Positions 1 through 64,000 of a DNA stretch of 64,000 nt are shown in pieces. Position numbers and translations under genes: made by a program. The stretch lies in the sequence record PX393110.1; one strand, 5' to 3'. Origin of the DNA: a phage. The notes beneath the pieces are model-generated. The model worked only from the letters and a program-made list of their open reading frames with translations. It did no database searches and was not told where the DNA came from. Positions within the stretch are counted from its first letter, which is position 1. Each line of letters opens with the position of its first letter.

Positions 1-16
1 CGGTACAAAAGAGCGG
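1..16 (-). promoter_or_regulatory. partial copy of conserved promoter-like motif, truncated by window edge
   Basis: ACAAAAGAGCGG matches the 3' half (plus-strand reading) of the motif seen in 7 other intergenic sites. Confidence 0.3.
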
Positions 17-18
17 TT

Positions 19-174
19 TTAAATCTTACATGCGTCCCCGCAGTCGTCGTCACCAGGCTGGCTGATAACTTCGTCTACGTTAACCATGCGATCTTCGACA
101 CGCTTAGATGCTTCGTCGAGTTCTTCCTGAGAAGGAATATTATTGAAGTCCAACTCTTCAGCAGATTTGCTCAT
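19..174 (-). CDS. small acidic hypothetical protein (52 aa from internal ATG)
   Basis: ORF track 19..387; ATG at 172-174 preceded by GAGGAA RBS; upstream part overlaps another frame. Confidence 0.35.
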   Translation of the reverse strand: MSKSAEELDFNNIPSQEELDEASKRVEDRMVNVDEVISQPGDDDCGDACKI

Positions 175-181
175 AGTTTCC

Positions 182-517
182 TCATAAGAACATTTTGACA
201 AGATGTTTAGTACCGTTGATAGCAGCTTTCTTAGCAGCCGACTTAACATGAGCTTTAACTTTCTTATGTAAAGTCTTGGACTTAGCCTTATTTTTAAGGA
301 GTCGTCCGGCAGCTTTAGCCCTACGCTTGATTCTGTTAGCTGATTCGGAAATAGCAATACCTTCCTCATCAGTAACATCATCAACATTAGACGAAGCTAT
401 CATCAGTAACTGATCATCGGTTAAACCAGCTGCTATGGTTTTGACGAATATTCCTTCATCGACATCACCAACAGCATTAAGGAGATCCTGTGATTTTGAC
501 ATAATCTTCCCATACAT
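182..517 (-). CDS. hypothetical protein with Lys-rich basic C-terminus (start probably ATG at 500-502)
   Basis: ORF track; coherent acidic N-terminus and basic C-terminus. Confidence 0.4.
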   Translation of the reverse strand: MYGKIMSKSQDLLNAVGDVDEGIFVKTIAAGLTDDQLLMIASSNVDDVTDEEGIAISESANRIKRRAKAAGRLLKNKAKSKTLHKKVKAHVKSAAKKAAINGTKHLVKMFL

Positions 518-971
518 TAATTACTTCCTTACCCAGAGATTTAGCATGGGTTACACAGTTACCTGTACCACCCTTGCTGCCATCCCATAAGGCTAATCCC
601 TTCTGACTACGGTTAACCATGTAACGGTTACGCACCATCATCTTGAAAGAATCATACCCAGGCTCGGAAACTATAATTGTGCGACGACTTCTCCTGCAGA
701 GCTCAGTCCATTTTTCTACATCTGCAGATCGCCACATCTTGGGCTGGTCAATCATAGGGACTGCTGCGAAATATGGTATTCCGAGGTTAGCACATGCTTG
801 AGCACATGCCATGTCCCATCCTAAAGCCATACCCACGAACCAGCAGTCGACCTTATTTTCTTCGGTCAACCTCTGGATATGATGTTCGGCAAACTGGGTA
901 AGCTGATCATGGCTAAAGATATCCCAGCCACCCAGTTTATCTGGCCTATGACCAGTGACGAACATAAACAT
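477..971 (-). CDS. hypothetical protein, possible Rossmann-like (SLOG/DprA-like) nucleotide-binding fold
   Basis: 164 aa ORF; glycine-rich GSKGGTGN and GxxxG motifs; family assignment is weak inference. Confidence 0.4.
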   Translation of the reverse strand: MFMFVTGHRPDKLGGWDIFSHDQLTQFAEHHIQRLTEENKVDCWFVGMALGWDMACAQACANLGIPYFAAVPMIDQPKMWRSADVEKWTELCRRSRRTIIVSEPGYDSFKMMVRNRYMVNRSQKGLALWDGSKGGTGNCVTHAKSLGKEVINVWEDYVKITGSP

Positions 972-1312
972 TACTTCTTCTCTATCTTGGCCTGCTTAGC
1001 CTTAACTAAAGCCAATGCGTTAGCCAGTTTAGCAGAAGTATCCTGCGGACCATCTTCTTCGAGCTGTTTCTTCAGGGACTCCATACGATCGGTAGTCCCT
1101 TTAGTATCCATCTCGATTAATTCGTTGATGGTCGACCCGCCGACGTTAGGTAACTTGCCGAGTTGCGACAAATCCTTAACTTCGGGGATCTTAACGTGAA
1201 GTTGAATAGACTGGGATGCTCTCGCGAATGACCCAGCACGACGATTGTCTCCTACCTTATTATATAGGGAAGATAGGTTACCCAGGAACGTAATGATATC
1301 AGCAGTTTTCAT
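971..1312 (-). CDS. helix-hairpin-helix motif protein
   Basis: ATG at 1310-1312 with GGAGG RBS; LPNVGGSTINEL resembles an HhH DNA-binding motif. Confidence 0.45.
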   Translation of the reverse strand: MKTADIITFLGNLSSLYNKVGDNRRAGSFARASQSIQLHVKIPEVKDLSQLGKLPNVGGSTINELIEMDTKGTTDRMESLKKQLEEDGPQDTSAKLANALALVKAKQAKIEKK

Positions 1313-1330
1313 ATTTGATTCCTCCAACGG

Positions 1331-1366
1331 TTTAACAGCCTTTGGACCTTACAAAAGAGCGGTTTT
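1331..1366 (-). promoter_or_regulatory. conserved promoter-like motif (plus reading TTTAACAGCCTTT-N-ACAAAAGAGCGG)
   Basis: one of 8 near-identical intergenic copies, each 20-30 nt upstream of a minus-strand start codon. Confidence 0.5.
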
Positions 1367-1508
1367 TATTCAAAAAGAGTGTTAAAATTAGGTTTTTGAG
1401 CTTTACAGGACGCCCCTGCGCTCTAAAGATAGGCCTCAAAAGGGTGTTTTTGTGAAGGTTGTCCGAGCCCCGTCCGGGACGTCTTCAACTATAAACAGGA
1501 GAAATACA

Positions 1509-1982
1509 ATGGGCGAGTTAGCTAAGCAAAACTTAAGTACTATTCAAAAGGGTCTTTCCTTAGTTAATTCGGAGGGTTCTGAATCCGTTAACGTCAAAGC
1601 CCTACAAGGTAAAGAGATAGGCTTACAGATTCTCCAGCTAGGTCTGGCTGAGTCTGAGGCTAACCGAGTAGCCAAGCTTAACGGGATTATCGAGATCCTC
1701 GAAAAGAAAATCTTTGATCCTGAGCGTCTGGACAGACTCACCGAGAAGGAGCAGATCGAGAGATATCAACTGGCATTAGCTAGTGCATCTCAGTCGGCAG
1801 CATTCGTTAAATCGACCATTGGTTCGATTAACTGGACAGCTATCGAAGTATCTCTGCTGAGTCTGGCTTCCGCCATAGAGACTGCCAATGAAGGTCAGTC
1901 TCCTAAGGATCGTAAAGATATGTCTACTATCGCCAATAACTTGATTAAGCAATTGGCGGAAGGCATTGGTCCTAAGGGGTAA
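1509..1982 (+). CDS. putative terminase small subunit
   Basis: ATG at 1509 with AGGAG RBS; immediately upstream of large terminase; 157 aa helical protein. Confidence 0.5.
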   Translation: MGELAKQNLSTIQKGLSLVNSEGSESVNVKALQGKEIGLQILQLGLAESEANRVAKLNGIIEILEKKIFDPERLDRLTEKEQIERYQLALASASQSAAFVKSTIGSINWTAIEVSLLSLASAIETANEGQSPKDRKDMSTIANNLIKQLAEGIGPKG

Positions 1983-1985
1983 ACC

Positions 1986-3812
1986 ATGACTGATGCATTA
2001 GATGAGTTTATTGAAGCATGTGGCTCTAGACTCGAAGCTATGCATCAGTTAGCGTTGATGAGTGGCTACGAGGAGCGGGTTCCGACGATCCAGGATTTCA
2101 TAATGGATCCGTACTACCTGGGTAAGTCTCTGGTAGATGCTGACGGTGTCTGCTCGGTCTATCCTATATGGATGGATGCTCTAGCTAAGATTTACCCTAC
2201 TCCTTACACTTCACCAGCTGTAGAGATTTATCTAACTGGTGGTATCGGTCTGGGTAAGTCAACTGCTGCTAAGATTATCACTCTCTACGACCTGTGCAAA
2301 TTGCTATGTCTTAGAGATCCTCGCGCTCATTTTAAACTTCTGCCATCCACAGTAATTCGTTGGATGTTGATGAACGCCACTAAAGGTCTATCCTACGATG
2401 TACTCTACGCAGAGATCATCGAGTGGATAGAGAACAGTCCATTCTTCAAAGGTAAGATGACTGGTGGTAAGAATCCTCGTACTTTGTTCATTAAGAATGT
2501 GGACTTAGGATTCGGTTCTCGTGGTCAGGATGCTCTGGGGCAGGCTACCGTAGGTGCTATCTTCTCAGAGATAAACGACATGACCGTAGTTCATGGTCAG
2601 GCAGAAGATAACTTCGACACCATCTATACTCGTATGAACTCTCGTTTCGGGGGTAAAGGGGTAGAGATGATTGGCCACTTGATTCTAGACTCTTCGAATA
2701 AGGGAAACCGTTCCTTTATCGATGTTCGTCTAGAGGATAAAGCCAAGAAAGGAATTAACGACTATCTGTTATTCAGATATGCCCACTGGGAAGCTAAATG
2801 GCACCTCGGAGGGTATTCTGGGGAAATGTTCTACGTCTATGCTGGTGACCAGTATCGAGATCCGTTTATCTTTGATGAGAATACTCTCAAGATTAAAGAC
2901 GGTCTGGAGCCATCTCGTATTATCTCTGTACCTGTTGAACATAGACAGGAATTCGAGACTAACATTGTTAAGTCTCTCAGGGATCTTGCTGGTGTGTCTA
3001 CATTCGGTACATGGTCGTTCATCTCGTCCTACGAGGTGCTTAACCGAGCAGCTGACCACATTAACCCTACTGAATCTAACGTGGTAGTTCTGGACTTCTT
3101 CGATAAGGAGCAGACTCTTCACCAGACTATAGATGTCCCCAGACTTGCCTTCCTTAATAAGAAGGATCGGTTCATCCATATTGACTTGGGTCTTAAGAAC
3201 GACTCAACTGGTATAGCCTGTTCTTATCTCGATGGTTATGTAGACCAAGAGACCTATGATCCTCTGACCAGTACTCGCATGGTTACTCGTGAACCTAAGA
3301 TTGTTACTGAGTGGGCATTAGAAATTACCTGCCAGCCTGGTCAGGAAGTCCCTATCTACAAGATTAAGAACTTCTTAATAGAAGCATCTCAGCAAGGTTA
3401 CCCAATTAAAATGGTAACCACAGATGGATACCAATCCACGAACTTACGTCAGGATTTAACTCTGGCTGGGTTCGAGACTGCTCTGCTATCTGTAGACCGG
3501 ACTAAAGACCCGTATAACTACTTAAGAAACTCGATTCTCGAAGGTCGCAGCACTATTCCTGCTGTACCTAAACTGATCAAGGAGCTTAAAGAGTTGGAGG
3601 AAGGAGAAGGTAAGTTCGACCACCCTCCGTCGGGGAGTAAAGATATCGCGGATGCTGTCTGCGGATCTCAGTGGTCAGTTAAAGAGAATATCCATAAGAT
3701 AGGGTCTACTGCCACGGTTGAAGATCTTCAAGTTGCACTCCACGAACTTAATAAGTCTAGGGATGCGAAGGAGATGTTTCGGAACATTATTAAGCAACGA
3801 GTGGGTGGCTAA
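1986..3812 (+). CDS. terL: terminase large subunit
   Basis: 608 aa; Walker A-like LTGGIGLGKST; ATPase plus nuclease-sized architecture; precedes portal. Confidence 0.85.
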   Translation: MTDALDEFIEACGSRLEAMHQLALMSGYEERVPTIQDFIMDPYYLGKSLVDADGVCSVYPIWMDALAKIYPTPYTSPAVEIYLTGGIGLGKSTAAKIITLYDLCKLLCLRDPRAHFKLLPSTVIRWMLMNATKGLSYDVLYAEIIEWIENSPFFKGKMTGGKNPRTLFIKNVDLGFGSRGQDALGQATVGAIFSEINDMTVVHGQAEDNFDTIYTRMNSRFGGKGVEMIGHLILDSSNKGNRSFIDVRLEDKAKKGINDYLLFRYAHWEAKWHLGGYSGEMFYVYAGDQYRDPFIFDENTLKIKDGLEPSRIISVPVEHRQEFETNIVKSLRDLAGVSTFGTWSFISSYEVLNRAADHINPTESNVVVLDFFDKEQTLHQTIDVPRLAFLNKKDRFIHIDLGLKNDSTGIACSYLDGYVDQETYDPLTSTRMVTREPKIVTEWALEITCQPGQEVPIYKIKNFLIEASQQGYPIKMVTTDGYQSTNLRQDLTLAGFETALLSVDRTKDPYNYLRNSILEGRSTIPAVPKLIKELKELEEGEGKFDHPPSGSKDIADAVCGSQWSVKENIHKIGSTATVEDLQVALHELNKSRDAKEMFRNIIKQRVGG

Positions 3813-5390
3813 ATGGCAGAAAACGAAGTGGTCTCTAAGCAAGACTTAGATGACAAACCTGGTTCTCGCCAGGAGGTCTTAGCAAAGTTGCTAGACGATA
3901 CCATCACTATGAAGCATAGCGATGGATTGTTGGGCACGGTACAGGCTTACCTTACCGATCGCCTTACCAATATGGTAACCACTCGTGAAAAGTATTTCAA
4001 CGAGCTGGCGAGATTTCGCTATAACTATATCACAGCTGGTATCTATGATATCATCTGTAATGACGTGCTCACCAATACGGATGATGGTGGATTCGTCATA
4101 GAAATTGAAGGTGATGAAGAACTGACTCGGGAGGCAAATGAGCTAATTAAAGCTCTAGCTATCCCAGACTTCCTCACTTCCATTTTGCCGGAGTTACTGC
4201 ATTATGGATCATACCCCTTAAGACCGTCACTGGAAGATGGCGAGGGATTGATTGGGTTGGTGGATGATTTTGATCCTCGTGATGTTATCGCAGTAACTGA
4301 TTCATCCGGCCTTCCTATTTTCTTCTTCGTAAACTATACGACGAAGGATGCTGGGTATATAGACTATGAGTCTCGTCAGAAAATGGAGTATCTAGGCCCT
4401 CAAGAGGTATCTTACCTCTCTCTGGATCAGAACTTCATTAAGCTGCCGATTCCCGATAAAGTCACTGCCCAGATGAAGCGTAAAATCACGGAAGAGCTGG
4501 GTGAAGATGAACCCATGGTTAAGCTCATGGGTAAGTCGATTAAAATTCGTTCGTCCTTATCATTCTTATGGGGATCTCTGGATAAGCTCAAGAATATCTT
4601 GATGCTGGATAAGGTTAACGTCTATAAGACGCTGGCTAACCTCCTAAGTCCGTCTGTAATCGGTGTTCCTCTTCCGAACAATAACGACATTAAGCAGATG
4701 AAGTCTATAGTCAACGACTATGACCAAATCATTAACAGTACTAACCTGTTTGCTGCTGATATGAGTAACCTCCAGTTTAATCTGCAGGATATCGTATCAG
4801 TTAAAGTCGTTCCTATCTCTGGAGATCGGTCTGTACCTCAGATCCTGGATACTGGTAAGTCGGATAACACTATCGATCCGGAGAAGATCAGATCCGAGTT
4901 AGAGGTTCTGTTACAGTCCTATGGTATTCCTCTGGAATTATTCCTTGGAAGCCTTTCCTCTAAGGATAACCTAAGGACGAATATTCGTTACGCTAAGAAG
5001 ATCAAGCGCATCGGTAAGAGTCTGTGTAAATGGCTGCAGTATCTGCTGCTGTTACACTTCGGCTTTAAATACGAAAATCTGGATCTAGAGTTATCTGAAA
5101 TTAAGGTAACCCTGAAGTCCTCGATTAACGTAGATGCTCTTGAGAATATGGAGACTCAAGATCTTCTTATCACAAGTATTAATGGTATGACTGGAATGCT
5201 GGATTCTCTGAAGAACGAGATCGAGAACTCCAATTATACTATTGATAACGATGCTCTGCTTAAGGTAGTCGCGGATACTCTCGCAGATATAGGCTCTCCG
5301 TTCCATGGAGTAATTAAGCTTAAGTCTGAGGTACCAGTAACCCAGCAGACTCCTCCTGCTCCCCCAGAAGATGGTGAAGAGAATGAATAA
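3813..5390 (+). CDS. portal protein
   Basis: 525 aa ORF directly after terL, start abuts terL stop; acidic C-terminus. Confidence 0.7.
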   Translation: MAENEVVSKQDLDDKPGSRQEVLAKLLDDTITMKHSDGLLGTVQAYLTDRLTNMVTTREKYFNELARFRYNYITAGIYDIICNDVLTNTDDGGFVIEIEGDEELTREANELIKALAIPDFLTSILPELLHYGSYPLRPSLEDGEGLIGLVDDFDPRDVIAVTDSSGLPIFFFVNYTTKDAGYIDYESRQKMEYLGPQEVSYLSLDQNFIKLPIPDKVTAQMKRKITEELGEDEPMVKLMGKSIKIRSSLSFLWGSLDKLKNILMLDKVNVYKTLANLLSPSVIGVPLPNNNDIKQMKSIVNDYDQIINSTNLFAADMSNLQFNLQDIVSVKVVPISGDRSVPQILDTGKSDNTIDPEKIRSELEVLLQSYGIPLELFLGSLSSKDNLRTNIRYAKKIKRIGKSLCKWLQYLLLLHFGFKYENLDLELSEIKVTLKSSINVDALENMETQDLLITSINGMTGMLDSLKNEIENSNYTIDNDALLKVVADTLADIGSPFHGVIKLKSEVPVTQQTPPAPPEDGEENE

Positions 5391-5637
5391 ATCTGAGCTG
5401 CTTATGCAAGCTGTTGATGAGTCTGCTGCTACTACGTACACGCTGACTCGCCTTGCAAAAGATAACAGCGATACCGTAAATGGTGTGCTGGATAACTTCC
5501 TCCGTGACGTGCAGATCCACGATGCTGGCGCTACTGCATCTATCGATGACAATGGCGATCTCATAGTAACTACTCGCCTCGGCGATGGTCTGACTTATAT
5601 CATGGAAAAGTACGGCTTCGGCTACACTAAGTCGTAA
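5383..5637 (+). CDS. small head-module hypothetical protein
   Basis: ATG overlapping portal stop; 84 aa. Confidence 0.4.
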   Translation: MNKSELLMQAVDESAATTYTLTRLAKDNSDTVNGVLDNFLRDVQIHDAGATASIDDNGDLIVTTRLGDGLTYIMEKYGFGYTKS

Positions 5638-5649
5638 TAAGGAACCGCT

Positions 5650-7086
5650 ATGGAAGTAGTAGACTCGGTCAATGCTGTTGACTTAGTTGAGGTATCCGAG
5701 GCAGTCCAATTCGACGTAGTTGAAAATGCATCCGAAGTTGATGGAAAATACGTCCTAGCTAAAGCCGTAGGTCCTGCGTTCTTTCCTGGTCAAACCTCTG
5801 GTAATAAAGTTTATTACCCAGAGGCGCTCTGGGAAAAAGTGCTGGCTGATGGGGACGTTAATTCCCGGCTGCAAAACCGTACCATGTTTGGTACGATTGG
5901 TCACGACATTGAAGATATCAATGACGAGGTCATCCGTCGAGGCGAACTGTCTCATATCGTAACTAAACTTTTTGTAGATGATGCTGGTGTAGGTCGAGCT
6001 GAGTATCTGGTAGTCAATACCCCGACTGGTCAGATTCTCAACACGCTACTCCGAGCAGGCTCTAAGCTGCGGGTGTCTACAAAGGCTAAGGGAGCGCTAT
6101 CCCATCCAGATGAGAATGGGGTCAAAACTCTCAGAAGCTACTATCTTAAAAGGATAGACTTCGTACTTACCCCCGGATTCGAGCAGGCACTGCCCGAAGT
6201 AGCAGAGTCTCTGAACAAAATCCGTAACCAACTACCAGATCCCGTCGAGGAGAGTAAAATGGAACAGAACGAATTCATTGAGCACCTTAAGACTGAGAAT
6301 GCTCAGCTGAAGGCTCAGGTTGATGAATCTAAACAGGCCAATACGGTCCTGAAAACTCAGCTGGAAGAAGCGAAGACCCAACTGGCTACCGCTACCACCC
6401 AGCTGGCCGAAGTTAGCGAGTCCCTGGCTAAATACCAGACTCTGGGCACCTTCGAGCAGGTAGATGAGGCATTGACTAAAGGTGCTGAAACTATCACTTC
6501 TCTGAAAGAATCTCTGAACGAGACTATTGAAGAGTCTGCTCACGACATCCACGATCTGGAAGTCGTAGAAGAAGCTCTGGAGAAATATAAAGAGCTGGGT
6601 ACTCCAGAAGAGATCTCTGAAGCTATCGCCACCCTGAATGGACTGATCGAAGAGAAAGAGACCCAGGTCTGCGAATCTCTGGCCAAGAAATTCAAACGTA
6701 GCCCTAACATGATTAAAACCATGCAGACTGCGTTGGGTGGTCTGGATAAAGTCGAAGAAGCTCTGTTAGCCGAAGCTGCTGAACTGGGCATCAAAATCGA
6801 CGAATCCGACGATGGCGAAGATAAAGGCGACGGTAAAGACGATAAGGGTGATGACAAATCCGACAAGAAAGATGGTGGGGATGACAAAGGCGACGACGCT
6901 GATGAATCCAAGAAAACTCCATCTAAAGTCGAAGAGTCTCTGAATCGCGTAAATCGCCTGGGTTCTCTGATGTCTACCAGACAGATCCGTACCAATCTGA
7001 TTAATACTCAGAAAGTAGACGAGTCTGCCGGTAAAACTGCCGACGCACCTCAATCTCGTGCCGGTAAACTGATGTCTCGTCGATAA
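5650..7086 (+). CDS. scaffolding protein, possibly with N-terminal prohead protease domain
   Basis: 478 aa; long coiled-coil segment with Q/E/L heptads; acidic KGDD low-complexity tail; sits between portal and capsid. Confidence 0.55.
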   Translation: MEVVDSVNAVDLVEVSEAVQFDVVENASEVDGKYVLAKAVGPAFFPGQTSGNKVYYPEALWEKVLADGDVNSRLQNRTMFGTIGHDIEDINDEVIRRGELSHIVTKLFVDDAGVGRAEYLVVNTPTGQILNTLLRAGSKLRVSTKAKGALSHPDENGVKTLRSYYLKRIDFVLTPGFEQALPEVAESLNKIRNQLPDPVEESKMEQNEFIEHLKTENAQLKAQVDESKQANTVLKTQLEEAKTQLATATTQLAEVSESLAKYQTLGTFEQVDEALTKGAETITSLKESLNETIEESAHDIHDLEVVEEALEKYKELGTPEEISEAIATLNGLIEEKETQVCESLAKKFKRSPNMIKTMQTALGGLDKVEEALLAEAAELGIKIDESDDGEDKGDGKDDKGDDKSDKKDGGDDKGDDADESKKTPSKVEESLNRVNRLGSLMSTRQIRTNLINTQKVDESAGKTADAPQSRAGKLMSRR

Positions 7087-7141
7087 CAGACTCAGTATCC
7101 GTAAGTGTAATTTGACTTTCCATGATTAAGGACTAATTTTC

Positions 7142-8569
7142 ATGACTAAGCAGAATATCGTGCTGTCTAACGTCGACGAGGCTTCCGCAGATGTAATGGC
7201 TAACGCCTACTTCGACAAATACAGCGAACAAATGGATGCATACGCATCTAACTCCATCCTGGCTCGCGTTAACGAAAGCCTGTCTCCGTTCGAAATGATC
7301 GCTGTAGGTCAGACTCTGGACCAGTACCAAGGTTACCAGAAGTATGTCAACGAATCCATGAGCGGCCTGGCATCTATGGGTGCTATTCCGGCAATCGCTC
7401 TGGATGTTATCACCGCATCTGTCGGTAACTCTATCCTGCCTCTGGTCTGCTCTATCCAGCCGATCCCTGAAGAGCATGGTATTGTTTACTATCGCCAGAT
7501 TAAAGCATCCCAGACCTCCGGCGGTTACACTGCAGGCGACGTGATCCGTGATCCGCTGTCTCGTGATAATCCTGGTGAAGGTACCCTGGGTGCCCAGCGT
7601 CGTCAGCAGGTAATTGGTACCGGTAACGGCAGCGAAACTAACTTCGCCGCTACTCTGGAACTGTATCCGGTTCGTCCGAACATGGTCTTCGTCAACATCC
7701 CTGGTGTTGGTAACGGTCAGGACGACGGTAACGGTAAGATCCTGGGCTTCGGCTTCGATGGTACCATCAACTACAAAACTGGCGCGATCACTATCGCAGC
7801 TAAAGCAGCTGTTCCTAACACTGCTCAGGTTGCTGTTCGCTTCGACGTTGATGTTGATCTGCTGGATAACCTGGATAAAATCCAGGCTGGCCTGATCTCC
7901 AAAGATATCCGTGCGGAAATCTGGACCCTGGCTGCTGATATCGGTACCTTCGCTAACTTCGCCTTCCAGAACCGCTTCGGTCGTTCTGCAGAAGATGAAG
8001 TCGCATCCGATCTGTCCAACGAAATCACTAACGTTCTGAACGTTCGTGCTATCAAACAGATCGCTGCGATGGCTATCGGCGAAACTATCTGGGATCAGAC
8101 TCCTCCTGCTGGTGTTTCCTATGCGGAACACAAACTGACTCTGGTTGATACCTTCGCTCGTGCTGAATCCGTGTTGCACAACAACGCTGGTGTAGGCTCG
8201 GTGAACCGTATCATCTGCGGTCGCTCTGCTGCTGCGGTATTCCGTGGTATGCCTGAGTTCACCCCAGCAGGTCAGTCTGTCGGTACTTCCGTATCTCTGT
8301 ATGGCTTCTACGACGGCGTGCCGGTAATTCGTGCAACTGGTGTTATCGAAGATAACGCTGCTTATCTGATCTGCAACCCGGACGGTTATTTCAACTGCCC
8401 GCTGGCATACTCTCCGTTCATGCCGCTGATCGTTACCGATACCATCCAGAACCCGAACAACCCGTTCCGCGGTACTAAAGCTGCTGGCGTTTGGGCTGGT
8501 ATGACCCAGCTGAACCCGAACCTGGTAACCAAACTGACCTTCAAACTGGCTAACTTCTCTGGTAGCTAA
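7142..8569 (+). CDS. major capsid protein
   Basis: 475 aa; strongly biased high-expression codon usage; follows scaffold; followed by strong terminator. Confidence 0.75.
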   Translation: MTKQNIVLSNVDEASADVMANAYFDKYSEQMDAYASNSILARVNESLSPFEMIAVGQTLDQYQGYQKYVNESMSGLASMGAIPAIALDVITASVGNSILPLVCSIQPIPEEHGIVYYRQIKASQTSGGYTAGDVIRDPLSRDNPGEGTLGAQRRQQVIGTGNGSETNFAATLELYPVRPNMVFVNIPGVGNGQDDGNGKILGFGFDGTINYKTGAITIAAKAAVPNTAQVAVRFDVDVDLLDNLDKIQAGLISKDIRAEIWTLAADIGTFANFAFQNRFGRSAEDEVASDLSNEITNVLNVRAIKQIAAMAIGETIWDQTPPAGVSYAEHKLTLVDTFARAESVLHNNAGVGSVNRIICGRSAAAVFRGMPEFTPAGQSVGTSVSLYGFYDGVPVIRATGVIEDNAAYLICNPDGYFNCPLAYSPFMPLIVTDTIQNPNNPFRGTKAAGVWAGMTQLNPNLVTKLTFKLANFSGS

Positions 8570-8595
8570 GATTTGATGCGTTAAGTTGGCATTAG

Positions 8596-8628
8596 CTACG
8601 GCCTCTTATTGAGGCCGTAGTTTTTCTT
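8596..8628 (+). terminator. rho-independent terminator after capsid gene
   Basis: 10-bp perfect stem CTACGGCCTC/GAGGCCGTAG with TTATT loop followed by TTTTT. Confidence 0.8.
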
Positions 8629-8718
8629 GTTTTAATTTACTTTGACATATCTCGATTAGTCAAACTAAATTTAGTCAGGACGACACACTAGCACTAACCA
8701 CCAACCAAAGAGGTAGAT

Positions 8719-9429
8719 ATGTATAAGGTAACTAATAAGTCCGAGTACACTGTTCAAGCTAACCTGTCCGCAGACGGTCCGGTAAGCATCGCTCCTAAAG
8801 AGAGTCTGACCATTCGTAACCCGTCTCGCGATTTCGTTAAAGAGATCGGTCGCGTATCTAACCTGCTTTCCTATACGGAAGTAAGTGGTGATGCGTCTGG
8901 CGATCAGACCGATAAAGACGAAGTGGTCGCAGCTGAGCCTGAACATCCGAACTCTCTGGACAAAGAGCCAGGTACTGTTATCCAGGGTACTGCTCTGACC
9001 AAAGAAGAAATTAACACTGCTGCTGAGCGCTCTGATCATAAGATCAATGACAAAGTGCCCGATACTGCGGTAGTTGGCGCTAACCAGGATGCTGCTGCAC
9101 CTAAAACTGGTGGCGAGTCTAACGTCGCTCCTAAAGAAGTGACCGACGCAGAATTAAATAACGCTGGCGCTGCTGCTGGTGGTGAAGATCAGGGTGCTGG
9201 TAATGCGGAAGATGCTTCTGCAGATAAATCCGACTCTGGCATCCGTCAGTTTACCGGTGAAGAACCCACCAAATCTGAAGAAGATGGCGAAGGTGAGCAG
9301 TACACTCGCGAAGAGCTGGAATCTACTCACTGGGCCACCGTTAAGAGCATCGCGGAATCTAACGGTATTGATTACACCAACAAAGGTGAAGCGATCACCG
9401 CTATTCTGGATGCTAAAGTAACCAAGTAA
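8719..9429 (+). CDS. head-associated protein with C-terminal Rho-N/SAP-like motif (possible decoration protein)
   Basis: 236 aa; acidic low-complexity middle; C-terminal helix-hairpin resembling Rho N-terminal domain; own promoter-like TTGACA-N17-TAAATT upstream. Confidence 0.45.
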   Translation: MYKVTNKSEYTVQANLSADGPVSIAPKESLTIRNPSRDFVKEIGRVSNLLSYTEVSGDASGDQTDKDEVVAAEPEHPNSLDKEPGTVIQGTALTKEEINTAAERSDHKINDKVPDTAVVGANQDAAAPKTGGESNVAPKEVTDAELNNAGAAAGGEDQGAGNAEDASADKSDSGIRQFTGEEPTKSEEDGEGEQYTREELESTHWATVKSIAESNGIDYTNKGEAITAILDAKVTK

Positions 9430-9462
9430 TAGCTAAAATTCAACGAGCCTACGGAGCATAGT

Positions 9463-9999
9463 ATGGATATTCGCAGTTTAGTTCTCCAGGGAACAGATAC
9501 TCTCAGGAAGAATCAATATCCTACTGGTAAAGTAGGCTCGTTCGATTTTAACTATGTTATGAGAAATAAACAGCTCATCGTTAAATCTCAGGCACGCCCT
9601 TCCAGTGGTGAATCGTATTCGGCATATCAGTCCCAGATTGTATTCTCTGGAGTAGGTTATTCTGATGTTCCGTCTCCTGATTTCCCTCTGACGTACAATT
9701 CTCCTAACGGGAAGATTTATCTTCAGAAGCCTACCACTCGGAATACTGTCCAGATCAGATGTTCTTGTAAGGACGATTATTTCATGTGGCAGTACCCTAA
9801 TAAGTCTAAGGGTGCTCTCCTGGGTAGATTTAAGCCGTATGTACGTAAAACAACGGATCGTCCTCCTAGAAACCCAGGCAACGTACCAGGAATGTGTAAA
9901 CATGCTCTGGCTCTCGTGAAGAATCTGTTTTCTATGGGAGTTCTCCAGCCTGATTCTCAGGTACAAGAGTACTTATCAAGACCAACTAGGAGTATATAA
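9463..9999 (+). CDS. hypothetical protein with SWIM-like zinc-finger motif
   Basis: 178 aa; CxC...CxH arrangement (CSCKDD ... CKH). Confidence 0.45.
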   Translation: MDIRSLVLQGTDTLRKNQYPTGKVGSFDFNYVMRNKQLIVKSQARPSSGESYSAYQSQIVFSGVGYSDVPSPDFPLTYNSPNGKIYLQKPTTRNTVQIRCSCKDDYFMWQYPNKSKGALLGRFKPYVRKTTDRPPRNPGNVPGMCKHALALVKNLFSMGVLQPDSQVQEYLSRPTRSI

Positions 10000-10286
10000 T
10001 GGTAACTGCAGCAGAAGTTCTTTCGTCTGTTGACGAAGCCACTTATACGATCAAGCGCATCAAACAGATTCGTGACGGTCGTCTGGTGATTCGTCAGAAG
10101 CGTCAGTACGCTGGTCCGGCACCTAAGCCAGGATTTAAGCGTAATCCTCAGACTGGCAACATCGAGAAGATGACAGCTACTGAGCACCGTAAGCGTTCTA
10201 AAGCTGTCCGTAAGGTACAGCGTAAGGCCACGGTTAAGCTGAAACGCGCTAAATCAATTCGTCGCAGAGAGGCTATGGGGTTATGA
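9999..10286 (+). CDS. small basic hypothetical protein
   Basis: 95 aa Lys/Arg-rich ORF, start overlaps previous stop. Confidence 0.45.
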   Translation: MVTAAEVLSSVDEATYTIKRIKQIRDGRLVIRQKRQYAGPAPKPGFKRNPQTGNIEKMTATEHRKRSKAVRKVQRKATVKLKRAKSIRRREAMGL

Positions 10287-10912
10287 GTCTGAGCTATGAT
10301 GAACTCGTTGAATCGTTCCTGTTAGAATCAGGGCAATTTATTCTGGATAGTCTGGATGATACTGCTCTTACGCAGGACCGAGTGGAGCTTATCATAGCTA
10401 AAGAGCTGGCCACCTACTCCAGATATAAACCTAATCTGGTTACTGGAGCTTTGAATCTCTGGAATAACCGAAGATTTACTGGTAAGGATGAGCACGGTAA
10501 TCCTGAGCCCATCCCTATCGTAATTCACCGACTATTCGTTAATGGTGGTTTTACTCGCTTGATCACCAACAATAGATTCGGTACCATCTCCCAGAACTAC
10601 TGGCGCTTCGATAACGGGGTGTTCAATATGTATATGGAAGATGGGCAGTACTTGTGTGAGTATGCAGTAGCGCACGCCTATAATAAAGAAACTAAGTTAA
10701 TCGACTCCTTAGACTTAACAGCAACTACGTTCATGAGCATGGTTCATGGTAAGATGATGCAAGTCTTAGGCAGGTCCCGACGAGCCTTCCAGATTAGTGA
10801 TAGTCCTATACTGATGGATGGTGATGCACTAATAGCGGACGGCCAACAGATGTATGATCAGGCTATGGAAGATCTTAAAACCCAGAGCGATTACATGTTG
10901 GCTTCTATGTAA
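10283..10912 (+). CDS. putative head-tail connector/neck protein
   Basis: 209 aa ORF in head-to-tail transition region; position only. Confidence 0.45.
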   Translation: MSLSYDELVESFLLESGQFILDSLDDTALTQDRVELIIAKELATYSRYKPNLVTGALNLWNNRRFTGKDEHGNPEPIPIVIHRLFVNGGFTRLITNNRFGTISQNYWRFDNGVFNMYMEDGQYLCEYAVAHAYNKETKLIDSLDLTATTFMSMVHGKMMQVLGRSRRAFQISDSPILMDGDALIADGQQMYDQAMEDLKTQSDYMLASM

Positions 10913-10921
10913 GAGGCTTTT

Positions 10922-11485
10922 ATGGAGAAGAGAACTCACCAGGATAGACTGGAGGAGGCTTCCCGCAAGTTCGCATTAGTTCAAATACCGTTAGCAGTGA
11001 AAACTGCTGGTATATATTGTCGGTTGTACCGTAAAGTCAACGACCTACGTGATGAGGTCTACGGCAATTACGGCGGAGTCGACGAACTAATCCCCATTAC
11101 AGCGAACTCGGTGTATTCTGGCATGGATAATGCCGTTGCATCGGCATCAGGTTCGTCGCTGGACTTATCCAGCTTGGGTACTTTAGAGGACGGTGCGCTA
11201 GCTCAGAACGAAATAGACGTCTCTTCTGGCTACGAAGTAGAAGACGAGTTCCGAGTACTGCTTACCGCATCTCAATGGCGAATAGTAGCGGGCTATGAGG
11301 GAGGCTTCCTCGAGGATAGCGGATATGCTTTTGCTCTTACCTCAAAGGACTTAAAGACAGGTGATGTCGTAGAGTTCGATAGGAAAGACGGAGCTCTCGC
11401 GAGATTCCGAGTAATTAAGCCGGTATCTCTTGGTCGTAAGGTGGATATCGTAACCAGATTTCAATTATCGAACATAGGGGATTGA
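10922..11485 (+). CDS. putative neck/head completion protein
   Basis: 187 aa ORF; position only. Confidence 0.45.
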   Translation: MEKRTHQDRLEEASRKFALVQIPLAVKTAGIYCRLYRKVNDLRDEVYGNYGGVDELIPITANSVYSGMDNAVASASGSSLDLSSLGTLEDGALAQNEIDVSSGYEVEDEFRVLLTASQWRIVAGYEGGFLEDSGYAFALTSKDLKTGDVVEFDRKDGALARFRVIKPVSLGRKVDIVTRFQLSNIGD

Positions 11486-11486
11486 T

Positions 11487-12152
11487 ATGTCTAGCTTGTC
11501 AATTACCCCAGCTGATGTAGTGGCTGCTCTTAATAAGTGGATAGCTTTAAACTATAAAACTGTTAGGAGTATTGTGTTCGATCCTATGGCTGGTTACGAG
11601 ACTTCCATAGAGAATGTAAGGTCCACGAGTGTCCAGCTGAATAAATATCGTGAACCTAAATCCACGATGCCTATTCTGTCGTGGAACCGGACGCCCTTCC
11701 GCAGAGGAGATATGGGTAAGACCATAACTCAGAAGATGAAAGGTGCCGATGGCAAATGGTACAACGTAACTGTAGCCATGATGAAGATGGACTACAGATT
11801 CGTATTCTTCGCCACGAATATGAAAGATGTTGAGCAGTTTGAGGTTGACTGGTTAACGCAGCGTGGGTTAAACGGGATTACGAATGCTACAGTGAACATG
11901 GGGCAGTCGCTAGGTGAATTTACCTTCGCCTTAAACTGGGGCATGTCTCTGGAAGATATAACCTTTAATCTGGAGACTAATTACTACAAAGCCTTAACTG
12001 GCTCTGCGGAGATTAGTGGACCGGTTATATCAGCCACGGAACTGGGTGAGGATGACCTCAATAACCTTATCGAGGTGGTTGAGTTCCAACTCCAGTCCTG
12101 TAATGGCGGAGTACTTCCGGATAAGTTTACAATTACAGATCTCGGAGATTAA
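11487..12152 (+). CDS. putative neck/tail completion protein
   Basis: 221 aa ORF; position only. Confidence 0.45.
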   Translation: MSSLSITPADVVAALNKWIALNYKTVRSIVFDPMAGYETSIENVRSTSVQLNKYREPKSTMPILSWNRTPFRRGDMGKTITQKMKGADGKWYNVTVAMMKMDYRFVFFATNMKDVEQFEVDWLTQRGLNGITNATVNMGQSLGEFTFALNWGMSLEDITFNLETNYYKALTGSAEISGPVISATELGEDDLNNLIEVVEFQLQSCNGGVLPDKFTITDLGD

Positions 12153-12153
12153 G

Positions 12154-12345
12154 ATGTCTGAACAAAATAAAACCGACGCCCCAGTTAGCGAAAAGGTTCG
12201 CCTGTTCTCTATTGTGGATCATGACGTCGAGATCACCATTAAAGGTGGTCAAACTATCCTCGTTCCTCCGAAGGGCATCCTGAAAGATGTTCCTAAAGAG
12301 TGGCTGGAAGATGTCAAACTTCCCGCTGGCGTTAAGATGAAATAA
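12154..12345 (+). CDS. small hypothetical protein (63 aa)
   Basis: ATG at 12154 just after previous stop; the longer track ORF 12016..12345 overlaps the upstream gene. Confidence 0.4.
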   Translation: MSEQNKTDAPVSEKVRLFSIVDHDVEITIKGGQTILVPPKGILKDVPKEWLEDVKLPAGVKMK

Positions 12346-12355
12346 GGAGATTTAA

Positions 12356-14155
12356 ATGTCTGCACCACGCGTAAGCTATGCGGAGCGCGATCTGAGTGCG
12401 TACGTTCCTGCTACTGAGACTATTTATGCGGCTATCGTAGTTGATGCTGTTAAAGGTCCGGTAGAGAAACCGATCGTGCCTGGCAATGCTCCCAACTTCC
12501 TGAAAATCTTTACGCCAAATGAGCAAATCGACATCGGTATGTCTACTGCGCACTTCTCTGCGCTGACCGTGTTGGAGAAATACTCCAGCGTGGTAGTAGT
12601 CCGTGCTGCCTCTGCTGATGCTCGCTATTCCGGCGCTCTGGTAAATAACGACGGTACCGTCGTTACCGCCAGTGATATTAAAGATCCGTCTGCAGTGGAT
12701 ATGGACGATGAGTCCTTCCTGATTGCCGCAGCTAACCAGGGTCTTTGGGGTGATGAACTCCGCTTCCAGGTACTCGGCTATAAAGCTACTGAGACTGTCT
12801 CTGTAACTGGCGGTATTCTTAAGTCTACCCAGAAATGGGGTGCTGGTTATCCGGTTAAGTTGGCTGGGTCTAACCTGCCTGCTGAAGTAAATGATTATAC
12901 CACTTACTTCGCAGTTCCGGCTACCGGTGGTATTAAACTGGCTACCAGCCGAGCTAATGCTACTGCATCTACTCCGGTCACACTGACCGTGTCCGATGCC
13001 ACTGGCGTTATCGTATCTCCGGCTGTGGAGTACACCAAGACTCCTAATACCTTCAATCTGCGGGTATTTAAAGCAGACGATCTGGTTAATCCGGTGCTGG
13101 ATGTAATCGGTTCTAAGATCAATGGTCTTAAGGATCCGGACAATAAGTCTCTGTACATCGAAGATGTTACTGCCGACAATATCTATGCTCAGGTGTTTAA
13201 CAACCCTCTGAATACTGATCCGGTAGCCGACATCGTTATCCCAGCAGCATTGGGTGGTGGTTCTAACGGATCTCCGGTTACCGATGGCGACTGTATTCGT
13301 GCTCTGAACAAGCTCAACAACCCTCGTGAATTCGCCATTAAAGTGATCATGAACGGTGGCCGTACTTCTCAGGCTTACGGTTCGGCAATCATCGCTCTGG
13401 CAGAGTCCCGTGCTGACTGCGTCGGTATTACCTCGGTTCCTCTGACTGCACAGGGTGGCGTATCTCCTGCTCAGTCTATGGTTAACTATCGTAAGCACGA
13501 CACTAACTGGGATACCAGTTATGCTGCCATGTATGCGCCTCACGTTAAGATCTACGATCGTTACAACGACCGTAATCTGTGGGTATCTCCGGACGGTGTT
13601 GCGACGAAGGCTATCTTCGATACTGCGTCTAACTTCGAGATCTGGTACCCAGTTGGTGGTAACAAGCGCGGTGTGGTTAACGTGCTGGATACGTACGTAC
13701 ACCTGCTCGATTCTGACCAGGATCTTCTGTATGATGCGGGTATTAACCCTATCGTATTCGAAGAAGGCGAAGGTATCAAGATCTGGGGTCAGAAGACTCT
13801 TCAGTATGCCAGCTCCATGCTGGATCGTCTGAACGTCCGACTCCTGCTGGTTACCATCGGTCCGGCTATCCGTAAACTGTTGGCGAACTTCCTGTTCGAA
13901 TTCAACGATGCGGATACTCGTGCACTGGCTAAAGGTATGGTCGATACCTATATGGATTCGATCATGGCTCGTCGTGGTGTTACTAAGTACGTCACTATCT
14001 GTGATGATACCAACAACACTGCAAGCGATGTGGATAACCATATCCTGAGAGTAAGCCTGCTGGTTTGCCCGAATAATTCGACCGAATACATCCCTCTGAC
14101 TATTGGTATTACCAATAACAGTGTGGACTTCGATCTGGCCGCGGAAGCACTGTAA
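12356..14155 (+). CDS. tail sheath protein
   Basis: 599 aa; RBS AAGGAG; biased codon usage; directly followed by tube-sized gene. Confidence 0.7.
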   Translation: MSAPRVSYAERDLSAYVPATETIYAAIVVDAVKGPVEKPIVPGNAPNFLKIFTPNEQIDIGMSTAHFSALTVLEKYSSVVVVRAASADARYSGALVNNDGTVVTASDIKDPSAVDMDDESFLIAAANQGLWGDELRFQVLGYKATETVSVTGGILKSTQKWGAGYPVKLAGSNLPAEVNDYTTYFAVPATGGIKLATSRANATASTPVTLTVSDATGVIVSPAVEYTKTPNTFNLRVFKADDLVNPVLDVIGSKINGLKDPDNKSLYIEDVTADNIYAQVFNNPLNTDPVADIVIPAALGGGSNGSPVTDGDCIRALNKLNNPREFAIKVIMNGGRTSQAYGSAIIALAESRADCVGITSVPLTAQGGVSPAQSMVNYRKHDTNWDTSYAAMYAPHVKIYDRYNDRNLWVSPDGVATKAIFDTASNFEIWYPVGGNKRGVVNVLDTYVHLLDSDQDLLYDAGINPIVFEEGEGIKIWGQKTLQYASSMLDRLNVRLLLVTIGPAIRKLLANFLFEFNDADTRALAKGMVDTYMDSIMARRGVTKYVTICDDTNNTASDVDNHILRVSLLVCPNNSTEYIPLTIGITNNSVDFDLAAEAL

Positions 14156-14165
14156 GGAGATCAGG

Positions 14166-14690
14166 ATGCCGCCTATTACTTTGGATCAAGTCCGCAATCT
14201 GGGAGACTTCGCCACGATCGTCGACTGGGAATTACAGTTCATCACTGTACCTTCCGGCCTGAATAATCTGTCGGATGCAGTCTTCCTGCGTTGCGAATCT
14301 TCGGATATTCCGAAAAAGACTGGTACTTCCACATCTATCCAGATTCGTGGTCTGGTACCGGTTAAACAGCCTGGGATTTACGCTCCTCCGCAGACTCTTA
14401 CACTCACCTGTAACGAAACTGTGGATAACGCAATCGCTCAGCAGATTGCTAACTGGCGTGAAATGTGCTATCAGACTGGTACTGGCGTTGCTGGTCGTAC
14501 TCAGGATGTTAAGGCGAAACTGCGTCTTAAACGTCTGAATCGTCAGAAAGTCGGTATCTGGTATTATGATCTCGAAGGTGTATTCCTGGAAGATTATGAT
14601 GCTGGTGGCCAGCTGGGCTCTACTTCGGCTGACGTACTGAAACCAGTCCTGACGTTGTCCTACGACGACTTCAAGGAAGGAGCTCTTTAA
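14166..14690 (+). CDS. tail tube protein
   Basis: ATG at 14166 with AAGGAGA RBS; 174 aa; follows sheath. Confidence 0.6.
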   Translation: MPPITLDQVRNLGDFATIVDWELQFITVPSGLNNLSDAVFLRCESSDIPKKTGTSTSIQIRGLVPVKQPGIYAPPQTLTLTCNETVDNAIAQQIANWREMCYQTGTGVAGRTQDVKAKLRLKRLNRQKVGIWYYDLEGVFLEDYDAGGQLGSTSADVLKPVLTLSYDDFKEGAL

Positions 14691-14704
14691 TAGAGAGGTA
14701 GACC

Positions 14705-15181
14705 GTGTTTTTGAATAATGTTCAACAAGTACGGTCTATCGAATGGGGACAAATGCACTTATGGGATGTAAGATTCCCTGATGCTCCGTCCCCATTCTCC
14801 GACTGGTTTCCTGCTACGGATTATCAGTTGAACTCAGTAACTGGGCTAGCTATGTCTCAGCAGTTTTACATGCGAGATTTTAAGTTCCCCCAGAGTAAAG
14901 GATCTCCGGATTTAACTTTCCAGGTATTGGACGATGAGAAGATGACACTCCACGAGTGGTATCATCATTGGTTCGACGAAATATACCAGGAGTCTTCCGG
15001 AGTACTTACTTTAGCTGAGTGCGTTAGACCAGTTATAGTAGCTACCCTAAATCGTCAGAGACAGAGAGTGTTGTTAGAGACATTCTATGTATTCCCAGAC
15101 GGTGCGGTAAATAGAAGTGGCTCGTCCAATTCGGACCAAGTCAACTTCACAATGAACTTCATCATAGCAGGTAAGAACTAA
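14705..15181 (+). CDS. putative tail assembly chaperone
   Basis: 158 aa ORF between tube and tape measure; GTG or internal ATG start. Confidence 0.4.
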   Translation: MFLNNVQQVRSIEWGQMHLWDVRFPDAPSPFSDWFPATDYQLNSVTGLAMSQQFYMRDFKFPQSKGSPDLTFQVLDDEKMTLHEWYHHWFDEIYQESSGVLTLAECVRPVIVATLNRQRQRVLLETFYVFPDGAVNRSGSSNSDQVNFTMNFIIAGKN

Positions 15182-15187
15182 GGATCA

Positions 15188-16018
15188 ATGATGGAAACTG
15201 TATCTCGTGAAGAATTAGCGTCCCAGAAGGCTTCCGAGGAAGTCGTTGCTGCGACTCCTGTAGTCGATCCGGCTACGTCAGACTCTACTGGTATTCTGAT
15301 TACCGCGGAACAGCTTCCGTCTAGGTTCTTAGCTTACCCTGCTGGTACCACTATTTCGTATAAGCCCTACAGCTTCGGCGAAGTAGAAAGATGGTCCCAC
15401 GGTAAGATGACTCTTGAGCAGAAGATTGAACTAACCTTCGCCAACATCGAAACTCGCGGTATCACTAAGGGACAGATCGTATTCGAAGATCTCCTCCTTA
15501 TTATGGTACTCCGTAAGTTAACCACGTTTTCTAAGAACGAGTGGCGTCTTTCCTACACATGCCCAGGTTGCCAGGAATATATCTCCTCTAGCCGTAGCTT
15601 AAGCGAGATTATCTTCCAGGACTTAACCGAAATAGAAGAATTGCCTATTATCCTCGATCTTCCTAATGGGGATACTCTGGAATTCACTCCGTTTACTGTT
15701 GATGATATGATGGTGTGCCGTCGTATCTCTCCAGAGCGCTCTGCGGAAGTAGAGTTGCCTAAGATGGTCCGTAATAAGACCTACGAAGAAGCCAAGAAGA
15801 TTATCCTCGAGAATAAAGACTCTGATGTAATTCAGGCTCTCCAGATGATCGACGAAATTCTTGACTTTGGTCGCCAGTATATCGAATGTGCTTGCCCTAA
15901 GTGTGGACATAAGGCCGAAGTAACGGTCAAGGGGGTAAGCCAGCTGGCGGAACCGTTTCGTAGAGATGAAGTCTCTATTAAACATCTCATCTCTTTTGGC
16001 AAGAAGAAACATGGTTGA
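15188..16018 (+). CDS. tail assembly protein with zinc-ribbon motif
   Basis: 276 aa; two CxxC pairs (CPGCQEY, CPKCGHK); position upstream of tape measure. Confidence 0.45.
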   Translation: MMETVSREELASQKASEEVVAATPVVDPATSDSTGILITAEQLPSRFLAYPAGTTISYKPYSFGEVERWSHGKMTLEQKIELTFANIETRGITKGQIVFEDLLLIMVLRKLTTFSKNEWRLSYTCPGCQEYISSSRSLSEIIFQDLTEIEELPIILDLPNGDTLEFTPFTVDDMMVCRRISPERSAEVELPKMVRNKTYEEAKKIILENKDSDVIQALQMIDEILDFGRQYIECACPKCGHKAEVTVKGVSQLAEPFRRDEVSIKHLISFGKKKHG

Positions 16019-16096
16019 TCTTTACCACGTGAAAAGGATGGACTTTTCCGAGGCATTCCACCATTATCAAGAAATAGTTGCTGCGGAGAGTAAATA

Positions 16097-19018
16097 ATGG
16101 TTAGCATAGTTAGAGGCATATCTGGGATTGCTCGTACAGAAGCTACCGATCCGGTTAAGGATGCCTCTGATTACGAGCATGCCAGGTCTAAATTGGAAGA
16201 AGATCTTATCGGGATTCGTTCTACTGTTAAGATACTCTCCAGCAACGATGTAGATGTAGGTCTTAGCTCTGATGAAGTTAAGACCCTGAATACACTGATG
16301 GGTAAGTTTTATGGTAGGGCTAAGTTCTCTACCCAGGAAGCTGAGCAGCTGATCTCCTTAAGAGATAAAGTCGGCCAGGTTGCGGATATGTACGCTACTG
16401 CCGAGGATCAAAAGGCCATCGCTGCAGAATCTTTACTCGACACCTATCAGTCAATACTGAATGACTCTAGACTTACTCGTGGCGTCCGTATGACTGCTAT
16501 GAGAGAACTGAGTGGGTTACTTCGGGTACTTAACGTATCCAATTCCTCACTCAGTACTATCAATATGCGGAAGAATAACCGCATTATTGAGCAAGCTAGA
16601 GCCGAGTTAGCCAACCAGAACGTAAAGATTAAGTATTCTGATACGGTAAAAGTTGCTAACTTAACGAACAGGAGTAAGGATGAGAGGGATACTCTTGACA
16701 GATTTAACATACGTCAAACTGGCCGTAATTTAAGGGACTCGTTCCTTAATACCCCATCGCAGTTTTCCGTAGGTTCTGTCCGCAAGGAAGCACTCTCATC
16801 TGGTCTAGGTGCCCTAGGTTTAGGAGACCTGGATAGTGTATTCGGTATATCTGATAAATTGGATGGTGCTATATCATCCATGTTCCGTAAAAGGAAAGAT
16901 GAACCGGATACTACTGACGAAGAATTAAAGGCCATATCTCGAGAGATTCTTAAATCGGAAAATAAGCCCGATGGAGAATCTTCCACTGAGGCCTCTGCTA
17001 AAGTTGACGGTAAAGAGACTAAGGTCGAGATTACCACTCCAGATGCTACTGTAAATCCAAAACCCAGTTTCGGCCCTACTCCAGAAGAGGAGCAGAATCA
17101 GAAGCTGGATGAGATTAACAATAGCATTCGAGAGTTAATTAATGAGACTAGGTCTGGTCAGGACGAAATGTCCCGTAAGCAGACTCAGCTAATTAATGGT
17201 CAGTCTACTTTGGTGGATATCGACGAGCAATTGGTGTCGGTAACCAGAGCTAATGGAAGAGCTAACCATGAAGAAATTGATCCTTTCGCTAACGAACAGA
17301 AGCAGGGTGCTGCTGATTCTATCTTTGATGATCTTCTCGGTGGTGATGAGCGTGGCCGTAGAGGTAGAAGAGGTCGTGGAAGAAGAGGCAGGACTCGTCT
17401 CGGTCGTGGACTCAGTAAGTTCGGTAGACTCGGTAGGATGGCAGGCGGAGCAGTCGACGCAGCTGCCACCGGAGGACTTGCGAGAGGTGCTGCTCGTGGA
17501 GGCGGCGCGCTTCTGAGAGCTGGTCTTAAGGGAGCTAAGTTCATCCCAGGAATAGGGTTAGCCGTAACTGCTGGTATGGGAGTTTACGATGCTGTCTCTG
17601 GATGGGATGGAGATAAGGCTAAAGAGCTATTCGGTAGGGACGATAACTGGGCTAAGGCTGGCTCGTCGGCAGCTTCATTAGCGTCTGGGTTAACTTTCGG
17701 GTTAGCATCTCCAGAGGATGTGGTGAATGTCGCTAAGTCTGCTGTAGATACTGTACAGAAGACATACGAAGGTGCGGTTAATATTGCAAATAACCTGACG
17801 GCATCATTCTCGGGGATGTATAAGAATGCATCTGACTGGCTTTCCCAGACCGCCTCCGATACATCTAAGTGGTTCTCCGATAAGTATAATGATTCAGCTA
17901 ACTGGTTATCCAGTAAGATGGATGATACGACTAAATGGTTTTCCGATAGTTACGATTCGGTAACCAAGTCCATAACAGGAGAAATCAGTGAATTATCTAA
18001 CTTGGTTACAGAATTTATCAATGACCCTATGAAGTCTATAGGCGAGGGTATTGGTGGATTGTTCGACTGGCTATCAGACTTACCAGTAGTCGGTGACTTC
18101 TTTAAAGGACTTAAGAAAGGAGCTGCTGCGGTATCCAATGGGATTATCGGAGCAGGTGCCTCCATAGTTAATGGCGCAAGAACTGTTGGTGGTATAATCT
18201 CCAATGGTTATGATAGTGCTGTTGATGCTGGTGGCGGTATCCTACAGTCCGCTATGCAGAATGCCTCTCGATACCTCCCCAGCTCTAAAGAGCAGACGGA
18301 GCGTAAGAATAATCTGGCAGAGTATGCTAAGCAGCAAGGAATCGACGATAAAGAACTGGCTCTATTCATGGGTCAGGTTCAGCACGAATCTGGTAACTTC
18401 CGTTATAATAAAGAGCTAGCCTCTGGTAGAGCGTACGAAGGTCGTAAAGATCTGGGTAATGTAAATGCTGGTGACGGGGTTCGTTATAAGGGTCGTGGAT
18501 GGATACAGCTGACTGGTAGAGCTAATTACCAGAAATATGGTAAGATGCTGGGTATAGATCTCGAGAATAATCCTGAGATGGCCGAAGATCCCGAAATCGC
18601 CAATAAACTGGCGGTCGCATACTGGAAAGACCGTGTGCAACCTCAGCTGGAGAAGAAAGGAGCTACTGTTGAAGTGGCAACTAAGGCAGTCAATGGTGGG
18701 TATAATGGGTTAGCAGACCGTGCTGCATACACTGCAGAATGGATGAAGAATGGCTCTGATGCTGAGGCATCTAAGTCAGGAGCTACCCAGGTTGCTCAGA
18801 ACGTACCTCTCGAGGTTCCTAAAGCTCCTACCCCTACAGACGATGTTAATAAACAACGTCAAGATCAGAATAATCAATTGGCTGCTATGGCTGCTGGTTC
18901 CACCAGGAACCAGGATCCTGCTGCTACAACTCCTAACGTACCATCAGTGGTTACGGATAAGAGTGACACTATTGATGACTATGGTCTGGCGTTCTTCAAC
19001 AAGATGGTGTTCTCATAA
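16097..19018 (+). CDS. tape measure protein with C-terminal GH19 lysozyme-like domain
   Basis: 973 aa; Arg/Gly-rich tract; C-terminal QHESGNF...GRGWIQLTGRANY motif of GH19 chitinase-like lysozymes. Confidence 0.7.
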   Translation: MVSIVRGISGIARTEATDPVKDASDYEHARSKLEEDLIGIRSTVKILSSNDVDVGLSSDEVKTLNTLMGKFYGRAKFSTQEAEQLISLRDKVGQVADMYATAEDQKAIAAESLLDTYQSILNDSRLTRGVRMTAMRELSGLLRVLNVSNSSLSTINMRKNNRIIEQARAELANQNVKIKYSDTVKVANLTNRSKDERDTLDRFNIRQTGRNLRDSFLNTPSQFSVGSVRKEALSSGLGALGLGDLDSVFGISDKLDGAISSMFRKRKDEPDTTDEELKAISREILKSENKPDGESSTEASAKVDGKETKVEITTPDATVNPKPSFGPTPEEEQNQKLDEINNSIRELINETRSGQDEMSRKQTQLINGQSTLVDIDEQLVSVTRANGRANHEEIDPFANEQKQGAADSIFDDLLGGDERGRRGRRGRGRRGRTRLGRGLSKFGRLGRMAGGAVDAAATGGLARGAARGGGALLRAGLKGAKFIPGIGLAVTAGMGVYDAVSGWDGDKAKELFGRDDNWAKAGSSAASLASGLTFGLASPEDVVNVAKSAVDTVQKTYEGAVNIANNLTASFSGMYKNASDWLSQTASDTSKWFSDKYNDSANWLSSKMDDTTKWFSDSYDSVTKSITGEISELSNLVTEFINDPMKSIGEGIGGLFDWLSDLPVVGDFFKGLKKGAAAVSNGIIGAGASIVNGARTVGGIISNGYDSAVDAGGGILQSAMQNASRYLPSSKEQTERKNNLAEYAKQQGIDDKELALFMGQVQHESGNFRYNKELASGRAYEGRKDLGNVNAGDGVRYKGRGWIQLTGRANYQKYGKMLGIDLENNPEMAEDPEIANKLAVAYWKDRVQPQLEKKGATVEVATKAVNGGYNGLADRAAYTAEWMKNGSDAEASKSGATQVAQNVPLEVPKAPTPTDDVNKQRQDQNNQLAAMAAGSTRNQDPAATTPNVPSVVTDKSDTIDDYGLAFFNKMVFS

Positions 19019-19653
19019 TGGCAGTATTAGACATCGAGAAGCTATACGCGAATCCAGATGCTAGAATTGTCTTAGTCCATCCTGGTAACAAAGCCCGTAC
19101 TGTAGGTCTGATAGAGACGGATTTCGGATTCGATATTTCGTCTCTGTTTGAATCTGGTGAGAACCTGATGGCTGGCACCTTAACTCGTGGTGCTAATGCG
19201 GTAGCTAATACCGTAGGTATGGATCAGATGGTTATACGAAATATTCGTGAGACCATCGCTCAGTGGCGTGGGAGTACTAAACCGGTATTCCCTATACCTC
19301 TGACAATTATCTCATACAATCCATCCATCAGACCTCTGGACATAGTTAAAGAGTTCCTGGCTGGGGTAACTTACACCACCAGGAACGGACTTATGTTCGG
19401 AGCTCCTAATGGGTACTCTGTAACCAAGGCGACTGGTAATTTCAATCCGGATACCGCTATAACAGGTACATGGACTCTGCAGATCGGCCAGTGGTTCAGG
19501 GCAACTAGCCTTATACTCGTGAACGTGTCGACTCAGTACAGCAAGGAAATAGCTCGCTCTACTGGTCAGCCGTTATGGGCTAAGGTTCAACTGTCCTTTA
19601 CCCCAGCATATCTGCCGGATGAGGATCATGTAAGATCCTGGTTTATTAAATAG
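19018..19653 (+). CDS. putative baseplate/distal tail protein
   Basis: 211 aa ORF; start overlaps tape-measure stop. Confidence 0.45.
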   Translation: MAVLDIEKLYANPDARIVLVHPGNKARTVGLIETDFGFDISSLFESGENLMAGTLTRGANAVANTVGMDQMVIRNIRETIAQWRGSTKPVFPIPLTIISYNPSIRPLDIVKEFLAGVTYTTRNGLMFGAPNGYSVTKATGNFNPDTAITGTWTLQIGQWFRATSLILVNVSTQYSKEIARSTGQPLWAKVQLSFTPAYLPDEDHVRSWFIK

Positions 19654-19660
19654 GTGACTT

Positions 19661-20038
19661 ATGTTCAAGATAGACTCAGACAAATTGGCTCAGAGATATG
19701 ATATCTCTAAATTCATGTCTAATGAGAATGGGTCTATCTTGGACTCTGTCGATTCTGAATTTATGTACAAACTGAAGAATCTTTCTCGGTATGGTACATA
19801 TACAGTGATCTCAGAAGTGGGTAGACCCGACCTCCTCTCAGAACGAATCTATGGTGCTGGATTGACTCAGTACTGGTGGATTCTTATGATGGTGAATGAG
19901 TTGCGGTTCCCATGGGACTTAACCATGAACTTAGTTCTGAGATATCCACTGATTGACGATCTGGAAGATATTTACTTCTCGCTAACTCCAGATGTGTCAT
20001 CTGTCTCCGCTACTGCTAAAGTGGAGAGCTTATCATGA
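19661..20038 (+). CDS. LysM-like tail protein (P2 gpX-like)
   Basis: 125 aa; size and position typical of tail protein X; family call is inference. Confidence 0.45.
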   Translation: MFKIDSDKLAQRYDISKFMSNENGSILDSVDSEFMYKLKNLSRYGTYTVISEVGRPDLLSERIYGAGLTQYWWILMMVNELRFPWDLTMNLVLRYPLIDDLEDIYFSLTPDVSSVSATAKVESLS

Positions 20039-21159
20039 TAGGTGTAAAAGGTCAATATGTTGCCATGTTCAAGATTGGCGACTTTAAAGACTTCATCGGC
20101 CCTAGAGATCTTATCCAGTTTAAGATCATCGAAGAGGCTGGTAACGTTATGCCTACATATGAGCTAGTTTTCGAGTGCCGAGATGAGCAAATAGTTTCGG
20201 TACTTAAGGAAGGTAACTTCATTTATGCTAGTTTCGGTCGTAACGAAGCCAGCATGATTAACGTTAAGTTAGCTATCCTAAAACGTCAGAAAACTAATTT
20301 CGGCGTAGGGTCTCAAATCCTCAGAGTCCTGGGAGTCTTCGGAGCTGTTCCGTACAGAATAGATTCCCAGGCAGCAAGTCATACTGGTACCTCGATAGAG
20401 GTAATGAAGTCTATAGTCTCTAAGTATTTTAAGGCTGACTTCAACTGCCCAGCATCTGATAACAAGATGAACTGGTTGCAGAATAACATTAACGATCGAG
20501 ATTTCGTTAACCAGTTATGGCTTCACAGTAATTTAAACTCCGATACGCCATTGGTGGGTATTACTACCGATGGTTTGTTTAGGGTCCGGTCTATCTCTAC
20601 AGCAGTGGACAGGAATAATCCTAACTGGAAGTTAACTTCCCTAGAGACCAAAGATGCTGGTGCTATCTATTATGACAAGCCACCTAACATCTATAGCGAT
20701 TCAGGGGCAGTAAATGCTCTTGGTGGCTATGCCAAATCCAGGATTGTTCACAATCAGAGCGACAATCAGTCGTTCTACTCCACTCCTCAGGGATCCCCTA
20801 TCCTATCAGTATCGAGTAATCAGGAAGTCTCGGATACGGGACGGCGTCTGGGAGGAGTGTCTATCCTTAATGAGAATGTACATTCTTCCTACCATTCGTC
20901 CTTCGATTACAACATCCGAAACCTCCTCCGATTATCCATGATGAAAGCTAAAGTCGAGATTACTGGGTATTATTTCAACATCCGAGTTCTCGATTCTGTA
21001 TTACTTAAAGAAGACTCCGATGCTCGTCGTAAGGAAGCCAACATGGATTCGTCAGGTCTTTGGCTAACCCAGAAGGTGTGCAGGATCTTCACTAATAAAG
21101 ACTTATGTACCGTCCTTACGTTGTGCAGAGATGGGATGAATAATTCCAGAGAGGTTTAA
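20035..21159 (+). CDS. putative baseplate hub protein
   Basis: 374 aa ORF; position between gpX-like and spike. Confidence 0.45.
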   Translation: MIGVKGQYVAMFKIGDFKDFIGPRDLIQFKIIEEAGNVMPTYELVFECRDEQIVSVLKEGNFIYASFGRNEASMINVKLAILKRQKTNFGVGSQILRVLGVFGAVPYRIDSQAASHTGTSIEVMKSIVSKYFKADFNCPASDNKMNWLQNNINDRDFVNQLWLHSNLNSDTPLVGITTDGLFRVRSISTAVDRNNPNWKLTSLETKDAGAIYYDKPPNIYSDSGAVNALGGYAKSRIVHNQSDNQSFYSTPQGSPILSVSSNQEVSDTGRRLGGVSILNENVHSSYHSSFDYNIRNLLRLSMMKAKVEITGYYFNIRVLDSVLLKEDSDARRKEANMDSSGLWLTQKVCRIFTNKDLCTVLTLCRDGMNNSREV

Positions 21160-21161
21160 GT

Positions 21162-21821
21162 ATGATAAATATGATAGACCTCATGCGCAATGGTCAGGAT
21201 CCTCTGAAGGCCATCCATAAGGGAGTAGTCGTTGATAATAACGATCCTGCCCAAAAGTGTAGAGTAAAGGTTAGGGTTCCTGGGGTACTCGATGGCGAGG
21301 GTATCCCATGGGCCATGCCTATTGCATCTGCATTCCTGGGGGATGGGGAATCTGACCGTGTGGAAATACCAGAAGTAGGTACCGAGGTATCTGTATCGTT
21401 CCCCACGGGAGATCAGCATTTCCCATTCTACACTGGGAGATGGCACTCTAAGGAAGTGCCAGAAGAGTTTAAAGAGAATTATCCTAACAGGTACGGATTT
21501 AAGGATTCTACCGGCACTGTATTCTATATAGATAAAGTGTCTAAGGAAGTTCATTTTAAGCACTGTTCTGGATTTCAGTTCGATATTGACCAAGAGGCTA
21601 ATTGGACTCTCACCACTCCAGGAGGAGGTAAGGTCGATATCGCTAAAGCTCTGGAGATAATCGCCAAAGAGCATATCAAACTGGATACTCCTCTTGTCGA
21701 TGGAACAGGAGAGATCAAGGACAAGGTTCGCAAGATGTCGGAAGATCGCGCTATCTACAACGGTCACGATCATGTTGGCGATAGTGGTGGTAGCACATCT
21801 CCGCCTAACTCTAAACAGTAG
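21162..21821 (+). CDS. baseplate central spike protein (gpV/gp5 OB-fold-like)
   Basis: GVVVDNNDP...RVKVRVPG...PEVGTEVSVSF motifs typical of gpV-family spikes. Confidence 0.65.
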   Translation: MINMIDLMRNGQDPLKAIHKGVVVDNNDPAQKCRVKVRVPGVLDGEGIPWAMPIASAFLGDGESDRVEIPEVGTEVSVSFPTGDQHFPFYTGRWHSKEVPEEFKENYPNRYGFKDSTGTVFYIDKVSKEVHFKHCSGFQFDIDQEANWTLTTPGGGKVDIAKALEIIAKEHIKLDTPLVDGTGEIKDKVRKMSEDRAIYNGHDHVGDSGGSTSPPNSKQ

Positions 21822-21825
21822 GTTC

Positions 21826-22197
21826 ATGATGGTTCAGCCAATTTATCGAGATATAGACCAGACTCTTAAGCGTAACTCGCTTAAGGATGGTGATGCAGTA
21901 TTTCAGTCCATAGTTAATGTACTGAAGACTCGCAAAGGTACCAGAATGTTTAATATGGAGTTTGGTTCTAATCTCGAAGATATCATCATGGAACCATGCG
22001 ACGATATAACTGGTCTGCAGGTTTACGCAGAGGTGGTCGACGCTGTTACGAGATGGGAGCCAAGAGCCCTGTTAGACAGAGGTAAAACTAAGGTTACTCC
22101 TGATCCGGATAATCACATATTCTGGGTAGACTTATGGTTCTCTGTTAAAGGAATCGATGGTCAAGAATTTAACTATGAGGTGGGTCTGAAACGATGA
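21826..22197 (+). CDS. baseplate wedge protein (gp25/gpW-like)
   Basis: ATG at 21826; 123 aa; size and position match gp25-like proteins. Confidence 0.6.
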   Translation: MMVQPIYRDIDQTLKRNSLKDGDAVFQSIVNVLKTRKGTRMFNMEFGSNLEDIIMEPCDDITGLQVYAEVVDAVTRWEPRALLDRGKTKVTPDPDNHIFWVDLWFSVKGIDGQEFNYEVGLKR

Positions 22198-23567
22198 ACA
22201 TAATTCAAGATTCCTCTCTATCCTTCGACCAGATCAGAACGGATTTAGAGAACTATATTAAGTCTCTGCCAGATTATGAGACTAAGTGGAAGGACTTCTA
22301 CGAAGCTGGTGCTGGTGAAACGGTACTTAATACTGGTGCTGGTATTACCGCATTCCTGGCCTATGCTGCCTATATGAACCGCCGAGATTCATTACTGGAT
22401 TTCGGCAACATGACTTCGACCATCGTGTCGATTGGTTCAGCATTAGGTTATGTATATAATCGTAAATCTGCTCCTCTTCTCCAGATTACGTTCACATCTA
22501 CGGAGCAAGTTTACTGGGATAAGGAAGATCCCATCGGTAACTACATGGGCCGCTCCATGGTTCTCACCAGCTCTACCCAAATAGAAGTCGGTGTGAATAC
22601 TATTGTAGTTGCTATCGGTGATTGGGTCTCTCAAGAGATAACCATCACAGATGCTAAGGATTTTAAAGGTATCAACGTACCTATCCAGCCTGATAACAAC
22701 CTGGTTAACCTGTATATTGATGGAGAGAAGATCTCCTACACTACAGCTGCTGAAGATATGGATTCGGATAATGTCCTAATTCGTTCTTACTTCTCGGGAA
22801 TATTCATTATCTTCGGGAACGGCGCACTGGGCAGGAAGGCTGCTGTTAACCAGGTACTTAAGATAGAGTACGTTGCTCCTGCTGATAAATTAGATGGGTT
22901 AACTCTGGATCCTACCAAGATTCAGTTATACGTTGAAAATACGAGTAACTCATCTGAAGTTAAATACCCTGGATCAGATCCTGATAGTCCTGAGAAAATC
23001 GTCGCTATTGCTCCTGGTTATTATTCAGCCAAGAGACGTCTGGTTACTCTGGACGATTACGCCTCGATAGGTGCTTCTTATCAGGGTGTGGTAAGTGCTA
23101 ACGCTGCTCTTCCGACTACTTCTTGCTGCTCGGTTAACGTCTCGTACCTACGAGCCGACGAATTAACCATGAATGATGCTATGAAGGCAGATTTCGAGAA
23201 GTACATGCTTCAGTACGCCATGTTGGGTTCTAATATAAATGTTATAGACCCTATCAGGATCATGGTCGATGTTAAGATGCGAGTGGTTATTGATTCCGGA
23301 GCTGATACGGACGCCATTACCAAGAAGATTCGCGAAACCATCAATAAAAAGTGCATGACTAGCGGTGCATTCTTTACGGTTAACGATATGACTCTGCCAG
23401 AGTCTCTTCGCGTTAGACGTATCTACATTAAGCAGCCTATTCTCGACAGACAGGCTAAGTACAATGAGTACTATAAGCTCCGCAAACTGGAGATAAGTTA
23501 TACGGAAGATCGAACTCTGGTAGATTCCGGAGGCACAGATAAGAATGCGGGGTATGAGTATGGCTAA
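22194..23567 (+). CDS. baseplate wedge protein (gpJ/gp6-like)
   Basis: 457 aa; follows gp25-like gene with overlapping start. Confidence 0.6.
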   Translation: MNIIQDSSLSFDQIRTDLENYIKSLPDYETKWKDFYEAGAGETVLNTGAGITAFLAYAAYMNRRDSLLDFGNMTSTIVSIGSALGYVYNRKSAPLLQITFTSTEQVYWDKEDPIGNYMGRSMVLTSSTQIEVGVNTIVVAIGDWVSQEITITDAKDFKGINVPIQPDNNLVNLYIDGEKISYTTAAEDMDSDNVLIRSYFSGIFIIFGNGALGRKAAVNQVLKIEYVAPADKLDGLTLDPTKIQLYVENTSNSSEVKYPGSDPDSPEKIVAIAPGYYSAKRRLVTLDDYASIGASYQGVVSANAALPTTSCCSVNVSYLRADELTMNDAMKADFEKYMLQYAMLGSNINVIDPIRIMVDVKMRVVIDSGADTDAITKKIRETINKKCMTSGAFFTVNDMTLPESLRVRRIYIKQPILDRQAKYNEYYKLRKLEISYTEDRTLVDSGGTDKNAGYEYG

Positions 23568-25038
23568 GTTCAACACTCTAGATTACTTCTCTCCTAACCT
23601 TAGAGGGAACGAGTTATATAAGTTCTTCTCGCAGGTGCTGGATCATGGTCTAGAGACTGTTGTCTTTCCGGAGATGGATAAAAATACGGCGATTTATGAT
23701 CCTAGTAAACCGTCGTATGATCCGATTTACATCCTGGAGCTACTGGGTCAACCAGACTTAGCAGATCTCATAACTACCGAGGTAGACCAGAACTCAGTAT
23801 CTGTACTCCTCCCAAGTATCCTAGATAATAAGGGTATGAAGGATGGGGTTGATCTTATCTTTAAACTGATAAATGTAGAGATAGACGAGATCCTGTATCA
23901 GAAGACTCCGGAAGGGTGCTCACTAGCAACCATCCTGCTTCCTAAGAACGTGATCTTGTCTACTCGACAAATTAAGCTAATTGATCGTCTGTCGCGTAAG
24001 GTATTTCCGATATGCGTCAGACTTACCGGTATCGCTAACTGTCTTCCAGATGGTGTTGAGTCTCTCGGAAGCGCCTCGCTGGACACCAGCTGGTTGTTGG
24101 ACACATCAATCCTGGATGGTTCGGTAGGTATACGAGTACCTGATATTTCAGATACTCTATGGTTAAGATTCTGTCTCGACATTATGTCAGAGATGGAAGT
24201 ACCTCTTGAAGTGCTGATTGATCGCTTCTCGGATCGTCTGATTAACTCTTATCTGACCGTATTCGACAGAAGAACTATCAGATTGGATAATGGTCTTATT
24301 CTGGACATGGGTACGTACTATGATCTCCAGAATACTGACACTACTCATAGCAGGCTTTATAGCTCATTAGCTGAGTTTAATGTCGATTTAAGCACCGACT
24401 CTAGAACTACCGAGATTGAGTCCTTACTGGACTTATCAGACCTGGTAGCTGGTCTGGAGTTTAAGTCCTCTATGCTGCGTGAGATCTTCCTATTCTTGGA
24501 TATCGACCTCTCAGAGTTCGGATTCGGGAATTACATGGATAGGAAGATAGAGCACTTATCCAAGGGGATAGAGCAAGTAAATTACGGCTATGAGGGTGGT
24601 AATTACGCTGATGGTTACGATTTAACTAACTATCAGAGTTTCGAATACGAGAACTTATACGTAATCCAATCTCATCATGATGGCCAAACTCAGCGTAGCG
24701 GGATGGCTTATTACGGATTGCCGGAAATAGACTGGCTACACTTCGAAGGTATGGACTTCATTAATGGGTCTTACCTGCTGGATGGTACTCGCTATCTTCA
24801 CCAGGAGTTCATTAAAAAGATCAAAGTGTACGATTGGTATACTCATTGGTCTAGCTACCGAGAAGCTATGTTCCTAACCACTCATAAGACCGAAAGACTC
24901 TTAGAGAAACGGGATGGGACTATTCTCCATGACGGAACTTATAATCGCGGTGAGAAAGTAACTCGTTACGGATTCGAACCTCTGTACAACGACGTTATTA
25001 GTCACGATGATACTTACTATCGCGATGCCAATCTATAG
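23560..25038 (+). CDS. baseplate/tail fiber attachment protein
   Basis: 492 aa; ATG at 23560 overlaps previous stop. Confidence 0.45.
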   Translation: MAKFNTLDYFSPNLRGNELYKFFSQVLDHGLETVVFPEMDKNTAIYDPSKPSYDPIYILELLGQPDLADLITTEVDQNSVSVLLPSILDNKGMKDGVDLIFKLINVEIDEILYQKTPEGCSLATILLPKNVILSTRQIKLIDRLSRKVFPICVRLTGIANCLPDGVESLGSASLDTSWLLDTSILDGSVGIRVPDISDTLWLRFCLDIMSEMEVPLEVLIDRFSDRLINSYLTVFDRRTIRLDNGLILDMGTYYDLQNTDTTHSRLYSSLAEFNVDLSTDSRTTEIESLLDLSDLVAGLEFKSSMLREIFLFLDIDLSEFGFGNYMDRKIEHLSKGIEQVNYGYEGGNYADGYDLTNYQSFEYENLYVIQSHHDGQTQRSGMAYYGLPEIDWLHFEGMDFINGSYLLDGTRYLHQEFIKKIKVYDWYTHWSSYREAMFLTTHKTERLLEKRDGTILHDGTYNRGEKVTRYGFEPLYNDVISHDDTYYRDANL

Positions 25039-25046
25039 GTGATTAG

Positions 25047-25814
25047 ATGAGCAATTATACTGGGGCATTTAACTTCCCTGCTCAGGTGTACCAATTTGAA
25101 GAGAGTGATGTGGTTAAAGGTGGTCCGGACGGCGTTGATAACGTGCCTCTTACCCAGCTTTCCGACCGTACGTTTTATCTTAAGGCTCTTGCAGATTTCA
25201 CATTCCTTAAGCTGTTCAATCTGAACCCTCTCGGATCATTCAAAGAAGGATTCCAGATTAACGTGGCTGGGTATGCAGTCTTCGACGAGGCCTCCGGTAA
25301 GTGGTTTAAGTGGACAGGATCTCTGCCTAAAGTGGTGGTTAAGTCTTCTAAGCCCGAAACTACTGGCGGTATCTATGATCCGGTCACTAATCCGAGCGGT
25401 AAGTGGGTGGCTATTGACTTCAGTGTTCTAGACCTTGGCGCTGGGGTTAAGATCCCTACAGCAGCTGCTCTTGGTAATCTGTATAGCGGTAAGTACAATC
25501 CTGCCTTCGTTAAGATTGAGAATGTCTCCAATCTGGACATAGCAGAAGCTACATATACCCGACTCGGGAATGTAGTTACTGTTAATGGCAAGATCACTGC
25601 TTCTGCTACTGATGCTGGAGAAGTAATGAAAATCGGAATTGGCTTACCTATTAACTCTACCTTCTCAGATGACTCAAGTCTCTCAGGAGTTGGTGTTGGT
25701 GTAGTAGCTGGTCAGATTTATGCCGATGTGGACAGTAGCGTGGCTGTTCTTGAGATTAATCAGGGTAGTACAGACGAGCTGTCTCTGAGATACACGTTCT
25801 CTTACACTGTATAA
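25047..25814 (+). CDS. short tail fiber-like protein with conserved N-terminal anchor module
   Basis: 255 aa; N-terminus shares the GGxDGxDNVP...L.DRT.YL motif with the next two tailspike genes. Confidence 0.55.
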   Translation: MSNYTGAFNFPAQVYQFEESDVVKGGPDGVDNVPLTQLSDRTFYLKALADFTFLKLFNLNPLGSFKEGFQINVAGYAVFDEASGKWFKWTGSLPKVVVKSSKPETTGGIYDPVTNPSGKWVAIDFSVLDLGAGVKIPTAAALGNLYSGKYNPAFVKIENVSNLDIAEATYTRLGNVVTVNGKITASATDAGEVMKIGIGLPINSTFSDDSSLSGVGVGVVAGQIYADVDSSVAVLEINQGSTDELSLRYTFSYTV

Positions 25815-25826
25815 TAGGATATCGAA

Positions 25827-28736
25827 ATGGGTGCTTATCAGGGTAAAAATCAGTACGTAGAGGACATCTATACCTTCGAACGTACTGACAAAGTGTCGGG
25901 TGGAGATGACGGTATTGATAACGTACCCATTAAGAATCTCACCGACAGAACTACATATCTCCGTAGTTTAGCATTGAATTCATTCCTGGATATCTATGGG
26001 GTTAATCCTGTAGGTACTTTCGGAATAGGGTTTGATCTTCAGGAATCTGGGGACGGAGTGTACGATGAGGTATCTGGCAAATGGTATTACTGGCTGGGCT
26101 CCTTCCCCAAATCTGTTGCCGAGAACTCATCTCCGGAAGATACTGGAGGTATTTTCGACCCAGAAAGTAATCCTGATGGGTTATGGACTGAGGTAATTCC
26201 GGTAAACCAGCGTCAGGTGGACATGATAGCTCGGGCATTCAGAGTTAAGACAGAGGAAGTCCAGTTCATGAAAGTAGGTCGTCCTCTCGACGGCTTTCGT
26301 GTACTGTATGACTTAACTTCTCAGGAAGCCTATCGTTTGCCGATGGATATTCCAGAAGGATCAACTGTCGTCAGTCTAACAGCTGGTGGATGGCTCGTAC
26401 ACAGCAATGGTGGGGTGGACTTATCTGCCTATGCTGTTGAATTAGAAGAGTACAAGCACTTTACTGGGGGAGACTTCAGTACTGGCTTTACTCTACGTCA
26501 GAACCACTGCGTAGTTATGTATGACGGTGTTATGTATCGCTGGGATGGGGATTTTCCTAAAACAGTAAATGACAACAGTACTCCCGAAGAAGATGGTATC
26601 GGTGAAGGTAAATGGGTGGCGGTGGGTCCAAATTCCAAATTGCTTTATAACATTACCTGGGATGGATCATATCCAGATCAACCAGTTATGGACGACCGCA
26701 CCCAGAGATTAAATCTACCACTACCGGTTCAAACTAATAAACTGGTGGATGACGTTGTACGTCTGCGCGAGACCATTTCAACTCTGGACGAGAAGGTGGC
26801 TACCGTTGGAAACGATGGTAAGATCCCGGTCGAGCAGATCCCAGCAGTAGCTATAACTGAAACATTTCCTGTCTCGAGCCAGGATGAGATGTTGGCTCTC
26901 AATGCCCAGAAGGGAGACATTGCCATCCGTGACGACAATAGCCTGAGCTACATTCTGATGAATGAGCCAGCTTCCACGTTGGAAAACTGGAAGAAGTTCA
27001 AGAATGACGCTCTGGTGCAGTTAGGTAAGAACGGCGGTGTGAATCTGGTTAGTGGAGCTATCCATGCAGCCACGGATCAGGATTCACTTACTTTCGAGAA
27101 CATAACAATTTCCGGTGAAGTATATAGTCACGACCCTAGCATATCTGGATTGGTTGAAGGATTCTCTGTCTATAACGGTAATTTATATCTCACTCGCAAT
27201 CAGATATCTTACAAGCTGTTGTCCAAAAGAAATAAGTTGCGCTGGCCTGGTCTGTACCTCTCTGGTGTAACTGATATGAAATCTTCGATTGAGGCCATTA
27301 TGAGCCATGGCCTCCACGTTGATCTTGATGGGAATGCTATCAGCGTATCTACCTTAAATATCACCAAAAATCTTTATAATGGTGAAATCATTGCTACTGG
27401 AGATACCGGCTCGTTCATTACTGTGAACTCGTGCAAGCTGCTTAGAACCAGGATCAACTGTAACAATAAGGCTATACGCCGTGCTGTGCATCTGAAAACT
27501 GGTTCAATCCGTCCTACTTTGAAAAACACTGAGATTTTTGACAGTTCCGGAGCTACTAATGCAAATGGTGTCTTTATTGACGCGAATAACATCACCGATT
27601 TCCTAGTAGAGGGCGTGTATGTCCATAATCTCACCTCTGTAGCTAATGGATCACAGGGAGATGCAGATGGTCCGTGCCGTGGGATTATCGTTGGCACGGC
27701 TCTTGACCCAGCGCCATCTGAGGCCACGGTATCTAGCGGAGAAATTAATAATGTACGTATCCGCGACTTGGCACCTTTCGAGGACTGCGATGGTGTTGTG
27801 GTTCAGATTTACGATGCCTCGTCTGTAATGCTTAGAGCATCTAAAATCCGCGTCAAAAACGTTGATACTCACAATGTCAGGAAGAGAGCCGTCAAGATTC
27901 AGGCGAACGATGTCACCGTGAGCAACGTCTATGCTTATTGCGATACAACCGATACAGCAATGTATTCAATCGTCAGTCTATATGGTGATAATGGGTATGC
28001 TGAGAATGTCACCGGACGAGGACGCATCAGTAATGGCATAGATTGCGCTTACGGCTTCAACAGAGTTAGCACACTTCACCTTAAAACCGAACGCACGGGT
28101 GCCGATACCCTTGCTGGGATTGGAGCAGGGTTGCTTATCAACTCCGGGCAAGTGGAAGCCAGTGGTATCTATTCCGAAGGTGCGGAATATGTTCTTGCTA
28201 TCAGGGATGCCCTTGGCGTGACACCTTACGTCAAAGTCTCTGGTCTTCGCGGGCAGGGTTACAGCGGAGTGGCTCGTTTCCAGATACGAGCCGGAAACTC
28301 TATCGGCAGCGTTTACATTGACGACGTTTCGGCAAATTCCTCGGCAACAAATAAATCGGCGATATCCGTAGACATAACGTCCAATGGAATAGGACTGGTA
28401 AATATCTCGGACGTGAAACGACTAAGTCAGCCATTCACCGGAGCAGACATTAATATGTCTGGGGCTGTCACGGAGGCAATTTTCCGCGATTGTATTCTAA
28501 ATTCTGGAAGCTCTACTGTTGGTATTTCCATGGCAACAGGAAAACTGACTGTTGAGAATATCAGTGCCCCTAGTAAGACGTATGCAGTTCAAGCTGTTCA
28601 GACGAGTAATTCATGGCTGAATAATATCGACGGAATAGTGCGTCTTGAGAATACGGCGAACACCAGACTTGGCCTCTATCGCGGAGTTTCTTCAGCTGGC
28701 ACAAACACTGGTCTTCTCACGTTGAATTATGCGTAA
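25827..28736 (+). CDS. tailspike protein 1 (beta-helix-type putative depolymerase)
   Basis: 969 aa; N-terminal anchor module; repetitive N/G/S/T-rich beta-strand segments in C-terminal half. Confidence 0.65.
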   Translation: MGAYQGKNQYVEDIYTFERTDKVSGGDDGIDNVPIKNLTDRTTYLRSLALNSFLDIYGVNPVGTFGIGFDLQESGDGVYDEVSGKWYYWLGSFPKSVAENSSPEDTGGIFDPESNPDGLWTEVIPVNQRQVDMIARAFRVKTEEVQFMKVGRPLDGFRVLYDLTSQEAYRLPMDIPEGSTVVSLTAGGWLVHSNGGVDLSAYAVELEEYKHFTGGDFSTGFTLRQNHCVVMYDGVMYRWDGDFPKTVNDNSTPEEDGIGEGKWVAVGPNSKLLYNITWDGSYPDQPVMDDRTQRLNLPLPVQTNKLVDDVVRLRETISTLDEKVATVGNDGKIPVEQIPAVAITETFPVSSQDEMLALNAQKGDIAIRDDNSLSYILMNEPASTLENWKKFKNDALVQLGKNGGVNLVSGAIHAATDQDSLTFENITISGEVYSHDPSISGLVEGFSVYNGNLYLTRNQISYKLLSKRNKLRWPGLYLSGVTDMKSSIEAIMSHGLHVDLDGNAISVSTLNITKNLYNGEIIATGDTGSFITVNSCKLLRTRINCNNKAIRRAVHLKTGSIRPTLKNTEIFDSSGATNANGVFIDANNITDFLVEGVYVHNLTSVANGSQGDADGPCRGIIVGTALDPAPSEATVSSGEINNVRIRDLAPFEDCDGVVVQIYDASSVMLRASKIRVKNVDTHNVRKRAVKIQANDVTVSNVYAYCDTTDTAMYSIVSLYGDNGYAENVTGRGRISNGIDCAYGFNRVSTLHLKTERTGADTLAGIGAGLLINSGQVEASGIYSEGAEYVLAIRDALGVTPYVKVSGLRGQGYSGVARFQIRAGNSIGSVYIDDVSANSSATNKSAISVDITSNGIGLVNISDVKRLSQPFTGADINMSGAVTEAIFRDCILNSGSSTVGISMATGKLTVENISAPSKTYAVQAVQTSNSWLNNIDGIVRLENTANTRLGLYRGVSSAGTNTGLLTLNYA

Positions 28737-28743
28737 CAGTGCC

Positions 28744-28761
28744 CCCGCTGCTTGGCGGGGT
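28744..28761 (+). terminator. GC-rich hairpin after tailspike 1 (no U-tract)
   Basis: CCCCGC-TGCTTG-GCGGGG stem-loop 8 nt after the stop codon. Confidence 0.3.
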
Positions 28762-28951
28762 CCCACCAACCGGAGGTCAACTACACTTATGAATAAGGTA
28801 TCCATAAAGTTTAGTAGCCTGATTTATGGCAGGTTCACGCTATCTACAAAAAGTGAAAATCATAGTCATAATGTAGGTGATTATGATTTTAACCAAGAGG
28901 AACTTACTCTCTGGTTTGGGAATTAGTATATAATATATTATAGGTGAATAA

Positions 28952-31936
28952 ATGTCTTATAATCCGATCTTAGAAGGATCAACCTGGCCGGAGACTATTC
29001 GTCGCTTAGAAAAGACGGATAGGGCGGAAGGTGGGCCACTAGTTACTAATTCTGAGGATGAACCAGTATCTGGACATATTAATCATCCAATAACTCAGTT
29101 AGCTACCAGAACTTCCATTTTAAAAAAGTATAATTTATCGATAATTAATAACACTAAAGAACAGTGGAAATTATTACTCGGTGACTTAGGACTAACTCTT
29201 GTTGGTACTTTTGAAGAAGGCGCTACTACTAACAGCAAGACTGATGCTGTTTGGCATATTGCTGGTGGTCAGTGTTACGTGTGGGGTGGTTTACTCCCTA
29301 AGACTGTATATGCTAACTCCACACCGCTAACTACTGGTGGTATCTCTGCTGATGCTTGGGTTAGTATTGGTGATGCCGCACTGCGAGGGCAAATATCAGA
29401 CCCGGACGGTGCGACAAAATACCCTGAATTGCAGATTGCTAGATGGCGTGACACTTTTGACCCTCGCGGTTGGGGAGCTAAAGGTGATGGATTAGTTGAT
29501 GATACTGTGGCTCTTAATAATCTGTTAAACGCTGCGCCAGTGGGTCAGAAAATTAATGGTAACGGTAGAACCTATAAAGTATCTGTGCTTCCAGATATTA
29601 GCCGATTCGTCAACACTCGTTTCGTTTATGAGCGTATTCCTGGCCAGACGCTTTATTATGTGTCTGACGAGTTTGTTCAGGGTGAGTTAATTAAAATAAC
29701 CGACACGCCTTATTACAATGCCTGGCCGCAGGATAAAGCGTTCGTTTACGACGATGTTATTTACTGTCCGTTCATGGCTAGCGATCGGCACGGGGTTAGC
29801 AGGCTGCATGTATCCTGGGTTCGCTCAGGTGATGACGGACAGACCTGGACGACCCCGGAGTGGCTAACCGACCTGCACCCTAATTACCCGACAGTTAACT
29901 ATCACTGTATGAGTATGGGTGTGATGCGCAACCGCCTATTTGCGATGATTGAAACCCGTACATTGGCATCTAACGCACTGGTGACTTGCGAGTTATGGGA
30001 TCGGCCCATGTCCCGTAACTACCATCCGACAGGTGGCATCACAAAAGCCGCCAACCAGCCTGTGGCTGTAATTACCATCCCTGAACACGGTCTTTTTGCT
30101 GGGGATTTTGTTAACTTCTCAAACTCTGGGGTGACTGGCGTTTCAGGGAATATGACTGTAACTTCAGTTATTGACCGCAACACGTTTACAGTTACCACGC
30201 CAAATCAACAAGCATTCGACCAAAATAACTCTACCAGCCGCTGGCATATGGGGACATCGTTCCATCAGTCACCATGGCGTAAAACCAGCCTTGGATTGAT
30301 CCCCATGGTTACCGAGGTTCACAGTTTTACCGCCATCAATAACGATTCATTCATGATGGGATATCACCAGGGTGATGTTGCTCCGCGTGAAGTCGGTATG
30401 TTGTATTTTCCGGATGCGTTCAACAATCCTGGGCTTTATCAGAAACGGCATATTCCTGCTGAATATGAGCCAGATGCGGCAGAACCCTGCGTTAAGTATT
30501 TTGACGGTGTTCTTTATGTTGTAACCCGTGGAACCAGGTCTGATCGTCTTGGTAGTTCTCTGCATCGCAGTAGCGACCTGGGGATTACCTGGCAATCACT
30601 GAGGTTTCCGAATAACGTCCACCACTCTACCCTGCCATTCGCTAAGGTAGGAAACGAACTGATTCTTTTCGGCACCGAACGCGCCGACAACGAGTGGGAA
30701 GCAAACGCACCGGATCAACGATATTTCAGTTCTTACCCACGGACGTTCTACACGAGAGTGAACCTCGACACCTGGAACCTGAATAATACTCAGTGGGTAA
30801 ATATCACTGATCAGATTTATCAGGGTGGTATTGTTAACTCTGGCGTCGGTGTCGGATCGGTCGTCGTGAAAGATAGTTATATCTATTACATGTTCGGTGG
30901 GGAAGACCATCTGAACCCATGGACATATGGAGATAACTTAGAGAAAGACCCATTCAAATCAGACGGTCATCCCTCAGATTTGTATTGTTACAAAATGCAG
31001 ATCGGTCCAGACAATCGTGTTTCTCGTGATTTCAGGTACGGTGCTGTACCTGACAGAGCGGTTCCAGTGTTTTTTGATACGAATGGAATTCGCACTGTTC
31101 CTGCGCCTATGGAGTTCACCGGTGATTTAGGGTTAGGTCATGTGACCATTAGAGCCAGCACCAGTAATAACGTTCGCTCTGAAGTTTTAATGGAAGGTGA
31201 GTATGGGTTTATTGGGAAATCTGTACCTACTAATAACCCAGCAGGACAGCGCACCATATTTTGCGGTGGCGAAGGAACCAGTTCTTCTACTGGTGCACAG
31301 ATTACGCTTTATGGTGCTAATAACACAGCTTCTCGCAGGATAGTTTACAACGGAGCTGAGCATCTGTTCCAGACTGCTGACGTTAAGCCTTATAACGATA
31401 ACGCGATTGCGCTCGGTGGGCCTAGCAACCGATTCACTACTGCATACCTCGGAAGCAACCCTATTGTTACTTCTAACGGGGAGAAGAAAACAGAGCCGGT
31501 ATTTTTTGACGATGCTTTTTTAGATGCTTGGGGCGACGTTCATTACATCATGTACCAGTGGTTGGATTCTGTACACTTGAAAGGAAATGACGCTAGAATT
31601 CATTTTGGCGTAATTGCTCAGCAGATCCGCGATGTATTCATTGCTCACGGTCTGATGGATGAGAATAGCACGGATTGCCGCTATGCCGTTCTGTGTTACG
31701 ACAAATATCCTCGCATGACAGACATGGTGTTCTCTCACAATGAAATCGTTGAACACACTGACGAGGAGGGTAATGTAACTACCACGGAAGAACCTGTATA
31801 CACCGAGGTGGTTATTCACGAAGAGGGTGAGGAGTGGGGTGTGCGGCCTGATGGAATTTTCTTTGCTGAGGCAGCATTCCAGAGAAGAAGACTGGAGAGA
31901 ATCGAAGCCAGACTTTCCGATCTTGAAAAGAAATAG
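28952..31936 (+). CDS. sialidase-like tailspike (endosialidase-like) with C-terminal intramolecular chaperone domain
   Basis: 994 aa; two Asp-box motifs (SGDDGQTW, SSDLGITW); GAKGDG motif; C-terminal S74-like chaperone region; distinct codon usage. Confidence 0.7.
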   Translation: MSYNPILEGSTWPETIRRLEKTDRAEGGPLVTNSEDEPVSGHINHPITQLATRTSILKKYNLSIINNTKEQWKLLLGDLGLTLVGTFEEGATTNSKTDAVWHIAGGQCYVWGGLLPKTVYANSTPLTTGGISADAWVSIGDAALRGQISDPDGATKYPELQIARWRDTFDPRGWGAKGDGLVDDTVALNNLLNAAPVGQKINGNGRTYKVSVLPDISRFVNTRFVYERIPGQTLYYVSDEFVQGELIKITDTPYYNAWPQDKAFVYDDVIYCPFMASDRHGVSRLHVSWVRSGDDGQTWTTPEWLTDLHPNYPTVNYHCMSMGVMRNRLFAMIETRTLASNALVTCELWDRPMSRNYHPTGGITKAANQPVAVITIPEHGLFAGDFVNFSNSGVTGVSGNMTVTSVIDRNTFTVTTPNQQAFDQNNSTSRWHMGTSFHQSPWRKTSLGLIPMVTEVHSFTAINNDSFMMGYHQGDVAPREVGMLYFPDAFNNPGLYQKRHIPAEYEPDAAEPCVKYFDGVLYVVTRGTRSDRLGSSLHRSSDLGITWQSLRFPNNVHHSTLPFAKVGNELILFGTERADNEWEANAPDQRYFSSYPRTFYTRVNLDTWNLNNTQWVNITDQIYQGGIVNSGVGVGSVVVKDSYIYYMFGGEDHLNPWTYGDNLEKDPFKSDGHPSDLYCYKMQIGPDNRVSRDFRYGAVPDRAVPVFFDTNGIRTVPAPMEFTGDLGLGHVTIRASTSNNVRSEVLMEGEYGFIGKSVPTNNPAGQRTIFCGGEGTSSSTGAQITLYGANNTASRRIVYNGAEHLFQTADVKPYNDNAIALGGPSNRFTTAYLGSNPIVTSNGEKKTEPVFFDDAFLDAWGDVHYIMYQWLDSVHLKGNDARIHFGVIAQQIRDVFIAHGLMDENSTDCRYAVLCYDKYPRMTDMVFSHNEIVEHTDEEGNVTTTEEPVYTEVVIHEEGEEWGVRPDGIFFAEAAFQRRRLERIEARLSDLEKK

Positions 31937-32056
31937 TAAATAAAGCTTTTTTACCGTAGGTAGGGGGGCTTCAATTTAAGATTTAACTTAAACCAATTAC
32001 CACTCTAAAGTTACTAAGTATTTGTACATCATGTAATATTTTTATGGAGATCACCA

Positions 32057-34678
32057 ATGGGCGGTCGTTCTAGGTTATTTAGCGAACTGGGCGGAGCTCC
32101 TCTTAATACTTATCAGCATGATAATCAGACTCTCGATATTCGCGAGTTAGAGAGTCAGCAGAAAGTATTAGACGAGACTCTTGCCGAAACAATCGGCGAT
32201 GTTAGCGAACTACAGCAGACTGCTGGACAGTCTATGTATATCCTCGGTAACTACGCTGCTGGAATGGTGATCGAGAACGACCGCCAGTACGTCAGACATG
32301 AGAATCTGCTGTACTACTGGACTGGTCCTGTACCGTTTACCACTACTGGTAACTTCTACGAAGAATCCTACTGGACTGGTGGGGTGCAGAGTGGTATCGA
32401 ATGGAGCTACGAAGTACAGGAAGATGGTGAGTTTGAGTTTGAAGTACCATACTCCTTCACCAGCGTACGCCTGTTCGTGGGTGGCGCTCGCCTTACTCGC
32501 GTAGAAGATTACACTATCGATGTGATTAATCGCAAGATCACTCTGACTAAGATTAAACTGTCGAAGGGCGTCCTGGTAACTGCCGAGCTGAATTCTCGTG
32601 ATGCTCTCAGCGTTACCCAGGATCGCATCGATAGCCTTACCAGAGAGATCTCAGAGAAAGTAGGCTTTGTTAACTACAAACTTACTGATCTGTCGGAAGG
32701 TCAGAGCCTTACCCTAACTACCAGAGTTCAGACTGTAAGCTTCTCACTAAATGGGGAGTATTACAAATGGGATGGTGTTCTTCCTAAAGTCGTTAACTAT
32801 GGAGATCCGGAACCAGCTCAATCTGAGCAGGGTACTGGTAAGTGGATTCCTGTAGGTTCTGGCGCCTTGAAATCAGAACTGGGCAAAGTCAGCGACACTA
32901 CTGGAGCGGTTCTTGTAGCTCTACCACAAGGCGGTAACGTGGCGAACGGTATTCGCTATGTAACTCCCGAAATGGCTGGTGCTAAAGGAGATGGTACCAC
33001 TGATGACACCACAGCCGTTCGTAACGTTGTAGCTCTCGCCAAATTAACTGGTCTTAAAATCACCGGTGGAGCGAACTATAAGATCTCGAATGCTTCAATC
33101 GATATCTCTGGTACTGTCATTGAGAACCTACGTCTTAAAGGAAGTGGGTCTAGCTCTATACTGCTAGTTAATGGCAATACTGCCATATCTAATCTAACCC
33201 TAAATAGGGTAGGTATTAGACACACTAACGGTATCTTAAACCTGGACAAATTTGAGATCAATGACTGTAGTGCTACTGCGGCTATTTTAAGCCTTCAGCT
33301 AACATCACCTGGACAAATATTTCTCACCAATGGTGTTATGCGTCGTTGTAATTACGGTTACCTTCGTCAGGGATCTCCAGCTTCTTCCCAGCCGCTGACT
33401 ACTTCATTACTTCGGAATTTACAATTCTTCGATATGAAGGGTGATCCAATCGAGATCAATCTGGCGATAGCTGATACCAACACTACTATCGATCAAATAA
33501 CCATAGATAACGTGGACTCCACAGCTACCGGGAATACTAACTGGGGTATTGCTATAGGCTTAGCTGGGATGGGTAACTACTCACCCACTGCCGCAGACTC
33601 AGAGTACATGTCTGATGTAACCATAAGTAATATTAAGATTACCGGAGCCAAACAGTGTCTGCACTTGGAGAAATGCAGAAACATTAGAATCAGAAATATC
33701 GACATACATCCGGATTCCACTAAGTCAACCGGAGTTGGGTTGGATACTGGTGGTTTCATAGCTTATGGATGTAAAGAGATATACGTGGATGGTGTAACTG
33801 GGTCTCCAACCAACGGAACGGAAGATATGATTCGTTTCGCTTGGGGATCTGTTAACAATGCGTTTACCTTCGCTCATCGAAATGTGCACTTAAGAAACGT
33901 CAATGTAACAGGTACTGTTAAAGTGGAGGTTAGCTGTTCTGATACCCTAGCTTCGACTGTAGAGATGAGAAATATCAATGCAACAACGATATCTCTCCAA
34001 GGCATGGCGTCTGAATACCAGCTGTCAGATTGGTCCGCTGAGAAGATGGTGTTGGATTTCAGATATGTTAGCGGAGATGCTAGAGATAATTACCGTAGAA
34101 ATGCGTGGTCAATTGCTACCATCAGTAATTTGAAATGCCTGAATTCTAACACTGGCGCTCCTGAGGTTACTGTACAGAACATCACTGTGGATACATTGGA
34201 AGTTTCTGGGTGTAACTTCCCTATCCAGAAGACTTTAACTGCTACCCATTGGAGAGGAACTCCTGCATGGCGGCAGAATGGTATTATTTACCACTCTAAG
34301 ACCGGAACTCCTTATGGCATGGCTCTTCTTGCTGGTGACACTATCGTTGCTAGTGACGGAACTATGTTCACGGTGACCTCCCCTGGAGCTCTGTTCTACT
34401 CAAACGAAACTGTTGCGGCCGCTACTGCTGGGTCTAACGCTATTCGTTCTAAAACTAACCTTAACTGGACTGGTCAGTATTATAAGACTGCTGGGTGTAA
34501 GGTTAAAATAGCAGGAGGTGGAGGTGCTGACGGCTCTGATTACATCGGTACTATTGTCCGCAGTGGTTATATTAACAGTGGTAATTACTACTTTGATGTT
34601 TACCCACCACTTCAGTCTAACGTACCTGATGGCGCAGTATTAACTTCCGTAGAAGTACCAGCCTTTAAAACAGTTTAA
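32057..34678 (+). CDS. tailspike protein (pectate-lyase-like beta-helix)
   Basis: 873 aa; GAKGDGTTDDTTAV motif typical of pectate_lyase_3-type tailspikes; internal YKWDGVLPK module. Confidence 0.65.
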   Translation: MGGRSRLFSELGGAPLNTYQHDNQTLDIRELESQQKVLDETLAETIGDVSELQQTAGQSMYILGNYAAGMVIENDRQYVRHENLLYYWTGPVPFTTTGNFYEESYWTGGVQSGIEWSYEVQEDGEFEFEVPYSFTSVRLFVGGARLTRVEDYTIDVINRKITLTKIKLSKGVLVTAELNSRDALSVTQDRIDSLTREISEKVGFVNYKLTDLSEGQSLTLTTRVQTVSFSLNGEYYKWDGVLPKVVNYGDPEPAQSEQGTGKWIPVGSGALKSELGKVSDTTGAVLVALPQGGNVANGIRYVTPEMAGAKGDGTTDDTTAVRNVVALAKLTGLKITGGANYKISNASIDISGTVIENLRLKGSGSSSILLVNGNTAISNLTLNRVGIRHTNGILNLDKFEINDCSATAAILSLQLTSPGQIFLTNGVMRRCNYGYLRQGSPASSQPLTTSLLRNLQFFDMKGDPIEINLAIADTNTTIDQITIDNVDSTATGNTNWGIAIGLAGMGNYSPTAADSEYMSDVTISNIKITGAKQCLHLEKCRNIRIRNIDIHPDSTKSTGVGLDTGGFIAYGCKEIYVDGVTGSPTNGTEDMIRFAWGSVNNAFTFAHRNVHLRNVNVTGTVKVEVSCSDTLASTVEMRNINATTISLQGMASEYQLSDWSAEKMVLDFRYVSGDARDNYRRNAWSIATISNLKCLNSNTGAPEVTVQNITVDTLEVSGCNFPIQKTLTATHWRGTPAWRQNGIIYHSKTGTPYGMALLAGDTIVASDGTMFTVTSPGALFYSNETVAAATAGSNAIRSKTNLNWTGQYYKTAGCKVKIAGGGGADGSDYIGTIVRSGYINSGNYYFDVYPPLQSNVPDGAVLTSVEVPAFKTV

Positions 34679-34702
34679 TAGATTAAACTGAGGAGATTAT
34701 TG

Positions 34703-36154
34703 ATGTCCACCCAATTGCCAGATAGTCTGCAGCCAAGCAGCCTTAAGTATAAAGGTGACTATGCGGCTGGTATTTACCTTAACGGAAACCACTGCATCCT
34801 TCGCTTTGTACGCACTGATGGTAAGAAGGTGTTGGTTAAGTGGGTGGGGGAAGTCCCCCACACCACCGACGGCGAGACTCCGTATACCGATACCGACCAA
34901 ACTACTCTTAAAGCTGGTTACGAGCTCTTCTCCCAGACGAATGCAGTAGACTTCATTATTTCAATGTTCAGTTCCTCCACATCCTGGCGCTATATCGGCC
35001 AGGTTAACTCTGTGGAAGATCTGAAGACTATCACTCCTAAGGATGGCGATCGAGTGATAGTTAAAGGCTACTTCGGGGAAGGTACTCCCGGAGGTGGTGA
35101 GTTCCGAGTTAAGACTACCAATGACTCTATTCCTTCGGACAGTAAGGATGTAGTCAATGGTTGGGTACGAGTTCGTCGTAGCAAGGAGTATCACGCTACC
35201 GAGTTTGGTGCTGTTCCTGATAAGTTAACTGACTCTACTGGTCAGGTTCAGGATATGCTCACTACTATCACCACTGGTCTGGCTATAATTGATCCTGGTG
35301 TTAAGTATACCCTAGCTAACTTAACTATCAAGCCTGGCGTCCAGATTCTGGATATGTCTGGATGGGACGGTAGTTCATGGACGGCTGCAGTGAGATTCAT
35401 CAGTAACTCTACTGATGGGTTGATAATCTCTTCTGCATCCAATGCTAACCTTAACCTCAACAGTAACAACGGGTTAGCCAGAGCTAAGGTATCTTACAGC
35501 GTAAGCGGAACTAAGATCTGGGAATCGGGTATGAGCGATGACTCTAACCGAGACTGGCATGTTCTTCGAGGATCTGAGTCTCGTTACCGTGTGGTATCTG
35601 CTTCCCAGGCTCACGCATGGAACAGAGATACCATAGTTGAAGGTGTCGATTACCACTACGGTAAGAGAGCATCTGAGAATCATGTTCTTCGCTACGATGC
35701 AGTGAGTACTGGCTATGATATCATTCATACCTATTACCACGGTACCACTCTCACCTCTAAGATAACCCATAAAGGCGATGGATCAGTAATCCTGACCCAG
35801 AATGGTAAGGATACCATCAAGATAGTAGATGGTGTAATGACTGGTGCCCTGAAGAAGATCATCACGTCTACAGCTAACGTAACTCTTACTGCAGCTGATA
35901 CTGGTGCTATTTGCACTACTGATGGTGCCACTTCTTCGGTTACCATTACCCTGCCAGTAGCTGTTCCTGGTATGACCTATGATGTACTCGTAGGTGCCAA
36001 CTACAGCGTATCAGTGAAAACTGGCGGTACAGATCTCTTCCGTAATGGGAACGCTACTGTTTCTAACTCGGATAAGGGATCCTGGTTACGCTTAGTTTGC
36101 GCTATCTCCGGTTACTGGGAGATGGATACTGTTCAGGGTACCTGGGCAAGTTAA
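34703..36154 (+). CDS. tail fiber/tailspike protein
   Basis: ATG at 34703 after GAGGAG RBS; 483 aa; beta-rich, anchor-like N-terminus. Confidence 0.55.
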   Translation: MSTQLPDSLQPSSLKYKGDYAAGIYLNGNHCILRFVRTDGKKVLVKWVGEVPHTTDGETPYTDTDQTTLKAGYELFSQTNAVDFIISMFSSSTSWRYIGQVNSVEDLKTITPKDGDRVIVKGYFGEGTPGGGEFRVKTTNDSIPSDSKDVVNGWVRVRRSKEYHATEFGAVPDKLTDSTGQVQDMLTTITTGLAIIDPGVKYTLANLTIKPGVQILDMSGWDGSSWTAAVRFISNSTDGLIISSASNANLNLNSNNGLARAKVSYSVSGTKIWESGMSDDSNRDWHVLRGSESRYRVVSASQAHAWNRDTIVEGVDYHYGKRASENHVLRYDAVSTGYDIIHTYYHGTTLTSKITHKGDGSVILTQNGKDTIKIVDGVMTGALKKIITSTANVTLTAADTGAICTTDGATSSVTITLPVAVPGMTYDVLVGANYSVSVKTGGTDLFRNGNATVSNSDKGSWLRLVCAISGYWEMDTVQGTWAS

Positions 36155-36170
36155 TTAAACGGAGACTACT

Positions 36171-36992
36171 ATGTCCTTTATGGTATTGGCCGAAAGTGGC
36201 CACATAGCTTTAGCTAAAACGGTGCATGATGCAAATCTGCACTTTGCATGGGGCACCATCCCAGATGCTGTAGCTGCTCCAGAAACCATGTCTGCCTCCG
36301 CGGTAGATGGTGGTACTCTGGATCCTGCCACGTATACTTATGTGGTTACTGCAGCCAACAAATTCGGTGAAACCACCGCATCCATGGCTGCTACTGCTAC
36401 TATCGTTGCTTCGGCTTCTCAGCAGTCTATTCAGTTAAACTGGGGTGCATCTGCGAATGCTGAGAAATACATCATCTATCGCCAGGGCACCAACTCCTAT
36501 GATAAAATTGGTGAGTCTACTTCTAATACTTTTACTGATAACGGCAGCACTACTCCAGATAGCTCGGTTAATCCTCCTACGACGAACACTACATTCCCGT
36601 CTGCATGGACTAAACCAGCACCTAACCCGGACCCGTCGCTACCTGATATGTATGCTGAAGTCGGACGCCGTAAGATCCTCACCAAGGAATATGTGAAACA
36701 GGATCCTAATGGTACCATCGAGACTTCAGAAGGAAAGTGGTCTATCTCCGATAAGCCAACTAAGCATCTGTATCTGCATGTTCAGTTTAACTATACTGAT
36801 GCTCCAGATGACATGATCTACCAGTTCGCTATCTTCATAGGGACTGTACCTACTGATGGTAATGAGAATGCTCTTTACCTCACCCCAGATATGATTAAGG
36901 AAAAGGGAGAGATGCTCGGAATTGAGAACCATACCCTGATTATTCGTGAGTCCACTACCCGCGAAGGTCATTCCGTCATCCTCACGTTCTAA
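36171..36992 (+). CDS. tail fiber-associated hypothetical protein
   Basis: 273 aa; S/T/P-rich linker; lies within the fiber array. Confidence 0.45.
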   Translation: MSFMVLAESGHIALAKTVHDANLHFAWGTIPDAVAAPETMSASAVDGGTLDPATYTYVVTAANKFGETTASMAATATIVASASQQSIQLNWGASANAEKYIIYRQGTNSYDKIGESTSNTFTDNGSTTPDSSVNPPTTNTTFPSAWTKPAPNPDPSLPDMYAEVGRRKILTKEYVKQDPNGTIETSEGKWSISDKPTKHLYLHVQFNYTDAPDDMIYQFAIFIGTVPTDGNENALYLTPDMIKEKGEMLGIENHTLIIRESTTREGHSVILTF

Positions 36993-37003
36993 CGGAGTAA
37001 TAA

Positions 37004-40000
37004 ATGGCAACTTTACCGTCTGATTACTTTAACAGATTCGCGGCTAAGAAGAACTATGCCAAGCATCTGTTTATCGCGGACAGACCGCTCCAGAGCTCGG
37101 AGCTAAATGAAATTCAGGATCAGCAGCTCAATAACGTCTCTACACTGTCCGGCTTCTTGGTCGGTGATGGTGCCATTACTGATGGGGCGGATATTTCCGC
37201 TCTTGGGGACGGTGTGATCTCTATCACTGAGGGTACGTTAATCTATGCCGGTATGGCTATGAACGTACCCGCTGTTACGGATGCATCGTTCCCGACTGCT
37301 GGAGAGGCTGTTTTAGGTGTATCTATCTCTGATAAGGTAATCACCTATCTCGATGATCCTGAGCTTCTCATGCAGTATCAGAACTCTCCGAGCTATGGTT
37401 CAGCTGGTGCTGACCGTCTCCAGAAGGTGACTACTTGGCTGTTAGCCGATGATGTCCCAGAGGGAGATACCTTCTTCCCAGTATTCTACTTCAAGAATGG
37501 CGTACTGGTAAAAACCACTAAGTCTCGTAACGATCTCGACCAGTTCTCTGGTCTTCTGGGTCGCTACGACTCTGATACCCATGGTAACTACGTACTGGAT
37601 GGCCTTACTCTGTCCTATGCAGGTATCGATGGTTCCACCCAGCAGATCATGTTGAACATGGCTGCGGGCAAGGCTCGTGTACTTGGCAACGAAGCACTGT
37701 TCGCCTATGAAAGTACCGTGCGTCTGGACCCTATCAACGATACCGGTAACGTAGCTTCCGAGCCGTATGTGTTTACAGCAGGTACTTATACCTATCAATT
37801 GCGCTACTCTGTAATTGATCAGGTAACTGCTGTTTCTGGTACTAAGCAGGTAACTCGTACGGTAACTCATGGCTCCGCAACGGGTTCGTCTGACTTACTT
37901 CCGGATACTCCTGTTCTGCAGATTATTTCTGTGCAGCAGGGTGGTACTGTCTACGTTAAAGGTAGTGACTATGTACAGAACGGGGACTCTGTAGACTGGT
38001 CACCTACTGGTAACGAACCATCTCCTGGTTCTACTTATCAGGTTACGTACCAGTACATTGACCAGTTCATCCCGACCTGGAACGATACCTCTATCACTAT
38101 TTCCACCAGTGATGCTCTGGTATCTGGGTCTACGTTCTACGTAACCTACTCTTACTTCCTGTCTCGCTATGACCGTGTATCTATCGATGCCTCCGGCGCG
38201 GTGCAGATTACTAAGGGTATTCCAGCAATCCTGGCGAATGCTCAGTTGCCAGGTACTTCCGCTACGTTGCTGTCCATTGCAACTATTCGTCTGACTAAAG
38301 GTCAGGATCCGGTCATCAACAATGATCGTATCGAAGTAGTTACTTATAATGAGCTGAAAGATCTGATGTCTCTGGTAAGCGACATGCAGTACAACATCGC
38401 CCAGCTTTCGCTTCGTGATGAAACTCGCTCTACCGATCCGACTACGACTAAGAAAGGTGTGGTAGTTGACTCTCTGCTTAACGGTAACATGCGTGATGAT
38501 GGTCTTACCAACAACGCCATCGTTGATGAAGGTCAGCTGTTCATCGGAGCATCTTTCTCTCGTCAGTCTAGCCTGGCTCCTGATGGTCTTATGTTATCGT
38601 TTACCGATACCGTAATTCAGTCTCAGGAATTCCGTACCAAGGATACTCGCATCAACCCGTATGCTGGTTCCGGCCAGGTACCTCAGGCGATGATCTCTGT
38701 GTCTCCAGCTAAGATCGATACTCGTGGCTTCTGGTCGTACTTCCATGGTGGATTCCTGCCAGTGGATACTACGATTACGATTAAGCTGTCTGGGTATGCT
38801 GCTAATGAGCAGATTGATCTTACGTTCCGTAACCTCGCAGTGGTTACCTTGGTTGCGGATGACAACGGTACAGCACAGTATGCTCATATGCTATCTGGTG
38901 GCTTGATTAACGGTACGTATCAGTATGTTGCTACCGGTAAGACTACTAAGGCTGTGACTCGCGGTACAGTAACCATCTACAACTCCGGTAGGGTCGACTA
39001 CGGTCAGAACTGGACTGGTGGTGCTGTGCCATGGGGTTACGACCCAGTAGCTCAGACTTTCACTATCCAGGCTACTCGTGATATTAACGCAGTGTCTATC
39101 TACCTAACTGAACTGCCTACTAACACGCTCCAGATTAAACTGGTTCCGACTAAGGTCGGTATTCCGGACTCTACCCAGCTTTACGGCTTCGGTGAAGTTC
39201 CGGCTAATAAATGCGTGCTGGGATGGAACAAGATCAATCTTCGTTATCCAGTAACGGTAACTGGCGGTACTGAGTACTCCATCATCGTCGCTACGGCTAA
39301 CTATCAGGGTAAGGTGGCTACAGCTAAGATTAACGGGTACGATACCGATAAGAAACAGTATGTAGTGAATCAGCCAGCGCAGGGTGTACTGTTAACTTCT
39401 GCGAACGAATCTACCTGGTCTCCGGTTCAGGATGAAGACTTGATGTATCGTCTCCATGCCACTAACTATGGCTCTACCCGTACCGTGAACTTAGGTTCTG
39501 TAACAGTAGCTAGCAATACCAACAGTCTGTCACTGACTGCTGATATTGAGACTCCGGCAAATACCTCCGTGAGATTCTACCTCACTAACGGTACTGATAA
39601 CATTAACCTCAACGTTAACTCTGAAACGTACACTGAGAACTTCTCTGGTACTTTCAGTCTGATGGCAGAGTTTAATACTGGTGATCCTACTGTATCTCCG
39701 AAGGTCTTCGGTGGCGTCATCTTCCGTTCTGGCACTACTGATACTCCTGGGGTATATACCCAGCGTCAGTTCAGTATTCCTAACGGTAACGTTACTCCGG
39801 TAACGCTTAACGTCATCCTGGATCAGTATGTGCCATCTGGTGCCAGCGTAACTGTTCAGTACCAGAATGGTAGTAACTGGGTAGCCTTGACTGGGGGCAC
39901 CGGAACCGCTCTGGGAGATGGGTGGTATACCGTACCTTACAAACTGTCAGGAGTCAATGTGGCTAATACCCGCATCCGTATCATCCTGTCTCTGTCTAAC

Positions 40001-40048
40001 CCAGTTAACCGTCCGTTCGTTAAGAACGTTCGCGCATACTTTAGCTAA
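37004..40048 (+). CDS. large tail fiber/baseplate attachment protein
   Basis: 1014 aa; long beta-rich G/T/S/V-rich protein at end of fiber array. Confidence 0.55.
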   Translation: MATLPSDYFNRFAAKKNYAKHLFIADRPLQSSELNEIQDQQLNNVSTLSGFLVGDGAITDGADISALGDGVISITEGTLIYAGMAMNVPAVTDASFPTAGEAVLGVSISDKVITYLDDPELLMQYQNSPSYGSAGADRLQKVTTWLLADDVPEGDTFFPVFYFKNGVLVKTTKSRNDLDQFSGLLGRYDSDTHGNYVLDGLTLSYAGIDGSTQQIMLNMAAGKARVLGNEALFAYESTVRLDPINDTGNVASEPYVFTAGTYTYQLRYSVIDQVTAVSGTKQVTRTVTHGSATGSSDLLPDTPVLQIISVQQGGTVYVKGSDYVQNGDSVDWSPTGNEPSPGSTYQVTYQYIDQFIPTWNDTSITISTSDALVSGSTFYVTYSYFLSRYDRVSIDASGAVQITKGIPAILANAQLPGTSATLLSIATIRLTKGQDPVINNDRIEVVTYNELKDLMSLVSDMQYNIAQLSLRDETRSTDPTTTKKGVVVDSLLNGNMRDDGLTNNAIVDEGQLFIGASFSRQSSLAPDGLMLSFTDTVIQSQEFRTKDTRINPYAGSGQVPQAMISVSPAKIDTRGFWSYFHGGFLPVDTTITIKLSGYAANEQIDLTFRNLAVVTLVADDNGTAQYAHMLSGGLINGTYQYVATGKTTKAVTRGTVTIYNSGRVDYGQNWTGGAVPWGYDPVAQTFTIQATRDINAVSIYLTELPTNTLQIKLVPTKVGIPDSTQLYGFGEVPANKCVLGWNKINLRYPVTVTGGTEYSIIVATANYQGKVATAKINGYDTDKKQYVVNQPAQGVLLTSANESTWSPVQDEDLMYRLHATNYGSTRTVNLGSVTVASNTNSLSLTADIETPANTSVRFYLTNGTDNINLNVNSETYTENFSGTFSLMAEFNTGDPTVSPKVFGGVIFRSGTTDTPGVYTQRQFSIPNGNVTPVTLNVILDQYVPSGASVTVQYQNGSNWVALTGGTGTALGDGWYTVPYKLSGVNVANTRIRIILSLSNPVNRPFVKNVRAYFS

Positions 40049-40057
40049 GGAGTAAAC

Positions 40058-40234
40058 ATGTCTAGCAACGAACCATGGTTCAAGACTGGATTCGAAACCG
40101 AGATACCGGCCGTAGCGCCGGTAAACTCAATCTTCCAGTCCTTACAGGGTAAAAGATGGAGATTTGATGGCCAGGGATGGGTCGAAATAGAGTCTCTACA
40201 GGCGGCTCTCCAGAGAAAACAGGCTCAGAAATGA
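40058..40234 (+). CDS. small hypothetical protein (58 aa)
   Basis: AAGGAG RBS 6 nt upstream of ATG; below the ORF-track length cutoff. Confidence 0.35.
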   Translation: MSSNEPWFKTGFETEIPAVAPVNSIFQSLQGKRWRFDGQGWVEIESLQAALQRKQAQK

Positions 40235-40258
40235 GTCTTAACTAGGTAGGGGTATAAT

Positions 40259-40906
40259 ATGGGCGTTACACTTGACCAGCTGAAGAAGTTCCTCCCAACG
40301 ACTTCAACGGAAGTACTGGAAAAGCTACTGCCTGCCATTAATACTACTATCGAGCGTTACGGTATCAATACCAATCGTCGTCTGCGCTATTTTATGGCGC
40401 AGACTGCTTTTGAAACTCGGGACTACACTAAATTTGTGGAGTCCCTGTATTATACCACTGCGTCTCGTCTGGTAGATGTATGGCCGAGCAGATTTACTCT
40501 TCGTGGCGAGCCTGGGAAGCTTAATGCGACTGCTTATATACGCGATTCAGAGAAATTGGCTAATCAGGTATATGCTAATCGCATGGGTAACGGGAATCCG
40601 GCCAGTGGTGATGGGTACAAGTACATTGGTCGTGGCGCGATGCATCTAACTGGCAAAGCAAACTATCGTGAAGCCTCATTGGATATCTTCGGCGATGACC
40701 GTTTGGTAGAAGACCCAGAGTTAGTCGCGACGGATTTCGAGACGATCATGCTTACTGCAGGATGGTTCTGGGATAAAAATAAATTAAATCAATTAGCAGA
40801 TCAGGACGCATTCACCAAAGTAACCCAGAAGATAAATGGGTCTGCTGCGACCGTACCTGACCGACTGCCTGTACTACGCAGAGCAAATCAGACTTTAACT
40901 CTTTAA
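40259..40906 (+). CDS. endolysin, GH19 chitinase-like lysozyme
   Basis: 215 aa; FMAQTAFETRDY...GDGYKYIGRGAMHLTGKANY motif. Confidence 0.7.
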   Translation: MGVTLDQLKKFLPTTSTEVLEKLLPAINTTIERYGINTNRRLRYFMAQTAFETRDYTKFVESLYYTTASRLVDVWPSRFTLRGEPGKLNATAYIRDSEKLANQVYANRMGNGNPASGDGYKYIGRGAMHLTGKANYREASLDIFGDDRLVEDPELVATDFETIMLTAGWFWDKNKLNQLADQDAFTKVTQKINGSAATVPDRLPVLRRANQTLTL

Positions 40907-40920
40907 TATGGTGATCAATA

Positions 40921-41337
40921 ATGGACAATATCCTGGATGTAATTGATGGCACCAAGATCGATGATTACATCGCTCTTGCACTAGCCATCATCGGCTTCGC
41001 ATCAGTGCTGGTGCAAGCTCTGGAGAAGATCGCTAAGATCACTCCTAATACTAAAGACGACGAATACATTGGGGTAATTAAGAAATACCTCGGTTATGCA
41101 TCGTCCATCTTAAACTTCGTCGCTCTGAACTTGCCTAAATCAGCTGCCAGGGTAGATAAGAAAGCTGCCGCTCAGGATGAGCAGAAAGTGCAGACCATGG
41201 ATAAAGCTAAGCAGGTTCTTTCCGACGTAGTCCAAACTCAGGATGATCCGCACCTAGTGAGTAAGGCTACCCAGGCTATTGATGCCCTTGATTACGGTAA
41301 GTCTCTGATCAAAAATCCAGAGGGTAAAAAGGAGTAA
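40921..41337 (+). CDS. putative holin / membrane protein
   Basis: 138 aa; hydrophobic helix IALALAIIGFASVLV; directly downstream of endolysin. Confidence 0.4.
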   Translation: MDNILDVIDGTKIDDYIALALAIIGFASVLVQALEKIAKITPNTKDDEYIGVIKKYLGYASSILNFVALNLPKSAARVDKKAAAQDEQKVQTMDKAKQVLSDVVQTQDDPHLVSKATQAIDALDYGKSLIKNPEGKKE

Positions 41338-41340
41338 GGT

Positions 41341-41571
41341 ATGAAAGCTCTTACTCTTATTCTTCAGCTTATTACCCTACTCGTATCTGCTATGCAGACT
41401 CGCTCTCGGGAGAAGAAAGATGAAGAAATTAAAAATGACCCTACTGGTGCTTGGGAGTCTAAGTTTGGTAAGCTGCAACAGCCTACCGGTACAGATGCAG
41501 ACGCCGAAGGTAAGGTGCGACCGTCCACCGATAGCAGCGATAGCGGAAAAAGACGGGATCAGGATTCCTAA
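41341..41571 (+). CDS. putative i-spanin-like protein (N-terminal TM)
   Basis: 76 aa; N-terminal hydrophobic segment; contains embedded lipoprotein ORF in another frame. Confidence 0.35.
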   Translation: MKALTLILQLITLLVSAMQTRSREKKDEEIKNDPTGAWESKFGKLQQPTGTDADAEGKVRPSTDSSDSGKRRDQDS

Positions 41572-41629
41572 CGCTGAATTAGCTAAATTGGTATCTTATA
41601 TAGATTGCCTAGAGAGCAATCAGAAGTGA
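41420..41629 (+). CDS. putative o-spanin outer-membrane lipoprotein
   Basis: signal peptide with lipobox LVSC; 69 aa; overlaps upstream gene in another frame. Confidence 0.5.
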   Translation: MKKLKMTLLVLGSLSLVSCNSLPVQMQTPKVRCDRPPIAAIAEKDGIRIPNAELAKLVSYIDCLESNQK

Positions 41630-41639
41630 GGAATCTTGT

Positions 41640-41972
41640 ATGCGCGAGAGGGAAGAGTCTGAGTTCGGTGGACACCAACTCGATAGGCTAGCGAGACTTG
41701 AATCTAACCAGAAGTTTCAGGGAGTAATCCTTGATCAACTTATGGAGTCTTCTCGTAAGCAGACGGAGATATTAGCGGATATCCGTGAGCTAGTCGTTGC
41801 ACAGAATTTCATGTCTAAGAAGATTTCTGACCTTGAAGATGAGCAGGATGATCTAAGGAAGGAGATTAAGGAAGTAAATGACAAGATTAAATTCTGGAGT
41901 GGTGCGTTAGCAATTATTAGTGTACTGGTAGGATTGTTTAACGACGCCATCATCGGCATCTTTAAGCACTAA
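41640..41972 (+). CDS. coiled-coil protein with C-terminal transmembrane anchor
   Basis: 110 aa; heptad-rich helix then hydrophobic ALAIISVLVGLF. Confidence 0.45.
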   Translation: MREREESEFGGHQLDRLARLESNQKFQGVILDQLMESSRKQTEILADIRELVVAQNFMSKKISDLEDEQDDLRKEIKEVNDKIKFWSGALAIISVLVGLFNDAIIGIFKH

Positions 41973-42013
41973 ATAAATGGGACTCACTCGTGATAGAGTG
42001 AGTCCCATTTTTG
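41971..42013. terminator. bidirectional rho-independent terminator at convergence of plus and minus transcription
   Basis: 11-bp perfect stem GGGACTCACTC/GAGTGAGTCCC, flanked by A-rich on the left and T-run on the right. Confidence 0.8.
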
Positions 42014-42024
42014 TGTAGATTAAT

Positions 42025-42267
42025 TTAGTTATGACGATTCCACATCTCGACCATAAGCCCCAGCTCACGATCAGCAACTGCTTCATCTTCCATATCTAAA
42101 TCAGTAACCACTTCATGGTCGTCCCATTTACAGTTAGGACACTCCAGATGTAAGTGGTTATTCTCGTCAAGACGTAGAGTGGGGTGCTCTTTACAGTTAT
42201 AGCATACCTTCACTATCCCTGCCTTACACACTCCCTCTAGTTTGATGTTTAATTTCATCAAGTCCAT
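42025..42267 (-). CDS. zinc-ribbon protein
   Basis: 80 aa; CxxC ... CxxC (CYNC, CPNC). Confidence 0.5.
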   Translation of the reverse strand: MDLMKLNIKLEGVCKAGIVKVCYNCKEHPTLRLDENNHLHLECPNCKWDDHEVVTDLDMEDEAVADRELGLMVEMWNRHN

Positions 42268-42821
42268 CAGATACTCCGTACAAATAATTCCCGGAATGGT
42301 TTAATTACCTTCTCTACTTCAGCATCCATCTTGGTTTCTGACTTACCAGATAAGATATTGAAAAGAGATACACGAACGGCCTCCCGAACCGACTCTTGAG
42401 TCATATCGACCTTGCCTTCATACGCTGAATAAATAGTCTGGCAGTTGCTAAGTAAAAATACTAGCTCTACCGCCTGATGAACGACTTCTTGATACTGCTG
42501 GTCGCGCTCGATAGCTTCGTTCATCTTAGGAGTGTGTGGATTATCGCAGATTTCCCAGGTCTTTACGATATCAGGATTAGCGAATACATCGGACGATTTA
42601 ATACCTATCGACACTTTAAGTAGACGGTGCTTAATACCGTTATTGGTAATAGTCAGATCGTGCATAGCATGACGAAGAGCTTGCTCGAATTCAAAGCTAG
42701 ACTCTCGGACTACTATATCATAGCTCTCAGCCTGGTCGATAGGACGGACTGTTAGAACGAGTACTGCTGTACCTCCCAACATACCGATTAGGTTGTCTAT
42801 ATCCATATTACTCAAAGTCAT
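42267..42821 (-). CDS. hypothetical protein
   Basis: 184 aa ORF, overlapping start/stop with neighbours. Confidence 0.45.
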   Translation of the reverse strand: MTLSNMDIDNLIGMLGGTAVLVLTVRPIDQAESYDIVVRESSFEFEQALRHAMHDLTITNNGIKHRLLKVSIGIKSSDVFANPDIVKTWEICDNPHTPKMNEAIERDQQYQEVVHQAVELVFLLSNCQTIYSAYEGKVDMTQESVREAVRVSLFNILSGKSETKMDAEVEKVIKPFRELFVRSI

Positions 42822-43180
42822 TTCTTTACCTTCTTATAGAACTTGTGGTCGCCTATTCTGGCTGTCATTCTATAGCCCTTCCAGTTAGGCCTAACCTTTA
42901 CATTATGAAAGTGAGTAGCCCCGAATGTGGGATCTTCACTGTATTTAACTCTTGCCGCAATATGAATAGCAGATGCCTTAGATTTAGGATCTTTCATATT
43001 CTGGTAAGAGATGTGACGGTACCACGGAAAGGTATTCCTGTTTTTAACTACCTTACATGGGCTTATACCGTATTTCTTCGCTCGGTTGAGTACCACGTGG
43101 GCTACAGCTAACTGCCCACGTTCCGACTCTCCCCTGGCCTCATAGTAGACGACCATAGCTACGCAATCGGCAGAAGTCAT
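42818..43180 (-). CDS. SleB-like cell wall hydrolase
   Basis: VVYYEARGESERGQLAVAHVVLNR matches hydrolase_2/SleB signature. Confidence 0.6.
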   Translation of the reverse strand: MTSADCVAMVVYYEARGESERGQLAVAHVVLNRAKKYGISPCKVVKNRNTFPWYRHISYQNMKDPKSKASAIHIAARVKYSEDPTFGATHFHNVKVRPNWKGYRMTARIGDHKFYKKVKK

Positions 43181-43211
43181 AGTTCATTCCAAATTAATCA
43201 TCCGTGACGGA

Positions 43212-43589
43212 TTACAGAGATTTCTCTGTGGTGGGCTCTTCCAGTAGCCCACCCAGAGCTGAGAATACCATGTTCACCGAGTCGTCAATCTCTTTGATTA
43301 ACGATTGGAGATTATTGGTATCTGCGACCATGCCTCTGACCTGGTCGCTAATATCAGCCGCACCCAACTTAGTACCTTCACCAGCCAGACTGTCGATTAA
43401 ACGAACTTTGGCCTTATTTAACTGGTCGATTTTATCCTGGATAGCAGCTTTACGCTGATTACATGCCAGAACTATGATTTGTTTTAAATCAACCTGGCTA
43501 GCATAGCTCTCGCGGAAGCGCTTTACCAGATTAGCTTCGTCGATTACCGGCAGAGCCTCTGGATGAGGTCCGTTGAATGCGTTGTACAT
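43212..43589 (-). CDS. hypothetical protein
   Basis: 125 aa ORF. Confidence 0.45.
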   Translation of the reverse strand: MYNAFNGPHPEALPVIDEANLVKRFRESYASQVDLKQIIVLACNQRKAAIQDKIDQLNKAKVRLIDSLAGEGTKLGAADISDQVRGMVADTNNLQSLIKEIDDSVNMVFSALGGLLEEPTTEKSL

Positions 43590-43601
43590 AATTTCTCCTA
43601 A

Positions 43602-44225
43602 TTAGAAACGATCGCGACCTATGATTGGTGCGACTGGTTTAAAGTCAGTCTGGTCGTAACCTTTGTAAAGGTCGTAGCCACCACCAGCAACCTCAGTAAA
43701 GTAAATCTGACCGATGCGCATGTTAGAACGCAGTCGGATAGTGTTAGGGCTTAGGTTAACAATCTCTAGAGTAAATGCTCCCTTGAATCCAAAGTCCCCG
43801 AAACCTGCACTGACATGGCTCAGTATTCCCAGACGACCCATAGTGCTGCGACCGTCGTAATGCTGACAGAATGCCACACCACGGTCTACAGTGCTGTTAC
43901 GGTATCGTGGGTCATAATGCTCGAACCACTTCTCAGGCAACATGGTAGTACAGTCGATACGTTCAGATGCTGAGCCTAAGATGAACTCCCCAGGTTTAAG
44001 ATCGTAGTATAGTGCCTCTACCTCGCGATACTCCGGAAGAGTACATGGTTTATAGGGATCTACTACATGGCCATCAGGCATCTTTTGAGGAACCAGGAAG
44101 AACGGAGCTAAGCGTACATCTACACTATTCTGTCCGATTCGTGGTTCCTGATTGTCCAGATAACTGTGATAGGTCCATAATCCTTGAGTAATTGCCTGCT
44201 CAATATAAGATTTACCAAGGATCAT
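43602..44225 (-). CDS. dCTP deaminase-like protein (dUTPase superfamily)
   Basis: 207 aa; size and motif layout of Dcd family. Confidence 0.55.
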   Translation of the reverse strand: MILGKSYIEQAITQGLWTYHSYLDNQEPRIGQNSVDVRLAPFFLVPQKMPDGHVVDPYKPCTLPEYREVEALYYDLKPGEFILGSASERIDCTTMLPEKWFEHYDPRYRNSTVDRGVAFCQHYDGRSTMGRLGILSHVSAGFGDFGFKGAFTLEIVNLSPNTIRLRSNMRIGQIYFTEVAGGGYDLYKGYDQTDFKPVAPIIGRDRF

Positions 44226-44427
44226 TACGGATGCTCCAGCATGTTCTTAACAGATTCTTCATCTGTAGCTTCTACAGTAGCATTATTATTATTATTATTA
44301 TTATTATTCTTGAATGTGCCCCAGATATCATCAGACACGATCATAGTCTTGGGAGCTAAGTGCTCCGAACGAATAACCGTAATCTGGTTACGATTAAGAT
44401 CCTTAGTTAGTTGCTCAATATCCATCA
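44225..44427 (-). CDS. small protein with poly-Asn tract
   Basis: ATG at 44425-44427 with GAGGA RBS; contains 9 consecutive Asn from (ATT)9. Confidence 0.4.
44282..44308. repeat. (ATT)9 trinucleotide microsatellite
   Basis: 27 nt perfect ATT repeat read directly. Confidence 0.95.
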
Positions 44428-44455
44428 TATTCCTCGGTTCTATGGTAGAATAACA

Positions 44456-44479
44456 TTGACCTCTCCGCAAAGAGGTCAA
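44456..44479 (-). terminator. hairpin downstream of dUTPase gene
   Basis: 9-bp stem TTGACCTCT/AGAGGTCAA; U-tract weak. Confidence 0.35.
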
Positions 44480-44510
44480 TAGTAATTACCGTAGTCTAAC
44501 TACCCCAGGA

Positions 44511-44981
44511 TTACTTAATCCCGGAATGGCCAAACCCACCGTCGCCACGTTCAGAAACATCAGAGAATTTATCCACAAGCTGGAGCTCTGGATGGATAAC
44601 GGGAAGAAACACCATTTGAGCGATACGGTCGCCGTGGTTAATAACGAAAGATTCGTTACTACGGTTCCACACAGACACCATCAGTTCTCCTTGATAGCCG
44701 GAGTCGATAAGACCAACCAAGTTACCCAGTACGATGCCATTTTTATGGCCGAGGCCGCTGCGGGGAAGAATCACAGAAGCGATGTTCGGATCGCCGATGT
44801 TGATCGCTAGACCGGTAGGGACCAGGATAGTTTCGCCAGGATTTACAGCGATTTTATCGATTTCGTCAGTCTTAATCATCGCACGAAGATCAAGACCAGC
44901 ATCACCAGCTTTAGCGTATTTCGGTAACTCCAGAGAGTCGTCCCAGTTAATAGTTTTCTTTACTTGAACTACGGTCATCAT
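44511..44981 (-). CDS. dut: dUTP diphosphatase
   Basis: 156 aa; [39 protein letters not shown] motifs of trimeric dUTPases. Confidence 0.85.
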
Positions 44982-45358
44982 GATGCCCTTTTGTACTGTT
45001 TAATGAATGCTGCGCAGATGCTGGTGAAGAGGTGATCTTTGACTCGATGCTCTTCCGGCAACCGTGAATATGGAACCATACACGGGTGCGTCTTAGCTGC
45101 GAGATCTTTGATTTCTCCATACTTCCAGCCCTGCTCCTTTTTAGTTTTAACCCAGAATTCATGGGACTCTTCTGGGCTGATACGGTTATTGTGTAAGCAG
45201 TTATACGCTCCATCAATAGCCGACTGTTTTATTTCATCGGATGTTGCTTCCCAGCTTAATTGGGTGAAGTCTCCGATAGAATGGCAGTATGCACGATTAG
45301 CTTCGTGACACACCTTAGCCACCATCAATACGATTTCTTCTCGGGTCATATGAGACAT
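44978..45358 (-). CDS. RyR-domain protein
   Basis: [20 protein letters not shown]...[20 protein letters not shown] resembles RyR repeat. Confidence 0.5.
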
Positions 45359-45582
45359 TATTTACCCTTGTGACGTTGCTTATTAACCTTACGGCCTTTA
45401 GCCTTCTTAGCCGCACGCTTTAATGCAGATGCTGTAGTAGTCTTAGGGCAGCTTACCTTGGTACAGGCGCGACGGAATCCGTCATAGCCTTTAGCAGACA
45501 CTGCTGGGGTGGGCCACATATGACCTAATCCAGCCAGAACCATACCGATACCGCTTAACAAACCAATACGACGTGATTGCAT
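45358..45582 (-). CDS. small membrane-anchored basic protein
   Basis: 74 aa; N-terminal hydrophobic helix, Lys/Arg-rich C-terminus. Confidence 0.45.
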   Translation of the reverse strand: MQSRRIGLLSGIGMVLAGLGHMWPTPAVSAKGYDGFRRACTKVSCPKTTTASALKRAAKKAKGRKVNKQRHKGK

Positions 45583-45602
45583 AGAGATTTCCTTTCCAAC
45601 AG

Positions 45603-45634
45603 TTTAACAGCCTTTGGAGGCTACGAAAGAGCGG
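45603..45634 (-). promoter_or_regulatory. conserved promoter-like motif
   Basis: TTTAACAGCCTTTGGAGGCTACGAAAGAGCGG, about 20 nt upstream of start at 45582. Confidence 0.5.
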
Positions 45635-45944
45635 AATCTTCGTCAGGTAATGAATTAACGAAGTCAGCTATAACTTGAGCATGACATGGTAACGGTAAGC
45701 AGGAGCACCCTAAAGTCTTACCCTTAAGAGTCCGTAAGTAGGAGATGCTTATGTGGCCATCTTTTACTTGCTGGTGGAACCATAGTCTGTATTTCGCGAT
45801 GGCTAATGTTCGGGAACCTACGTTAATAGCGTTAGGTAAATCTTTATGGCTCCACTTATTCCCGAATATAGTACCTCTCCCAACATATAAATCGTAGTTA
45901 GGATTGGTACGTATATTAACCACCCGACAAAGCTTACTCTCCAT
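45621..45944 (-). CDS. DUF4326-like protein
   Basis: YVGRG...GNKW...GKTLGCSCLPLPCHAQV layout recalled from DUF4326. Confidence 0.5.
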   Translation of the reverse strand: MESKLCRVVNIRTNPNYDLYVGRGTIFGNKWSHKDLPNAINVGSRTLAIAKYRLWFHQQVKDGHISISYLRTLKGKTLGCSCLPLPCHAQVIADFVNSLPDEDSALS

Positions 45945-46647
45945 CTTCCACAGAGTTACCCTGCATAGCAATCATGGTATTCACCTCGTGCTCCAGATCC
46001 TGTAACTCTTTTACACGATTGATGGTGCGAACCCAAGTCTTAGCTTCCAGCATCGCATCGAACAATGCATGGTGATCAGACATAGACTCGTGCTGGCTAC
46101 TCAGTTCTTCTTTAATCATGCGACGATCATCGAATGAGATCAGCTGCAGACTAGCCAGAGTGCGGTAATCTCGATTCATCCAGTGTAGGAACGGGGTCTT
46201 ACGTCCTTTAGCCTTAAAGTACCAATCCAGGAATCCCTGGTCGAACTCTGGTGCGTTACCGATGAAGTTCAACATCTGGCAACCAGGATCCTGTAGTACC
46301 TTAGCTACGTACTCTTCGATGATATCCAGAGCTTCGTCAACAGATACTGGATTAGCATATGCAGCATCACGGACGGGTTTCGGGAGAGTGTTGAGCCATT
46401 CAACTACGTTAGGGTCAGACTTCATACCCAGAGCCAGCGACTCTTCTCGATCAATAGTGAAGTAGACGTGGGAGTAGTGATCAGGACCAACCGTCACCAT
46501 ACCTACAGATAGAACTACCCCAGGCTCTTTAAAATCGAGATACTCGGTCTCGATGTCAATTGCGCAGTGGTAGGAGTCGTGATATGACAGGAATCGGTTA
46601 AACAGTTTATTCGGAGCCAGATGGTGTGGCATCATCTTAGTAGACAT
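45934..46647 (-). CDS. 3'-5' exonuclease, DEDDh (DnaQ/RNase T-like)
   Basis: AIDIETE (Exo I), FDQGFL (Exo II), HHALFDA (Exo III) motifs. Confidence 0.7.
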   Translation of the reverse strand: MSTKMMPHHLAPNKLFNRFLSYHDSYHCAIDIETEYLDFKEPGVVLSVGMVTVGPDHYSHVYFTIDREESLALGMKSDPNVVEWLNTLPKPVRDAAYANPVSVDEALDIIEEYVAKVLQDPGCQMLNFIGNAPEFDQGFLDWYFKAKGRKTPFLHWMNRDYRTLASLQLISFDDRRMIKEELSSQHESMSDHHALFDAMLEAKTWVRTINRVKELQDLEHEVNTMIAMQGNSVEDGE

Positions 46648-46677
46648 CGGTTATCCTTATCAGTTGAGGTGCAACAA

Positions 46678-46708
46678 TTTAACAGCCTTTCGAGGGTAAG
46701 AAACGGCG
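46678..46708 (-). promoter_or_regulatory. conserved promoter-like motif (degenerate copy)
   Basis: TTTAACAGCCTTTCGAGGGTAAGAAACGGCGG upstream of exonuclease gene. Confidence 0.4.
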
Positions 46709-46711
46709 GAA

Positions 46712-47065
46712 TTAATCCTTATCCACAGTATACCCTAGACTGGTTAATAATGTATCTACTTCAACGGCATCATATACTGGAGATGCCTTACCTATTGTGA
46801 TATGATCTGTGTAATGAATTTTAGGGGTAGTTACTTTACGCTCTCTACCCGATAGGAATTTTACTGCATCCTCAACATTACTATTATGATCACCAGTCCA
46901 GCCATCATCAATAGCCATCTGAATAATACGATGATGCATAGCTCGGTTTTCAGCATTCTCTACTCTAGCCTTACTCAGATTAGCCTTAGTAGTGTCTAAT
47001 TCCTGTCGTACTGAGTTATATCGATCTTCCCAGCGTCCGTCATGAATCCCAGTATCTTCAGCCAT
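46712..47065 (-). CDS. hypothetical protein
   Basis: internal ATG at 47063-47065; 117 aa. Confidence 0.4.
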   Translation of the reverse strand: MAEDTGIHDGRWEDRYNSVRQELDTTKANLSKARVENAENRAMHHRIIQMAIDDGWTGDHNSNVEDAVKFLSGRERKVTTPKIHYTDHITIGKASPVYDAVEVDTLLTSLGYTVDKD

Positions 47066-47297
47066 TACGTGCCTTCTTAAGATGCCATTGTGCGACCCAC
47101 CAGAATGTAGTTCCTGGTGCAGAGTAGTTATTGAAGACCCCACCATTACTAAGCAGACTCTTAGCTGCTCGACGATGACCACGACGCTTCTTGCGAGGAT
47201 CGAGTTTAACTGATTGAGCTACTTGCTCATAGGTATCATAACCCACGATCTGCATGCTCCCAACCGCATTAGTTACTGCTTGGATAGGTTGTTCCAT
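47058..47297 (-). CDS. hypothetical basic protein
   Basis: ATG at 47295-47297 with GGGAG RBS; 79 aa. Confidence 0.4.
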   Translation of the reverse strand: MEQPIQAVTNAVGSMQIVGYDTYEQVAQSVKLDPRKKRRGHRRAAKSLLSNGGVFNNYSAPGTTFWWVAQWHLKKARNG

Positions 47298-47312
47298 AAT
47301 TACTCCCAACAT

Positions 47313-47344
47313 TAAATAAAAATAGCGCTCCCTAAAGAGCGCTA
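47313..47344 (-). terminator. rho-independent terminator after NADAR gene
   Basis: 8-bp stem TAGCGCTC/GAGCGCTA followed (minus sense) by TTTTTATTT. Confidence 0.7.
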
Positions 47345-47351
47345 AGATAGG

Positions 47352-48011
47352 TTAGTCTTCTTCGCCCCACTCATCGTCGTAGGCCTGCTTAGGGGTCTTA
47401 CCTTCATCGTAATCATCCCGCCAGGCTTCCGCATCAGCAGCGCTACCGCCACGAGACTGAGCGTATTGGTGCAGCAGTTTATGCCACTCCGCAAACGATC
47501 CTGTCTCCTTGGTCATTTGTTCCATAACTAACTCCTCCCGAAGTTTCATCAGTAATCGTCCGAGCATATTAATACCAGTGAGGACGGACTTGTACTCCTC
47601 ACGAGTCATACCCCAGAAGGAATCTCCGTGGGTATTTCCTTCGACCAGCTCCTTAGGCCAAGTATCGGTCAATTTTTGAGCTAGCTCCCCACCTTTCGCG
47701 AATTTAATCCGGAGTAGGTGTTCCATCACATCTACTCTCTGTTCCTTCCACGATTCAGTAATGGGCAGCTTACGTCCATATCTCTTGGCCTCACCAGGAG
47801 TATGAAGTCTAGCTATGATAAGACGATGGGCTAGTGATGGAGACTTAGATGCTTGATAGGCATGCTCCACACTAGGGTAAGTAAGGGAGGGAAGAGTCTC
47901 GTTCCCGTAAGGATTCTTATCCTCAATAGGAACAGGATAAAAGTTAGATAGGAATCGGTACTCTCCGATAAACTCCAGAATAGAGTTCTTGTCGGTCCAG
48001 ATCCGCATCAT
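47352..48011 (-). CDS. NADAR (YbiA-like) domain protein, putative ADP-ribosyl N-glycosidase
   Basis: YRFLSNFYP, VEHAYQASK, KRYGRK...WKEQRVDVMEHLLRIKF, LVEGN..D.FWG colinear with E. coli YbiA. Confidence 0.75.
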   Translation of the reverse strand: MMRIWTDKNSILEFIGEYRFLSNFYPVPIEDKNPYGNETLPSLTYPSVEHAYQASKSPSLAHRLIIARLHTPGEAKRYGRKLPITESWKEQRVDVMEHLLRIKFAKGGELAQKLTDTWPKELVEGNTHGDSFWGMTREEYKSVLTGINMLGRLLMKLREELVMEQMTKETGSFAEWHKLLHQYAQSRGGSAADAEAWRDDYDEGKTPKQAYDDEWGEED

Positions 48012-48586
48012 CCCTCCATAAATGCACGTTCAATACGGCACACATCACATAGGTCCTTACCCAGCTGACGAGTGCCATGCTTCTCACAATATCCAGTACG
48101 GGATTCACGAGTTAATTCACGTAAGATACGCTTGGCTTCCAGATCAGCACATCCCTTATCCAGCTCAGCACTAAACTGTTCGGCACTCATAATCCCTAAC
48201 GACATCTCCGCCAGCTGTTCCCTATTTAACTGGCTATTTCCTCCGCCAGTTAGGAACCAGTCCTTAACCCACCAGTAACGATAGTGGTGCTTGGGATGAC
48301 GATTATGTATTTCCATACAGTCGTCCAGAGTAAGGAACTTAACCTGCTTATCTTTCCAGATGAATGGCTTATCGAACGGTATGTCGTCACGATTATCATA
48401 GCATGCCCACTGAGGAACTGGGCAGCCATCGCCATCTATCATCTGGTAGTGGAACTCTACTTGCATCTGTAGCATTTCTACTCGGGAATAGAATCGCTCG
48501 TGGTAGAAGACTACTACGCTCTTACCATGCTCTGGTACAAAGTCTTCAAGACTCTGCATACTGAAATTAATTGGCATGTTTCTCAC
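48008..48586 (-). CDS. hypothetical protein
   Basis: 192 aa ORF; Cys-rich C-terminus. Confidence 0.45.
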   Translation of the reverse strand: MRNMPINFSMQSLEDFVPEHGKSVVVFYHERFYSRVEMLQMQVEFHYQMIDGDGCPVPQWACYDNRDDIPFDKPFIWKDKQVKFLTLDDCMEIHNRHPKHHYRYWWVKDWFLTGGGNSQLNREQLAEMSLGIMSAEQFSAELDKGCADLEAKRILRELTRESRTGYCEKHGTRQLGKDLCDVCRIERAFMEG

Positions 48587-48821
48587 CGAGATCGCGGAGG
48601 TAGTGGAACCCTTTCGTGCAAGCTATTTCGGCCAGTTTAGTTATGATAACTGCCACGATCACGAAAGGGATTAACGGCCAAAATACCGTAGCCAATACTG
48701 TGTAGCCACCATGCTTAATACGGAATCTGCCAGTAACATAAGCAGCAATCGGATAAACGATGATCCCACCGATGACATAAGCAATCATCAGTCCTACGAT
48801 CATATTATCAGTAAAGTACAT
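48567..48821 (-). CDS. small membrane protein (2 predicted TM helices)
   Basis: 84 aa; two hydrophobic segments. Confidence 0.45.
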   Translation of the reverse strand: MYFTDNMIVGLMIAYVIGGIIVYPIAAYVTGRFRIKHGGYTVLATVFWPLIPFVIVAVIITKLAEIACTKGFHYLRDLGEKHAN

Positions 48822-48830
48822 AATTATTCC

Positions 48831-49052
48831 TTATCTTTTCAGGACGTATTGTTTACATGGGTAATTCTTTACCTTCTTGCCAGATCCGCAGTAGCAATCT
48901 TCGTTAGCCTTACTACGCTTAATTACTTTCGGCTCTCCAGTAAACTCAGCCTCTTTCTTAGCATCCTTAGCTTTGTAATATTCCCAACTCGCCATCCAGA
49001 CACCATCTAGACAGAGAGCATTAATCTGTACGGGATTACTCCTCGTCATCAT
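48831..49052 (-). CDS. SEC-C motif protein
   Basis: C-terminal CYCGSGKKVKNYPC resembles the SecA C-terminal zinc-binding motif. Confidence 0.5.
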   Translation of the reverse strand: MMTRSNPVQINALCLDGVWMASWEYYKAKDAKKEAEFTGEPKVIKRSKANEDCYCGSGKKVKNYPCKQYVLKR

Positions 49053-49174
49053 CGGAGCCTCCTCCCATAGCCTGCTCTTCGATTACCTGCATACAGGTAA
49101 GACATACTGGTTCGAGACCATACTCCGACATATCGATAGGAGTCTCATCCTTATGTTGTTTACACCAGGAGCAC

Positions 49175-49369
49175 TTAAACTGTGGCATCTGTCATATCCT
49201 TAGTGATATAGTCAAACAGAATCTCTTCTCTAGATGTCCGCCAGCATTCATGGCCATCTTTCATGCAGATCAATTCGTTAGTCTCTTCATCATACTCCCA
49301 GTAACAGGAAGCAGAGATAGGACCATGAACCTGATTGTACATATGGATCATCTTTTCTTCAGTAGTCAT
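49175..49369 (-). CDS. hypothetical protein (64 aa)
   Basis: ATG at 49367-49369 with AGGAG RBS, leaving the promoter motif upstream. Confidence 0.4.
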   Translation of the reverse strand: MTTEEKMIHMYNQVHGPISASCYWEYDEETNELICMKDGHECWRTSREEILFDYITKDMTDATV

Positions 49370-49397
49370 AATTTCTCCTAACAGTAGTTCTGACACC

Positions 49398-49428
49398 TTA
49401 ACAGCCTTTCAGCACCTAAAAAGAGCGG
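49398..49428 (-). promoter_or_regulatory. conserved promoter-like motif
   Basis: TTAACAGCCTTTCAGCACCTAAAAAGAGCGG. Confidence 0.5.
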
Positions 49429-49429
49429 C

Positions 49430-49663
49430 CTACGAATCTTCCAGATCTACTAAGTATTCGATCTTGAGTCTGAATGGCCCCATATACTGGGTAATAGCCA
49501 TAATCCTGCCATTCTCCTTTTCCCATATCCATGGTGCTGGTGGCTTAGGAGTGTCCTTAGGAACATAACCCATATTGGTTAGTTTAGCTATTGCTACTCT
49601 TCCAACAGCCTTCCCACCAGCCTTAGACTGGGAGGTAATATACTCTTCAGTAACTACGATCAT
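49430..49663 (-). CDS. hypothetical protein
   Basis: 77 aa ORF. Confidence 0.45.
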   Translation of the reverse strand: MIVVTEEYITSQSKAGGKAVGRVAIAKLTNMGYVPKDTPKPPAPWIWEKENGRIMAITQYMGPFRLKIEYLVDLEDS

Positions 49664-50192
49664 TAATAGTGTTCCTCAACATAATCAAATAATAACTCCT
49701 AAACTAATGGACGTAGGAACTACCGGCCCCTTATCTAATTTAACCAATTGGAGTGTAGCGGCGGCTGGCAGAGCCGCCGCGTACACGAGACTAAGCTCCT
49801 CCGGAGACTCTGACCTTGCCCACCCGAGCCTCCCCCTGGGATTCGCTCCCTAAAGCCACTTTGGGCTTTAACTCGCTCACCCTACGCGTGACGCAAGGTA
49901 TACTACGTAGATGCCCCTAAGAATGTTGAGAGGGTATAAACCTTAGTGTAGTTCGCATCAGTCCCCACTAAGGTCTCGACAATACCTTCATCCTCTATCC
50001 AGTTCCGGACAATCTGAATAGGGACACTACCTAACTATTCGTAATGCAACCATAGCCGGAGACGTAACTTAATCGTGCCCTATGTATACGCATTACTTAA
50101 TGAGAGTATATAGCTGCTCTTCCCAGACTATCGAATCTGTTTTACGGAAGAGCAACTATTAGGCCGTTAGGTGCCTTAATAGAACTCAGCTA
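49664..50192. other. ~530-bp non-coding region with multiple strong hairpins (candidate structured RNA or replication/regulatory element)
   Basis: no ORF above 60 aa on either strand; 9-bp GC stem GCGGCGGCT/AGCCGCCGC at 49759-49781; 11-bp stem at 50113-50158; nested inverted repeat at 50041-50096. Confidence 0.4.
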
Positions 50193-50363
50193 TTAGTAAA
50201 GTTTCACTACTTTGTTAGATACCCAGGACTGAGGGTTGGCAGATTCCACCATTTTGTCGTAGGCACGATCTGCTTGATCTTTAGTCTCAAATTCCGCAAT
50301 TACCGAGTGAACTGATGGAGCATCCCGAGCAACAATACTACTTATAATAAGTAACTTAAACAT
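50193..50363 (-). CDS. small hypothetical protein (56 aa)
   Basis: internal ATG at 50361-50363; longer track ORF overlaps the upstream gene. Confidence 0.35.
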   Translation of the reverse strand: MFKLLIISSIVARDAPSVHSVIAEFETKDQADRAYDKMVESANPQSWVSNKVVKLY

Positions 50364-50715
50364 GAGCCATCCTCCTGGAGCGGTCGCAGGAGTCCCAGAT
50401 TGCGTTATATACTCTCTTACCATCTTCGTAAGATAGACCGTAAGCATCACCATTACAGTCAATTAACGCACTTACTCCTCCCAGCTTAACTTCCGGACCG
50501 TAAATATCGTTATAGACATGGATTACACCATTAGCGCTTACCCAAGTCCATGTATCTTTACGAATCATCCGGATTTCGTCATTATCCAACATTCTGATAA
50601 ATTCGGTAGGGTCCCCAGTACGGATCATATTCTCATAAGCTAGTCGCTCTTCCGATTTAGTCAGTAAGGGAATTGCTGGAACAGTTTTAAATATAGATTT
50701 TAATTTCTCAAACAT
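50356..50715 (-). CDS. hypothetical protein
   Basis: 119 aa; preceded by tandem duplicated SD sequence. Confidence 0.5.
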   Translation of the reverse strand: MFEKLKSIFKTVPAIPLLTKSEERLAYENMIRTGDPTEFIRMLDNDEIRMIRKDTWTWVSANGVIHVYNDIYGPEVKLGGVSALIDCNGDAYGLSYEDGKRVYNAIWDSCDRSRRMAHV

Positions 50716-50740
50716 ATCTTAATATCTCCTAATATCTCCT
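50714..50740 (-). repeat. tandem 10-bp direct repeat forming duplicated Shine-Dalgarno
   Basis: AATATCTCCT x2 on plus, i.e. AGGAGATATT AGGAGATATT in sense orientation. Confidence 0.8.
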
Positions 50741-50752
50741 AAGACTATTCAC

Positions 50753-50776
50753 ATAGAGCACCATCAGATGCTCTAT
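50753..50776 (-). promoter_or_regulatory. conserved intergenic stem-loop (ACATAGRGCACC family)
   Basis: 7-bp stem ATAGAGC/GCTCTAT with 10-nt loop. Confidence 0.45.
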
Positions 50777-50793
50777 AGGAATAACCTCTACAG

Positions 50794-50825
50794 TTTAACA
50801 GCCTTTTGACCGTACAAAAGAGCGG
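50794..50825 (-). promoter_or_regulatory. conserved promoter-like motif
   Basis: TTTAACAGCCTTTTGACCGTACAAAAGAGCGG. Confidence 0.5.
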
Positions 50826-50827
50826 TT

Positions 50828-51061
50828 TTATTTAGTATACTTATTTCTGGCTAAGTCTACCCCAAGGGAAGTAAGCATACACATGTTACGGTCATCATAA
50901 ATCTTAGGGCAGAGATTATTACCCTTAAACCAGGCAGCTAATCCTTTATCTACCAAGCCAGATGCTCCAGATTTAGATGGTAGGTCTCCGTCTGCTGCTG
51001 GTCCGAACCAGAATAATTTGTACAGAACATCTTCTTCTGCACCATTTAACTCTTTATCCAT
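50828..51061 (-). CDS. hypothetical protein
   Basis: 77 aa ORF. Confidence 0.45.
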   Translation of the reverse strand: MDKELNGAEEDVLYKLFWFGPAADGDLPSKSGASGLVDKGLAAWFKGNNLCPKIYDDRNMCMLTSLGVDLARNKYTK

Positions 51062-51071
51062 TTTAAGCTCC

Positions 51072-51383
51072 TTAATACTCTTTATCTATCGTTATGTTGA
51101 TATGGATAAGCTCAGGATCTACCAGCTTAATTATGTTCACGGAGCCTAGTTCCCAGTTAGATAAACGTAGGGAATTACGGCATCTTGCAGCTAAACCGAA
51201 CAGATTTAGCTCATCCAGACGGTCATAACTAAGCAAAGTAGCCTTATCTTTATCTAAAGTCCAGTCTTCTTCATTAACAGGACCTAAAATGCAGTAGGCA
51301 GTTCTCCAGTTAACGTCCCCCTCCGGAGGGCGTTCCCCGATATCTGCGCTCCATATCTTTAATTCAATGCGGAACTGTTCCAT
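51072..51383 (-). CDS. hypothetical protein
   Basis: 103 aa ORF. Confidence 0.45.
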   Translation of the reverse strand: MEQFRIELKIWSADIGERPPEGDVNWRTAYCILGPVNEEDWTLDKDKATLLSYDRLDELNLFGLAARCRNSLRLSNWELGSVNIIKLVDPELIHINITIDKEY

Positions 51384-51610
51384 TATCTGTCCTTAGGAGG
51401 AGCAGCAACCTCCCCAGTTGGTGTGGTATTCTCTGGGTGACCAACAGACTTAGTTTCCTTATACTTAACAGAACTAAGATTGAATACCAATAGCCCAGGT
51501 ATAGCCGACCACCATGATGCTCCCATATAATAAAGGCCCAATACTAGAACAGTCATGCAGATAAGGGTTACAATATTTTCGAGTATACCCATCATCATTA
51601 TTTTATTCAC
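51383..51610 (-). CDS. small membrane protein
   Basis: 75 aa; two hydrophobic segments. Confidence 0.45.
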   Translation of the reverse strand: MNKIMMMGILENIVTLICMTVLVLGLYYMGASWWSAIPGLLVFNLSSVKYKETKSVGHPENTTPTGEVAAPPKDR

Positions 51611-52161
51611 TGAGGCATGTCTCCTATGCTACCAACATAATCGGTCCCATATCCAGGCTCGGTTGCTGGTTTAATGGACCCTACCATACCCTTATTGTCG
51701 ATGGTGACAGTGTGTGGGGCAGGGACATATTTAGCGGACCATCCATGCCAATCCATGAATGCGCAGTAGTTAGCCACGTCGACAGGATCACCCTTATCGA
51801 TATGGTGGCTAAATGCGATGATGCACTGGGTAGGGTCTTCGAACTGATCATTACCCTTAGCCGTATCCCAGTTAGGATGACGCCATCCGTTGGTGAATCC
51901 ATACTTAACCTGGGCTTTATGTAACTTCTTAGCCATCTTCCCAGCGAAGTCCAGAACCAACTCACGAGTATCAGGATGCAGACCATCAGGAATAGCGACG
52001 CAGTTATTCGTGATAGACATCTTCACGTGATTGAGGATGTCTGCTACTTCTTTACGGCTCATGGTGAACTCCATAGCATTGAGATCACCACTTAATTTAC
52101 TGCGGAAGAGATTGTTGATTAAGTCCAGAGTCTCTTCCACTACATTACGATTACTACTCAT
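51607..52161 (-). CDS. hypothetical protein
   Basis: ATG at 52159-52161 with AAGGAAG RBS; avoids overlap with upstream gene. Confidence 0.45.
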   Translation of the reverse strand: MSSNRNVVEETLDLINNLFRSKLSGDLNAMEFTMSRKEVADILNHVKMSITNNCVAIPDGLHPDTRELVLDFAGKMAKKLHKAQVKYGFTNGWRHPNWDTAKGNDQFEDPTQCIIAFSHHIDKGDPVDVANYCAFMDWHGWSAKYVPAPHTVTIDNKGMVGSIKPATEPGYGTDYVGSIGDMPQ

Positions 52162-52171
52162 AGATACTTCC

Positions 52172-52741
52172 TTATTTCTTATTGCAATGAGGACATACCA
52201 TATGCTCAATACCGAGCTCGCCATGGTCTATCACTGCTTGACCAGCACCACCGCAGCGGTTGCATCCGATCTCTTCAATTACCTCATCTCTCTGAATCTG
52301 TAACTTAACTGCGGATAAGAGATCGAATAGTACCTCTTCGTTTACTGAGCAACTCATTACCGCGAAGTTAGATGCCATACCAGCATCGATGGGAGTAAAC
52401 GATAAATCTGAGAAGGAGAACTCCTCATCGTTACCATAGCCACGGAAGTCTCTCATGACTACCTTAACATCCGGACGAGATTCTAGTAGTTTGTAATCTT
52501 CTGCAGTAATTACGGCATTTACTTCCCAGCTACGCCAAGACCATGTTGCCTGATAAAACTGAGGAGCGGGTCTGGTATGTGGATGGTCCGGCTCTACGTA
52601 TTGATCCACTACCTTAGCCAGATGTGTACGGAGCTGCTGAGTCTGGCCATAAGTCATTACGGCATCCATCAACTCTTTCAGCATTCTATTGTACAGATGA
52701 GGAGCTAACCTAAGTTTACTGTTCATCATCAACTCCTGCAA
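52172..52741 (-). CDS. hypothetical protein with C-terminal zinc ribbon
   Basis: 189 aa; CNRCGG ... CPHC. Confidence 0.45.
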   Translation of the reverse strand: MQELMMNSKLRLAPHLYNRMLKELMDAVMTYGQTQQLRTHLAKVVDQYVEPDHPHTRPAPQFYQATWSWRSWEVNAVITAEDYKLLESRPDVKVVMRDFRGYGNDEEFSFSDLSFTPIDAGMASNFAVMSCSVNEEVLFDLLSAVKLQIQRDEVIEEIGCNRCGGAGQAVIDHGELGIEHMVCPHCNKK

Positions 52742-52904
52742 TTATAGATACATTATTATAACCAGCATCGAAGGTAACATCGATATCACCTTCAATGTTC
52801 TCTACATCTTTCAGCTTGGCGATCAGCTTAGAGATAGGACCACTCCAGTCGTCTAACTCTTCTAAAATTCGTTTAGCCTCGTCAGATATATCTAACGTAT
52901 GCAT
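52716..52904 (-). CDS. small acidic hypothetical protein
   Basis: 62 aa; AGGAG RBS. Confidence 0.4.
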   Translation of the reverse strand: MHTLDISDEAKRILEELDDWSGPISKLIAKLKDVENIEGDIDVTFDAGYNNVSIIAGVDDEQ

Positions 52905-52931
52905 TTGATTACTCCTAACGTTAACATTTCA

Positions 52932-52957
52932 CATAGGGCACCGAAATACCCTATAGG
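52932..52957 (-). promoter_or_regulatory. conserved intergenic stem-loop (ACATAGRGCACC family)
   Basis: 6-bp stem ATAGGG/CCCTAT with 10-nt loop. Confidence 0.4.
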
Positions 52958-52962
52958 CTATG

Positions 52963-53178
52963 CTAACCGTACAGTGTTCCTGGTCTAGGTTCCACCATGG
53001 TTGTTGCGTCTACATTCTCGAATATAACATCGTCATTAGCCACGGAACATGTAGCGGTGTGTTCGTCCATAACCAGGCTACCACGTACCATACAGACCAT
53101 CTCTCCGTTATATTCAAAATGCATACCAGTAGTCATATGAATCGGAATCTTATCTACCATAACGGATGAATCTCCCAT
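52963..53178 (-). CDS. hypothetical protein
   Basis: 71 aa ORF. Confidence 0.4.
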   Translation of the reverse strand: MGDSSVMVDKIPIHMTTGMHFEYNGEMVCMVRGSLVMDEHTATCSVANDDVIFENVDATTMVEPRPGTLYG

Positions 53179-53259
53179 CCCATAGCTACACAGAATGAGC
53201 AGAAGAGCAATCCCAGGAAGAATCCGATCACTATAAGAAATCCAGCGCCGTCCAGCATA

Positions 53260-53550
53260 TTAGTCATCCAGTCTGATTACATTACCAGCTAACCATCCTC
53301 CGCATACTGCTCCTGTTACTTTGGTGCCAGTAGGACTAGTTGCTGAAAATTTAGTGGAGAACATACCATTCTTGGAGCACTTAAACCAGGATCTCCCATG
53401 TATCGTTACATTGGTGAATCCACTGTTATTTAGGGTTTTAGTTGCTCCAGATTCGTCGTAACACCTGCTTAAAATGAAGATGCTTAAAATGAAGATTATA
53501 ACGATCACCATAATTACCGGTAGAAACCCACCAATAGCTGATAATTTCAT
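53260..53550 (-). CDS. membrane-anchored/secreted hypothetical protein
   Basis: ATG at 53548-53550 with GGGAG RBS; N-terminal hydrophobic helix. Confidence 0.45.
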   Translation of the reverse strand: MKLSAIGGFLPVIMVIVIIFILSIFILSRCYDESGATKTLNNSGFTNVTIHGRSWFKCSKNGMFSTKFSATSPTGTKVTGAVCGGWLAGNVIRLDD

Positions 53551-53551
53551 A

Positions 53552-53839
53552 TTACTCCCAGCAGTGATATTCGGCGAAATCGCAGATCTGGAAGAATGGA
53601 CCATGACGAATCCATGGTTTATCCGGAAGGGTTTCCCATAGATGGTGACACCATTTCGCGAACCTCTTAGCGGACTCCAGATCAGTAACCTTATCAGTGC
53701 GAATATCGAATCCGGTCCGCTTAGCTACTGTATCCCAGTCAGTCCACCCCTTCCATACCTCGTTAATGTAAGGCATGATTCGTCCAGATTCGATCAATTT
53801 TTGAGCTTCAGATACGATGTTCTCATCTAAGATCTGCAT
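53552..53839 (-). CDS. hypothetical protein
   Basis: 95 aa ORF. Confidence 0.45.
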   Translation of the reverse strand: MQILDENIVSEAQKLIESGRIMPYINEVWKGWTDWDTVAKRTGFDIRTDKVTDLESAKRFAKWCHHLWETLPDKPWIRHGPFFQICDFAEYHCWE

Positions 53840-54029
53840 CGTTACTCCTTAATATGTTTCCATGTTGCTGATTCAATATCGTAGTCGTCTAGGCATGGGT
53901 TATCCAGTCTCATACCTCCACATTCTCCGAACTCCACATCTACAAAGTCCTTAATATCGGAATCGGATGCTGTGTCTGGTACTTCGACGACTACGGTTAC
54001 TTCTATAAGTTTGCGGTCCACAGTAGCTC

Positions 54030-54248
54030 CTACTTATTCGGAGTAATGATGCATGGTGCCGCAGCAGTGATCACTACTGGATTACCACTACTGTCCCAGA
54101 TGGTGGTTGCCGCAGTCTCGATTACATAGCGTTGAGCATTAGGCTCACTATACAGAGACCGACCATCCGGACCGAAGCATTCGATATTTACTGATGCGCT
54201 AGCCATTCCGCTTGTTGCAAGAAGAGCAACTACAAGAATCTTTTTCAT
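54030..54248 (-). CDS. small secreted protein
   Basis: N-terminal signal peptide MKKILVVALLATSGMASA. Confidence 0.45.
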   Translation of the reverse strand: MKKILVVALLATSGMASASVNIECFGPDGRSLYSEPNAQRYVIETAATTIWDSSGNPVVITAAAPCIITPNK

Positions 54249-54408
54249 CGTTAGTTCCTTTCGTTTTACGTAAATCGTTACACTTACCCAGCAAAGTCTT
54301 AACGGAATTAAGATCTGAGTTTAGCTTAGATAAGCGATCTTTTAATAAAGCCAATCTGAACAGGAGTATCATAACTACCCCTATCAATACTCCTATCGTT
54401 ATAGCCAT
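54199..54408 (-). CDS. small membrane protein
   Basis: 69 aa; N-terminal TM helix; overlaps downstream gene by about 50 nt. Confidence 0.35.
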   Translation of the reverse strand: MAITIGVLIGVVMILLFRLALLKDRLSKLNSDLNSVKTLLGKCNDLRKTKGTNDEKDSCSCSSCNKRNG

Positions 54409-54410
54409 GG

Positions 54411-54743
54411 TTACCCCAGTTCGATGAATATCCTCTCGTTGCGGTAGTTAGAGGACATAGAGTAGCTTACCTTAAATCCTAGAGCATGGTACAGATTAGA
54501 CAGCACCGTAGTGTTGGTAGTCTTGCCATCCTTATTCAGGAGTGCTCGGTCTCCCTTAAATGCTTCGTCCAGCTGGGTAAGATGTACATCCGCACTGAAG
54601 TGAGTGATCAGCATCTTATTGATAGCGTCGAAACCATCGTTCCAGTGTTCGTCCAGGAACTTCAGGGCATTCTCTTTATCTACCTGCTGCTTATGTTCAC
54701 GAGCCAGACGTACGTGTTCTGCAGTTGCAATAATGTTGCTCAT
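54411..54743 (-). CDS. hypothetical protein
   Basis: ATG at 54741-54743 with AGGAG RBS. Confidence 0.45.
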   Translation of the reverse strand: MSNIIATAEHVRLAREHKQQVDKENALKFLDEHWNDGFDAINKMLITHFSADVHLTQLDEAFKGDRALLNKDGKTTNTTVLSNLYHALGFKVSYSMSSNYRNERIFIELG

Positions 54744-54804
54744 AATATCTCCTAAGATTAACAGCAATATTAATAGATGGCACTCGTAAGTACCATCGAT
54801 AATA

Positions 54805-55050
54805 CTACTCAGAGAAACTAACGCCTAACCTCTCCAGCTCTAGTCGCTTATCATCAATACGGCGAGATAACTCGGCAAGAACTGCTGGACGTATTGCATC
54901 AATGAAGGCATCGTCCTGGTACTGAGACTGGATAGTGATACCCAACGCCACATGACCAGTACTTTCTTCGATGATATTGTACTGCCTTTCCAGTTCTTTA
55001 AGAGCCTGCATACCGTAGTGAATCTTATCTACATCGGCTGCCTTAACCAT
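54805..55050 (-). CDS. hypothetical protein
   Basis: 81 aa ORF. Confidence 0.45.
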   Translation of the reverse strand: MVKAADVDKIHYGMQALKELERQYNIIEESTGHVALGITIQSQYQDDAFIDAIRPAVLAELSRRIDDKRLELERLGVSFSE

Positions 55051-55051
55051 A

Positions 55052-55249
55052 TTACCCTATTTTAGTAAATCGCCCATCCTCCATCTCGGAGGCGCGTCGG
55101 ACCCATTTCTTAAAGTCCTTACCACGATAGACATAGGCACGCTCATTAGTTTCTTCCAGATATACTTCATCATCCAGAATATGATAATGATTACCAGACT
55201 TCTCGTGTAGGACTTTATCCCCAGGATTAAACATGCTCATTATGTGCAA
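55052..55249 (-). CDS. hypothetical protein
   Basis: 65 aa ORF. Confidence 0.4.
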   Translation of the reverse strand: MHIMSMFNPGDKVLHEKSGNHYHILDDEVYLEETNERAYVYRGKDFKKWVRRASEMEDGRFTKIG

Positions 55250-55425
55250 TGTGCTCCCACTTCACGAATAATGACATCCTGCTGTTCCGGAGTCATGGGA
55301 TTAGCAATAGCGCTAGCCATCTCTCCGAAGTTACCGATTAACTCATGGCCTACCTGCATCTGGGTAAGTAGCTCTGATAACTTAACATAGTCATCAGTCT
55401 TTACTCTGATCTGCACAAACTTCAT
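55240..55425 (-). CDS. hypothetical protein
   Basis: 61 aa ORF. Confidence 0.4.
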   Translation of the reverse strand: MKFVQIRVKTDDYVKLSELLTQMQVGHELIGNFGEMASAIANPMTPEQQDVIIREVGAHCT

Positions 55426-55679
55426 TTACGGAGATCCGTGTAGACATAGTTCTGATGCTCGGTACGAGTTACCAGACCCAGCTTACCTTTACTGGTGACT
55501 GCGTACTGAACACCATCTTCGTTGATCAGTTTGTAGTTATCAGCACGTACCCTCTCGCCACGTTTATCTTCAGGCTCAAGAATAGTTGCTTCTATGGTGT
55601 TATTGGGATGAATGATGGCTTTCTCCACCACCATATCCACATGTACCGATACACCTAATCGGCCACCAAGAGAAGGCAT
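55422..55679 (-). CDS. hypothetical protein
   Basis: 85 aa ORF; start may be internal ATG. Confidence 0.4.
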   Translation of the reverse strand: MPSLGGRLGVSVHVDMVVEKAIIHPNNTIEATILEPEDKRGERVRADNYKLINEDGVQYAVTSKGKLGLVTRTEHQNYVYTDLRK

Positions 55680-55842
55680 GTAATTTAACTCCCATCTTTT
55701 GGTATTTCTTGCGGATCTTCTGAACTACGCGATCCTGGTTACGTCTGGTATTCTTACGCATACCATTAATAGCTTCTTCCATCTCACGATGCATAGCGCT
55801 ACGCATCTTATCGTTAAGAGTCAATTCCTGACGTTCTCCCAT
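55600..55842 (-). CDS. hypothetical basic protein, first gene after promoter motif
   Basis: 80 aa; AGAGGAGG RBS; 3' end overlaps next ORF so true extent is uncertain. Confidence 0.4.
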   Translation of the reverse strand: MGERQELTLNDKMRSAMHREMEEAINGMRKNTRRNQDRVVQKIRKKYQKMGVKLHAFSWWPIRCIGTCGYGGGESHHSSQ

Positions 55843-55862
55843 GTGTCCTCCTCTTTGAACAC

Positions 55863-55894
55863 TTTAACAGCCTTTGGAACCCTATAAAGAGCGG
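55863..55894 (-). promoter_or_regulatory. conserved promoter-like motif
   Basis: TTTAACAGCCTTTGGAACCCTATAAAGAGCGG. Confidence 0.5.
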
Positions 55895-55896
55895 TT

Positions 55897-56526
55897 TTAT
55901 TTAGGGATCCATGAATACTTTAAATTCCATGGCCTAGGGGTACCATGGAAACAAACTACTGCAACCCCATTAGGCACCGACCCGTTTCCGGTAGACCTGT
56001 GACAGTAATGCTCCTGGTCAGGACCTACTACTGATACCTTGTAGGAACAGAATTTACCTGGGTAGAGATCTTGTATGCGAGGTACTCCATTAAAGAATGG
56101 GCAGATAAACTCCTGATCACCACCTACAGAGTGATTAGCCATGAATCTATCTGGACTAACTATCCAAGCATTCCAGATGCGCTCAGCTAAGATAGGCTCA
56201 ACACGCATCACGCTACTGTTAACCATCCCAGTATGGTACCAGTCTCGGAGAATAGTTGATTCGTCACAGTTCAGCAGGAATGTGATATCGTCGATAATTG
56301 CTGTATCTAAATCGAAGAACACGAATGGCTCCTGGATAGTGAATAGCTCCATCTTACTCCACCAGCCAGGATAATCATGCTTCATAGGTATCCACTCAAC
56401 TCCTTCGATAGGCTCTTTAGAGATACATGCATATCTTGTACCTTCTGGGAGTTGTCTACCTACCCATTTAACGTGATCTTCTGTGAAGTCCTTACCCTTA
56501 CGAAATACCGTAACCACTAGCGACAT
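55897..56526 (-). CDS. putative glycosyltransferase (DxD-containing)
   Basis: 209 aa; FDLDTAIIDD possible DxD motif; in glycosyltransferase cluster. Confidence 0.4.
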   Translation of the reverse strand: MSLVVTVFRKGKDFTEDHVKWVGRQLPEGTRYACISKEPIEGVEWIPMKHDYPGWWSKMELFTIQEPFVFFDLDTAIIDDITFLLNCDESTILRDWYHTGMVNSSVMRVEPILAERIWNAWIVSPDRFMANHSVGGDQEFICPFFNGVPRIQDLYPGKFCSYKVSVVGPDQEHYCHRSTGNGSVPNGVAVVCFHGTPRPWNLKYSWIPK

Positions 56527-57485
56527 TTAGTCTTCTCCATATGTTTAAATCCCTGGATCATGTTCTTAGCCACGTTATCCCAGGTACAATCTTTAACCTT
56601 ATCAGCAATCTTGGTTCTGTTAAGCTTAAGGAGTATTTCGTCCCAGTTTATCTTAGAGCCAACTATGTGATGCTCCACAGATTCCAGACGATCTTTAGGA
56701 ATAAGCCCTTCCTTAGTTACTATCAGAGCTCCGCACCGAGCCGCTTCCAGGACAGTAAGGCCTAACGACTCCTTATGAGTAACTATGAAGATGTCGCAGC
56801 ATCTGATTAATGCAGCGAACTCCTGACTGCTTACTCCTCCACGACGATACTCCTCAACACTTATATTCTCCTCGTCGATAACGCATAATCCATTATCGGT
56901 AAGAGTGTAAGATACGTGAGGAACCGGAATATGCTTAAGGTTCATCATCATGGTTAGGGAGTAATCGAAGTCCGACAGGTCAAATAGCGGATGGTCTACG
57001 AATATCCTAAGTACACCATCCGACATCTTCTCTGGGTAGAATAGCTTATCATCAGCTGCCCACCCTACCTGCCAGTTATTATCCAGATGCCTTTTCAGAC
57101 GACTCGGATTGTCTAAGTACTTATAGGTATCGTCCCGAAGAGTGAAAGTTACGTCTACCTGTTTACAGTCTAGCATCGAACCATCATAGATATGGGTAAC
57201 TAATCCCTTAAAGTGCTTCTTAAGGTATTCTCCTATTTCTAGAGGAATCTGAGTAAACGGACGTACTCCCACATATAAGATATGATCGCACTTCTCTTCC
57301 CGAGCTATTTCTAATACTTGATCAGCATAGACATGAGGATTAACCGAATCGTGGTACTCTGGCCATAATACTAACTCTACTCCATTAGCCTCCAGAGCGC
57401 CTCGGAGATGATATTTCCACATGGTACTGAAGTTAGTTATCTGATGTGAACTACCAGGACAATTTGCTATATACAGTAACTTCAT
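56517..57485 (-). CDS. GT-B fold glycosyltransferase (GT4-like)
   Basis: 322 aa; ESLGLTVLEAARCGALIV matches the E-x7-E motif. Confidence 0.65.
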   Translation of the reverse strand: MKLLYIANCPGSSHQITNFSTMWKYHLRGALEANGVELVLWPEYHDSVNPHVYADQVLEIAREEKCDHILYVGVRPFTQIPLEIGEYLKKHFKGLVTHIYDGSMLDCKQVDVTFTLRDDTYKYLDNPSRLKRHLDNNWQVGWAADDKLFYPEKMSDGVLRIFVDHPLFDLSDFDYSLTMMMNLKHIPVPHVSYTLTDNGLCVIDEENISVEEYRRGGVSSQEFAALIRCCDIFIVTHKESLGLTVLEAARCGALIVTKEGLIPKDRLESVEHHIVGSKINWDEILLKLNRTKIADKVKDCTWDNVAKNMIQGFKHMEKTKCR

Positions 57486-58086
57486 TCACCCATTCCTCAA
57501 CAGTAGTTTTACGAGTCCCACCAATCCCTGATAGCGACTGTATATTTATCTTTTCTGTAGCCGACTTAATTAAAATAGGAAGATGGCTAAGGTTATTTGG
57601 TACCCCACCAGATACTCTTGGTTCTGGGCTACCATCTACCCCAACCAACAAGAGATCAGTGTGACCCATATGATAAGCTAATCCGATCGCCCCATAAGCG
57701 CTATTCCCGGAACTGATTACATCAGGATCCTCAGATAACCCAGGAACTGCTCGCCATCTCCACAGCCACCATAGAGGAGTACCATAGATAGGCTCCTCCC
57801 CACGATGTTCGTCCCGCTTAAGTAAGTGTGCTTTATAACCAGAATATAGATGCATATCTGCTTCGTCCACAGCAAGGTAATAACGAGTACCCATCCTAGG
57901 ATTCTGGATACGGCATAGATTAGCTTGGCTAGGATCCAGAGTAAAGAAGTAATTAGCTCTGGGTAACCACTCTATGGCACCATTAACCGCAAATATCGGT
58001 ATCTCATGTGGAGGAGTGAATCCTCTTGCCGATGGTCCATCTGCTACAATTATGGCAGGTCTTCTATACTTAGCCTCTCGAAGCAT
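57451..58086 (-). CDS. CstII/Maf-like (GT42/DUF115 superfamily) putative glycosyltransferase
   Basis: ADGPSA ... SSGNSAYGAIGLAYHMG ... LLVGVDGS layout; paralog of next gene. Confidence 0.45.
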   Translation of the reverse strand: MLREAKYRRPAIIVADGPSARGFTPPHEIPIFAVNGAIEWLPRANYFFTLDPSQANLCRIQNPRMGTRYYLAVDEADMHLYSGYKAHLLKRDEHRGEEPIYGTPLWWLWRWRAVPGLSEDPDVISSGNSAYGAIGLAYHMGHTDLLLVGVDGSPEPRVSGGVPNNLSHLPILIKSATEKINIQSLSGIGGTRKTTVEEWVNEVTVYSKLSW

Positions 58087-58586
58087 GTTATTTTAGTCCT
58101 TCTGGTACAATTGATTATAGTAATACTATCTGGAAGGTATCTCTGGACCAAGTAATAGTCCTCAATCCATTTAGCAACTGTTTCAAGATCTGGATTAGTT
58201 AACCCACCAGTATGATCTCCATGGAAATGGCTACCATCTGAAATATCACAGTCATAGCCGAGAAGTACTATCTCTTTAGGAGCAAATACGCTGGCCAAGA
58301 AGATAGCTTGAGCGCCCGAGCTATAACAACTATTCAAGTAGAAGAACTGTTTTACATCTGGGTGATTCTCTACAGGAAGATGGCTGTACTTAGAGCATGT
58401 GCTTGGGACATTATTATAATTATGCTCCCACCAGATAGGATCGAATCCATAAACTATATTGGGAGGTCTGGATGAGAACATGGCGTTATTAGCGCTAATA
58501 ACCAAGTCGGACTTACTAGCAAGTAGTAAATAATCCTCCTCGGTTAGAGAAGGACCGCTAGCTACACACATTATTCTCTTTATCAT
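58050..58586 (-). CDS. CstII/Maf-like (GT42/DUF115 superfamily) putative glycosyltransferase
   Basis: ASGPSLTEEDY ... YSSGAQAIFLASVF ... LLGYDCD layout resembles CstII-type sialyltransferase. Confidence 0.5.
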   Translation of the reverse strand: MIKRIMCVASGPSLTEEDYLLLASKSDLVISANNAMFSSRPPNIVYGFDPIWWEHNYNNVPSTCSKYSHLPVENHPDVKQFFYLNSCYSSGAQAIFLASVFAPKEIVLLGYDCDISDGSHFHGDHTGGLTNPDLETVAKWIEDYYLVQRYLPDSITIINCTRRTKITCFERLSIEDLP

Positions 58587-59290
58587 AAGTACTGTCTAAC
58601 CTCTGGGCTAAGGACCGTATCCATAATAGCTGAAGTGCATTCCCCATCAACCCAGTCACCAAGTACTTCAGTAAGTGCTGAGTTAATTGCGGTAGTCATG
58701 TACTCTTTAAGGAGTAATGCCTCTTCGTTAATGTAGTCGGTTACGTCCTTAACGAAAGTAGCTACCGACTCAAAAGCACCATCCAGAGTATCCTTAAGTT
58801 CCTGAGCCTTAACCAGAAGATCTTCGGTATCGTCCAGGCCCAGGAACTCCTCAATGCTGTTAGCTGCTTCCCCAACGGCCTCTGTGACTGTATTCAGTGC
58901 TCGTTGGCCAATACCACCCACGATACCCATCACAGAGTTAAATGGGGTACATGCCGTAGCTACACCGAATTTATCCATGGCTGCTGCATAGTTCTTGGCT
59001 ATGTTAATTCTGGAGTACATGTTCTGTACAGATTCATCACCGTAGGCAACTAGCGTAGAGATGCTGGATAAGTTACCCTCCATAGCTATCTGGGCTGCGT
59101 TGATATAGGCTGGATCTATACCGGCCTTATTAAGAGCTTCTGCCTTAAGTGCCGAAGGATTCTGTAGCTGGCTTAATCCGCTAACTACAGACTGGGTTTT
59201 CTCACCAGCTACAGCGCCTACATCGCTGAGTGGGTTAATAGTACCACGGCCAGCTTGCAGAACCTGGAATACTTTATTCTTATCAACCAT
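58583..59290 (-). CDS. hypothetical protein
   Basis: 235 aa; GGAG RBS; immediately downstream of terminator. Confidence 0.5.
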   Translation of the reverse strand: MVDKNKVFQVLQAGRGTINPLSDVGAVAGEKTQSVVSGLSQLQNPSALKAEALNKAGIDPAYINAAQIAMEGNLSSISTLVAYGDESVQNMYSRINIAKNYAAAMDKFGVATACTPFNSVMGIVGGIGQRALNTVTEAVGEAANSIEEFLGLDDTEDLLVKAQELKDTLDGAFESVATFVKDVTDYINEEALLLKEYMTTAINSALTEVLGDWVDGECTSAIMDTVLSPEVRQYL

Positions 59291-59305
59291 CGTTAAACTC
59301 CATAC

Positions 59306-59333
59306 GTAAAAATAAGGGAGACCGAAGTCTCCC
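59306..59333 (-). terminator. rho-independent terminator
   Basis: 7-bp stem GGGAGAC/GTCTCCC with CGAA loop; minus-sense U-tract TTATTTTTA. Confidence 0.7.
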
Positions 59334-59382
59334 TATGATTATTTTATTCTAGTAGATTACATGTACCAGTATCTAATAAGCA

Positions 59383-59649
59383 TTATCTTTGTTCATCGTA
59401 CTTCTCCAATGTATAGTTACCGCTGCTGCTGGGGTAGAGGTGAATAACTCCTTCAGGAAATCCCCTGTGACCTCTTAATTCGTCTTCGGTCTGAGGAGCT
59501 TTAACGCAGTCTTTAGGGCTAACCCTATATAGCTGGCATAACCTGTGGAATGATATATGATGCATATCACCATCGGCACTTAACACAGGACCTGGGTGAA
59601 CTACATATTTAACCATTATTTTATCCTCAATGATACCGACATAGGACAC
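59383..59649 (-). CDS. hypothetical protein
   Basis: 88 aa ORF. Confidence 0.45.
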   Translation of the reverse strand: MSYVGIIEDKIMVKYVVHPGPVLSADGDMHHISFHRLCQLYRVSPKDCVKAPQTEDELRGHRGFPEGVIHLYPSSSGNYTLEKYDEQR

Positions 59650-59664
59650 CCGAAGATGTCCTAT
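59641..59664 (-). promoter_or_regulatory. conserved intergenic stem-loop (ACATAGRGCACC family)
   Basis: 8-bp stem ATAGGACA/TGTCCTAT with 8-nt loop. Confidence 0.4.
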
Positions 59665-59670
59665 AGCTTA

Positions 59671-59925
59671 TCACTGGTTCAGAACTGCCACGATCTTTTC
59701 TGCCACCTGCTCCAGAGTATCGTCGCTATCATAGTCGAAGTCTGGAATACTGTCTTCCATACCCAGTTCATCTTCAACACGCATGATGATCTCCACTTCA
59801 TCCAGAGAATCTGCACCTAACTGCTCACCGGTAGTAGTTTCAGTTACTTCCAGAATATCAACCATCATGATGTCAGCTACTGCAGATCGCAGTGCATCTT
59901 TAACCTGTTCCAAAGTTACAGACAT
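59671..59925 (-). CDS. acyl carrier protein homolog
   Basis: 84 aa acidic; LGADSLDEVEIIMRVEDELG matches ACP phosphopantetheine-attachment motif; start shares one nt with ligase stop. Confidence 0.75.
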   Translation of the reverse strand: MSVTLEQVKDALRSAVADIMMVDILEVTETTTGEQLGADSLDEVEIIMRVEDELGMEDSIPDFDYDSDDTLEQVAEKIVAVLNQ

Positions 59926-61868
59926 TATTCAGCTCCAATGATTTTACGGAATTGATCTTCGGTAACGATCTTGGTACCCTTAGCTTCGGCAGCCTTAAAC
60001 TTACTGGACTGACTTGGTTTATCGCATACCAGATATTCTGCGTCGCCGATACCGACTTCGACTACGCCATATTTGATCCAGGAGTTAACCAGTTCGCTAC
60101 GAGGCTTACTAAGCTTACCAGTTAAGCAGATCTTGAACTTTCCTTCCGGAAGCGGTTCCTCTACCTTAGAGGCCACCCAGTTCAGAGGAAGATTCAGCAC
60201 CTTCAGGATTACTTCCTGATTCTCTACAATCTTCTTAGCTACGGAACCCATGCATGCATCATAGATTGCCTTACAGATTTTGTAGTCCTCGGTATTGACC
60301 TGGATACCGTCATTAACCATGTCGTGGAAGCTATTGTTACGCAATACACGAATCATCTGGTCGCGAGTCACCGCAGTGGCAATACGCACTCCTGTTGCAT
60401 AACCAAGGCCATCCGTCCAGGTACAGGTCAGCATGTGGTCCATAGAGATAGGACGATCCTTCATATTGAAGAAGGACTGACGAGTAAGCTGGAGAGGGCC
60501 ATCGTACATCTCTACCATACTGAATACTGGATGAGATGGACCAGTCTCGATGATATCGTTCAACATGGCAACATCATCTAGTTTAGCCTGCTCGGCAAAC
60601 TTGTTGATATTCGTCCCACCGAGACCCTTAGGAGCGAAGTCACGGATTATCGTACGAATAACCATCGGGTCTAACTTAGTCTTGATGCGAATATGCACGC
60701 CATCCCAGAAAGTACGTACCCCATCGACGAATTCAGGAATTACCGCAGTGACGGGTTCCACGACTTCTTCGATATGAGGAATTACCTCGTTACGGCGACT
60801 GATCTTGATCTTAGCACCAGGTCCGATACCAGCACTCTTGATGTACTCAGCATTCCATCCGGATGCATAAGTTACATTAACTCCACTCATGTCTACCGTC
60901 TCGAACTCAACAGTAGGCACGACTCGGCCGTAACCACTAACTACCCAGTGTACCTTAACCACGGTAGTGTCATAGAATGCTGATTGGTACTTGATCTTAT
61001 AGTGGACAGTATTCTTGCCCAGCATATTCTCATCCCAGTCAACATTCAGAGATCCCAGAACTACGCCATCCAACAGGTAGTTGCAGACCGGATCTTCGCG
61101 GAACTTAGATGGTGGGTTAGCCACTAGCCAAGTATTGACATAACCAGCAGGAAGAACGAAGTACTTAACTACTTTGAACCCAGCCTTACTTAAACATAGT
61201 AGCAGCTGGTTGTAGTCATCCATCCATGTCTCGTGATCCACATCCTCGTAGAATGCAGTTACCGAATATGCAACCACATCCAGCAGTTCCATTAATGCAG
61301 GATCACTGTATTTAGCCAGAGCAATACCAGAAGCAGCATTACGCTGGTTACTGTACTCGTGGCTGATCCGCTCGAACTTATCATCGGGAATAACGATTTC
61401 GCAGCGGACTTCTTTAATACCTTTAGGAACCTGGCGAGGAAACTCGGCACACTCCAGACTCTTCGTGATGTCCAGACCAGTGACGCCGTCGTGACGAGTT
61501 AAGCCACGGACGAAGTTACCGTCGTAGTCGTAATACAGAACTACCGAGATGCCGTCCAGTTTAGCCGAAGCGACGAATCCCTTAACTTCTTCGTGACCAT
61601 GGAGGAAGTTAAATCCCTCTTCCACAGCACCGATCTTAACCTGGTCAAGACCACCCACGAATGAACCATGTGGGCACTTAGCCAGATGTTCAGCAGCTTC
61701 GGTTACTCCCCAGCCTGGGGTAGTGAGGAGTGGGTTAGTAGGATCCAGCTCAGCTAATTTCTCGGTAAGAGCATCGAACTCTTCGTCCGTAATAATGGGC
61801 TGGTCACCATTATAATATGCATTAGCCGCATTCTTAATTTGCTCTATCAGAGCAGCGACTTTTTCCAT
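59925..61868 (-). CDS. ligA: NAD-dependent DNA ligase
   Basis: 647 aa; KLDG adenylation motif in context colinear with E. coli LigA; C-terminal BRCT-like region. Confidence 0.85.
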   Translation of the reverse strand: MEKVAALIEQIKNAANAYYNGDQPIITDEEFDALTEKLAELDPTNPLLTTPGWGVTEAAEHLAKCPHGSFVGGLDQVKIGAVEEGFNFLHGHEEVKGFVASAKLDGISVVLYYDYDGNFVRGLTRHDGVTGLDITKSLECAEFPRQVPKGIKEVRCEIVIPDDKFERISHEYSNQRNAASGIALAKYSDPALMELLDVVAYSVTAFYEDVDHETWMDDYNQLLLCLSKAGFKVVKYFVLPAGYVNTWLVANPPSKFREDPVCNYLLDGVVLGSLNVDWDENMLGKNTVHYKIKYQSAFYDTTVVKVHWVVSGYGRVVPTVEFETVDMSGVNVTYASGWNAEYIKSAGIGPGAKIKISRRNEVIPHIEEVVEPVTAVIPEFVDGVRTFWDGVHIRIKTKLDPMVIRTIIRDFAPKGLGGTNINKFAEQAKLDDVAMLNDIIETGPSHPVFSMVEMYDGPLQLTRQSFFNMKDRPISMDHMLTCTWTDGLGYATGVRIATAVTRDQMIRVLRNNSFHDMVNDGIQVNTEDYKICKAIYDACMGSVAKKIVENQEVILKVLNLPLNWVASKVEEPLPEGKFKICLTGKLSKPRSELVNSWIKYGVVEVGIGDAEYLVCDKPSQSSKFKAAEAKGTKIVTEDQFRKIIGAE

Positions 61869-61898
61869 CTTTGTTATTCCTTACGGTTGGATTGACAC

Positions 61899-61930
61899 TT
61901 TAACAGCCTTTTAGCACCCTAAAAGAGCGG
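61899..61930 (-). promoter_or_regulatory. conserved promoter-like motif
   Basis: TTTAACAGCCTTTTAGCACCCTAAAAGAGCGG, 30 nt upstream of ligase start. Confidence 0.5.
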
Positions 61931-61932
61931 AA

Positions 61933-62706
61933 TTAGCGATTCTCAGGTTCTACGTATTCCAGACCAAGCAGCTGATACAGTTCTTCCTCAGAGGAATTAG
62001 TATCCACACGTTCACCGGTCTCTACATTAAACAGGCCATACTCATTAAGAGTCATGCCCATACGCTTAGCCACCGAACGCATGTGTACGTTATTCTGCAT
62101 TGATCCTGTGGAGTGAAGTAAGCACGCGTTCCAGGATTCTTCTGGACAGATCTTGATATCAAATTCCATACCAGTATTAGTATGGACGAATCGGATCTTT
62201 TTATCCTTACCATACAGTTCCTCCATACCGGTAAGACGGAAAGCATGGCGAACTATTTCTGGAGGGAAGGTAGTAAGCAGGTCTACGTCGCGAATCCACA
62301 TCTTACCACGACGTACCGAACCAGCTGTAGAGATACGACCAGAGCTACCCTCGGCAAGACTCAGTTTGGTCACTTCCGTTAGGTAGGACTCAATGATATC
62401 CTTAACCTCAGTGGAGTAAGCAACACGACCTTCTGGGACTTTAGACATAAGTTCAATGAACTTAGGAGTCATGGTGCCATACTTAGCGAAGGCTTCTAAC
62501 TCGCTAGCAATCCCAGCACCTATCCATGGGATTGTAGTGAAGTTCATCTGGGAAGTTACACCATACGGGTAATCATCCAAGGAACGGGCTGCACGATCAT
62601 ACGCCCTAACATGCCACACGGAATCACCATGGGCTTTCTTAAGCTCGGCTATTTGGCGAAGGTGGCGAACAGCATCAATACGGAAGGTCATCCTAACAGG
62701 CTCCAA
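61933..62706 (-). CDS. DNA polymerase X family (Pol beta-like) nucleotidyltransferase
   Basis: GSVRRGKMWIRDVDLL nucleotidyltransferase motif; C-terminal region colinear with Pol beta thumb. Confidence 0.7.
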   Translation of the reverse strand: MEPVRMTFRIDAVRHLRQIAELKKAHGDSVWHVRAYDRAARSLDDYPYGVTSQMNFTTIPWIGAGIASELEAFAKYGTMTPKFIELMSKVPEGRVAYSTEVKDIIESYLTEVTKLSLAEGSSGRISTAGSVRRGKMWIRDVDLLTTFPPEIVRHAFRLTGMEELYGKDKKIRFVHTNTGMEFDIKICPEESWNACLLHSTGSMQNNVHMRSVAKRMGMTLNEYGLFNVETGERVDTNSSEEELYQLLGLEYVEPENR

Positions 62707-62856
62707 AACAGAGTTCTAAAAGTGGCGAATCCGCTGATAATGATGGTGGCCAACACCACCATCCAGAAATACTTTTTAGGGATATTCCAGACCAGACGAC
62801 GGATCACCGTGTGCATTGCTGTGGTGAGTAATTGATCAAGAGTCGGAATTTTCATT

Positions 62857-63228
62857 TTATCGTACCTGAACTTGCTCTAGACCCACAATTCCTTCCAGGC
62901 TCGGAAGGAGCATCGACATCAGCTTGATATAACGAGCTGTGTCGCCTTCGCTAAGATCAACACACCAGAGATTCGGAGAACCGAAGATGCCTGGCCACTT
63001 AGGAGTGCGAGGACCGTATGTAACCATCAGGCCAGTATTAGCTTTTGAGGCTTCGTGGATTTTAGCCTTCCACTCATCATAGACTTCTGGGTTAGCTTTA
63101 GGATCCATCACGAAATAGGCGAGGCAGTGACTTCCCTCCAGATAAGTGGAGTTAGACAGCATTGTACGCTTACCAGGCTGGTAAGAATCAACACGACAAA
63201 CGGTAACGTCTTTTTCTAAGTTAGTCAT
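62857..63228 (-). CDS. hypothetical protein
   Basis: 123 aa ORF. Confidence 0.45.
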   Translation of the reverse strand: MTNLEKDVTVCRVDSYQPGKRTMLSNSTYLEGSHCLAYFVMDPKANPEVYDEWKAKIHEASKANTGLMVTYGPRTPKWPGIFGSPNLWCVDLSEGDTARYIKLMSMLLPSLEGIVGLEQVQVR

Positions 63229-63406
63229 GATAGAGTTCCTTATGCGAAGTGGAAGATAGCAACAACAGCAGCCCAGAATGCAAAGCTCAGACCAAATACC
63301 AGAGCCCAGCTGTAACGATCTACGAAGCGGATGAGTTTAGTTGACATTATTTTCTCCAAAATTAGATTATACTAAGTTAGTGGACTGGAGCCGCCGGAGC
63401 CGCCCC

Positions 63407-63435
63407 ACCCAAAAGAACGGGCTTTAAACCCGTTC
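63407..63435 (-). terminator. rho-independent terminator
   Basis: 7-bp stem GAACGGG/CCCGTTC; minus-sense U-tract; adjacent GAGCCGCC direct repeat. Confidence 0.6.
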
Positions 63436-63461
63436 ATAATTCGTTTATTTGAAAAATAATT

Positions 63462-63704
63462 TTACCACTGCTCGATAGACTTCTCTACTGCTTGTGGAAA
63501 GAGAGTCTTAGCCTTTTCCATAGCCATCTGGGATGGTCCACTATGATCCCAATTAGGCAGCAAGTGCATCTCAGTAGGCTTAGGAAATAGACCACGTAGC
63601 TTATTAACACAGCTGGCGTAGACAGCATCAGAGCGAGTAAGGTGCTTGGCACGGATGTAGTCGTTATACTGCCGTTGATCTTTGGCGAATACCAGAATGG
63701 CCAT
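63462..63704 (-). CDS. hypothetical protein
   Basis: 80 aa ORF. Confidence 0.45.
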   Translation of the reverse strand: MAILVFAKDQRQYNDYIRAKHLTRSDAVYASCVNKLRGLFPKPTEMHLLPNWDHSGPSQMAMEKAKTLFPQAVEKSIEQW

Positions 63705-63994
63705 TATTTATAATCCCTAATTAATTTTAAGATATCTTCGTTTAATACAGATGCGAGGTTAGGCTTATCTTCCAGAATACGTTTAGCATTCAGGATCTCA
63801 GACTTCCTCTTAGATAGAGGCTTATCCCGATTAATGAGGTAAGCCAGTTTCTCCTGGGTATCGACTAAGATACCAGTAAGAGTCGGATGGAACCACTTAA
63901 CCTGCTTGTCATATGCATCCTGTTCAGTGGTTCCGTGGAAGAGTAATCCTTCACTCACCAGCTTAAGGCAGGTAGAGATGTTTGCCATGTTCAC
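63704..63994 (-). CDS. hypothetical protein
   Basis: 96 aa ORF; start overlaps next gene's stop. Confidence 0.45.
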   Translation of the reverse strand: MNMANISTCLKLVSEGLLFHGTTEQDAYDKQVKWFHPTLTGILVDTQEKLAYLINRDKPLSKRKSEILNAKRILEDKPNLASVLNEDILKLIRDYK

Positions 63995-64000
63995 AGAATT

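Follow-up and report, generated by a model that had tools for sequence, protein, structure and literature searches.

The closest described counterparts of the locus analysed here are the tailspikes of the Ackermannviridae (CBA120 TSP1-4, Det7, Agtrevirus AV101 and Gloob), in which an exchangeable beta-helix body comes after tandem Tail_spike_N/XD domains. The genes for several spikes lie one after another beside the baseplate genes, and published work has located the recombination site of these tailspikes in the tandem repeats that precede the beta-helix (PMC10791037). The exchange of receptor-binding domains between tailspikes is already well established, and the tailspike described below adds an example, not a principle. 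Its parts also occur in two further groups of proteins. One comprises the tailspike gp064 of Aeromonas phage ST4 and a set of stand-alone tailspikes (P0027-P0044), which start with the motif MID..T.RL.LPLP and carry pectate-lyase-like, SGNH, GDPD or SASA bodies. The other comprises the tailspikes of P22-like Escherichia coli prophages (P0022 cluster, 117 members), the N-terminus of which is the P22 head-binding domain PF09008, used for attachment to a podovirus tail.

The window, a stretch of 64,000 nucleotides of phage DNA (record PX393110.1), encodes a protein of 969 amino acids, tailspike 1, that combines elements of these systems. We regard it as likely that this protein is a mosaic of an anchor and a captured complete tailspike, carried by a myovirus with multiple spikes that is related to the phages IME392 and EP_H11. 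The relevant features are:

25047..25814, plus strand: paralogue of the anchor, 255 aa, with one Tail_spike_N domain (Pfam; paralogy by tblastn)
25827..28736, plus strand: tailspike 1 gene, ATG start, 969 aa, four-module mosaic (ORF list and translation)
25827..26195, plus strand: module A, aa 1-123, anchor/attachment module typical of the phage lineage (identity to the 255-aa protein and to EP_H11)
26205..26627, plus strand: module B, aa 127-267, tandem Tail_spike_N (XD-type) domains, ending at the recombination junction (Pfam, phmmer)
26618..28934, plus strand: exchanged cassette without counterpart in IME392, codons 265-969 and 198 nt of downstream spacer (blastn)
26628..26687, plus strand: linker of 20 aa, aa 268-287, GPNSKLLYNITWDGSYPDQPV
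26688..27029, plus strand: module C, aa 288-401, neck/adapter that starts at the internal Met288 (BLASTP)
27030..28733, plus strand: module D, aa 402-969, right-handed parallel beta-helix, receptor-binding and probable depolymerase domain
28743..28760, plus strand: GC-rich hairpin CCCCGC-tgcttg-GCGGGG, 7 nt past the stop codon and within the exchanged block (read from the sequence)
28952..31936, plus strand: tailspike 2, an endosialidase with its own module junction near codon 133 (Pfam End_beta_propel, 677 bits, and related domains)

The tailspike 1 reading frame is present as given in the preliminary description, and a look-up of the exact protein sequence retrieved no record elsewhere. Upstream of the gene lie baseplate genes (Phage_base_V and GPW_gp25 in the syntenic contig L005), and downstream follow the endosialidase, a WcaM-like spike and BW3TFN. 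The spike genes thereby form a cluster beside the baseplate genes, as is characteristic of Tail_spike_N tailspikes of branched complexes. Scans for promoters and terminators yielded numbers at or below those expected from shuffled sequences, and the hairpin behind the stop codon was missed by the terminator scan because it lacks a T-run. A megablast search with 22 kb retrieved only IME392 and EP_H11 as relatives of the backbone. Both are E. coli phages of 111-116 kb, the classification of which stops at Caudoviricetes. A literature search on EP_H11 returned nothing relevant on spikes. Genome relatedness to Ackermannviridae (Kuttervirus, Agtrevirus, Limestonevirus) was not found, so the phage does not belong to this family, and the likeness is limited to the spike modules.

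The N-terminal part of tailspike 1 is typical of its own lineage. Module A is about 48% identical to residues 1-123 of the 255-aa protein encoded directly upstream and 46-50% identical to the N-terminus of a 780-aa protein of EP_H11. Module B matches PF18668 with 86.3 bits (cutoff 25) in two stretches, the last of which covers aa 208-267. In a phmmer search against the PDB it matched residues 21-218 of CBA120 TSP1 (4oj5, E=1.7e-30), and also TSP3 and TSP4 (E about 1e-26 to 1e-27). In five relatives, including IME392 and the metagenomic contigs L005-L007, modules A and B form a separate anchor protein of about 305-316 aa, and in IME392 and L005-L007 this is followed by fibre and chaperone genes. 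The protein identity of aa 1-266 is 93-95% to the anchors of IME392 (AXY86119, 305 aa), L005 and L006 and to P0110, and 90% to a further stand-alone homologue, P0111 (P0110/P0111, both metagenomic, 316 aa). These anchors occupy the same place as tailspike 1, behind the 255-aa paralogue, but they end in a short conserved, helical-looking tail (...SVENALTT...AFVNALLF), whereas tailspike 1 continues with the linker and a tailspike of 682 aa. A scan of IMG/VR with aa 1-266 of the anchor retrieved no relatives. An AF2 monomer model of aa 1-420, built on a shallow alignment, had a pLDDT of 48.9 and was unusable except for a small confident domain at aa ~340-395.

A blastn comparison of the window with IME392, the closest relative, revealed where the lineage-specific sequence ends. 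The identity is 95.2% at 20000..26617 and 88.7% at 28935..37842, with no match in between. At the site of this cassette IME392 has a 5085-bp stretch of genes for tail fibres and assembly chaperones. The left junction falls precisely where the tandem-repeat domain ends, as proposed for the recombination point in Ackermannviridae, and all spike positions in this phage group have a conserved N-terminus and a variable C-terminus. Sharp breakpoints together with the occurrence of the beta-helix module in unrelated backgrounds (see below) are the comparative hallmarks of horizontal acquisition. Therefore, the proposal of the preliminary description that the C-terminal receptor-binding part was gained by modular exchange is upheld, by homology and not by the codon argument from which it had been derived. 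The boundary proposed there, position 27250, has to be moved, because the beta-helix starts 220 nt upstream, at about 27030 (aa 402). In addition, the exchanged unit exceeds a C-terminal domain and resembles a full tailspike gene that brings an N-terminal module and a start codon of its own.

The evidence for the latter comes from module C. In BLASTP alignments residue 287 of tailspike 1 is matched with residues 1-3 of the 18 stand-alone tailspikes mentioned above, which are about 480-840 aa long, are 47-69% identical in this module and have varied C-terminal enzyme domains. Met288 aligns with their initiator methionine. Module C is 54% identical to the N-terminus of the ST4 tailspike, and it also has matches to PHROG minor-tail proteins. 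In ST4 gp064 and the stand-alone tailspikes this module is the true N-terminus, whereas it is internal in tailspike 1, where it is also followed by a different type of body. Judged from these alignments, Met288 is probably the vestigial start of a once-separate tailspike gene. Internal initiation at Met288 is unlikely, as the ATG is not preceded by a Shine-Dalgarno-like sequence. The linker has no match to the anchor tail of the relatives. An origin from the 5' region of stand-alone module C genes (ST4, L010) was rejected, because the linker has no similarity to their in-frame upstream sequence. P0010 was considered as a protein that contains both modules C and D, and was rejected because its C region is only 24% identical.

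Module D forms the right-handed parallel beta-helix body at the C-terminus that is typical of tailspikes of branched complexes. It recurs, at 49-75% identity, in about 25 proteins whose N-termini are unrelated and include Tail_spike_N, T7 tail fibre and, in E. coli prophages, P22 head-binding domains. Carriers are prophages of E. coli, Enterobacter hormaechei and Citrobacter amalonaticus, Agtrevirus Gloob and a podovirus-like contig with an SU10-type portal. The best relative has 75% identity at the protein and 76% at the DNA level, and the C-terminal part of Gloob gp168 is 64% identical. The P22-like prophage tailspikes share the whole body at ~49% identity, unlike tailspike 1 behind a podovirus-type N-terminus, and at such divergence their specificity probably differs. 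Compared with the Ackermannviridae spikes, tailspike 1 has 123 lineage-specific residues at its N-terminus and an extra adapter (aa 288-401) between the XD domains and the beta-helix. Searches of Pfam, PHROGs and PDB sequences with the beta-helix returned nothing, and the family is rare, with 47 cluster representatives among 1.84 billion. An acidic cluster, E-D-C-D at aa 652-655 (FEDCDG), and other Asp residues are invariant in 22 homologues and are candidate catalytic residues; a solved homologue close enough for their assignment was not found. A Klebsiella K1 capsule depolymerase/lyase (9k4a, 7w1c) and the coliphage K5A lyase (2x3h) have a sequence identity of only 13-14%, at which neither the catalytic type (lyase or hydrolase) nor the substrate can be transferred to module D. 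We infer that the beta-helix recognises a surface polysaccharide, either O-antigen or capsule, which it probably also cleaves, and that it would thereby set one host specificity of the phage.

The codon usage of the gene is far less conspicuous than the homology breakpoints. According to the preliminary description the N-terminal part uses codons ending with A/T, whereas the C-terminal part is rich in GCG/ACG/TCG/CCG (NCG) codons. The N-terminal part is not richer in A/T-ending codons, since the fraction with A/T at the third position is 0.551 among codons 1-474 and 0.558 among codons 475-969. GC3 is 0.449 before and 0.442 after position 27250, compared with 0.461 in 43 other ORFs of the window, and no step in GC content or GC skew was seen at this position. 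For the NCG codons only the direction was described correctly, with an increase from 10 to 25 codons: their share of the four-fold degenerate Ala, Thr, Ser and Pro codons is 10/96 (10.4%) in the first and 25/126 (19.8%) in the second half (Fisher p=0.064; second half versus background, p=0.067). Both values are within the range of 38 other genes of the window (mean 13.9%, sd 5.3%, range 2.8-26.8%). The rise is partly due to amino acid composition, because the beta-helix half is richer in Ala, Thr and Ser (126 versus 96 of the four-fold codons, Pro included). A permutation test, in which synonymous codons were shuffled across positions with the same amino acid, did not reveal a significant change point at 27250 (codon 474, p=0.084) or at codon 398 (p=0.105), and the best split anywhere, codon 620, had a scan-wise p of ~0.05-0.10. 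At codon 264, the breakpoint set independently by homology, p was 0.007. Five control genes had p values of 0.19-0.89. The heterogeneity of codon usage is therefore mild, and what exists is located ~630 nt upstream of 27250. The neighbouring endosialidase gene served as positive control, and its known junction was recovered (best split at codon 135, p=0.015). GC3 of this gene rises from 0.293 in aa 1-133 to 0.458 in the remainder, and megablast matches to the endosialidase genes of K1-specific phages begin at about 29349. The pattern that the preliminary description had seen in both spikes is thus better developed in the endosialidase and weak in tailspike 1. In P0001, the closest homologue, NCG codons are also enriched in the D part (29/145 versus 4/65 in its own N-terminal part, p=0.013), and their share in the D part is 0.203 in Gloob and 0.183 in tailspike 1. 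NCG richness goes along with the beta-helix module; because GC3 is unchanged and the NCG share is within the background range, composition alone would not prove a foreign origin.

Chance and the amino acid composition of the beta-helix are indeed the main account of the codon impression. That they account for the gene as well, which would then have evolved in place and contain no foreign segment, is very improbable: the uniform GC3 and A/T-ending fraction and the unremarkable NCG share agree with it, but the nucleotide identity of 95% is abruptly lost at 26617 and homology returns at 28935, and the beta-helix occurs behind unrelated N-termini in other phage types. A joining of the anchor gene to the tailspike of another phage in the sample during sequencing or assembly is hardly credible. 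It would explain that the exact protein is recorded nowhere else and that the anchor is separate in all close relatives, but both junctions are clean and in frame, the right one is located just ahead of the ribosome-binding region of the next gene, and the parts are connected by a 20-aa linker without stop codons.

It is conceivable, though unlikely, that the fused tailspike is ancestral, and that the IME392-type relatives replaced the spike body by the fibre/chaperone cluster and truncated the anchor to a separate protein; the exchange would then have taken place in those relatives instead of in this phage. This phage is not alone in having a fused form, because the more distant EP_H11 has its fused 780-aa anchor-plus-receptor-binding protein at the same position, and a comparison of two states without a rooted tree gives no direction. 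However, Met288 aligns with residues 1-3 of many stand-alone tailspikes, which marks a gene captured as a whole, the fused protein has a redundant second adapter (module C), as would be expected after a fusion, and the stand-alone anchor with its conserved tail, ...AFVNALLF, is common to five relatives. Because the anchor is separate in these five relatives, tailspike 1 looks like an anchor fused to a captured whole tailspike. The chances seem about even that a free-standing tailspike gene was captured and joined, in frame, to a preceding branching adapter that is separate in all close relatives, turning a fibre-bearing into a spike-bearing baseplate position. A distant blastn search of phages and of 5,426 E. 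coli genomes with the cassette as query retrieved only partial matches of 65-67% and no near-identical donor DNA, and for this reason we infer both the exchange event and its direction.

For the mosaic of anchor and captured tailspike the following course can be envisaged. The first 267 residues, anchor and tandem Tail_spike_N domains, would hold the protein in a branched spike complex at the baseplate. From Met288 onward the protein would represent a complete tailspike, consisting of neck/adapter (aa 288-401) and a presumably trimeric right-handed beta-helix (aa 402-969), from a pool of receptor-binding proteins shared by enterobacterial phages. The 2.3 kb cassette (26618..28934) occupies the site of the 5 kb tail-fibre/chaperone cluster of the nearest relatives. 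The acquisition may not be recent, or the donor may be unsampled, because the best relative of the beta-helix has only the moderate protein and DNA identities given above; in either case the codon usage would mostly have been adjusted to that of the phage, with a faint NCG excess left.

If true, the capture of a whole gene would be more than the swap of a C-terminal domain. Codon bias read by eye is a poor detector of old module swaps, for which homology breakpoints are decisive. The exact junctions at 26617, 26688 and 27030 might guide the engineering of chimeric spikes in a little-studied lineage of phages that target the K1 capsule. The small beta-helix family, which lies outside Pfam and PHROGs, is common to phages and prophages of E. 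coli, Shigella, Enterobacter and Citrobacter, and its glycan specificity may be worth determining.

The window (GC content 45.6%) holds the structural region of the phage, followed by replication genes on the opposite strand; no tRNA genes were found in it. The baseplate genes are followed by a series of large spike genes, of which tailspike 1 (25827..28736, plus strand, 969 aa) comes first. Two E. coli phages were the only DNA relatives in a set of 50,697 phage records: vB_EcoM_IME392 (116 kb; 92% identity across 89% of a 22 kb query) and EP_H11 (111 kb; 43% coverage of the 22 kb query). Judged by these relatives, the phage is not a member of the Ackermannviridae. IME392 appears in the reference list of one paper as a "genetically unique" myovirus (PMC12210895).

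In a blastn comparison, the window and IME392 are 95.2% identical over 20000..26617 and 88.7% identical from 28935 onward, with no match between. The unmatched block (26618..28934) comprises 2,317 bp, and the counterpart position in IME392 5,085 bp, which encode tail-fibre and tail-fibre-assembly proteins. The left breakpoint lies at aa 264-267, where the second Tail_spike_N (PF18668) domain ends, and the Tail_spike_N region matches residues 21-156 of the solved CBA120 TSP1 (4oj5, E=1.7e-30). Its position corresponds to the tandem-repeat region that has been proposed as the site of recombination of receptor-binding domains (RBDs) in tsp genes of Kuttervirus and Agtrevirus (PMC10791037). The preliminary description had suggested from codon usage that the C-terminal receptor-binding part was swapped at 27250. 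The exchange of this part is supported, by homology and not by codons, and the junctions lie at 26617, 26688 and 27030 instead. The gene can be divided as follows:

25827-26195, plus strand: module A, anchor (aa 1-123), a paralogue (about 48% identity) of the N-terminal part of the 255-aa protein encoded upstream (25047..25814) and of the 780-aa protein of EP_H11
26205-26627, plus strand: module B, tandem Tail_spike_N (aa 127-267), Pfam PF18668, CBA120 TSP1
26628-26687, plus strand: linker (aa 268-287) of no recognisable origin
26688-27029, plus strand: module C, neck or adapter (aa 288-401), with an internal Met start, homologous to N-termini of stand-alone tailspikes
27030-28733, plus strand: module D, beta-helix (aa 402-969), shared at 49-75% identity with about 25 proteins whose N-termini are unrelated

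The paralogy of the 255-aa protein and module A suggests a duplicated anchor in a branching scaffold; in EP_H11 a single 780-aa protein bears the module A-type N-terminus. Module C begins MDDRTQRLNLPLPVQTN. From aa 287 of the query it pairs with 18 stand-alone tailspikes (P0027-P0044, 47-69% identity) starting at their residues 1-3, and Met288 pairs with their initiator Met. The C-terminal bodies of these proteins are diverse (pectate-lyase-like, SGNH, GDPD, SASA). Aeromonas phage ST4 has a tailspike whose N-terminus is 54% identical to module C. Module D had no sequence-level match in Pfam, PHROGs or PDB, and its family is small: of 1.84 billion cluster representatives, 47 match at E≤1e-3 and 11 at E≤1e-30. 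Its relatives carry Tail_spike_N, T7 tail-fibre (PF03906) or P22 head-binding (PF09008) N-termini, and include E. coli P22-like prophages (a cluster of 117 members), prophages of Enterobacter hormaechei and Citrobacter amalonaticus, gp168 of the Shigella Agtrevirus Gloob (aa 441-1002, 64% identical) and a protein on a podovirus-like contig with an SU10-type portal.

Codon usage was compared between codons 1-474 and 475-969, i.e., on both sides of 27250. The proposed preference for A/T-ending codons in the N-terminal part is not borne out, because the third-position A/T fraction (0.551 vs 0.558) and GC3 (0.449 vs 0.442; 0.461 across 43 further ORFs in the window) are nearly equal in the halves. 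The described richness of the last ~1.5 kb in GCG, ACG, TCG and CCG (NCG) codons holds as a count, which rises from 10 to 25, but Ala, Thr and Ser are also more frequent there, the NCG share of the four-fold Ala, Thr, Ser and Pro codons increases only from 10.4% to 19.8% (Fisher p=0.064), and both halves lie within the variation among genes in the window (13.9% ± 5.3%, range 2.8-26.8%). When synonymous codons were shuffled among positions with the same amino acid, no significant change point was found at codon 474 (p=0.084), at codon 398 (p=0.105) or at the best split anywhere (codon 620, scan-wise p about 0.05-0.10), while the split at the homology breakpoint, codon 264, gave p=0.007. The method has power, because it detected the junction already known in the adjacent endosialidase gene (codon 135, p=0.015) and five control genes yielded p=0.19-0.89. 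The heterogeneity at codon 264 is mostly due to Thr (ACG 0 vs 11, ACC 2 vs 17), Arg (CGC 1 vs 12) and Leu (CTT 1 vs 17) codons. Codon heterogeneity in tailspike 1 is thus faint but real.

IME392 and three metagenomic relatives (L005-L007) have a separate anchor protein of 305-316 aa, and an additional stand-alone homologue (P0111) has 316 aa. The C-termini of the stand-alone anchors share a short tail (...SVENALTT...AFVNALLF), and the next genes encode fibres and chaperones. In tailspike 1 a linker and a complete tailspike, which retains its own N-terminal module and start codon, replace the anchor tail. The simplest reading is that a whole tailspike gene was captured and fused in frame behind the anchor, with loss of the fibre cluster; we infer that this phage was the recipient. 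The more distant EP_H11 contains an anchor-plus-RBD fusion protein of 780 aa. No donor with near-identical DNA was found, and the event does not appear to be recent, because the closest module D relative has 75% protein and 76% DNA identity (over 1.2 kb); its age would explain why the composition is nearly adjusted to the phage. The NCG fraction is also high in module D of Gloob (0.203; window 0.183) and in that of the homologue P0001 (0.200 vs 0.062 in its own N-terminal part, p=0.013), and thus NCG richness belongs to this branch of the family. Therefore, the faint codon signal, not significant alone, plausibly remains from the ancestry of the module.

Residues 388-969 were modelled with AlphaFold2 from 22 homologues with high confidence (pLDDT 89.3, pTM 0.87), and the model has beta strands throughout; CBA120 TSP2 and HK620 tailspikes were top-ranked by Foldseek. 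The predicted fold of module D, a right-handed parallel beta-helix, is established, but substrate and chemistry cannot be transferred, because sequence identity to all structural matches is 7-15%. The acidic cluster FEDCDG (aa 650-655), invariant in 22/22 homologues, is a candidate active site. By analogy to well-studied tailspikes, module D should form a trimer, which would bind and cleave O-antigen or capsule and bring the baseplate to the outer membrane.

The stop codon of tailspike 1 is directly followed by a GC hairpin with a perfect 6-bp stem (CCCCGC/GCGGGG, 6-nt loop, 28743..28760), which lies inside the exchanged block and lacks a T-run. Tailspike 2 (28952..31936) is a full endosialidase (K1 capsule; Pfam hits including one of 677 bits) with N-terminal extension, beta-propeller, beta-barrel, stalk and S74 chaperone. 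The gene contains a genuine junction in composition (GC3 0.293 for aa 1-133, then 0.458; change point at codon 135), and DNA homology to K1-specific phages starts at about 29349 (YX22 and UE-S5a 87-88%, K1F 78%); the whole gene is also present in IME392 (96.5% aa). The bodies at this position differ in L005 (795 aa, pectate-lyase-like) and L006 (678 aa). Tailspike 3 (32057..34678; 873 aa) is WcaM-like (PF27800 in the L005 homologue, 18212..20833), its homologue in IME392 is annotated as colanic-acid-degrading, and at this position, in contrast to positions 1 and 2, about 82% aa identity is kept in IME392 and L005. Given the endosialidase and the WcaM-like spike, the specificity of the phage appears to extend to several glycans. 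Fibre and chaperone sets (CBM_4_9-like fibre, Phage_tail_APC chaperones) differ among the related loci L005 (10961..17692), L006 (10961..17425) and L001 (16098..20642). By sequence comparison, everything between the anchor and the WcaM-like spike forms an array of variable cassettes. Downstream, a 273-aa BW3TFN (baseplate wedge tail-fibre network) protein (36171..36992) and a 1014-aa DUF4815 protein (37004..40048) are probably a fixed part of the host-recognition apparatus, because both are conserved in IME392 and EP_H11. A 973-aa protein (16097..19018) with a Glyco_hydro_19 (chitinase/lysozyme-like) domain (aa 750-849) is probably the tape-measure or a tail-associated lysin; its EP_H11 homologue is annotated as murein transglycosylase. 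The replication and repair arm (55897..62706, minus strand) includes:

56517..57485, minus strand: GT1-like glycosyltransferase
58583..59290, minus strand: DUF7217
59925..61868, minus strand: NAD-dependent DNA ligase
61933..62706, minus strand: small Pol-beta/X-family-like protein with HHH_8 and thumb domains

IME392 is among the phages with a YerA41-like DNA polymerase that were examined for thymidine hypermodification genes (PMC12686479), and therefore modified DNA may be worth checking in this lineage.

Tailspike 1 has the tested features of tailspikes of the Tail_spike_N type in branched multi-spike complexes, and probably works like them. Each spike position in the phage group combines a conserved N-terminus with a variable C-terminus, a combination described as standard for Ackermannviridae and Klebsiella phages. 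Tailspike 1 therefore exemplifies the usual modularity of tailspikes, in a phage lineage that has received little study. Its less common feature is the apparent capture of a whole gene, which would have left a redundant internal adapter module.

Follow-up and report, generated by a model that had tools for sequence, protein, structure and literature searches.

The window analysed here, a 64,000-nt stretch of phage DNA, contains at 28952..31936 on the + strand a gene that encodes a protein of 994 aa followed by a stop codon, in agreement with the open reading frame given in a preliminary description of this DNA. All features described below lie on the same strand. The carrier is an E. coli myovirus of approximately 111-116 kb and belongs to the vB_EcoM_IME392 / EP_H11 group; three genomes of this lineage were available. 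The baseplate wedge genes lie upstream of the gene, which is one of several different receptor-binding protein genes arranged in a row; among them is a homologue of phi92 gp150, which is annotated as colanic-acid degrading. When the 64-kb window was compared with IME392, the nucleotide identity was 92-96% throughout. The closest relative of the product was AXY86125.1 of the myovirus vB_EcoM_IME392 (MH719082), which showed 96% amino acid identity and 93.6% nucleotide identity along its entire length, anchor included. The record of AXY86125.1 is labelled only as 'putative tail fibers protein'. A look-up of the exact 994-aa sequence in a collection of 15 billion proteins gave no match. This orthologue occupies the same genomic slot in IME392 and is followed by the same colanidase-like gene, whereas the upstream region has been swapped: tail-fibre, assembly-protein, and collar-fibre genes are found in IME392, and one gene for a 969-aa tailspike is found here.

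All four endosialidase Pfam domains (End_N_terminal, End_beta_propel, End_beta_barrel, and End_tail_spike) were detected in the product, together with Peptidase_S74 and Tail_spike_N. The endosialidase N-terminal extension domain (aa 176-242, 29477..29677; PF12218, E 4.8e-34) is followed by the six-bladed catalytic beta-propeller (aa 243-684, 29678..31003; PF12217, E 9e-204), which covered positions 1-366 of the 367 positions of the profile. A beta-barrel (lectin-like) domain is inserted in the propeller (aa 354-436, 30011..30259; PF12195, E 2.3e-40), and the stalk, a triple beta-helix / tail-spike domain, comes next (aa 687-840, 31010..31471; PF12219, E 9.8e-77). Two Asp-box motifs (S-x-D-x-G-x-T-W) had been pointed out, and both were found: SGDDGQTW (aa 292-299, 29825..29848) and SSDLGITW (aa 540-547, 30569..30592) were matched to the K1F motifs SGDDGQTW and SRDIGQTW, respectively, at the same positions of the alignment. 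The protein had also been described as a sialidase-type tailspike, and this needs to be narrowed. The sialidase fold and the endosialidase profiles matched, but membership of GH33 was rejected because BNR_2 (PF13088) scored 15.5 bits, below the cut-off of 31.4 (E 0.012). The BNR_2 match was limited to aa 278-314 around Asp-box 1, and no stretch passed the cut-off alone. The endosialidase family corresponds to GH58 in CAZy.

Subsequent comparison with solved structures gave an end-to-end alignment of aa 171-840 with 1v0e and 3gvl, the crystal chains of endoNF (gp17) of phage K1F (E = 0), and the phi92 endosialidase 4hiz also matched the 994-aa protein (E 5.7e-232). The identity to the crystallised K1F enzyme was approximately 85% within the solved part and 77% over the whole alignment with K1F gp17. 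Per domain it ranged from 78 to 94%, with 70% in the beta-barrel. The residues H280, R479, E511, R526, and R577 were identical to H350, R549, E581, R596, and R647 of K1F, the active-site roles of which have been reported (PMC12632334). Indeed, all functional residues checked were conserved, their positions being shifted by -70 relative to K1F, and the domain order was shared with K1F from the Tail_spike_N-like region onward. In the stalk, R767, S778, and Q783 were conserved as K1F R837, S848, and Q853, which presumably form the polysialic-acid binding site of the K1F stalk. Furthermore, a dN/dS of 0.03-0.07 was observed for codons 217-994 against four homologues, indicating that this part of the gene is under purifying selection.

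The C-terminal segment had been thought to resemble a self-cleaving intramolecular chaperone, and the Peptidase S74 profile confirmed this resemblance. PF13884 scored 34.5 bits (cut-off 22; E 2.5e-8), and PDB 3gw6, the C-terminal chaperone of K1F, matched aa 720-994 with an E of 3.4e-174; the chaperone / autoprotease domain itself was assigned to aa 841-994 (31472..31933). The Ser-Lys dyad S841/K846 (S-x4-K) is conserved; it corresponds to S911/K916 of K1F, numbered according to the alignment and the point at which the mature crystal chains stop. Conservation extends to N842 and G886, whose counterparts N912 and G956 are essential in K1F; the roles of these residues have been reported (PMC3742443). 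The local sequence is NPIVT↓SNGEKKTEPV here and NPIVT↓SNGERKTEPV in K1F, with the arrow at the predicted cleavage site, and the mature K1F crystal chains terminate at the residue aligned to T840. By this homology, autocleavage would be expected between T840 and S841.

Taken together, these comparisons indicate that the 994-aa product is a phage endosialidase (endo-N-acetylneuraminidase) and a K1F-type tailspike. It is very probably the precursor of a homotrimeric endosialidase tailspike, a close homologue of K1F endoNF, carried by a myovirus of the IME392 / EP_H11 group. If maturation proceeds as in endoNF, the C-terminal chaperone would fold and trimerise three chains; after formation of the triple beta-helix stalk, the Ser841/Lys846 dyad would cut the chain and the chaperone domain would be released. 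The mature spike would then be held on the virion by the anchor of aa 1-60 and the Tail_spike_N adaptor, and its cutting of the polysialic-acid capsule would let the phage tunnel through. The polysialic-acid depolymerase activity and the linkage and capsule specificity are predicted from the per-domain identities to endoNF given above.

The N-terminal region differs from that of K1F. The first approximately 130 aa are unrelated to K1F, which has a T7 gp17-type tail-binding domain and 245 aa before the crystallised part; here, a 60-aa anchor of the myovirus lineage and a Tail_spike_N of its own replace that domain. The carriers are also different, since K1F is a 40-kb T7-like podovirus and the carrier here is an approximately 115-kb myovirus with several other spikes. 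Comparison with the sister phage EP_H11 and with IME392 delimited the lineage-specific anchor as aa 1-60 (28952..29131). The amino acid identity to IME392 was 95% across aa 1-84, and the corresponding slot of EP_H11 encodes a protein of 560 aa whose N-terminus is 52% identical to aa 1-60 (E 4e-17) and whose remainder is unrelated to the endosialidase. From this we infer that only aa 1-60 act as the lineage anchor. How the spike is mounted on the virion is itself a prediction from sequence, and these residues would presumably attach either to the baseplate or to a different receptor-binding protein. The N-terminus of phi92 gp143 was considered as a source of the anchor and was discarded, as no similarity was found on comparison. 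The adaptor, a Tail_spike_N of the TSP1/gp66 type (aa 85-141, 29204..29374), was detected by PF18668 with 55.7 bits (cut-off 25; E 5.4e-15). This stretch matched PDB 4oj5, 5w6h, 8x8m, and 9vvr, which are N-terminal domains of the CBA120 TSP / G7C type, and the region gave tblastn matches in 341 phage records.

The catalytic module showed 85-90% nucleotide identity to phages of Ackermannviridae and Schitoviridae and approximately 78% to K1F, and the YX22 endosialidase was 87% identical at the amino acid level. YX22 (Ackermannviridae) and UE-S5a, UE-M3, and PBM-3 (Schitoviridae, Gamaleyavirus) carry the same allele group of the catalytic and chaperone parts: from codon 243, near which the GC3 step falls in these comparisons, the identity per domain was 85-95% at the nucleotide level and 94-100% at the amino acid level. 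In contrast, the N-terminal anchors and the virion architectures of these phages are entirely different, and codons 134-216 are homologous with saturated synonymous divergence. The idea that a module had been grafted onto an anchor is supported by these results, as aa 1-60 are common to the EP_H11 slot and the catalytic module is common to other phage families.

The preliminary description placed a shift to G/C-rich codons at approximately 29.4 kb and took it as a sign of foreign codon usage in the enzyme. A step in GC3 does lie inside the gene, but its site is at approximately nt 29600 (29585..29630), about 200 nt further downstream. The best single split fell after codon 216 and separated a GC3 of 0.296 upstream from one of 0.474 downstream; the likelihood-ratio statistic was 22.4, and 500 permutations gave a 95% value of 9.3 and reached at most 18.5. 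The GC3 was 0.44 for the whole gene and 0.475 for codons 243-994, whereas the mean of the window was 0.458 +/- 0.043 (57 ORFs, the endosialidase gene included). Codons 217-994 were indistinguishable in composition from the core genes of the phage within the 64-kb window. Hence, the statement that the catalytic part is unlike the neighbouring genes did not hold. The outlier was the N-terminal part, whose 242 codons had a GC3 of 0.31, lower than every 242-codon window of the other genes in the window; a low GC3 at the 5' end was not seen in the other receptor-binding protein genes of the window. Codons ~250-350 alone were locally high, with a GC3 of 0.61 that lies in the top 0.15% of the 100-codon windows of the other genes. 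The enrichment in CCG, GCG, ACG, and CGG was modest: over codons 243-994 they numbered 43.8 per 1000, compared with 25.9 per 1000 for the other genes, approximately 1.7-fold. The related fraction of CCG, GCG, ACG, TCG, and CGG was 0.045 for the gene and stayed within the range of 0.000-0.067 of the other genes.

At the same site, the third-position identity to YX22 and UE-S5a climbed from 30-50% to 63-80%; the increase was gradual across codons ~196-241, with no sharp break. The dS against the endosialidases of Ackermannviridae and Schitoviridae was saturated in codons 134-216 and was 0.59-0.66 in codons 217-994. The GC3 step sits within the End_N_terminal domain, inside the endosialidase-homologous region and not at the border between the anchor and the module. 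IME392, YX22, and UE-S5a have the same step, whereas K1F is without it. These observations, drawn from four or five sequences, indicate that the GC3 step coincides with a recombination junction between the adaptor/linker and the catalytic module. The comparisons show the gene to be layered, and we read it as a mosaic of at least three layers. The first is the anchor (aa 1-60). The second is the adaptor/linker (aa ~63-216), which is widely shared and is homologous to other endosialidases with saturated synonymous divergence. The third is the catalytic and chaperone layer (aa ~217-994), which on this reading has passed between unrelated phage families in comparatively recent exchanges. A patchwork of recombination within the catalytic module was also considered and set aside: in codons 743-842 the window phage resembled YX22 slightly more than IME392 (14 informative sites versus 9), which is suggestive but too weak.

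The low GC3 of the N-terminal part allows a further reading, in which the approximately 216 N-terminal codons (anchor, Tail_spike_N, and linker) would be a block imported from a lower-GC phage with the same anchor class, and the catalytic part would have been ameliorated or would have come from a donor of similar GC. We hold this to be possible, though only tentatively so. The GC3 of codons 1-216 was 0.29-0.30 in the window phage and IME392. That of the anchor was 0.28-0.30 in both, against a genome-typical 0.47 in the homologous anchor of EP_H11; because of this difference, it is the anchor region, and not the enzyme, that looks compositionally foreign or atypical. In addition, PD06, AV125, and other Stephanstirmvirinae of low GC gave the best full-length matches of aa 9-131 outside IME392. 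Stephanstirmvirinae, which include phi92, have a GC content of approximately 35% and genomes of 146-149 kb (PMC12210895). These matches reached only 37-39% identity, however, so that no donor is identified. Local mutation or selection (expression, 5' mRNA structure) could also give a low GC3, and the lineage is known from three genomes only. A broader proposal, which we regard as doubtful, would see in the IME392-like phages a second independent lineage of multi-spike myoviruses beside the phi92-like phages, with spike slots reprogrammed downstream of a slot-specific anchor of approximately 60 aa. An undescribed anchor class would then mount a K1 depolymerase on a contractile-tail baseplate, and the low-GC3 block would reflect a recent inter-lineage transfer of the anchor and the adaptor as a unit.

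The original reading, in which the catalytic module from approximately 29.4 kb is a recent foreign import with still distinct G/C-rich codons and the anchor is native, appears improbable. The rise of GC3 inside the gene, the local maximum at codons ~250-350, the enrichment in the four codons, and the presence of the module in unrelated phage families are in its favour. However, codons 243-994 have a GC3 close to the mean of the window, the 242 codons that fall below all others are the N-terminal ones, the anchors of the window phage and IME392 depart from the genome-typical value seen in EP_H11, and the step lies within sequence homologous to K1F and YX22. The proposed contrast is inverted: the part with atypical composition is the N-terminal stretch of approximately 216 codons, anchor included. 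The preferred reading is the mosaic with a junction after codon 216.

Among the known enzymes, phi92 gp143 (endoN92, 4hiz) has the same fold and the same chaperone domain at 51% identity. Its N-terminus of approximately 45 aa is without Tail_spike_N, and it cleaves both alpha-2,8 and alpha-2,9 linkages. Phi92 is also a myovirus with multiple spikes and fibres, and one of these proteins is annotated as degrading colanic acid. The BME3 paper was considered as a source on the present lineage and was put aside, as it concerns phi92-like phages instead. A substrate range unlike that of endoNF, for example K92 polysialic acid with its alternating alpha-2,8/alpha-2,9 linkages, the case of phi92 gp143, or O-acetylated variants of K1, is very unlikely: a bifunctional endosialidase is present in the multi-spike myovirus phi92 (PMC13450770), some surface residues differ from K1F, and the beta-barrel is only 70% identical to that of K1F, but the protein is far closer to endoNF than to phi92 gp143, all active-site residues examined are identical to K1F, as are the three in the stalk, and a near-identical module occurs in phages isolated on APEC/UPEC (YX22, UE-S5a, and Pipis on UTI89).

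Reading the gene as a K1F-type endosialidase assigns a function by homology, that of a K1 capsule depolymerase with a self-cleaving chaperone, where the nearest GenBank relative bears only a tail-fibre label, and predicts that K1-encapsulated E. coli is open to attack by both the window phage and IME392. The K1 capsule has a classical association with neonatal meningitis and with many extraintestinal E. coli strains, and K1 capsules are common among the APEC and UPEC pathotypes. The practical value of this assignment is small but real, and it opens no new biological question. The gene adds one more case of a depolymerase module moving among myo-, Ackermann-, Schito-, and Autographiviridae-type phages. 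For this field, the endosialidase family is textbook material in both its mechanism and its exchange of modules, and the product is another copy of a known enzyme type, a well-understood K1-capsule-cutting tailspike and not a discovery.

The gene is preceded by an intergenic spacer of 215 bp (28737..28951) with a GC content of 0.39, against 0.456 for the window. The length given earlier was exact and the hairpin noted within the spacer exists: it has a 7-bp GC-rich stem and a GCUU loop (28743..28760) and begins 7 nt past the stop codon that ends the preceding gene, the one for the 969-aa tailspike. It folds no better than shuffled sequences, however (z = 0.16). No T-run follows the hairpin and a terminator scan gave no call; sigma-70-like sites in the region numbered 6 against 7.5 expected from shuffles, and the spacer was accordingly rejected as a regulatory element. 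A search for a shared promoter motif found no 9-mer in more than two intergenic regions of the structural module. A 65-aa ORF within or over the spacer (28729-28926) is probably spurious. Neither this ORF nor the spacer DNA had a match in the phage collection, searched at the DNA and protein levels, and the spacer was also rejected as a gene or gene remnant. The spacer and the hairpin look unremarkable. In IME392, the spacer is 79 bp, and only approximately 17 nt before the ATG are conserved with the 215-bp spacer. A Shine-Dalgarno-like AGGTGA is located 4 nt before the ATG (28942..28947), and its flanking bases are conserved with IME392.

The 994-aa ORF of the preliminary description is present at 28952-31936 (+), and both of its Asp-boxes were found, SGDDGQTW at aa 292-299 (nt 29825-29848) and SSDLGITW at aa 540-547 (nt 30569-30592). 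They lie opposite SGDDGQTW and SRDIGQTW of the K1F endosialidase in a four-protein alignment. Using Pfam, we observed a complete endosialidase architecture consisting of the adaptor domain Tail_spike_N (aa 85-141), End_N_terminal (aa 176-242), End_beta_propel (aa 243-684, E 9e-204), End_beta_barrel (aa 354-436), End_tail_spike (aa 687-840), and Peptidase_S74 (aa 852-901, 34.5 bits vs a cut-off of 22). The last of these bears out the C-terminal chaperone that had been proposed, as does the match of aa 720-994 to the K1F stalk-plus-chaperone construct 3gw6 in the Protein Data Bank (E 3.4e-174). Furthermore, the crystallised catalytic fragment of K1F endoNF matched aa 171-840 end to end (E = 0), and the phi92 endosialidase 4hiz matched the protein with an E of 5.7e-232. 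Overall identity was 96% to the protein of Escherichia phage vB_EcoM_IME392 (IME392), 87% to that of the Ackermannviridae phage YX22, and 77% to K1F gp17; identity to phi92 gp143 was 51%. A GH33 sialidase profile was not obtained, as the GH33-type BNR_2 profile scored 15.5 bits, below its threshold of 31.4. Judged from these matches, the predicted protein is an endosialidase and not a GH33 enzyme; we take the endosialidase family to be GH58 in CAZy.

All functional residues checked were identical to those of K1F at a constant offset of -70. R767, S778, and Q783 in the stalk correspond to K1F R837, S848, and Q853, which presumably form the stalk polysialic-acid binding site. The active-site residues H280, R479, E511, R526, and R577 correspond to K1F H350, R549, E581, R596, and R647, whose roles are summarised in PMC12632334. 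The autocleavage residues are the dyad S841/K846 together with N842 and G886, corresponding to K1F S911/K916 (numbering of the dyad assigned by alignment), N912, and G956; the serine-lysine dyad and the essential N912 and G956 of K1F are described in PMC3742443. Because mature K1F crystal chains terminate at the aligned counterpart of T840, the processing site is predicted to be NPIVT|SNGEKK. dN/dS against four homologues was 0.03-0.07 over codons 217-994, indicating strong purifying selection on the gene. Taking the K1F and phi92 literature together with the residue conservation in the 994-aa protein, we infer the following mechanism. The C-terminal domain would nucleate trimer formation and the folding of the triple beta-helix stalk, and the Ser841/Lys846 dyad would next cut between T840 and S841, freeing the C-terminal domain. 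Attached to the virion through aa 1-60 and the adaptor domain, the mature trimer would bind the alpha-2,8-polysialic acid in K1 capsules and cleave it endolytically, which would open the way to the outer membrane for the phage.

The window shows 92-96% nucleotide identity to IME392 (116 kb), and the sister phage EP_H11 (111 kb) also matches it outside the receptor-binding region. In EP_H11 the whole block at ~24.2-36.8 kb is replaced, and the 560-aa protein in the equivalent slot has only its first 60 residues in common with the endosialidase (52% identity, E 4e-17) and no endosialidase domains. Here ~24200-36760 of the window was compared with 62000-77000 of EP_H11 (OP688485), the phages being otherwise 92-95% identical. 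In each swapped slot a short N-terminal stretch is conserved; the 873-aa protein encoded downstream of the endosialidase, for instance, is similar over its first ~100 aa to the N-terminus of the 824-aa protein of EP_H11. These N-termini suggest slot-specific anchors.

Residues ~63-141 form the Tail_spike_N domain, present in 341 phage records. Homology to K1F and YX22 begins at aa ~134 and that to the Schitoviridae phage UE-S5a at aa ~183, and its depth is uneven along the protein. YX22 and UE-S5a agree with the window gene at 30-50% of third positions over codons 136-210, rising to 63-80% once codon ~211-226 is reached; dS is saturated in codons 134-216 and 0.59-0.66 in codons 217-994. Taken together, these differences divide the protein into three layers: anchor, adaptor/linker, and catalytic-plus-chaperone module. 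On sequence grounds, we regard the anchor as lineage-type, the adaptor and linker as old and shared, and the module as swapped in comparatively recent times between a myovirus, a phage of the Ackermannviridae, and several Schitoviridae. In codons ~743-842 (31157-31480), the window is slightly closer to YX22 than to IME392 (14 vs 9 informative sites; 96-99% vs 91-92% nucleotide identity in 30-codon windows), despite IME392 being the nearest relative genome-wide. This hints at possible patchwise gene conversion among endosialidase alleles.

A shift to G/C-rich third positions from ~29.4 kb had been read as foreign codon usage of the catalytic part. The shift is real: third-position GC (GC3) was best divided by a single split at the end of codon 216 (nt ~29600), rising from 0.296 before this point to 0.474 beyond it. 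The likelihood-ratio statistic of the split was 22.4 (permutation 95% value 9.3, maximum 18.5) and stayed at or below 10.3 in all other long genes of the window. Its meaning is, however, the reverse of that proposed. GC3 was 0.44 for the whole gene and 0.475 for codons 243-994, near the mean of the 57 window ORFs including this one (0.458 +/- 0.043), whereas the N-terminal 242 codons (0.31) were below every 242-codon stretch of all other window genes. Locally high GC3 was limited to codons ~250-350 (0.61). CCG, GCG, ACG, and CGG were ~1.7-fold enriched in codons 243-994 (43.8 vs 25.9 per 1000 in other genes), and the CCG+GCG+ACG+TCG+CGG fraction of the whole gene, 0.045, was within the range of other genes (0.000-0.067). 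The step marks the recombination junction (~codon 216), not the anchor/module border; it recurs in IME392, YX22, and UE-S5a and is absent from K1F. Anchor GC3 was 0.28-0.30 in the window and IME392 and 0.47 in the EP_H11 homologue. If anything, the N-terminal block would be the compositionally foreign part. Outside IME392, the best full-length matches of aa 9-131 were low-GC Stephanstirmvirinae (37-39% identity), a possible hint as to a donor.

The endosialidase family, its chaperone, and horizontal module exchange between unrelated phages have all been well documented before. GenBank already contains a 96%-identical protein, the exact 994-aa sequence being absent from a large protein collection, and the IME392 orthologue AXY86125.1 carries no annotation beyond 'putative tail fibers protein'. 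What is gained is a correct function-based name for a poorly annotated protein, the prediction of a K1 host range in the IME392-type phages, and a correction to how the GC3 signal had been read.

The upstream spacer (28737-28951) is exactly 215 bp with a GC of 0.39 (window 0.456), and the GC hairpin described there is present at its start (28743-28760; 7-bp GC-rich stem, GCUU loop). We assigned no function to this hairpin because it has no downstream T-run, received no call in the terminator scan, and has a fold no more favourable than those of dinucleotide-shuffled sequences (z = 0.16). Only about 17 nt preceding the ATG are conserved with IME392. A 65-aa ORF (28729-28926, +) occupies most of the spacer, with a shorter in-frame start at ~28789 preceded by GGAGG at 12-nt spacing. 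Neither the spacer DNA nor this ORF has a counterpart in the phage collection, and the ORF is probably not a gene. The downstream spacer (31937-32056; 120 bp, GC 0.30) is more AT-rich than the upstream one and begins with AAAGCTTTTTT directly after the stop codons.

Baseplate wedge genes precede the endosialidase gene, which belongs to a row of genes for receptor-binding proteins. Their products are a fibre-like protein of 255 aa, a 969-aa tailspike whose N-terminal domains are of the CBA120 type (25827-28736, +), the endosialidase itself, an 873-aa phi92 gp150 homologue (32057-34678, +; PDB 6e0v, E 1.4e-66; phrog_6117, E 4e-170), a 484-aa depolymerase-like protein, and further proteins. phi92 gp150 is annotated as colanic-acid degrading. 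The row resembles the phi92 multivalent adsorption apparatus (PMC13450770), the window phage being of a different myovirus lineage. At the cluster end, a 1014-aa protein (37004-40048, +), conserved in IME392 and EP_H11, matches only PHROGs whose function is unknown (phrog_877, E 4e-163; and, over its C-terminal 400 aa, phrog_5986). The 969-aa tailspike, which has two Tail_spike_N stretches and CBA120 TSP-like N-terminal domains, has only its first ~818 nt in common with IME392 (89.7%), whose homologue is a 305-aa 'tail fibers protein'. For the receptor-binding part of the 969-aa protein (~26618-28736), the phage collection contains no near match. A second, independent module swap seems to have taken place here in this cluster. 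The 873-aa gene has a GC3 step opposite in direction to that of the endosialidase (codon 200, 0.51 to 0.38, likelihood-ratio statistic 10.3), roughly where homology to the phi92-type module starts (phrog_6117 from aa 191, 6e0v from aa 275).

Follow-up and report, generated by a model that had tools for sequence, protein, structure and literature searches.

Why would a phage with an apparently complete set of lysis genes encode a further predicted peptidoglycan-cleaving enzyme among its genes for nucleotide metabolism, and at what stage of infection could such an enzyme reach the cell wall? The question is raised by a short open reading frame (ORF) on the minus strand of a 64,000-nucleotide stretch of phage DNA (sequence record PX393110.1), the whole of which is referred to here as the window. 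An earlier note on this DNA had singled out the ORF as encoding a SleB-like cell wall hydrolase, separate from the lysis genes, and had suggested that its early expression could serve superinfection exclusion or remodeling of the host wall. Profile searches, structure modeling, comparison with related phages and examination of the surrounding genes were used to evaluate these ideas.

The 120-residue ORF was found at exactly the place that had been given for it, 42818 - 43180 on the minus strand, and with both signature motifs, YYEARGE at residues 12 - 18 and AVAHVVLNR at residues 25 - 33. It has an ATG start, and its product begins MTSADCVAMVVYYEARGESERGQLAVAHVVLNR and has a predicted pI of 10.1. 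A TAA codon in frame 18 nt 5' of the ATG means that translation cannot begin farther upstream and so make a longer product, such as one with a signal peptide. The Hydrolase_2 profile search that had been proposed as a check was positive over the full profile (PF07486, positions 1 - 100 of 100; E=2.5e-20, 73.4 bits against a cutoff of 27), and the protein also matched PHROG 938, 'endolysin', at 1e-22, both matches being far above chance. An AlphaFold2 model (pLDDT 92, pTM 0.86) searched with Foldseek against the PDB gave significant matches only to the SleB catalytic domains 4FET and 4F55 (TM 0.73 - 0.78 over 119 columns, 25% identity), and 38 phage SleB-domain proteins in BFVD matched at E<=1e-3. 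Profile, predicted fold and a retained catalytic glutamate thus agree in identifying the product as a SleB-type (Hydrolase_2) single-domain protein, a predicted peptidoglycan-cleaving enzyme.

SleB is a lytic transglycosylase that cuts the glycan strands of peptidoglycan by means of a single catalytic glutamate. Glu14 of the phage protein falls opposite the Glu in the SleB sequence 'YGESRGE', which is presumably the residue described as catalytic, Glu157 in B. cereus and Glu151 in B. anthracis. The catalytic Glu is essential in SleB (PMC12331253; PMC11148199), and the equivalent Glu is needed by a SleB-like type VI secretion (T6SS) effector for periplasmic toxicity in E. coli (PMC11148199). 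Glu14 and His112 are invariant in all 158 aligned homologues, and every position conserved in at least 90% of that alignment is kept in the window protein. Departures from the consensus are found in the QFSW motif (Thr50 and Pro52) and at one aromatic position (Lys68). Cys6 and Cys42 are 97% conserved among the aligned homologues; a disulfide between them is possible, and the pair therefore hints at an extracytoplasmic site of action. The protein has a basic C-terminal tail, and a high pI with such a tail is a known feature of Hydrolase_2 lysins from Gram-negative phages (PMC8223927).

The likeness to SleB is one of fold and not of orthology. For the NCBIfam SleB equivalog, TIGR02869, the score was 34.3 bits where 236.5 are required, and the match was confined to the C-terminal half of the model (90 - 201). 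The signal peptide and the N-terminal peptidoglycan-binding domain of SleB are absent, leaving the catalytic domain alone, and no ypeB-like gene follows the ORF, the protein encoded downstream (184 residues) having no Pfam hit, PepSY included.

The plus strand of the window carries the structural module, with the lysis cassette at its end. The cassette begins with a soluble GH19 protein (40259 - 40906; PF00182 at 8.2e-9, phrog_181 at 6.5e-60, no transmembrane segment) that appears to be the primary endolysin and whose counterparts in phages IME392 and EP_H11 are annotated as lysis protein or endolysin. Directly after it come a 138-residue membrane protein (40921 - 41337) with a TM-like segment at about residues 15 - 38, a candidate holin, and an overlapping spanin-like pair (41341 - 41629) with a weak match to phrog_3198, 'Rz-like spanin'. 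The first member of the pair has 76 residues and a hydrophobic N-terminus (41341 - 41571); the second is a 69-residue predicted lipoprotein with the lipobox LVSC, encoded out of frame at 41420 - 41629, so that it starts inside the first and ends beyond it. The last cassette gene (41640 - 41972) encodes a 110-residue coiled-coil protein that seems to be tail-anchored by a C-terminal TM segment. A second GH19 domain, 31% identical to that of the cassette endolysin, forms the C-terminal part of a 973-residue tail-module protein (16097 - 19018, plus strand; phrog_181 at 2.7e-38 for residues 742 - 941, PF00182 at 2.4e-9), which is probably a virion-associated wall-piercing enzyme. Together with the SleB-type protein, three muralytic domains are predicted in the window.

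The cassette and a minus-strand operon converge on a bidirectional intrinsic terminator at 41972 - 42012, a 13-bp perfect stem (ATGGGACTCACTC/GAGTGAGTCCCAT) with an A-run before it and a T-run after it. The SleB-type gene belongs to this operon and not to the cassette with its holin and spanin genes. The earlier description of the gene as separate from the lysis cassette is therefore right as to strand and operon but overstated as to distance, since it lies only about 0.85 kb past the cassette end; likewise, the convergent terminator is real, but the gene does not come right after it, because two further ORFs intervene. Nor is the gene placed as a virion hydrolase would be: the ORF is free-standing, lies among nucleotide-metabolism genes and is not fused to any structural protein.

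In order of transcription the minus-strand operon encodes a RyR-domain protein, a dUTPase (44511 - 44981; PF00692 at 1.9e-35, phrog_135), an 84-residue ORF product, a dCTP deaminase (43602 - 44225; PF22769 at 9.5e-24, phrog_1663), an acidic 125-residue protein (43212 - 43589) with only a sub-threshold Pfam hit and a position conserved in the metagenomic relative L007, the SleB-type protein, the 184-residue protein (42267 - 42821) and an acidic 80-residue protein with a CxxC...CxxC, zinc-ribbon-like arrangement (42025 - 42267) that is conserved in EP_H11 and L007. The SleB-type gene is thus third from the end of a nucleotide-metabolism operon. Its TGA is overlapped by the ATG of the 184-residue gene (ATGA), and the two are probably translationally coupled. 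The 184-residue protein is restricted to this clade, a search of 5.8 billion proteins having yielded just 3 homologues, and it matched no family in Pfam, PHROGs, NCBIfam or PADLOC; its AlphaFold2 model (pLDDT 74) had no significant fold match in the PDB, and hydropathy disclosed no TM segment. It was considered as a YpeB-like partner, an immunity protein, a holin or another membrane protein, and no family, fold or TM signal spoke for any of these.

Comparison with relatives showed that the ORF is a real gene under purifying selection. With Escherichia phage vB_EcoM_IME392 the window shares about 95% identity, and with EP_H11 92%; both phages have myovirus-type genomes of 111 - 116 kb. The SleB-type gene has 99.4 - 99.7% nucleotide identity in these two phages and its neighbors 83 - 99%, making it the most conserved gene in its neighborhood, and it is not called in the IME392 record and is 'hypothetical' in EP_H11. 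The L007 counterpart (protein P0002) has 80 - 82% protein identity, and in L007 the gene order is the same on both sides of the gene, the convergent lysis cassette included. Between the window and L007 the gene has a dN/dS of 0.115 at dS of about 1, which, together with the retained invariant residues, rules out a pseudogene or decayed domain. Recent horizontal acquisition was also considered; the GC content of the gene (0.446, against 0.456 for the window) and the synteny kept in a relative at dS of about 1 argue against it.

With the domain and the gene established on these grounds, what the protein would do depends largely on whether and when it could reach the periplasm. A hydropathy heuristic, applied to the window proteins in general, revealed neither a signal peptide nor a SAR domain nor a TM segment in the SleB-type protein (maximum 19-residue hydropathy 0.50), whose N-terminus, MTSADCVAMVVYYEARGE, leads straight into helix 1 of the domain. 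It is, in other words, a predicted muralytic domain of the soluble-endolysin kind and not an exported hydrolase of the type of T5.083 or CB7_83. Its clade relatives, P0002 among them, likewise lack an export signal. In other lineages a signal is the more usual state: an N-terminal signal or anchor is present in the homologues from Spc35, JG004, KaOmega, naam and Cr30, and export signals were seen in those of T5-like phages, JG004, Cr30, Certrevirus and Vequintavirus, the one from Ab1-TPeters being the exception among the other-lineage homologues whose N-termini were compared. The signal-less state is nevertheless not unique: of the 157 cluster representatives closest to the protein, about 44 are bare domains too. 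For the window protein, the absence of an export signal leaves no evident route to the periplasm before a holin permeabilizes the membrane.

The homologues form a large family. The protein has homologues in 1,238 phage records, mostly of Escherichia, Salmonella, Pseudomonas and Klebsiella phages, and 9,260 cluster representatives (50% identity) match it at E<=1e-3; Hydrolase_2 is among the dominant catalytic domains of Gram-negative phage lysins (PMC8223927). In T5, Pakpunavirus and Nankokuvirus a hydrolase of this kind is a second enzyme encoded among DNA-metabolism genes, in Phapecoctavirus a SleB-type second enzyme lies away from the lysis genes, in the Acinetobacter phage Ab1-TPeters a bare-domain version adjoins a dCTP deaminase gene, and the neighborhood of the Cr30 homologue is similar to that of the window gene. 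The neighbors of the homologues in VEcB, Paride and Arash are mostly hypothetical proteins. In Vequintavirinae a signal-bearing Hydrolase_2 protein is the presumed endolysin, and the recombinant signal-bearing homologue CB7_83 was toxic in E. coli (PMC7344957). A SleB-domain 'endolysin' far from the holin had already been remarked upon in T5-like Salmonella phages (PMC11180984), so that second SleB-type hydrolases are a well-populated and previously noted class of which the window gene is one more member. No published experimental test of the role of such second enzymes in large Gram-negative phages was found.

The early expression assumed for the gene in the earlier note is conjectural. A scan for general sigma-70-like sites gave promoter matches no commoner than in shuffled sequence (40 - 46 kb and 44 - 64 kb). 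PAK_P3 gp151, 35% identical to the window protein, is the only homologue with RNA-seq data; it is transcribed already in the early sample, at a level similar early and late (log2FC 0.62, p=0.28). In phage T4 the lysozyme gene e, which is distant on the map from the holin gene t, has both early and late transcripts, and with this precedent neither map position nor early transcription is an argument against a role in lysis.

The reading that we favor, and to which about even confidence is given, is that the SleB-type protein is an accessory or back-up endolysin that depends on the holin. Without an export signal, the protein would do no harm while it builds up in the cytoplasm, at whatever time its gene is transcribed, would gain access to the wall only once the holin permeabilizes the inner membrane, and there would work beside the GH19 endolysin, in part redundantly, by cutting glycan strands. 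We infer its enzymatic specificity, its dependence on the holin and its contribution to lysis. The signal-less Hydrolase_2 proteins encoded directly after the holin in Chaseviridae count in favor of an accessory endolysin, as does the want of any evident earlier route to the wall, which weighs against early remodeling and superinfection exclusion. The full-profile Hydrolase_2 match, the SleB fold, the invariant Glu14 and His112, the conserved Cys pair, the high pI, the existence of other bare-domain homologues and the purifying selection were counted in its favor as well. Several points lie on the other side. The cassette is complete and its GH19 endolysin apparently intact, so a second glycan-cleaving enzyme looks redundant; placement in a nucleotide-metabolism operon recurs in unrelated phages, which may point to a role apart from the cassette; and most homologues from other lineages have export signals of their own and are thus holin-independent. 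The departures in the QFSW motif and at Lys68 were also counted against this reading.

The two roles that had been suggested for the protein, superinfection exclusion and early wall remodeling, would both need a periplasmic enzyme, and neither agrees well with a protein devoid of signal peptide, SAR domain and TM segment. Remodeling is the better founded of the two and may be put more broadly, as an early or middle enzyme, possibly an auxiliary metabolic one, that nicks or turns over host peptidoglycan independently of the cassette, for instance for precursor release or loosening of the sacculus. The idea is already in the literature for PAK_P3 gp151, proposed as an auxiliary wall-degrading enzyme that would explain the accumulation of cell-wall precursors (PMC4933390). 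It draws further on the early-sample transcription of gp151, on the place of the window gene in a DNA- and nucleotide-metabolism operon, on similar neighborhoods in T5, JG004, PAK_P3, Cr30 and Ab1-TPeters, and on the many homologues whose Sec signals or anchors would bring them to the periplasm ahead of lysis. The copy in the window and P0002, however, have no signal, cannot be extended upstream and have no evident route to the wall ahead of the holin, and the toxicity of CB7_83 in E. coli means that uncontrolled early activity would risk premature lysis. Wall remodeling is accordingly plausible for the exported homologues and weak for the signal-less copy, for which we consider it rather unlikely. 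As a superinfection-exclusion factor the protein is commended only by belonging to an operon that may be early; it lacks an export signal, PADLOC gave no match, and we know of no superinfection-exclusion system that uses a muralytic enzyme, the Sp protein of T4 acting oppositely, by inhibition of the incoming lysozyme. We regard exclusion as highly improbable. Hardly less improbable is a virion-packaged or ejected enzyme that would aid genome entry. BFVD does contain phage proteins longer than 1000 residues into which a SleB-fold domain is fused, but the window gene does not belong to the structural module, a 973-residue GH19 protein is already present in the tail module, and the PA5oct homologue was absent from virions by mass spectrometry.

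If the predicted cytoplasmic location of the protein is taken at face value, its function might instead be non-lytic and carried out where the protein is made, either on MurNAc-containing precursors or recycled anhydro-muropeptides, or non-catalytically with the coupled 184-residue protein. The overlap of stop and start codons with that clade-specific gene, the QFSW deviations and a conservation stronger than that of any neighbor would fit such a function. Yet the hallmark residues are kept, including the catalytic Glu and a Cys pair read here as of periplasmic type, no precedent for a cytoplasmic substrate was found in the Hydrolase_2 family, and the 184-residue partner has no recognizable fold or family, and we think a cytoplasmic function unlikely. 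A more general version, in which the protein has a pre-lysis, non-lysis role and rewires host wall metabolism, whether in the cytoplasm on MurNAc precursors and recycled muropeptides or at the wall by way of an unrecognized, partner-assisted route, is in our estimate decidedly unlikely. Were it true, an undescribed middle-phase function common to unrelated virulent phages would lie behind the repeated occurrence of their SleB-type genes beside those for deaminase, ligase and phosphoesterase.

The domain call, the context and the gain in annotation for the window gene leave current understanding unchanged, and the role of second SleB-type enzymes is a question general to the class and not specific to this locus. 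Many large virulent phages with Gram-negative hosts, among them T5-like, PAK_P1/KPP10-like, Phapecoctavirus and IME392-group phages, carry a SleB-type hydrolase beyond their recognized endolysin. The copy in the window, minimal, signal-less and near a complete cassette, offers a clean case for asking whether these second enzymes are redundant endolysins, and a highly basic predicted muralytic domain of only 120 residues is also a possible enzybiotic module.

Among known systems, Bacillus SleB has the same fold and the same catalytic Glu as the window protein at 25% identity, but it has in addition a PG_binding_1 domain and the partner YpeB. In its architecture the window protein is closer to CwlJ, which is also single-domain. 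The muramic-delta-lactam cortex that is the substrate of SleB and CwlJ is absent from the phage host. The T6SS effector T6EC3 has a SleB fold and attacks Gram-negative peptidoglycan from the periplasm with need of the equivalent Glu (PMC11148199); it is, however, delivered by the T6SS and has a cognate immunity protein in the periplasm, and its likeness to the window protein is one of fold and of the equivalent Glu.

The phage systems are nearer. In T5-like phages, T5.083 and SPC35_0073 are Hydrolase_2 proteins with about 39 - 41% identity to the window protein, and their genes are likewise apart from those for holin and primary endolysin; the gene of T5.083 has tRNA and stable-RNA genes as neighbors in a region with annotated promoters, which we take to be the early region of T5. 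These proteins have 149 residues with a cleavable-looking Sec signal, whereas the window protein is a bare domain of 120, and the primary endolysin is an M15 peptidase in T5-like phages and a GH19 enzyme in the window. In Pakpunavirus and Nankokuvirus, the Hydrolase_2 proteins JG004 PJG4_029, PaP1 g029 and PAK_P3 gp151 (35 - 39% identity) are encoded beside a dCMP deaminase and a DNA ligase, as the window protein is in a nucleotide-metabolism operon, and they are additional to an experimentally verified endolysin, Pae87/g072, of the Muramidase family; they differ from the window protein in their length of 186 - 187 residues and in an N-terminal hydrophobic anchor that it does not have. The proteins of Chaseviridae, Myduc gp36 and Bp10 gp35, are only about 30% identical to the window protein, have about 180 residues with an extra N-terminal region, and are encoded directly after the holin and annotated as endolysin, whereas the window gene is outside the cassette. 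They are nevertheless, like the window protein, Hydrolase_2 proteins without a signal (the Bp10 and Myduc records read 'No TMD - endolysin (not SAR)'), and they are taken to depend on the holin.

A 973-aa tail-module protein (16097-19018, plus strand), the gene for which is preceded by that of the sheath (12356-14155), carries a C-terminal GH19 domain at about residues 742-941, bringing to three the muralytic domains encoded in the window. This domain has 31% identity to the GH19 cassette endolysin and probably acts as a wall-piercing enzyme borne on a tape-measure or tail protein. Within the lysis cassette itself, an overlapping, out-of-frame gene pair (41341-41629, plus strand) resembles i/o-spanin genes in an overlapped, partly embedded arrangement. 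The first product, of 76 aa, has a hydrophobic N-terminus; the second is a 69-aa lipoprotein (lipobox LVSC) whose gene starts within the first and ends beyond it. Downstream of the pair comes a gene (41640-41972, plus strand) whose 110-aa coiled-coil product ends in a transmembrane segment, and all three genes are without annotation in the IME392 record.

Four consecutive large genes (25827-40048, plus strand) encode tailspike- or tail-fiber-like products of 969, 994, 873 and 1014 aa, the third with a family match to "colanic acid degradation" and the fourth containing DUF4815. Together with a BW3TFN "tail fiber network" protein, also present, they suggest a branched, multi-receptor-binding adsorption apparatus.

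In the minus-strand operon that houses the SleB-type gene, an 84-aa ORF (44225-44479, minus strand; GC a low 0.376), in which an (AAT)n run encodes eight consecutive Asn residues, is the least conserved gene, at 83-89% nucleotide identity in close relatives; a 12-bp hairpin (44481-44454) lies just upstream, and in a metagenomic relative with the same gene order (L007) a different 68-aa ORF occupies the position. EP_H11 has an additional 216-aa ORF between the dCTP deaminase and the 125-aa gene (6599-7249 of its locus, L002), which is absent from the window and from IME392. A 126-aa ryanodine-receptor (RyR) domain protein (44978-45358, minus strand; PF02026, 5.8e-13), adjoining the dUTPase, is kept in L007. 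The dCTP deaminase and dUTPase occur together with glycosyltransferase-like genes (43602-44981 and 55897-57485, minus strand), and IME392 was among the phages with a YerA41-like DNA polymerase checked for 5-hmdU/thymidine-hypermodification genes (2025; PMC12686479). Phages of this group may have modified DNA.

SleB-type genes of unrelated virulent phages (the loci of JG004, PAK_P3, Ab1-TPeters, Cr30, Arash and T5) repeatedly adjoin genes for dCMP/dCTP deaminase, DNA ligase, phosphoesterase, exonuclease or helicase, not holins. Structure matches in BFVD further place the SleB fold as an internal domain in phage proteins exceeding 1000 aa, such as that of Agrobacterium phage Atu_ph03; Delftia phage PhiW-14 and the jumbo phage Goslar have it too. 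Phages thus use the domain both on its own and within very large proteins, the latter possibly virion-borne.

Follow-up and report, generated by a model that had tools for sequence, protein, structure and literature searches.

Genes for 5-hmdUMP synthesis have recently been listed for Escherichia phage vB_EcoM_IME392 (hereafter IME392; dCTP deaminase AXY86133.1 and thymidylate synthase, TS, AXY86077.1) and likewise for phage EP_H11 (WBU87719.1 and WBU87640.1) in Table 1 of PMC12686479 (Sci Rep 2025), and the same route through dCTP deaminase and a TS homologue is stated for both phages in bioRxiv 10.1101/2025.03.26.645540, where a glycosylase is also proposed to work with PolX and ligase. Direct experimental proof of modified thymidine is confined to YerA41, Carin-5 and SP-15, which are more distant (PMC12686479; bioRxiv 10.1101/2025.03.26.645540), and we found no chemical analysis of the DNA of an IME392-type phage in the literature. 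The TS homologue of ViI-like phages is the dUMP hydroxymethylase of a characterised thymidine-hypermodification pathway (PMC8989533), and dTMP phosphatase activity has been demonstrated for a phage HD enzyme of the YfbR family (PMC12697855). Ralstonia phage RP13 has been grouped with phages of highly modified DNA (PMC12686479). The E. coli host itself runs a two-step route in which dCTP deaminase (Dcd) and dUTPase (Dut) convert dCTP to dUTP and then to dUMP.

The 64,000-nucleotide stretch of phage DNA analysed here (PX393110.1, hereafter the window) is 95–96% identical to IME392 (MH719082, 116 kb) and 92–95% identical to EP_H11 (OP688485). Since it is colinear with positions 60164–116460 plus 1–11127 of the IME392 record, the window takes in the structural genes along with a part of the early region. 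We conclude that this IME392-like E. coli myophage probably carries, in one early-gene array, two paralogous enzymes of the dUTPase superfamily that would jointly turn dCTP into dUMP and thereby feed a modified-thymine DNA route encoded outside the window. An earlier note on this DNA had arrived at a similar reading; its interpretation is correct but already published for the two closest relatives, and the gene pair adds no new concept, since both the genes and their place in the pathway are in print. The finding assigns the phage to the SP15/RP13-like group, defined only recently, in which thymine is replaced or hypermodified, and membership bears on restriction and CRISPR evasion, on the sequenceability of the DNA and on use in phage therapy. 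Newly described here is a small phage-specific Dcd clade with a variable insertion and a score below the NCBIfam equivalog cut-off; beyond what is published, the analysis contributes the bifunctional-type signature of the clade, a private microsatellite, a conserved hairpin and a single RyR-Dut fusion.

Layout and kinship of the array

Both ORFs lie at the coordinates given in the earlier note, on the minus strand, flanking a small poly-Asn ORF, and the spacing it had put at 300 bp is a gap of 285 bp (44226–44510) that contains this ORF (Table 1). The genes follow the order RyR - Dut - small ORF - Dcd in one tightly coupled array with ATGA and TAATG overlaps, and a further ORF begins 12 nt past the Dcd stop.

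Table 1. Features of the array and two further genes of the window, with positions in the window.
Feature	Position	Strand	Remarks
Dcd-like protein, 207 aa	43602..44225	minus	predicted dUTPase-fold dCTP deaminase family, phage-specific clade
Small ORF, 67 aa	44225..44428	minus	ATG at 44428 preceded by GAGGA; TAA stop overlaps Dcd ATG (TAATG); phrog_23599, 1.2e-5
(AAT)9 microsatellite encoding poly-Asn	44282..44308	minus	in-frame
Hairpin	44454..44481	minus	12-bp stem, partly T-rich tail; just downstream of dut stop
Dut, 156 aa	44511..44981	minus	canonical homotrimeric-type dUTPase by profile matches and five motifs
RyR-domain protein, 126 aa	44978..45358	minus	TGA stop overlaps dut ATG (ATGA)
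NAD-dependent ligase	59925..61868
PolX	61933..62706

The same gene order is found in IME392 and EP_H11, with an additional 216-aa ORF inserted directly after Dcd in EP_H11 only. The IME392 orthologues are annotated 'putative dCTP deaminase' (AXY86133.1) and 'putative dUTP diphosphatase' (AXY86134.1), and those of EP_H11 are WBU87719.1 and WBU87717.1; the window Dcd protein is 95.7% and 94.7% identical to its counterparts in IME392 and EP_H11, and the Dut protein is 98.7% identical to that of IME392. In the uncultured relative L018, RyR and dUTPase are fused in frame: a single 294-aa protein runs colinear with both ORFs of the window, at identities of 48% and 50%. We looked for further fusions among RyR homologues, and the best 120 of 599 were all stand-alone, so that the L018 fusion is rare and constitutes weak evidence for a functional link between RyR and Dut.

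In the mechanical ORF listing the small ORF begins at a TTG (44479) that lies in the hairpin; the most likely start is the ATG given in Table 1. The ORF is conserved in IME392 and EP_H11 only. When it and the ORF downstream of Dcd were compared by phmmer with the Dcd-abutting ORFs of L018, YerA41, Carin-5, L017 and Ab1-TPeters, no match fell below E = 0.009, and both ORFs are therefore lineage-specific. The poly-Asn expansion is private to the genome of the window among the three phages, IME392 reading N-H-N and EP_H11 N-H-N-N at this place, and the run is six codons longer than in IME392 and five longer than in EP_H11, with the frame kept. An exact 51-nt tag across the (AAT)9 run had no match in viral_contigs.

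A scan for promoters and terminators did not exceed the expectation from shuffled sequence (15 versus 12.6; 4 versus 3.6), and the post-dut hairpin alone stands out from it. Its minimum free energy is -23 kcal/mol (z -2.6), and across the window, IME392 and EP_H11 the stem is constant and the loop variable. The hairpin is possibly a terminator, an attenuator or an RNA processing site.

Identity and active sites of the two enzymes

The designation of the 156-aa protein as a canonical trimeric dUTPase is borne out by scores at the equivalog level, with 181.7 bits to NF001862 dUTP diphosphatase (cut-off 103) and 146 bits to TIGR00576 (cut-off 102.55), in addition to 121.9 bits to Pfam dUTPase PF00692. 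All five dUTPase motifs are in place: AGLDL at residues 28–32, PRSG at 73–76, IDSGY at 92–96, RIAQ at 119–122 and GFGHSG at 149–154, so that neither the Asp of motif III nor the P-loop-like motif V is missing.

Profile searches, which the earlier note had suggested for the 207-aa protein, assign it to the Dcd family through Pfam DCD PF22769 (84.7 bits, cut-off 27) and phrog_1663 'dCTP deaminase' (4.8e-25); the equivalog level of NCBIfam TIGR02274 was not reached (81.5 bits versus a cut-off of 92.8). The TIGR02274 match is broken into two stretches because of a lineage-variable insertion at about residues 93–118, ahead of the GRS motif. A loss of the Dcd catalytic residues, which the note had named as an argument against its reading, was not found: S127, R131 and E154 are invariant across the clade and, together with H137, in 32-sequence alignments that include E. 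coli Dcd, the sequence of which was checked against RefSeq. The invariant columns are G125, R126, S127, R131, H137, E154 and Y187, and the E. coli equivalents G109, R110, S111, R115, H121 and E138 make up the catalytic set.

An AlphaFold2 model of the protein (pLDDT 91.6) is structurally closest in the PDB to M. tuberculosis Dcd:dut, B. halodurans Dcd-dUTPase, E. coli Dcd and M. jannaschii DCD-DUT (TM 0.65–0.85). The best 27 Foldseek matches in the PDB (TMt 0.70–0.85) are all Dcd or Dcd:Dut, with canonical dUTPases ranking far lower. By model and alignment, the 207-aa protein thus has a predicted Dcd fold with the complete residue set of a metal-independent deaminase, and we infer that it would deaminate dCTP. 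The protein might instead be a second nucleotide pyrophosphatase with a Dcd-like fold, either a dUTPase in the archaeal or archaeal-virus style or a dTTPase or dCTPase excluding a canonical base; the orthologue in YerA41 carries the annotation 'trimeric dUTP diphosphatase', archaeal Dcd-like dUTPases occur among the lower-ranked structural matches, and dTTPases are known from phages that replace T (PMC8989533; PMC12697855). Against this stand the Ser/Arg/Glu deaminase triad kept throughout the clade, the uniform make-up of the 27 best structural matches and the canonical Dut already encoded next door, and we consider a pyrophosphatase very improbable.

The clade to which the protein belongs is small and divergent. 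Only 31 hits came from a search across 5.8 billion protein clusters, and 27 of these form the Dcd clade, nearly all from uncultured contigs. Among 50,697 phage records, full-length members were found in six: IME392, EP_H11, Acinetobacter phage Ab1-TPeters, Cobetia phage Carin-5 and Yersinia phages YerA41 and GN1. For at least two of the six, hypermodified thymidine has been demonstrated experimentally. Some clade members lie in N4-like or other contigs beside ThyX-like genes, with no hypermodification genes seen within 10 kb, and the clade is therefore not exclusive to phages with modified DNA.

The nearest match in both sequence and structure is the mycobacterial bifunctional Dcd:dut (PDB 2qlp, 2qxx; 51.6 bits; Foldseek E 2e-12, TM up to 0.85), at an identity of just 25–29%; unlike it, the phage protein carries some 23 additional inserted residues ahead of the GRS motif and differs at the C-terminus. 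The fold and the catalytic Ser111, Arg115 and Glu138 are shared with E. coli Dcd (PDB 1xs1), a weaker match at 30 bits. Fold and sequence scores of this kind do not separate mono- from bifunctional Dcd. In dUTPases, the Asp of motif III and the Gln of motif IV position the hydrolytic water. The window Dcd-like protein aligns with its own Dut at a score of 57, compared with 32.6 ± 6.1 for shuffled sequences, and its D144 and Q173 fall on the motif III Asp (D93) and motif IV Gln (Q122) of Dut; Q173 is invariant across the Dcd clade. At the two signature positions the window protein, with function predicted only, reads AGFGD and RIGQ, in agreement with the bifunctional enzymes of M. tuberculosis (AGFID, KIGQ) and M. 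jannaschii (AGWID, RIGQ) and differing from the monofunctional E. coli Dcd (AHRID, LIGA), the Gln/Ala signature being drawn from these three characterised enzymes only. We lean slightly towards a Dcd-like enzyme that would itself hydrolyse the dUTP it forms to dUMP, in the manner of the bifunctional Dcd:Dut enzymes of mycobacteria and archaea.

A strict relay of the E. coli type, in which the 207-aa protein is monofunctional and releases dUTP, the adjacent Dut is obligatory for dUMP and the downstream use is the same, is a serious contender, although we put it at somewhat under an even chance. It accords with the wording of PMC12686479, with the co-oriented Dcd and trimeric Dut genes that adjoin each other in the window, IME392, EP_H11 and the uncultured L018, and with YerA41, where the clade member is accompanied by a dimeric dUTPase encoded separately. 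The retained motif III Asp and motif IV Gln, and the likeness to two bifunctional enzymes exactly where E. coli Dcd departs from them, speak against the relay. So does Ab1-TPeters, the complete genome of which carries a clade Dcd together with TS-like, kinase and HD genes; tblastn of this genome revealed nothing related to the window trimeric Dut or to the YerA41 dimeric dUTPase, although a host Dut could substitute there. In mycobacteria, a bifunctional Dcd:dut and a Dut coexist, with roles in flux and in sanitising, respectively (PMC5519681), and the coexistence of Dcd and Dut is for this reason uninformative on mono- versus bifunctionality.

The bifunctional reading can be extended into a joint proposal that is more speculative and, taken as a whole, rather unlikely. 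The clade would then consist of bifunctional, dUMP-forming Dcd:Dut enzymes in which the insertion re-tunes feedback, making them for example dTTP-blind or 5-hmdUTP-responsive, so as to provide a committed, host-independent entry to modified-thymine DNA, and Dut with its RyR partner would form a separate dUTP-sanitising module. The argument from the active site is of modest added value, and it yields a simple enzymological hypothesis.

A putative route to modified thymine

The absence of a thymidylate synthase from the window, as reported in the earlier note, agrees with our searches, in which three divergent TS-like tblastn queries and Pfam scans of the larger early-region ORFs were all negative. 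The note had also proposed looking beyond the window for TS or hydroxymethylase homologues, and a ThyA-like gene is indeed present in both close relatives, in a putative modification cluster about 20 kb beyond the window's end. In IME392 this TS-like gene (31858–32931) is outside the window-colinear span, within a contiguous minus-strand block at 31.2–40.7 kb. The block encodes, in order, a YfbR-like HD 5'-deoxynucleotidase, the ThyA-like protein (357 aa), an AAA_28 P-loop kinase, a 5-hmdU DNA kinase (PF18723, 122 bits), two proteins of no assigned function, a PIG-L deacetylase, a BCCT transporter, one more protein of no assigned function and a SAM methyltransferase. In EP_H11 the kinase and the TS-like gene are 95–96% identical to those of IME392.

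Taken together, the ThyA-like gene, the P-loop kinase, the YfbR-type HD nucleotidase and the 5-hmdU DNA kinase appear to mark thymidine hypermodification in IME392 and EP_H11. The 5-hmdU DNA kinase would lack a substrate unless 5-hmdU were present in DNA, which makes the supply of dUMP by Dcd and Dut to a hydroxymethylase the most economical reading. A funnel from dCTP to dUMP, as the note had it, is consistent with the predicted Dcd fold, the catalytic residues and the standard Dut next door, and its further suggestion that thymidylate synthesis or hypermodified pyrimidine pathways draw on the pair gains support from the clusters of IME392 and EP_H11 and from the two 2025 papers, the genes being seen in these relatives only.

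The pair could, more simply, boost ordinary dTTP synthesis, with the TS-like protein a true thymidylate synthase and the phage DNA canonical. The IME392 protein does match the thymidylate synthase families of Pfam (Thymidylat_synt) and PHROG ('thymidylate synthase'), other clade Dcds stand beside ThyX-like genes with no visible modification genes, and IME392 and EP_H11 were deposited as complete genomes, whereas the DNA of YerA41 and Carin-5 resisted standard sequencing. However, the Pfam ThyA match is weak, at 46 bits to PF00303 for a protein of 357 aa, and the nearest homologues after EP_H11 are RP13 and Ab1-TPeters and, beyond these, ViI-like phages (41–42% identity), whose enzyme is of the known dUMP hydroxymethylase type. 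A putative dTMPase of the YfbR type adjoins the TS-like gene, and the 5-hmdU DNA kinase, at 95% identity in EP_H11, requires 5-hmdU in DNA. Canonical DNA fed by ordinary dTTP synthesis therefore seems improbable to us.

In the modified-thymine route that we favour, the Dcd-like enzyme would deaminate dCTP and either release dUTP for Dut or form dUMP itself; were it bifunctional, Dut would mainly sanitise the pool, stopping dUTP from competing with the modified nucleotide of the phage. As relatives and the literature suggest, the dUMP would then receive its hydroxymethyl group from a ThyA-like dUMP hydroxymethylase whose gene lies outside the window, the product would be phosphorylated by the phage P-loop kinase, and a YfbR-type HD nucleotidase would remove dTMP. 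An SP15-like DNA polymerase would incorporate 5-hmdUTP, and 5-hmdU in DNA would be modified further, with the 5-hmdU DNA kinase acting first. With a Dcd of its own, the phage may also supply dUMP independently of the feedback by which dTTP controls the enzyme of the host.

A different role for Dcd would be that of a weapon, depleting dCTP to the detriment of competing phages or of host replication, by analogy with the bacterial dCTP-deaminase defence. Defence through nucleotide depletion by such deaminases is described in bioRxiv 10.1101/2021.04.26.441389; for the present locus, no PADLOC model matched any of the five array proteins, the context is one of nucleotide supply, and Dcd co-occurs with TS-like genes across lineages. 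We give this role hardly any credence.

Comparison with known phage pathways

The proposed route follows the same logic as that of SPO1, phiW-14, ViI and M6-type phages, which combine a supply of dUMP with a dUMP hydroxymethylase, a dNMP kinase, exclusion of T by dTMPase or dTTPase, and a 5-hmdU DNA kinase (PMC8989533). It differs in the source of dUMP: these phages draw it from a phage dCMP deaminase (PMC8989533), and the IME392 lineage would instead use a dUTPase-fold dCTP deaminase together with Dut, no dCMP deaminase being listed for the lineage (PMC12686479).

Phage-encoded deamination of dCTP also reshapes the pyrimidine pool for non-canonical DNA in the dU-DNA phages PBS1, DSS3_VP1 and phiR1-37 (PMC12697855). 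The enzymes of those phages have the metal-dependent CDA/dCMP-deaminase fold, and the phages need dUTP to build up; the canonical Dut in the same operon speaks against dU-DNA in the phage of the window. In contrast to the deaminases of the dU-DNA phages, the Dcd-like enzyme of the window is predicted to have the metal-independent dUTPase fold.

Elements adjoining the dUTPase gene

The dUTPase gene (dut) is translationally coupled, through an ATGA overlap, to the gene for an RyR-domain protein, and in the uncultured relative L018 the two domains occur in a single RyR-dUTPase fusion protein; phage contigs hold very large numbers of free-standing RyR-domain proteins of roughly 120 aa. The hairpin that follows dut keeps an unchanged stem across the window, IME392 and EP_H11, the window's two closest relatives, while its loop differs, and its tail is T-rich in part only. 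This element, within which the mechanical TTG start of the downstream 84-aa ORF falls, may serve in attenuation or mark a site of RNA processing. Within that small ORF, the position of the poly-Asn run encodes N-H-N in IME392 and N-H-N-N in EP_H11, so the run arose by recent slippage that expanded it in frame, and it is no conserved feature.

Features of the window and related genomes
Feature	Source	Position	Strand	Remark
(AAT)9 microsatellite encoding poly-Asn	window	44282-44308	-	private to the window's genome
Hairpin, 12-bp stem, 4-nt loop	window	44454-44481	-	directly 3' of dut stop
RyR-domain protein gene	window	44978-45358	-	ATGA overlap with dut
DUF4326	window	45621-45971	-	same array, just upstream
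Rv2179c-like 3'-5' exoribonuclease	window	45934-46647	-	same array, just upstream
NADAR-domain protein	window	47352-48011	-	same array, just upstream
322-aa ORF	window	56517-57485	-	sub-threshold glycosyltransferase group 1 match
NAD-dependent DNA ligase	window	59925-61868	-	adjoins family X DNA polymerase
Family X DNA polymerase	window	61933-62706	-	adjoins NAD-dependent DNA ligase
RyR-dUTPase fusion, 294 aa	L018	6556-7440
Weakly ThyX-like (Thy1) gene	YerA41 (L006)	19311-20474		partner of Dcd clade member
Weakly ThyX-like (Thy1) gene	Carin-5 (L007)	14416-15642		partner of Dcd clade member
BCCT betaine/carnitine/choline-family transporter	IME392	37577-38959	-	full-length, 311 bits
216-aa ORF	EP_H11	3621-4271		extra, inserted directly after Dcd
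Multisubunit RNA polymerase beta and beta' subunits	IME392	16457-21418		annotation

Partners of the Dcd clade and genes of related phages

The 'thymidylate synthase' partners of the Dcd (dCTP deaminase-like) clade are of two unrelated kinds: ThyA-like in IME392, EP_H11 and Ab1-TPeters, whereas those of YerA41, Carin-5 and two uncultured contigs (L015, L017) are weakly ThyX-like (Thy1). In the N4-like L015, the NrdD gene is in two pieces with the Dcd gene between them. The BCCT transporter of IME392 lies within the presumed thymidine-modification cluster, with a PIG-L deacetylase, a SAM methyltransferase and three proteins without an assigned function on its flanks. Phage DNA-modification clusters do not usually include a transporter; this one could import the modifying moiety. 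The EP_H11 ORF, which is without a Pfam match and is missing from both the window and IME392, may be a mobile insertion. Both IME392 and YerA41, whose genomes measure only 116-146 kb, have proteins annotated as the beta and beta' subunits of a multisubunit RNA polymerase.

Other genes of the window

For the ligase and family X polymerase, the proposed role (bioRxiv 10.1101/2025.03.26.645540) is to finish base-excision repair of dU in partnership with the phage group's replicative polymerase, which is fused to a UDG. The 322-aa ORF scored 24.7 bits, under the cut-off of 26.4, and by this match may bear on glycosylated thymidines of the SP-15 and YerA41 type. As in the window, a NADAR protein is present in YerA41, and L018 carries the Rv2179c-like gene in synteny.
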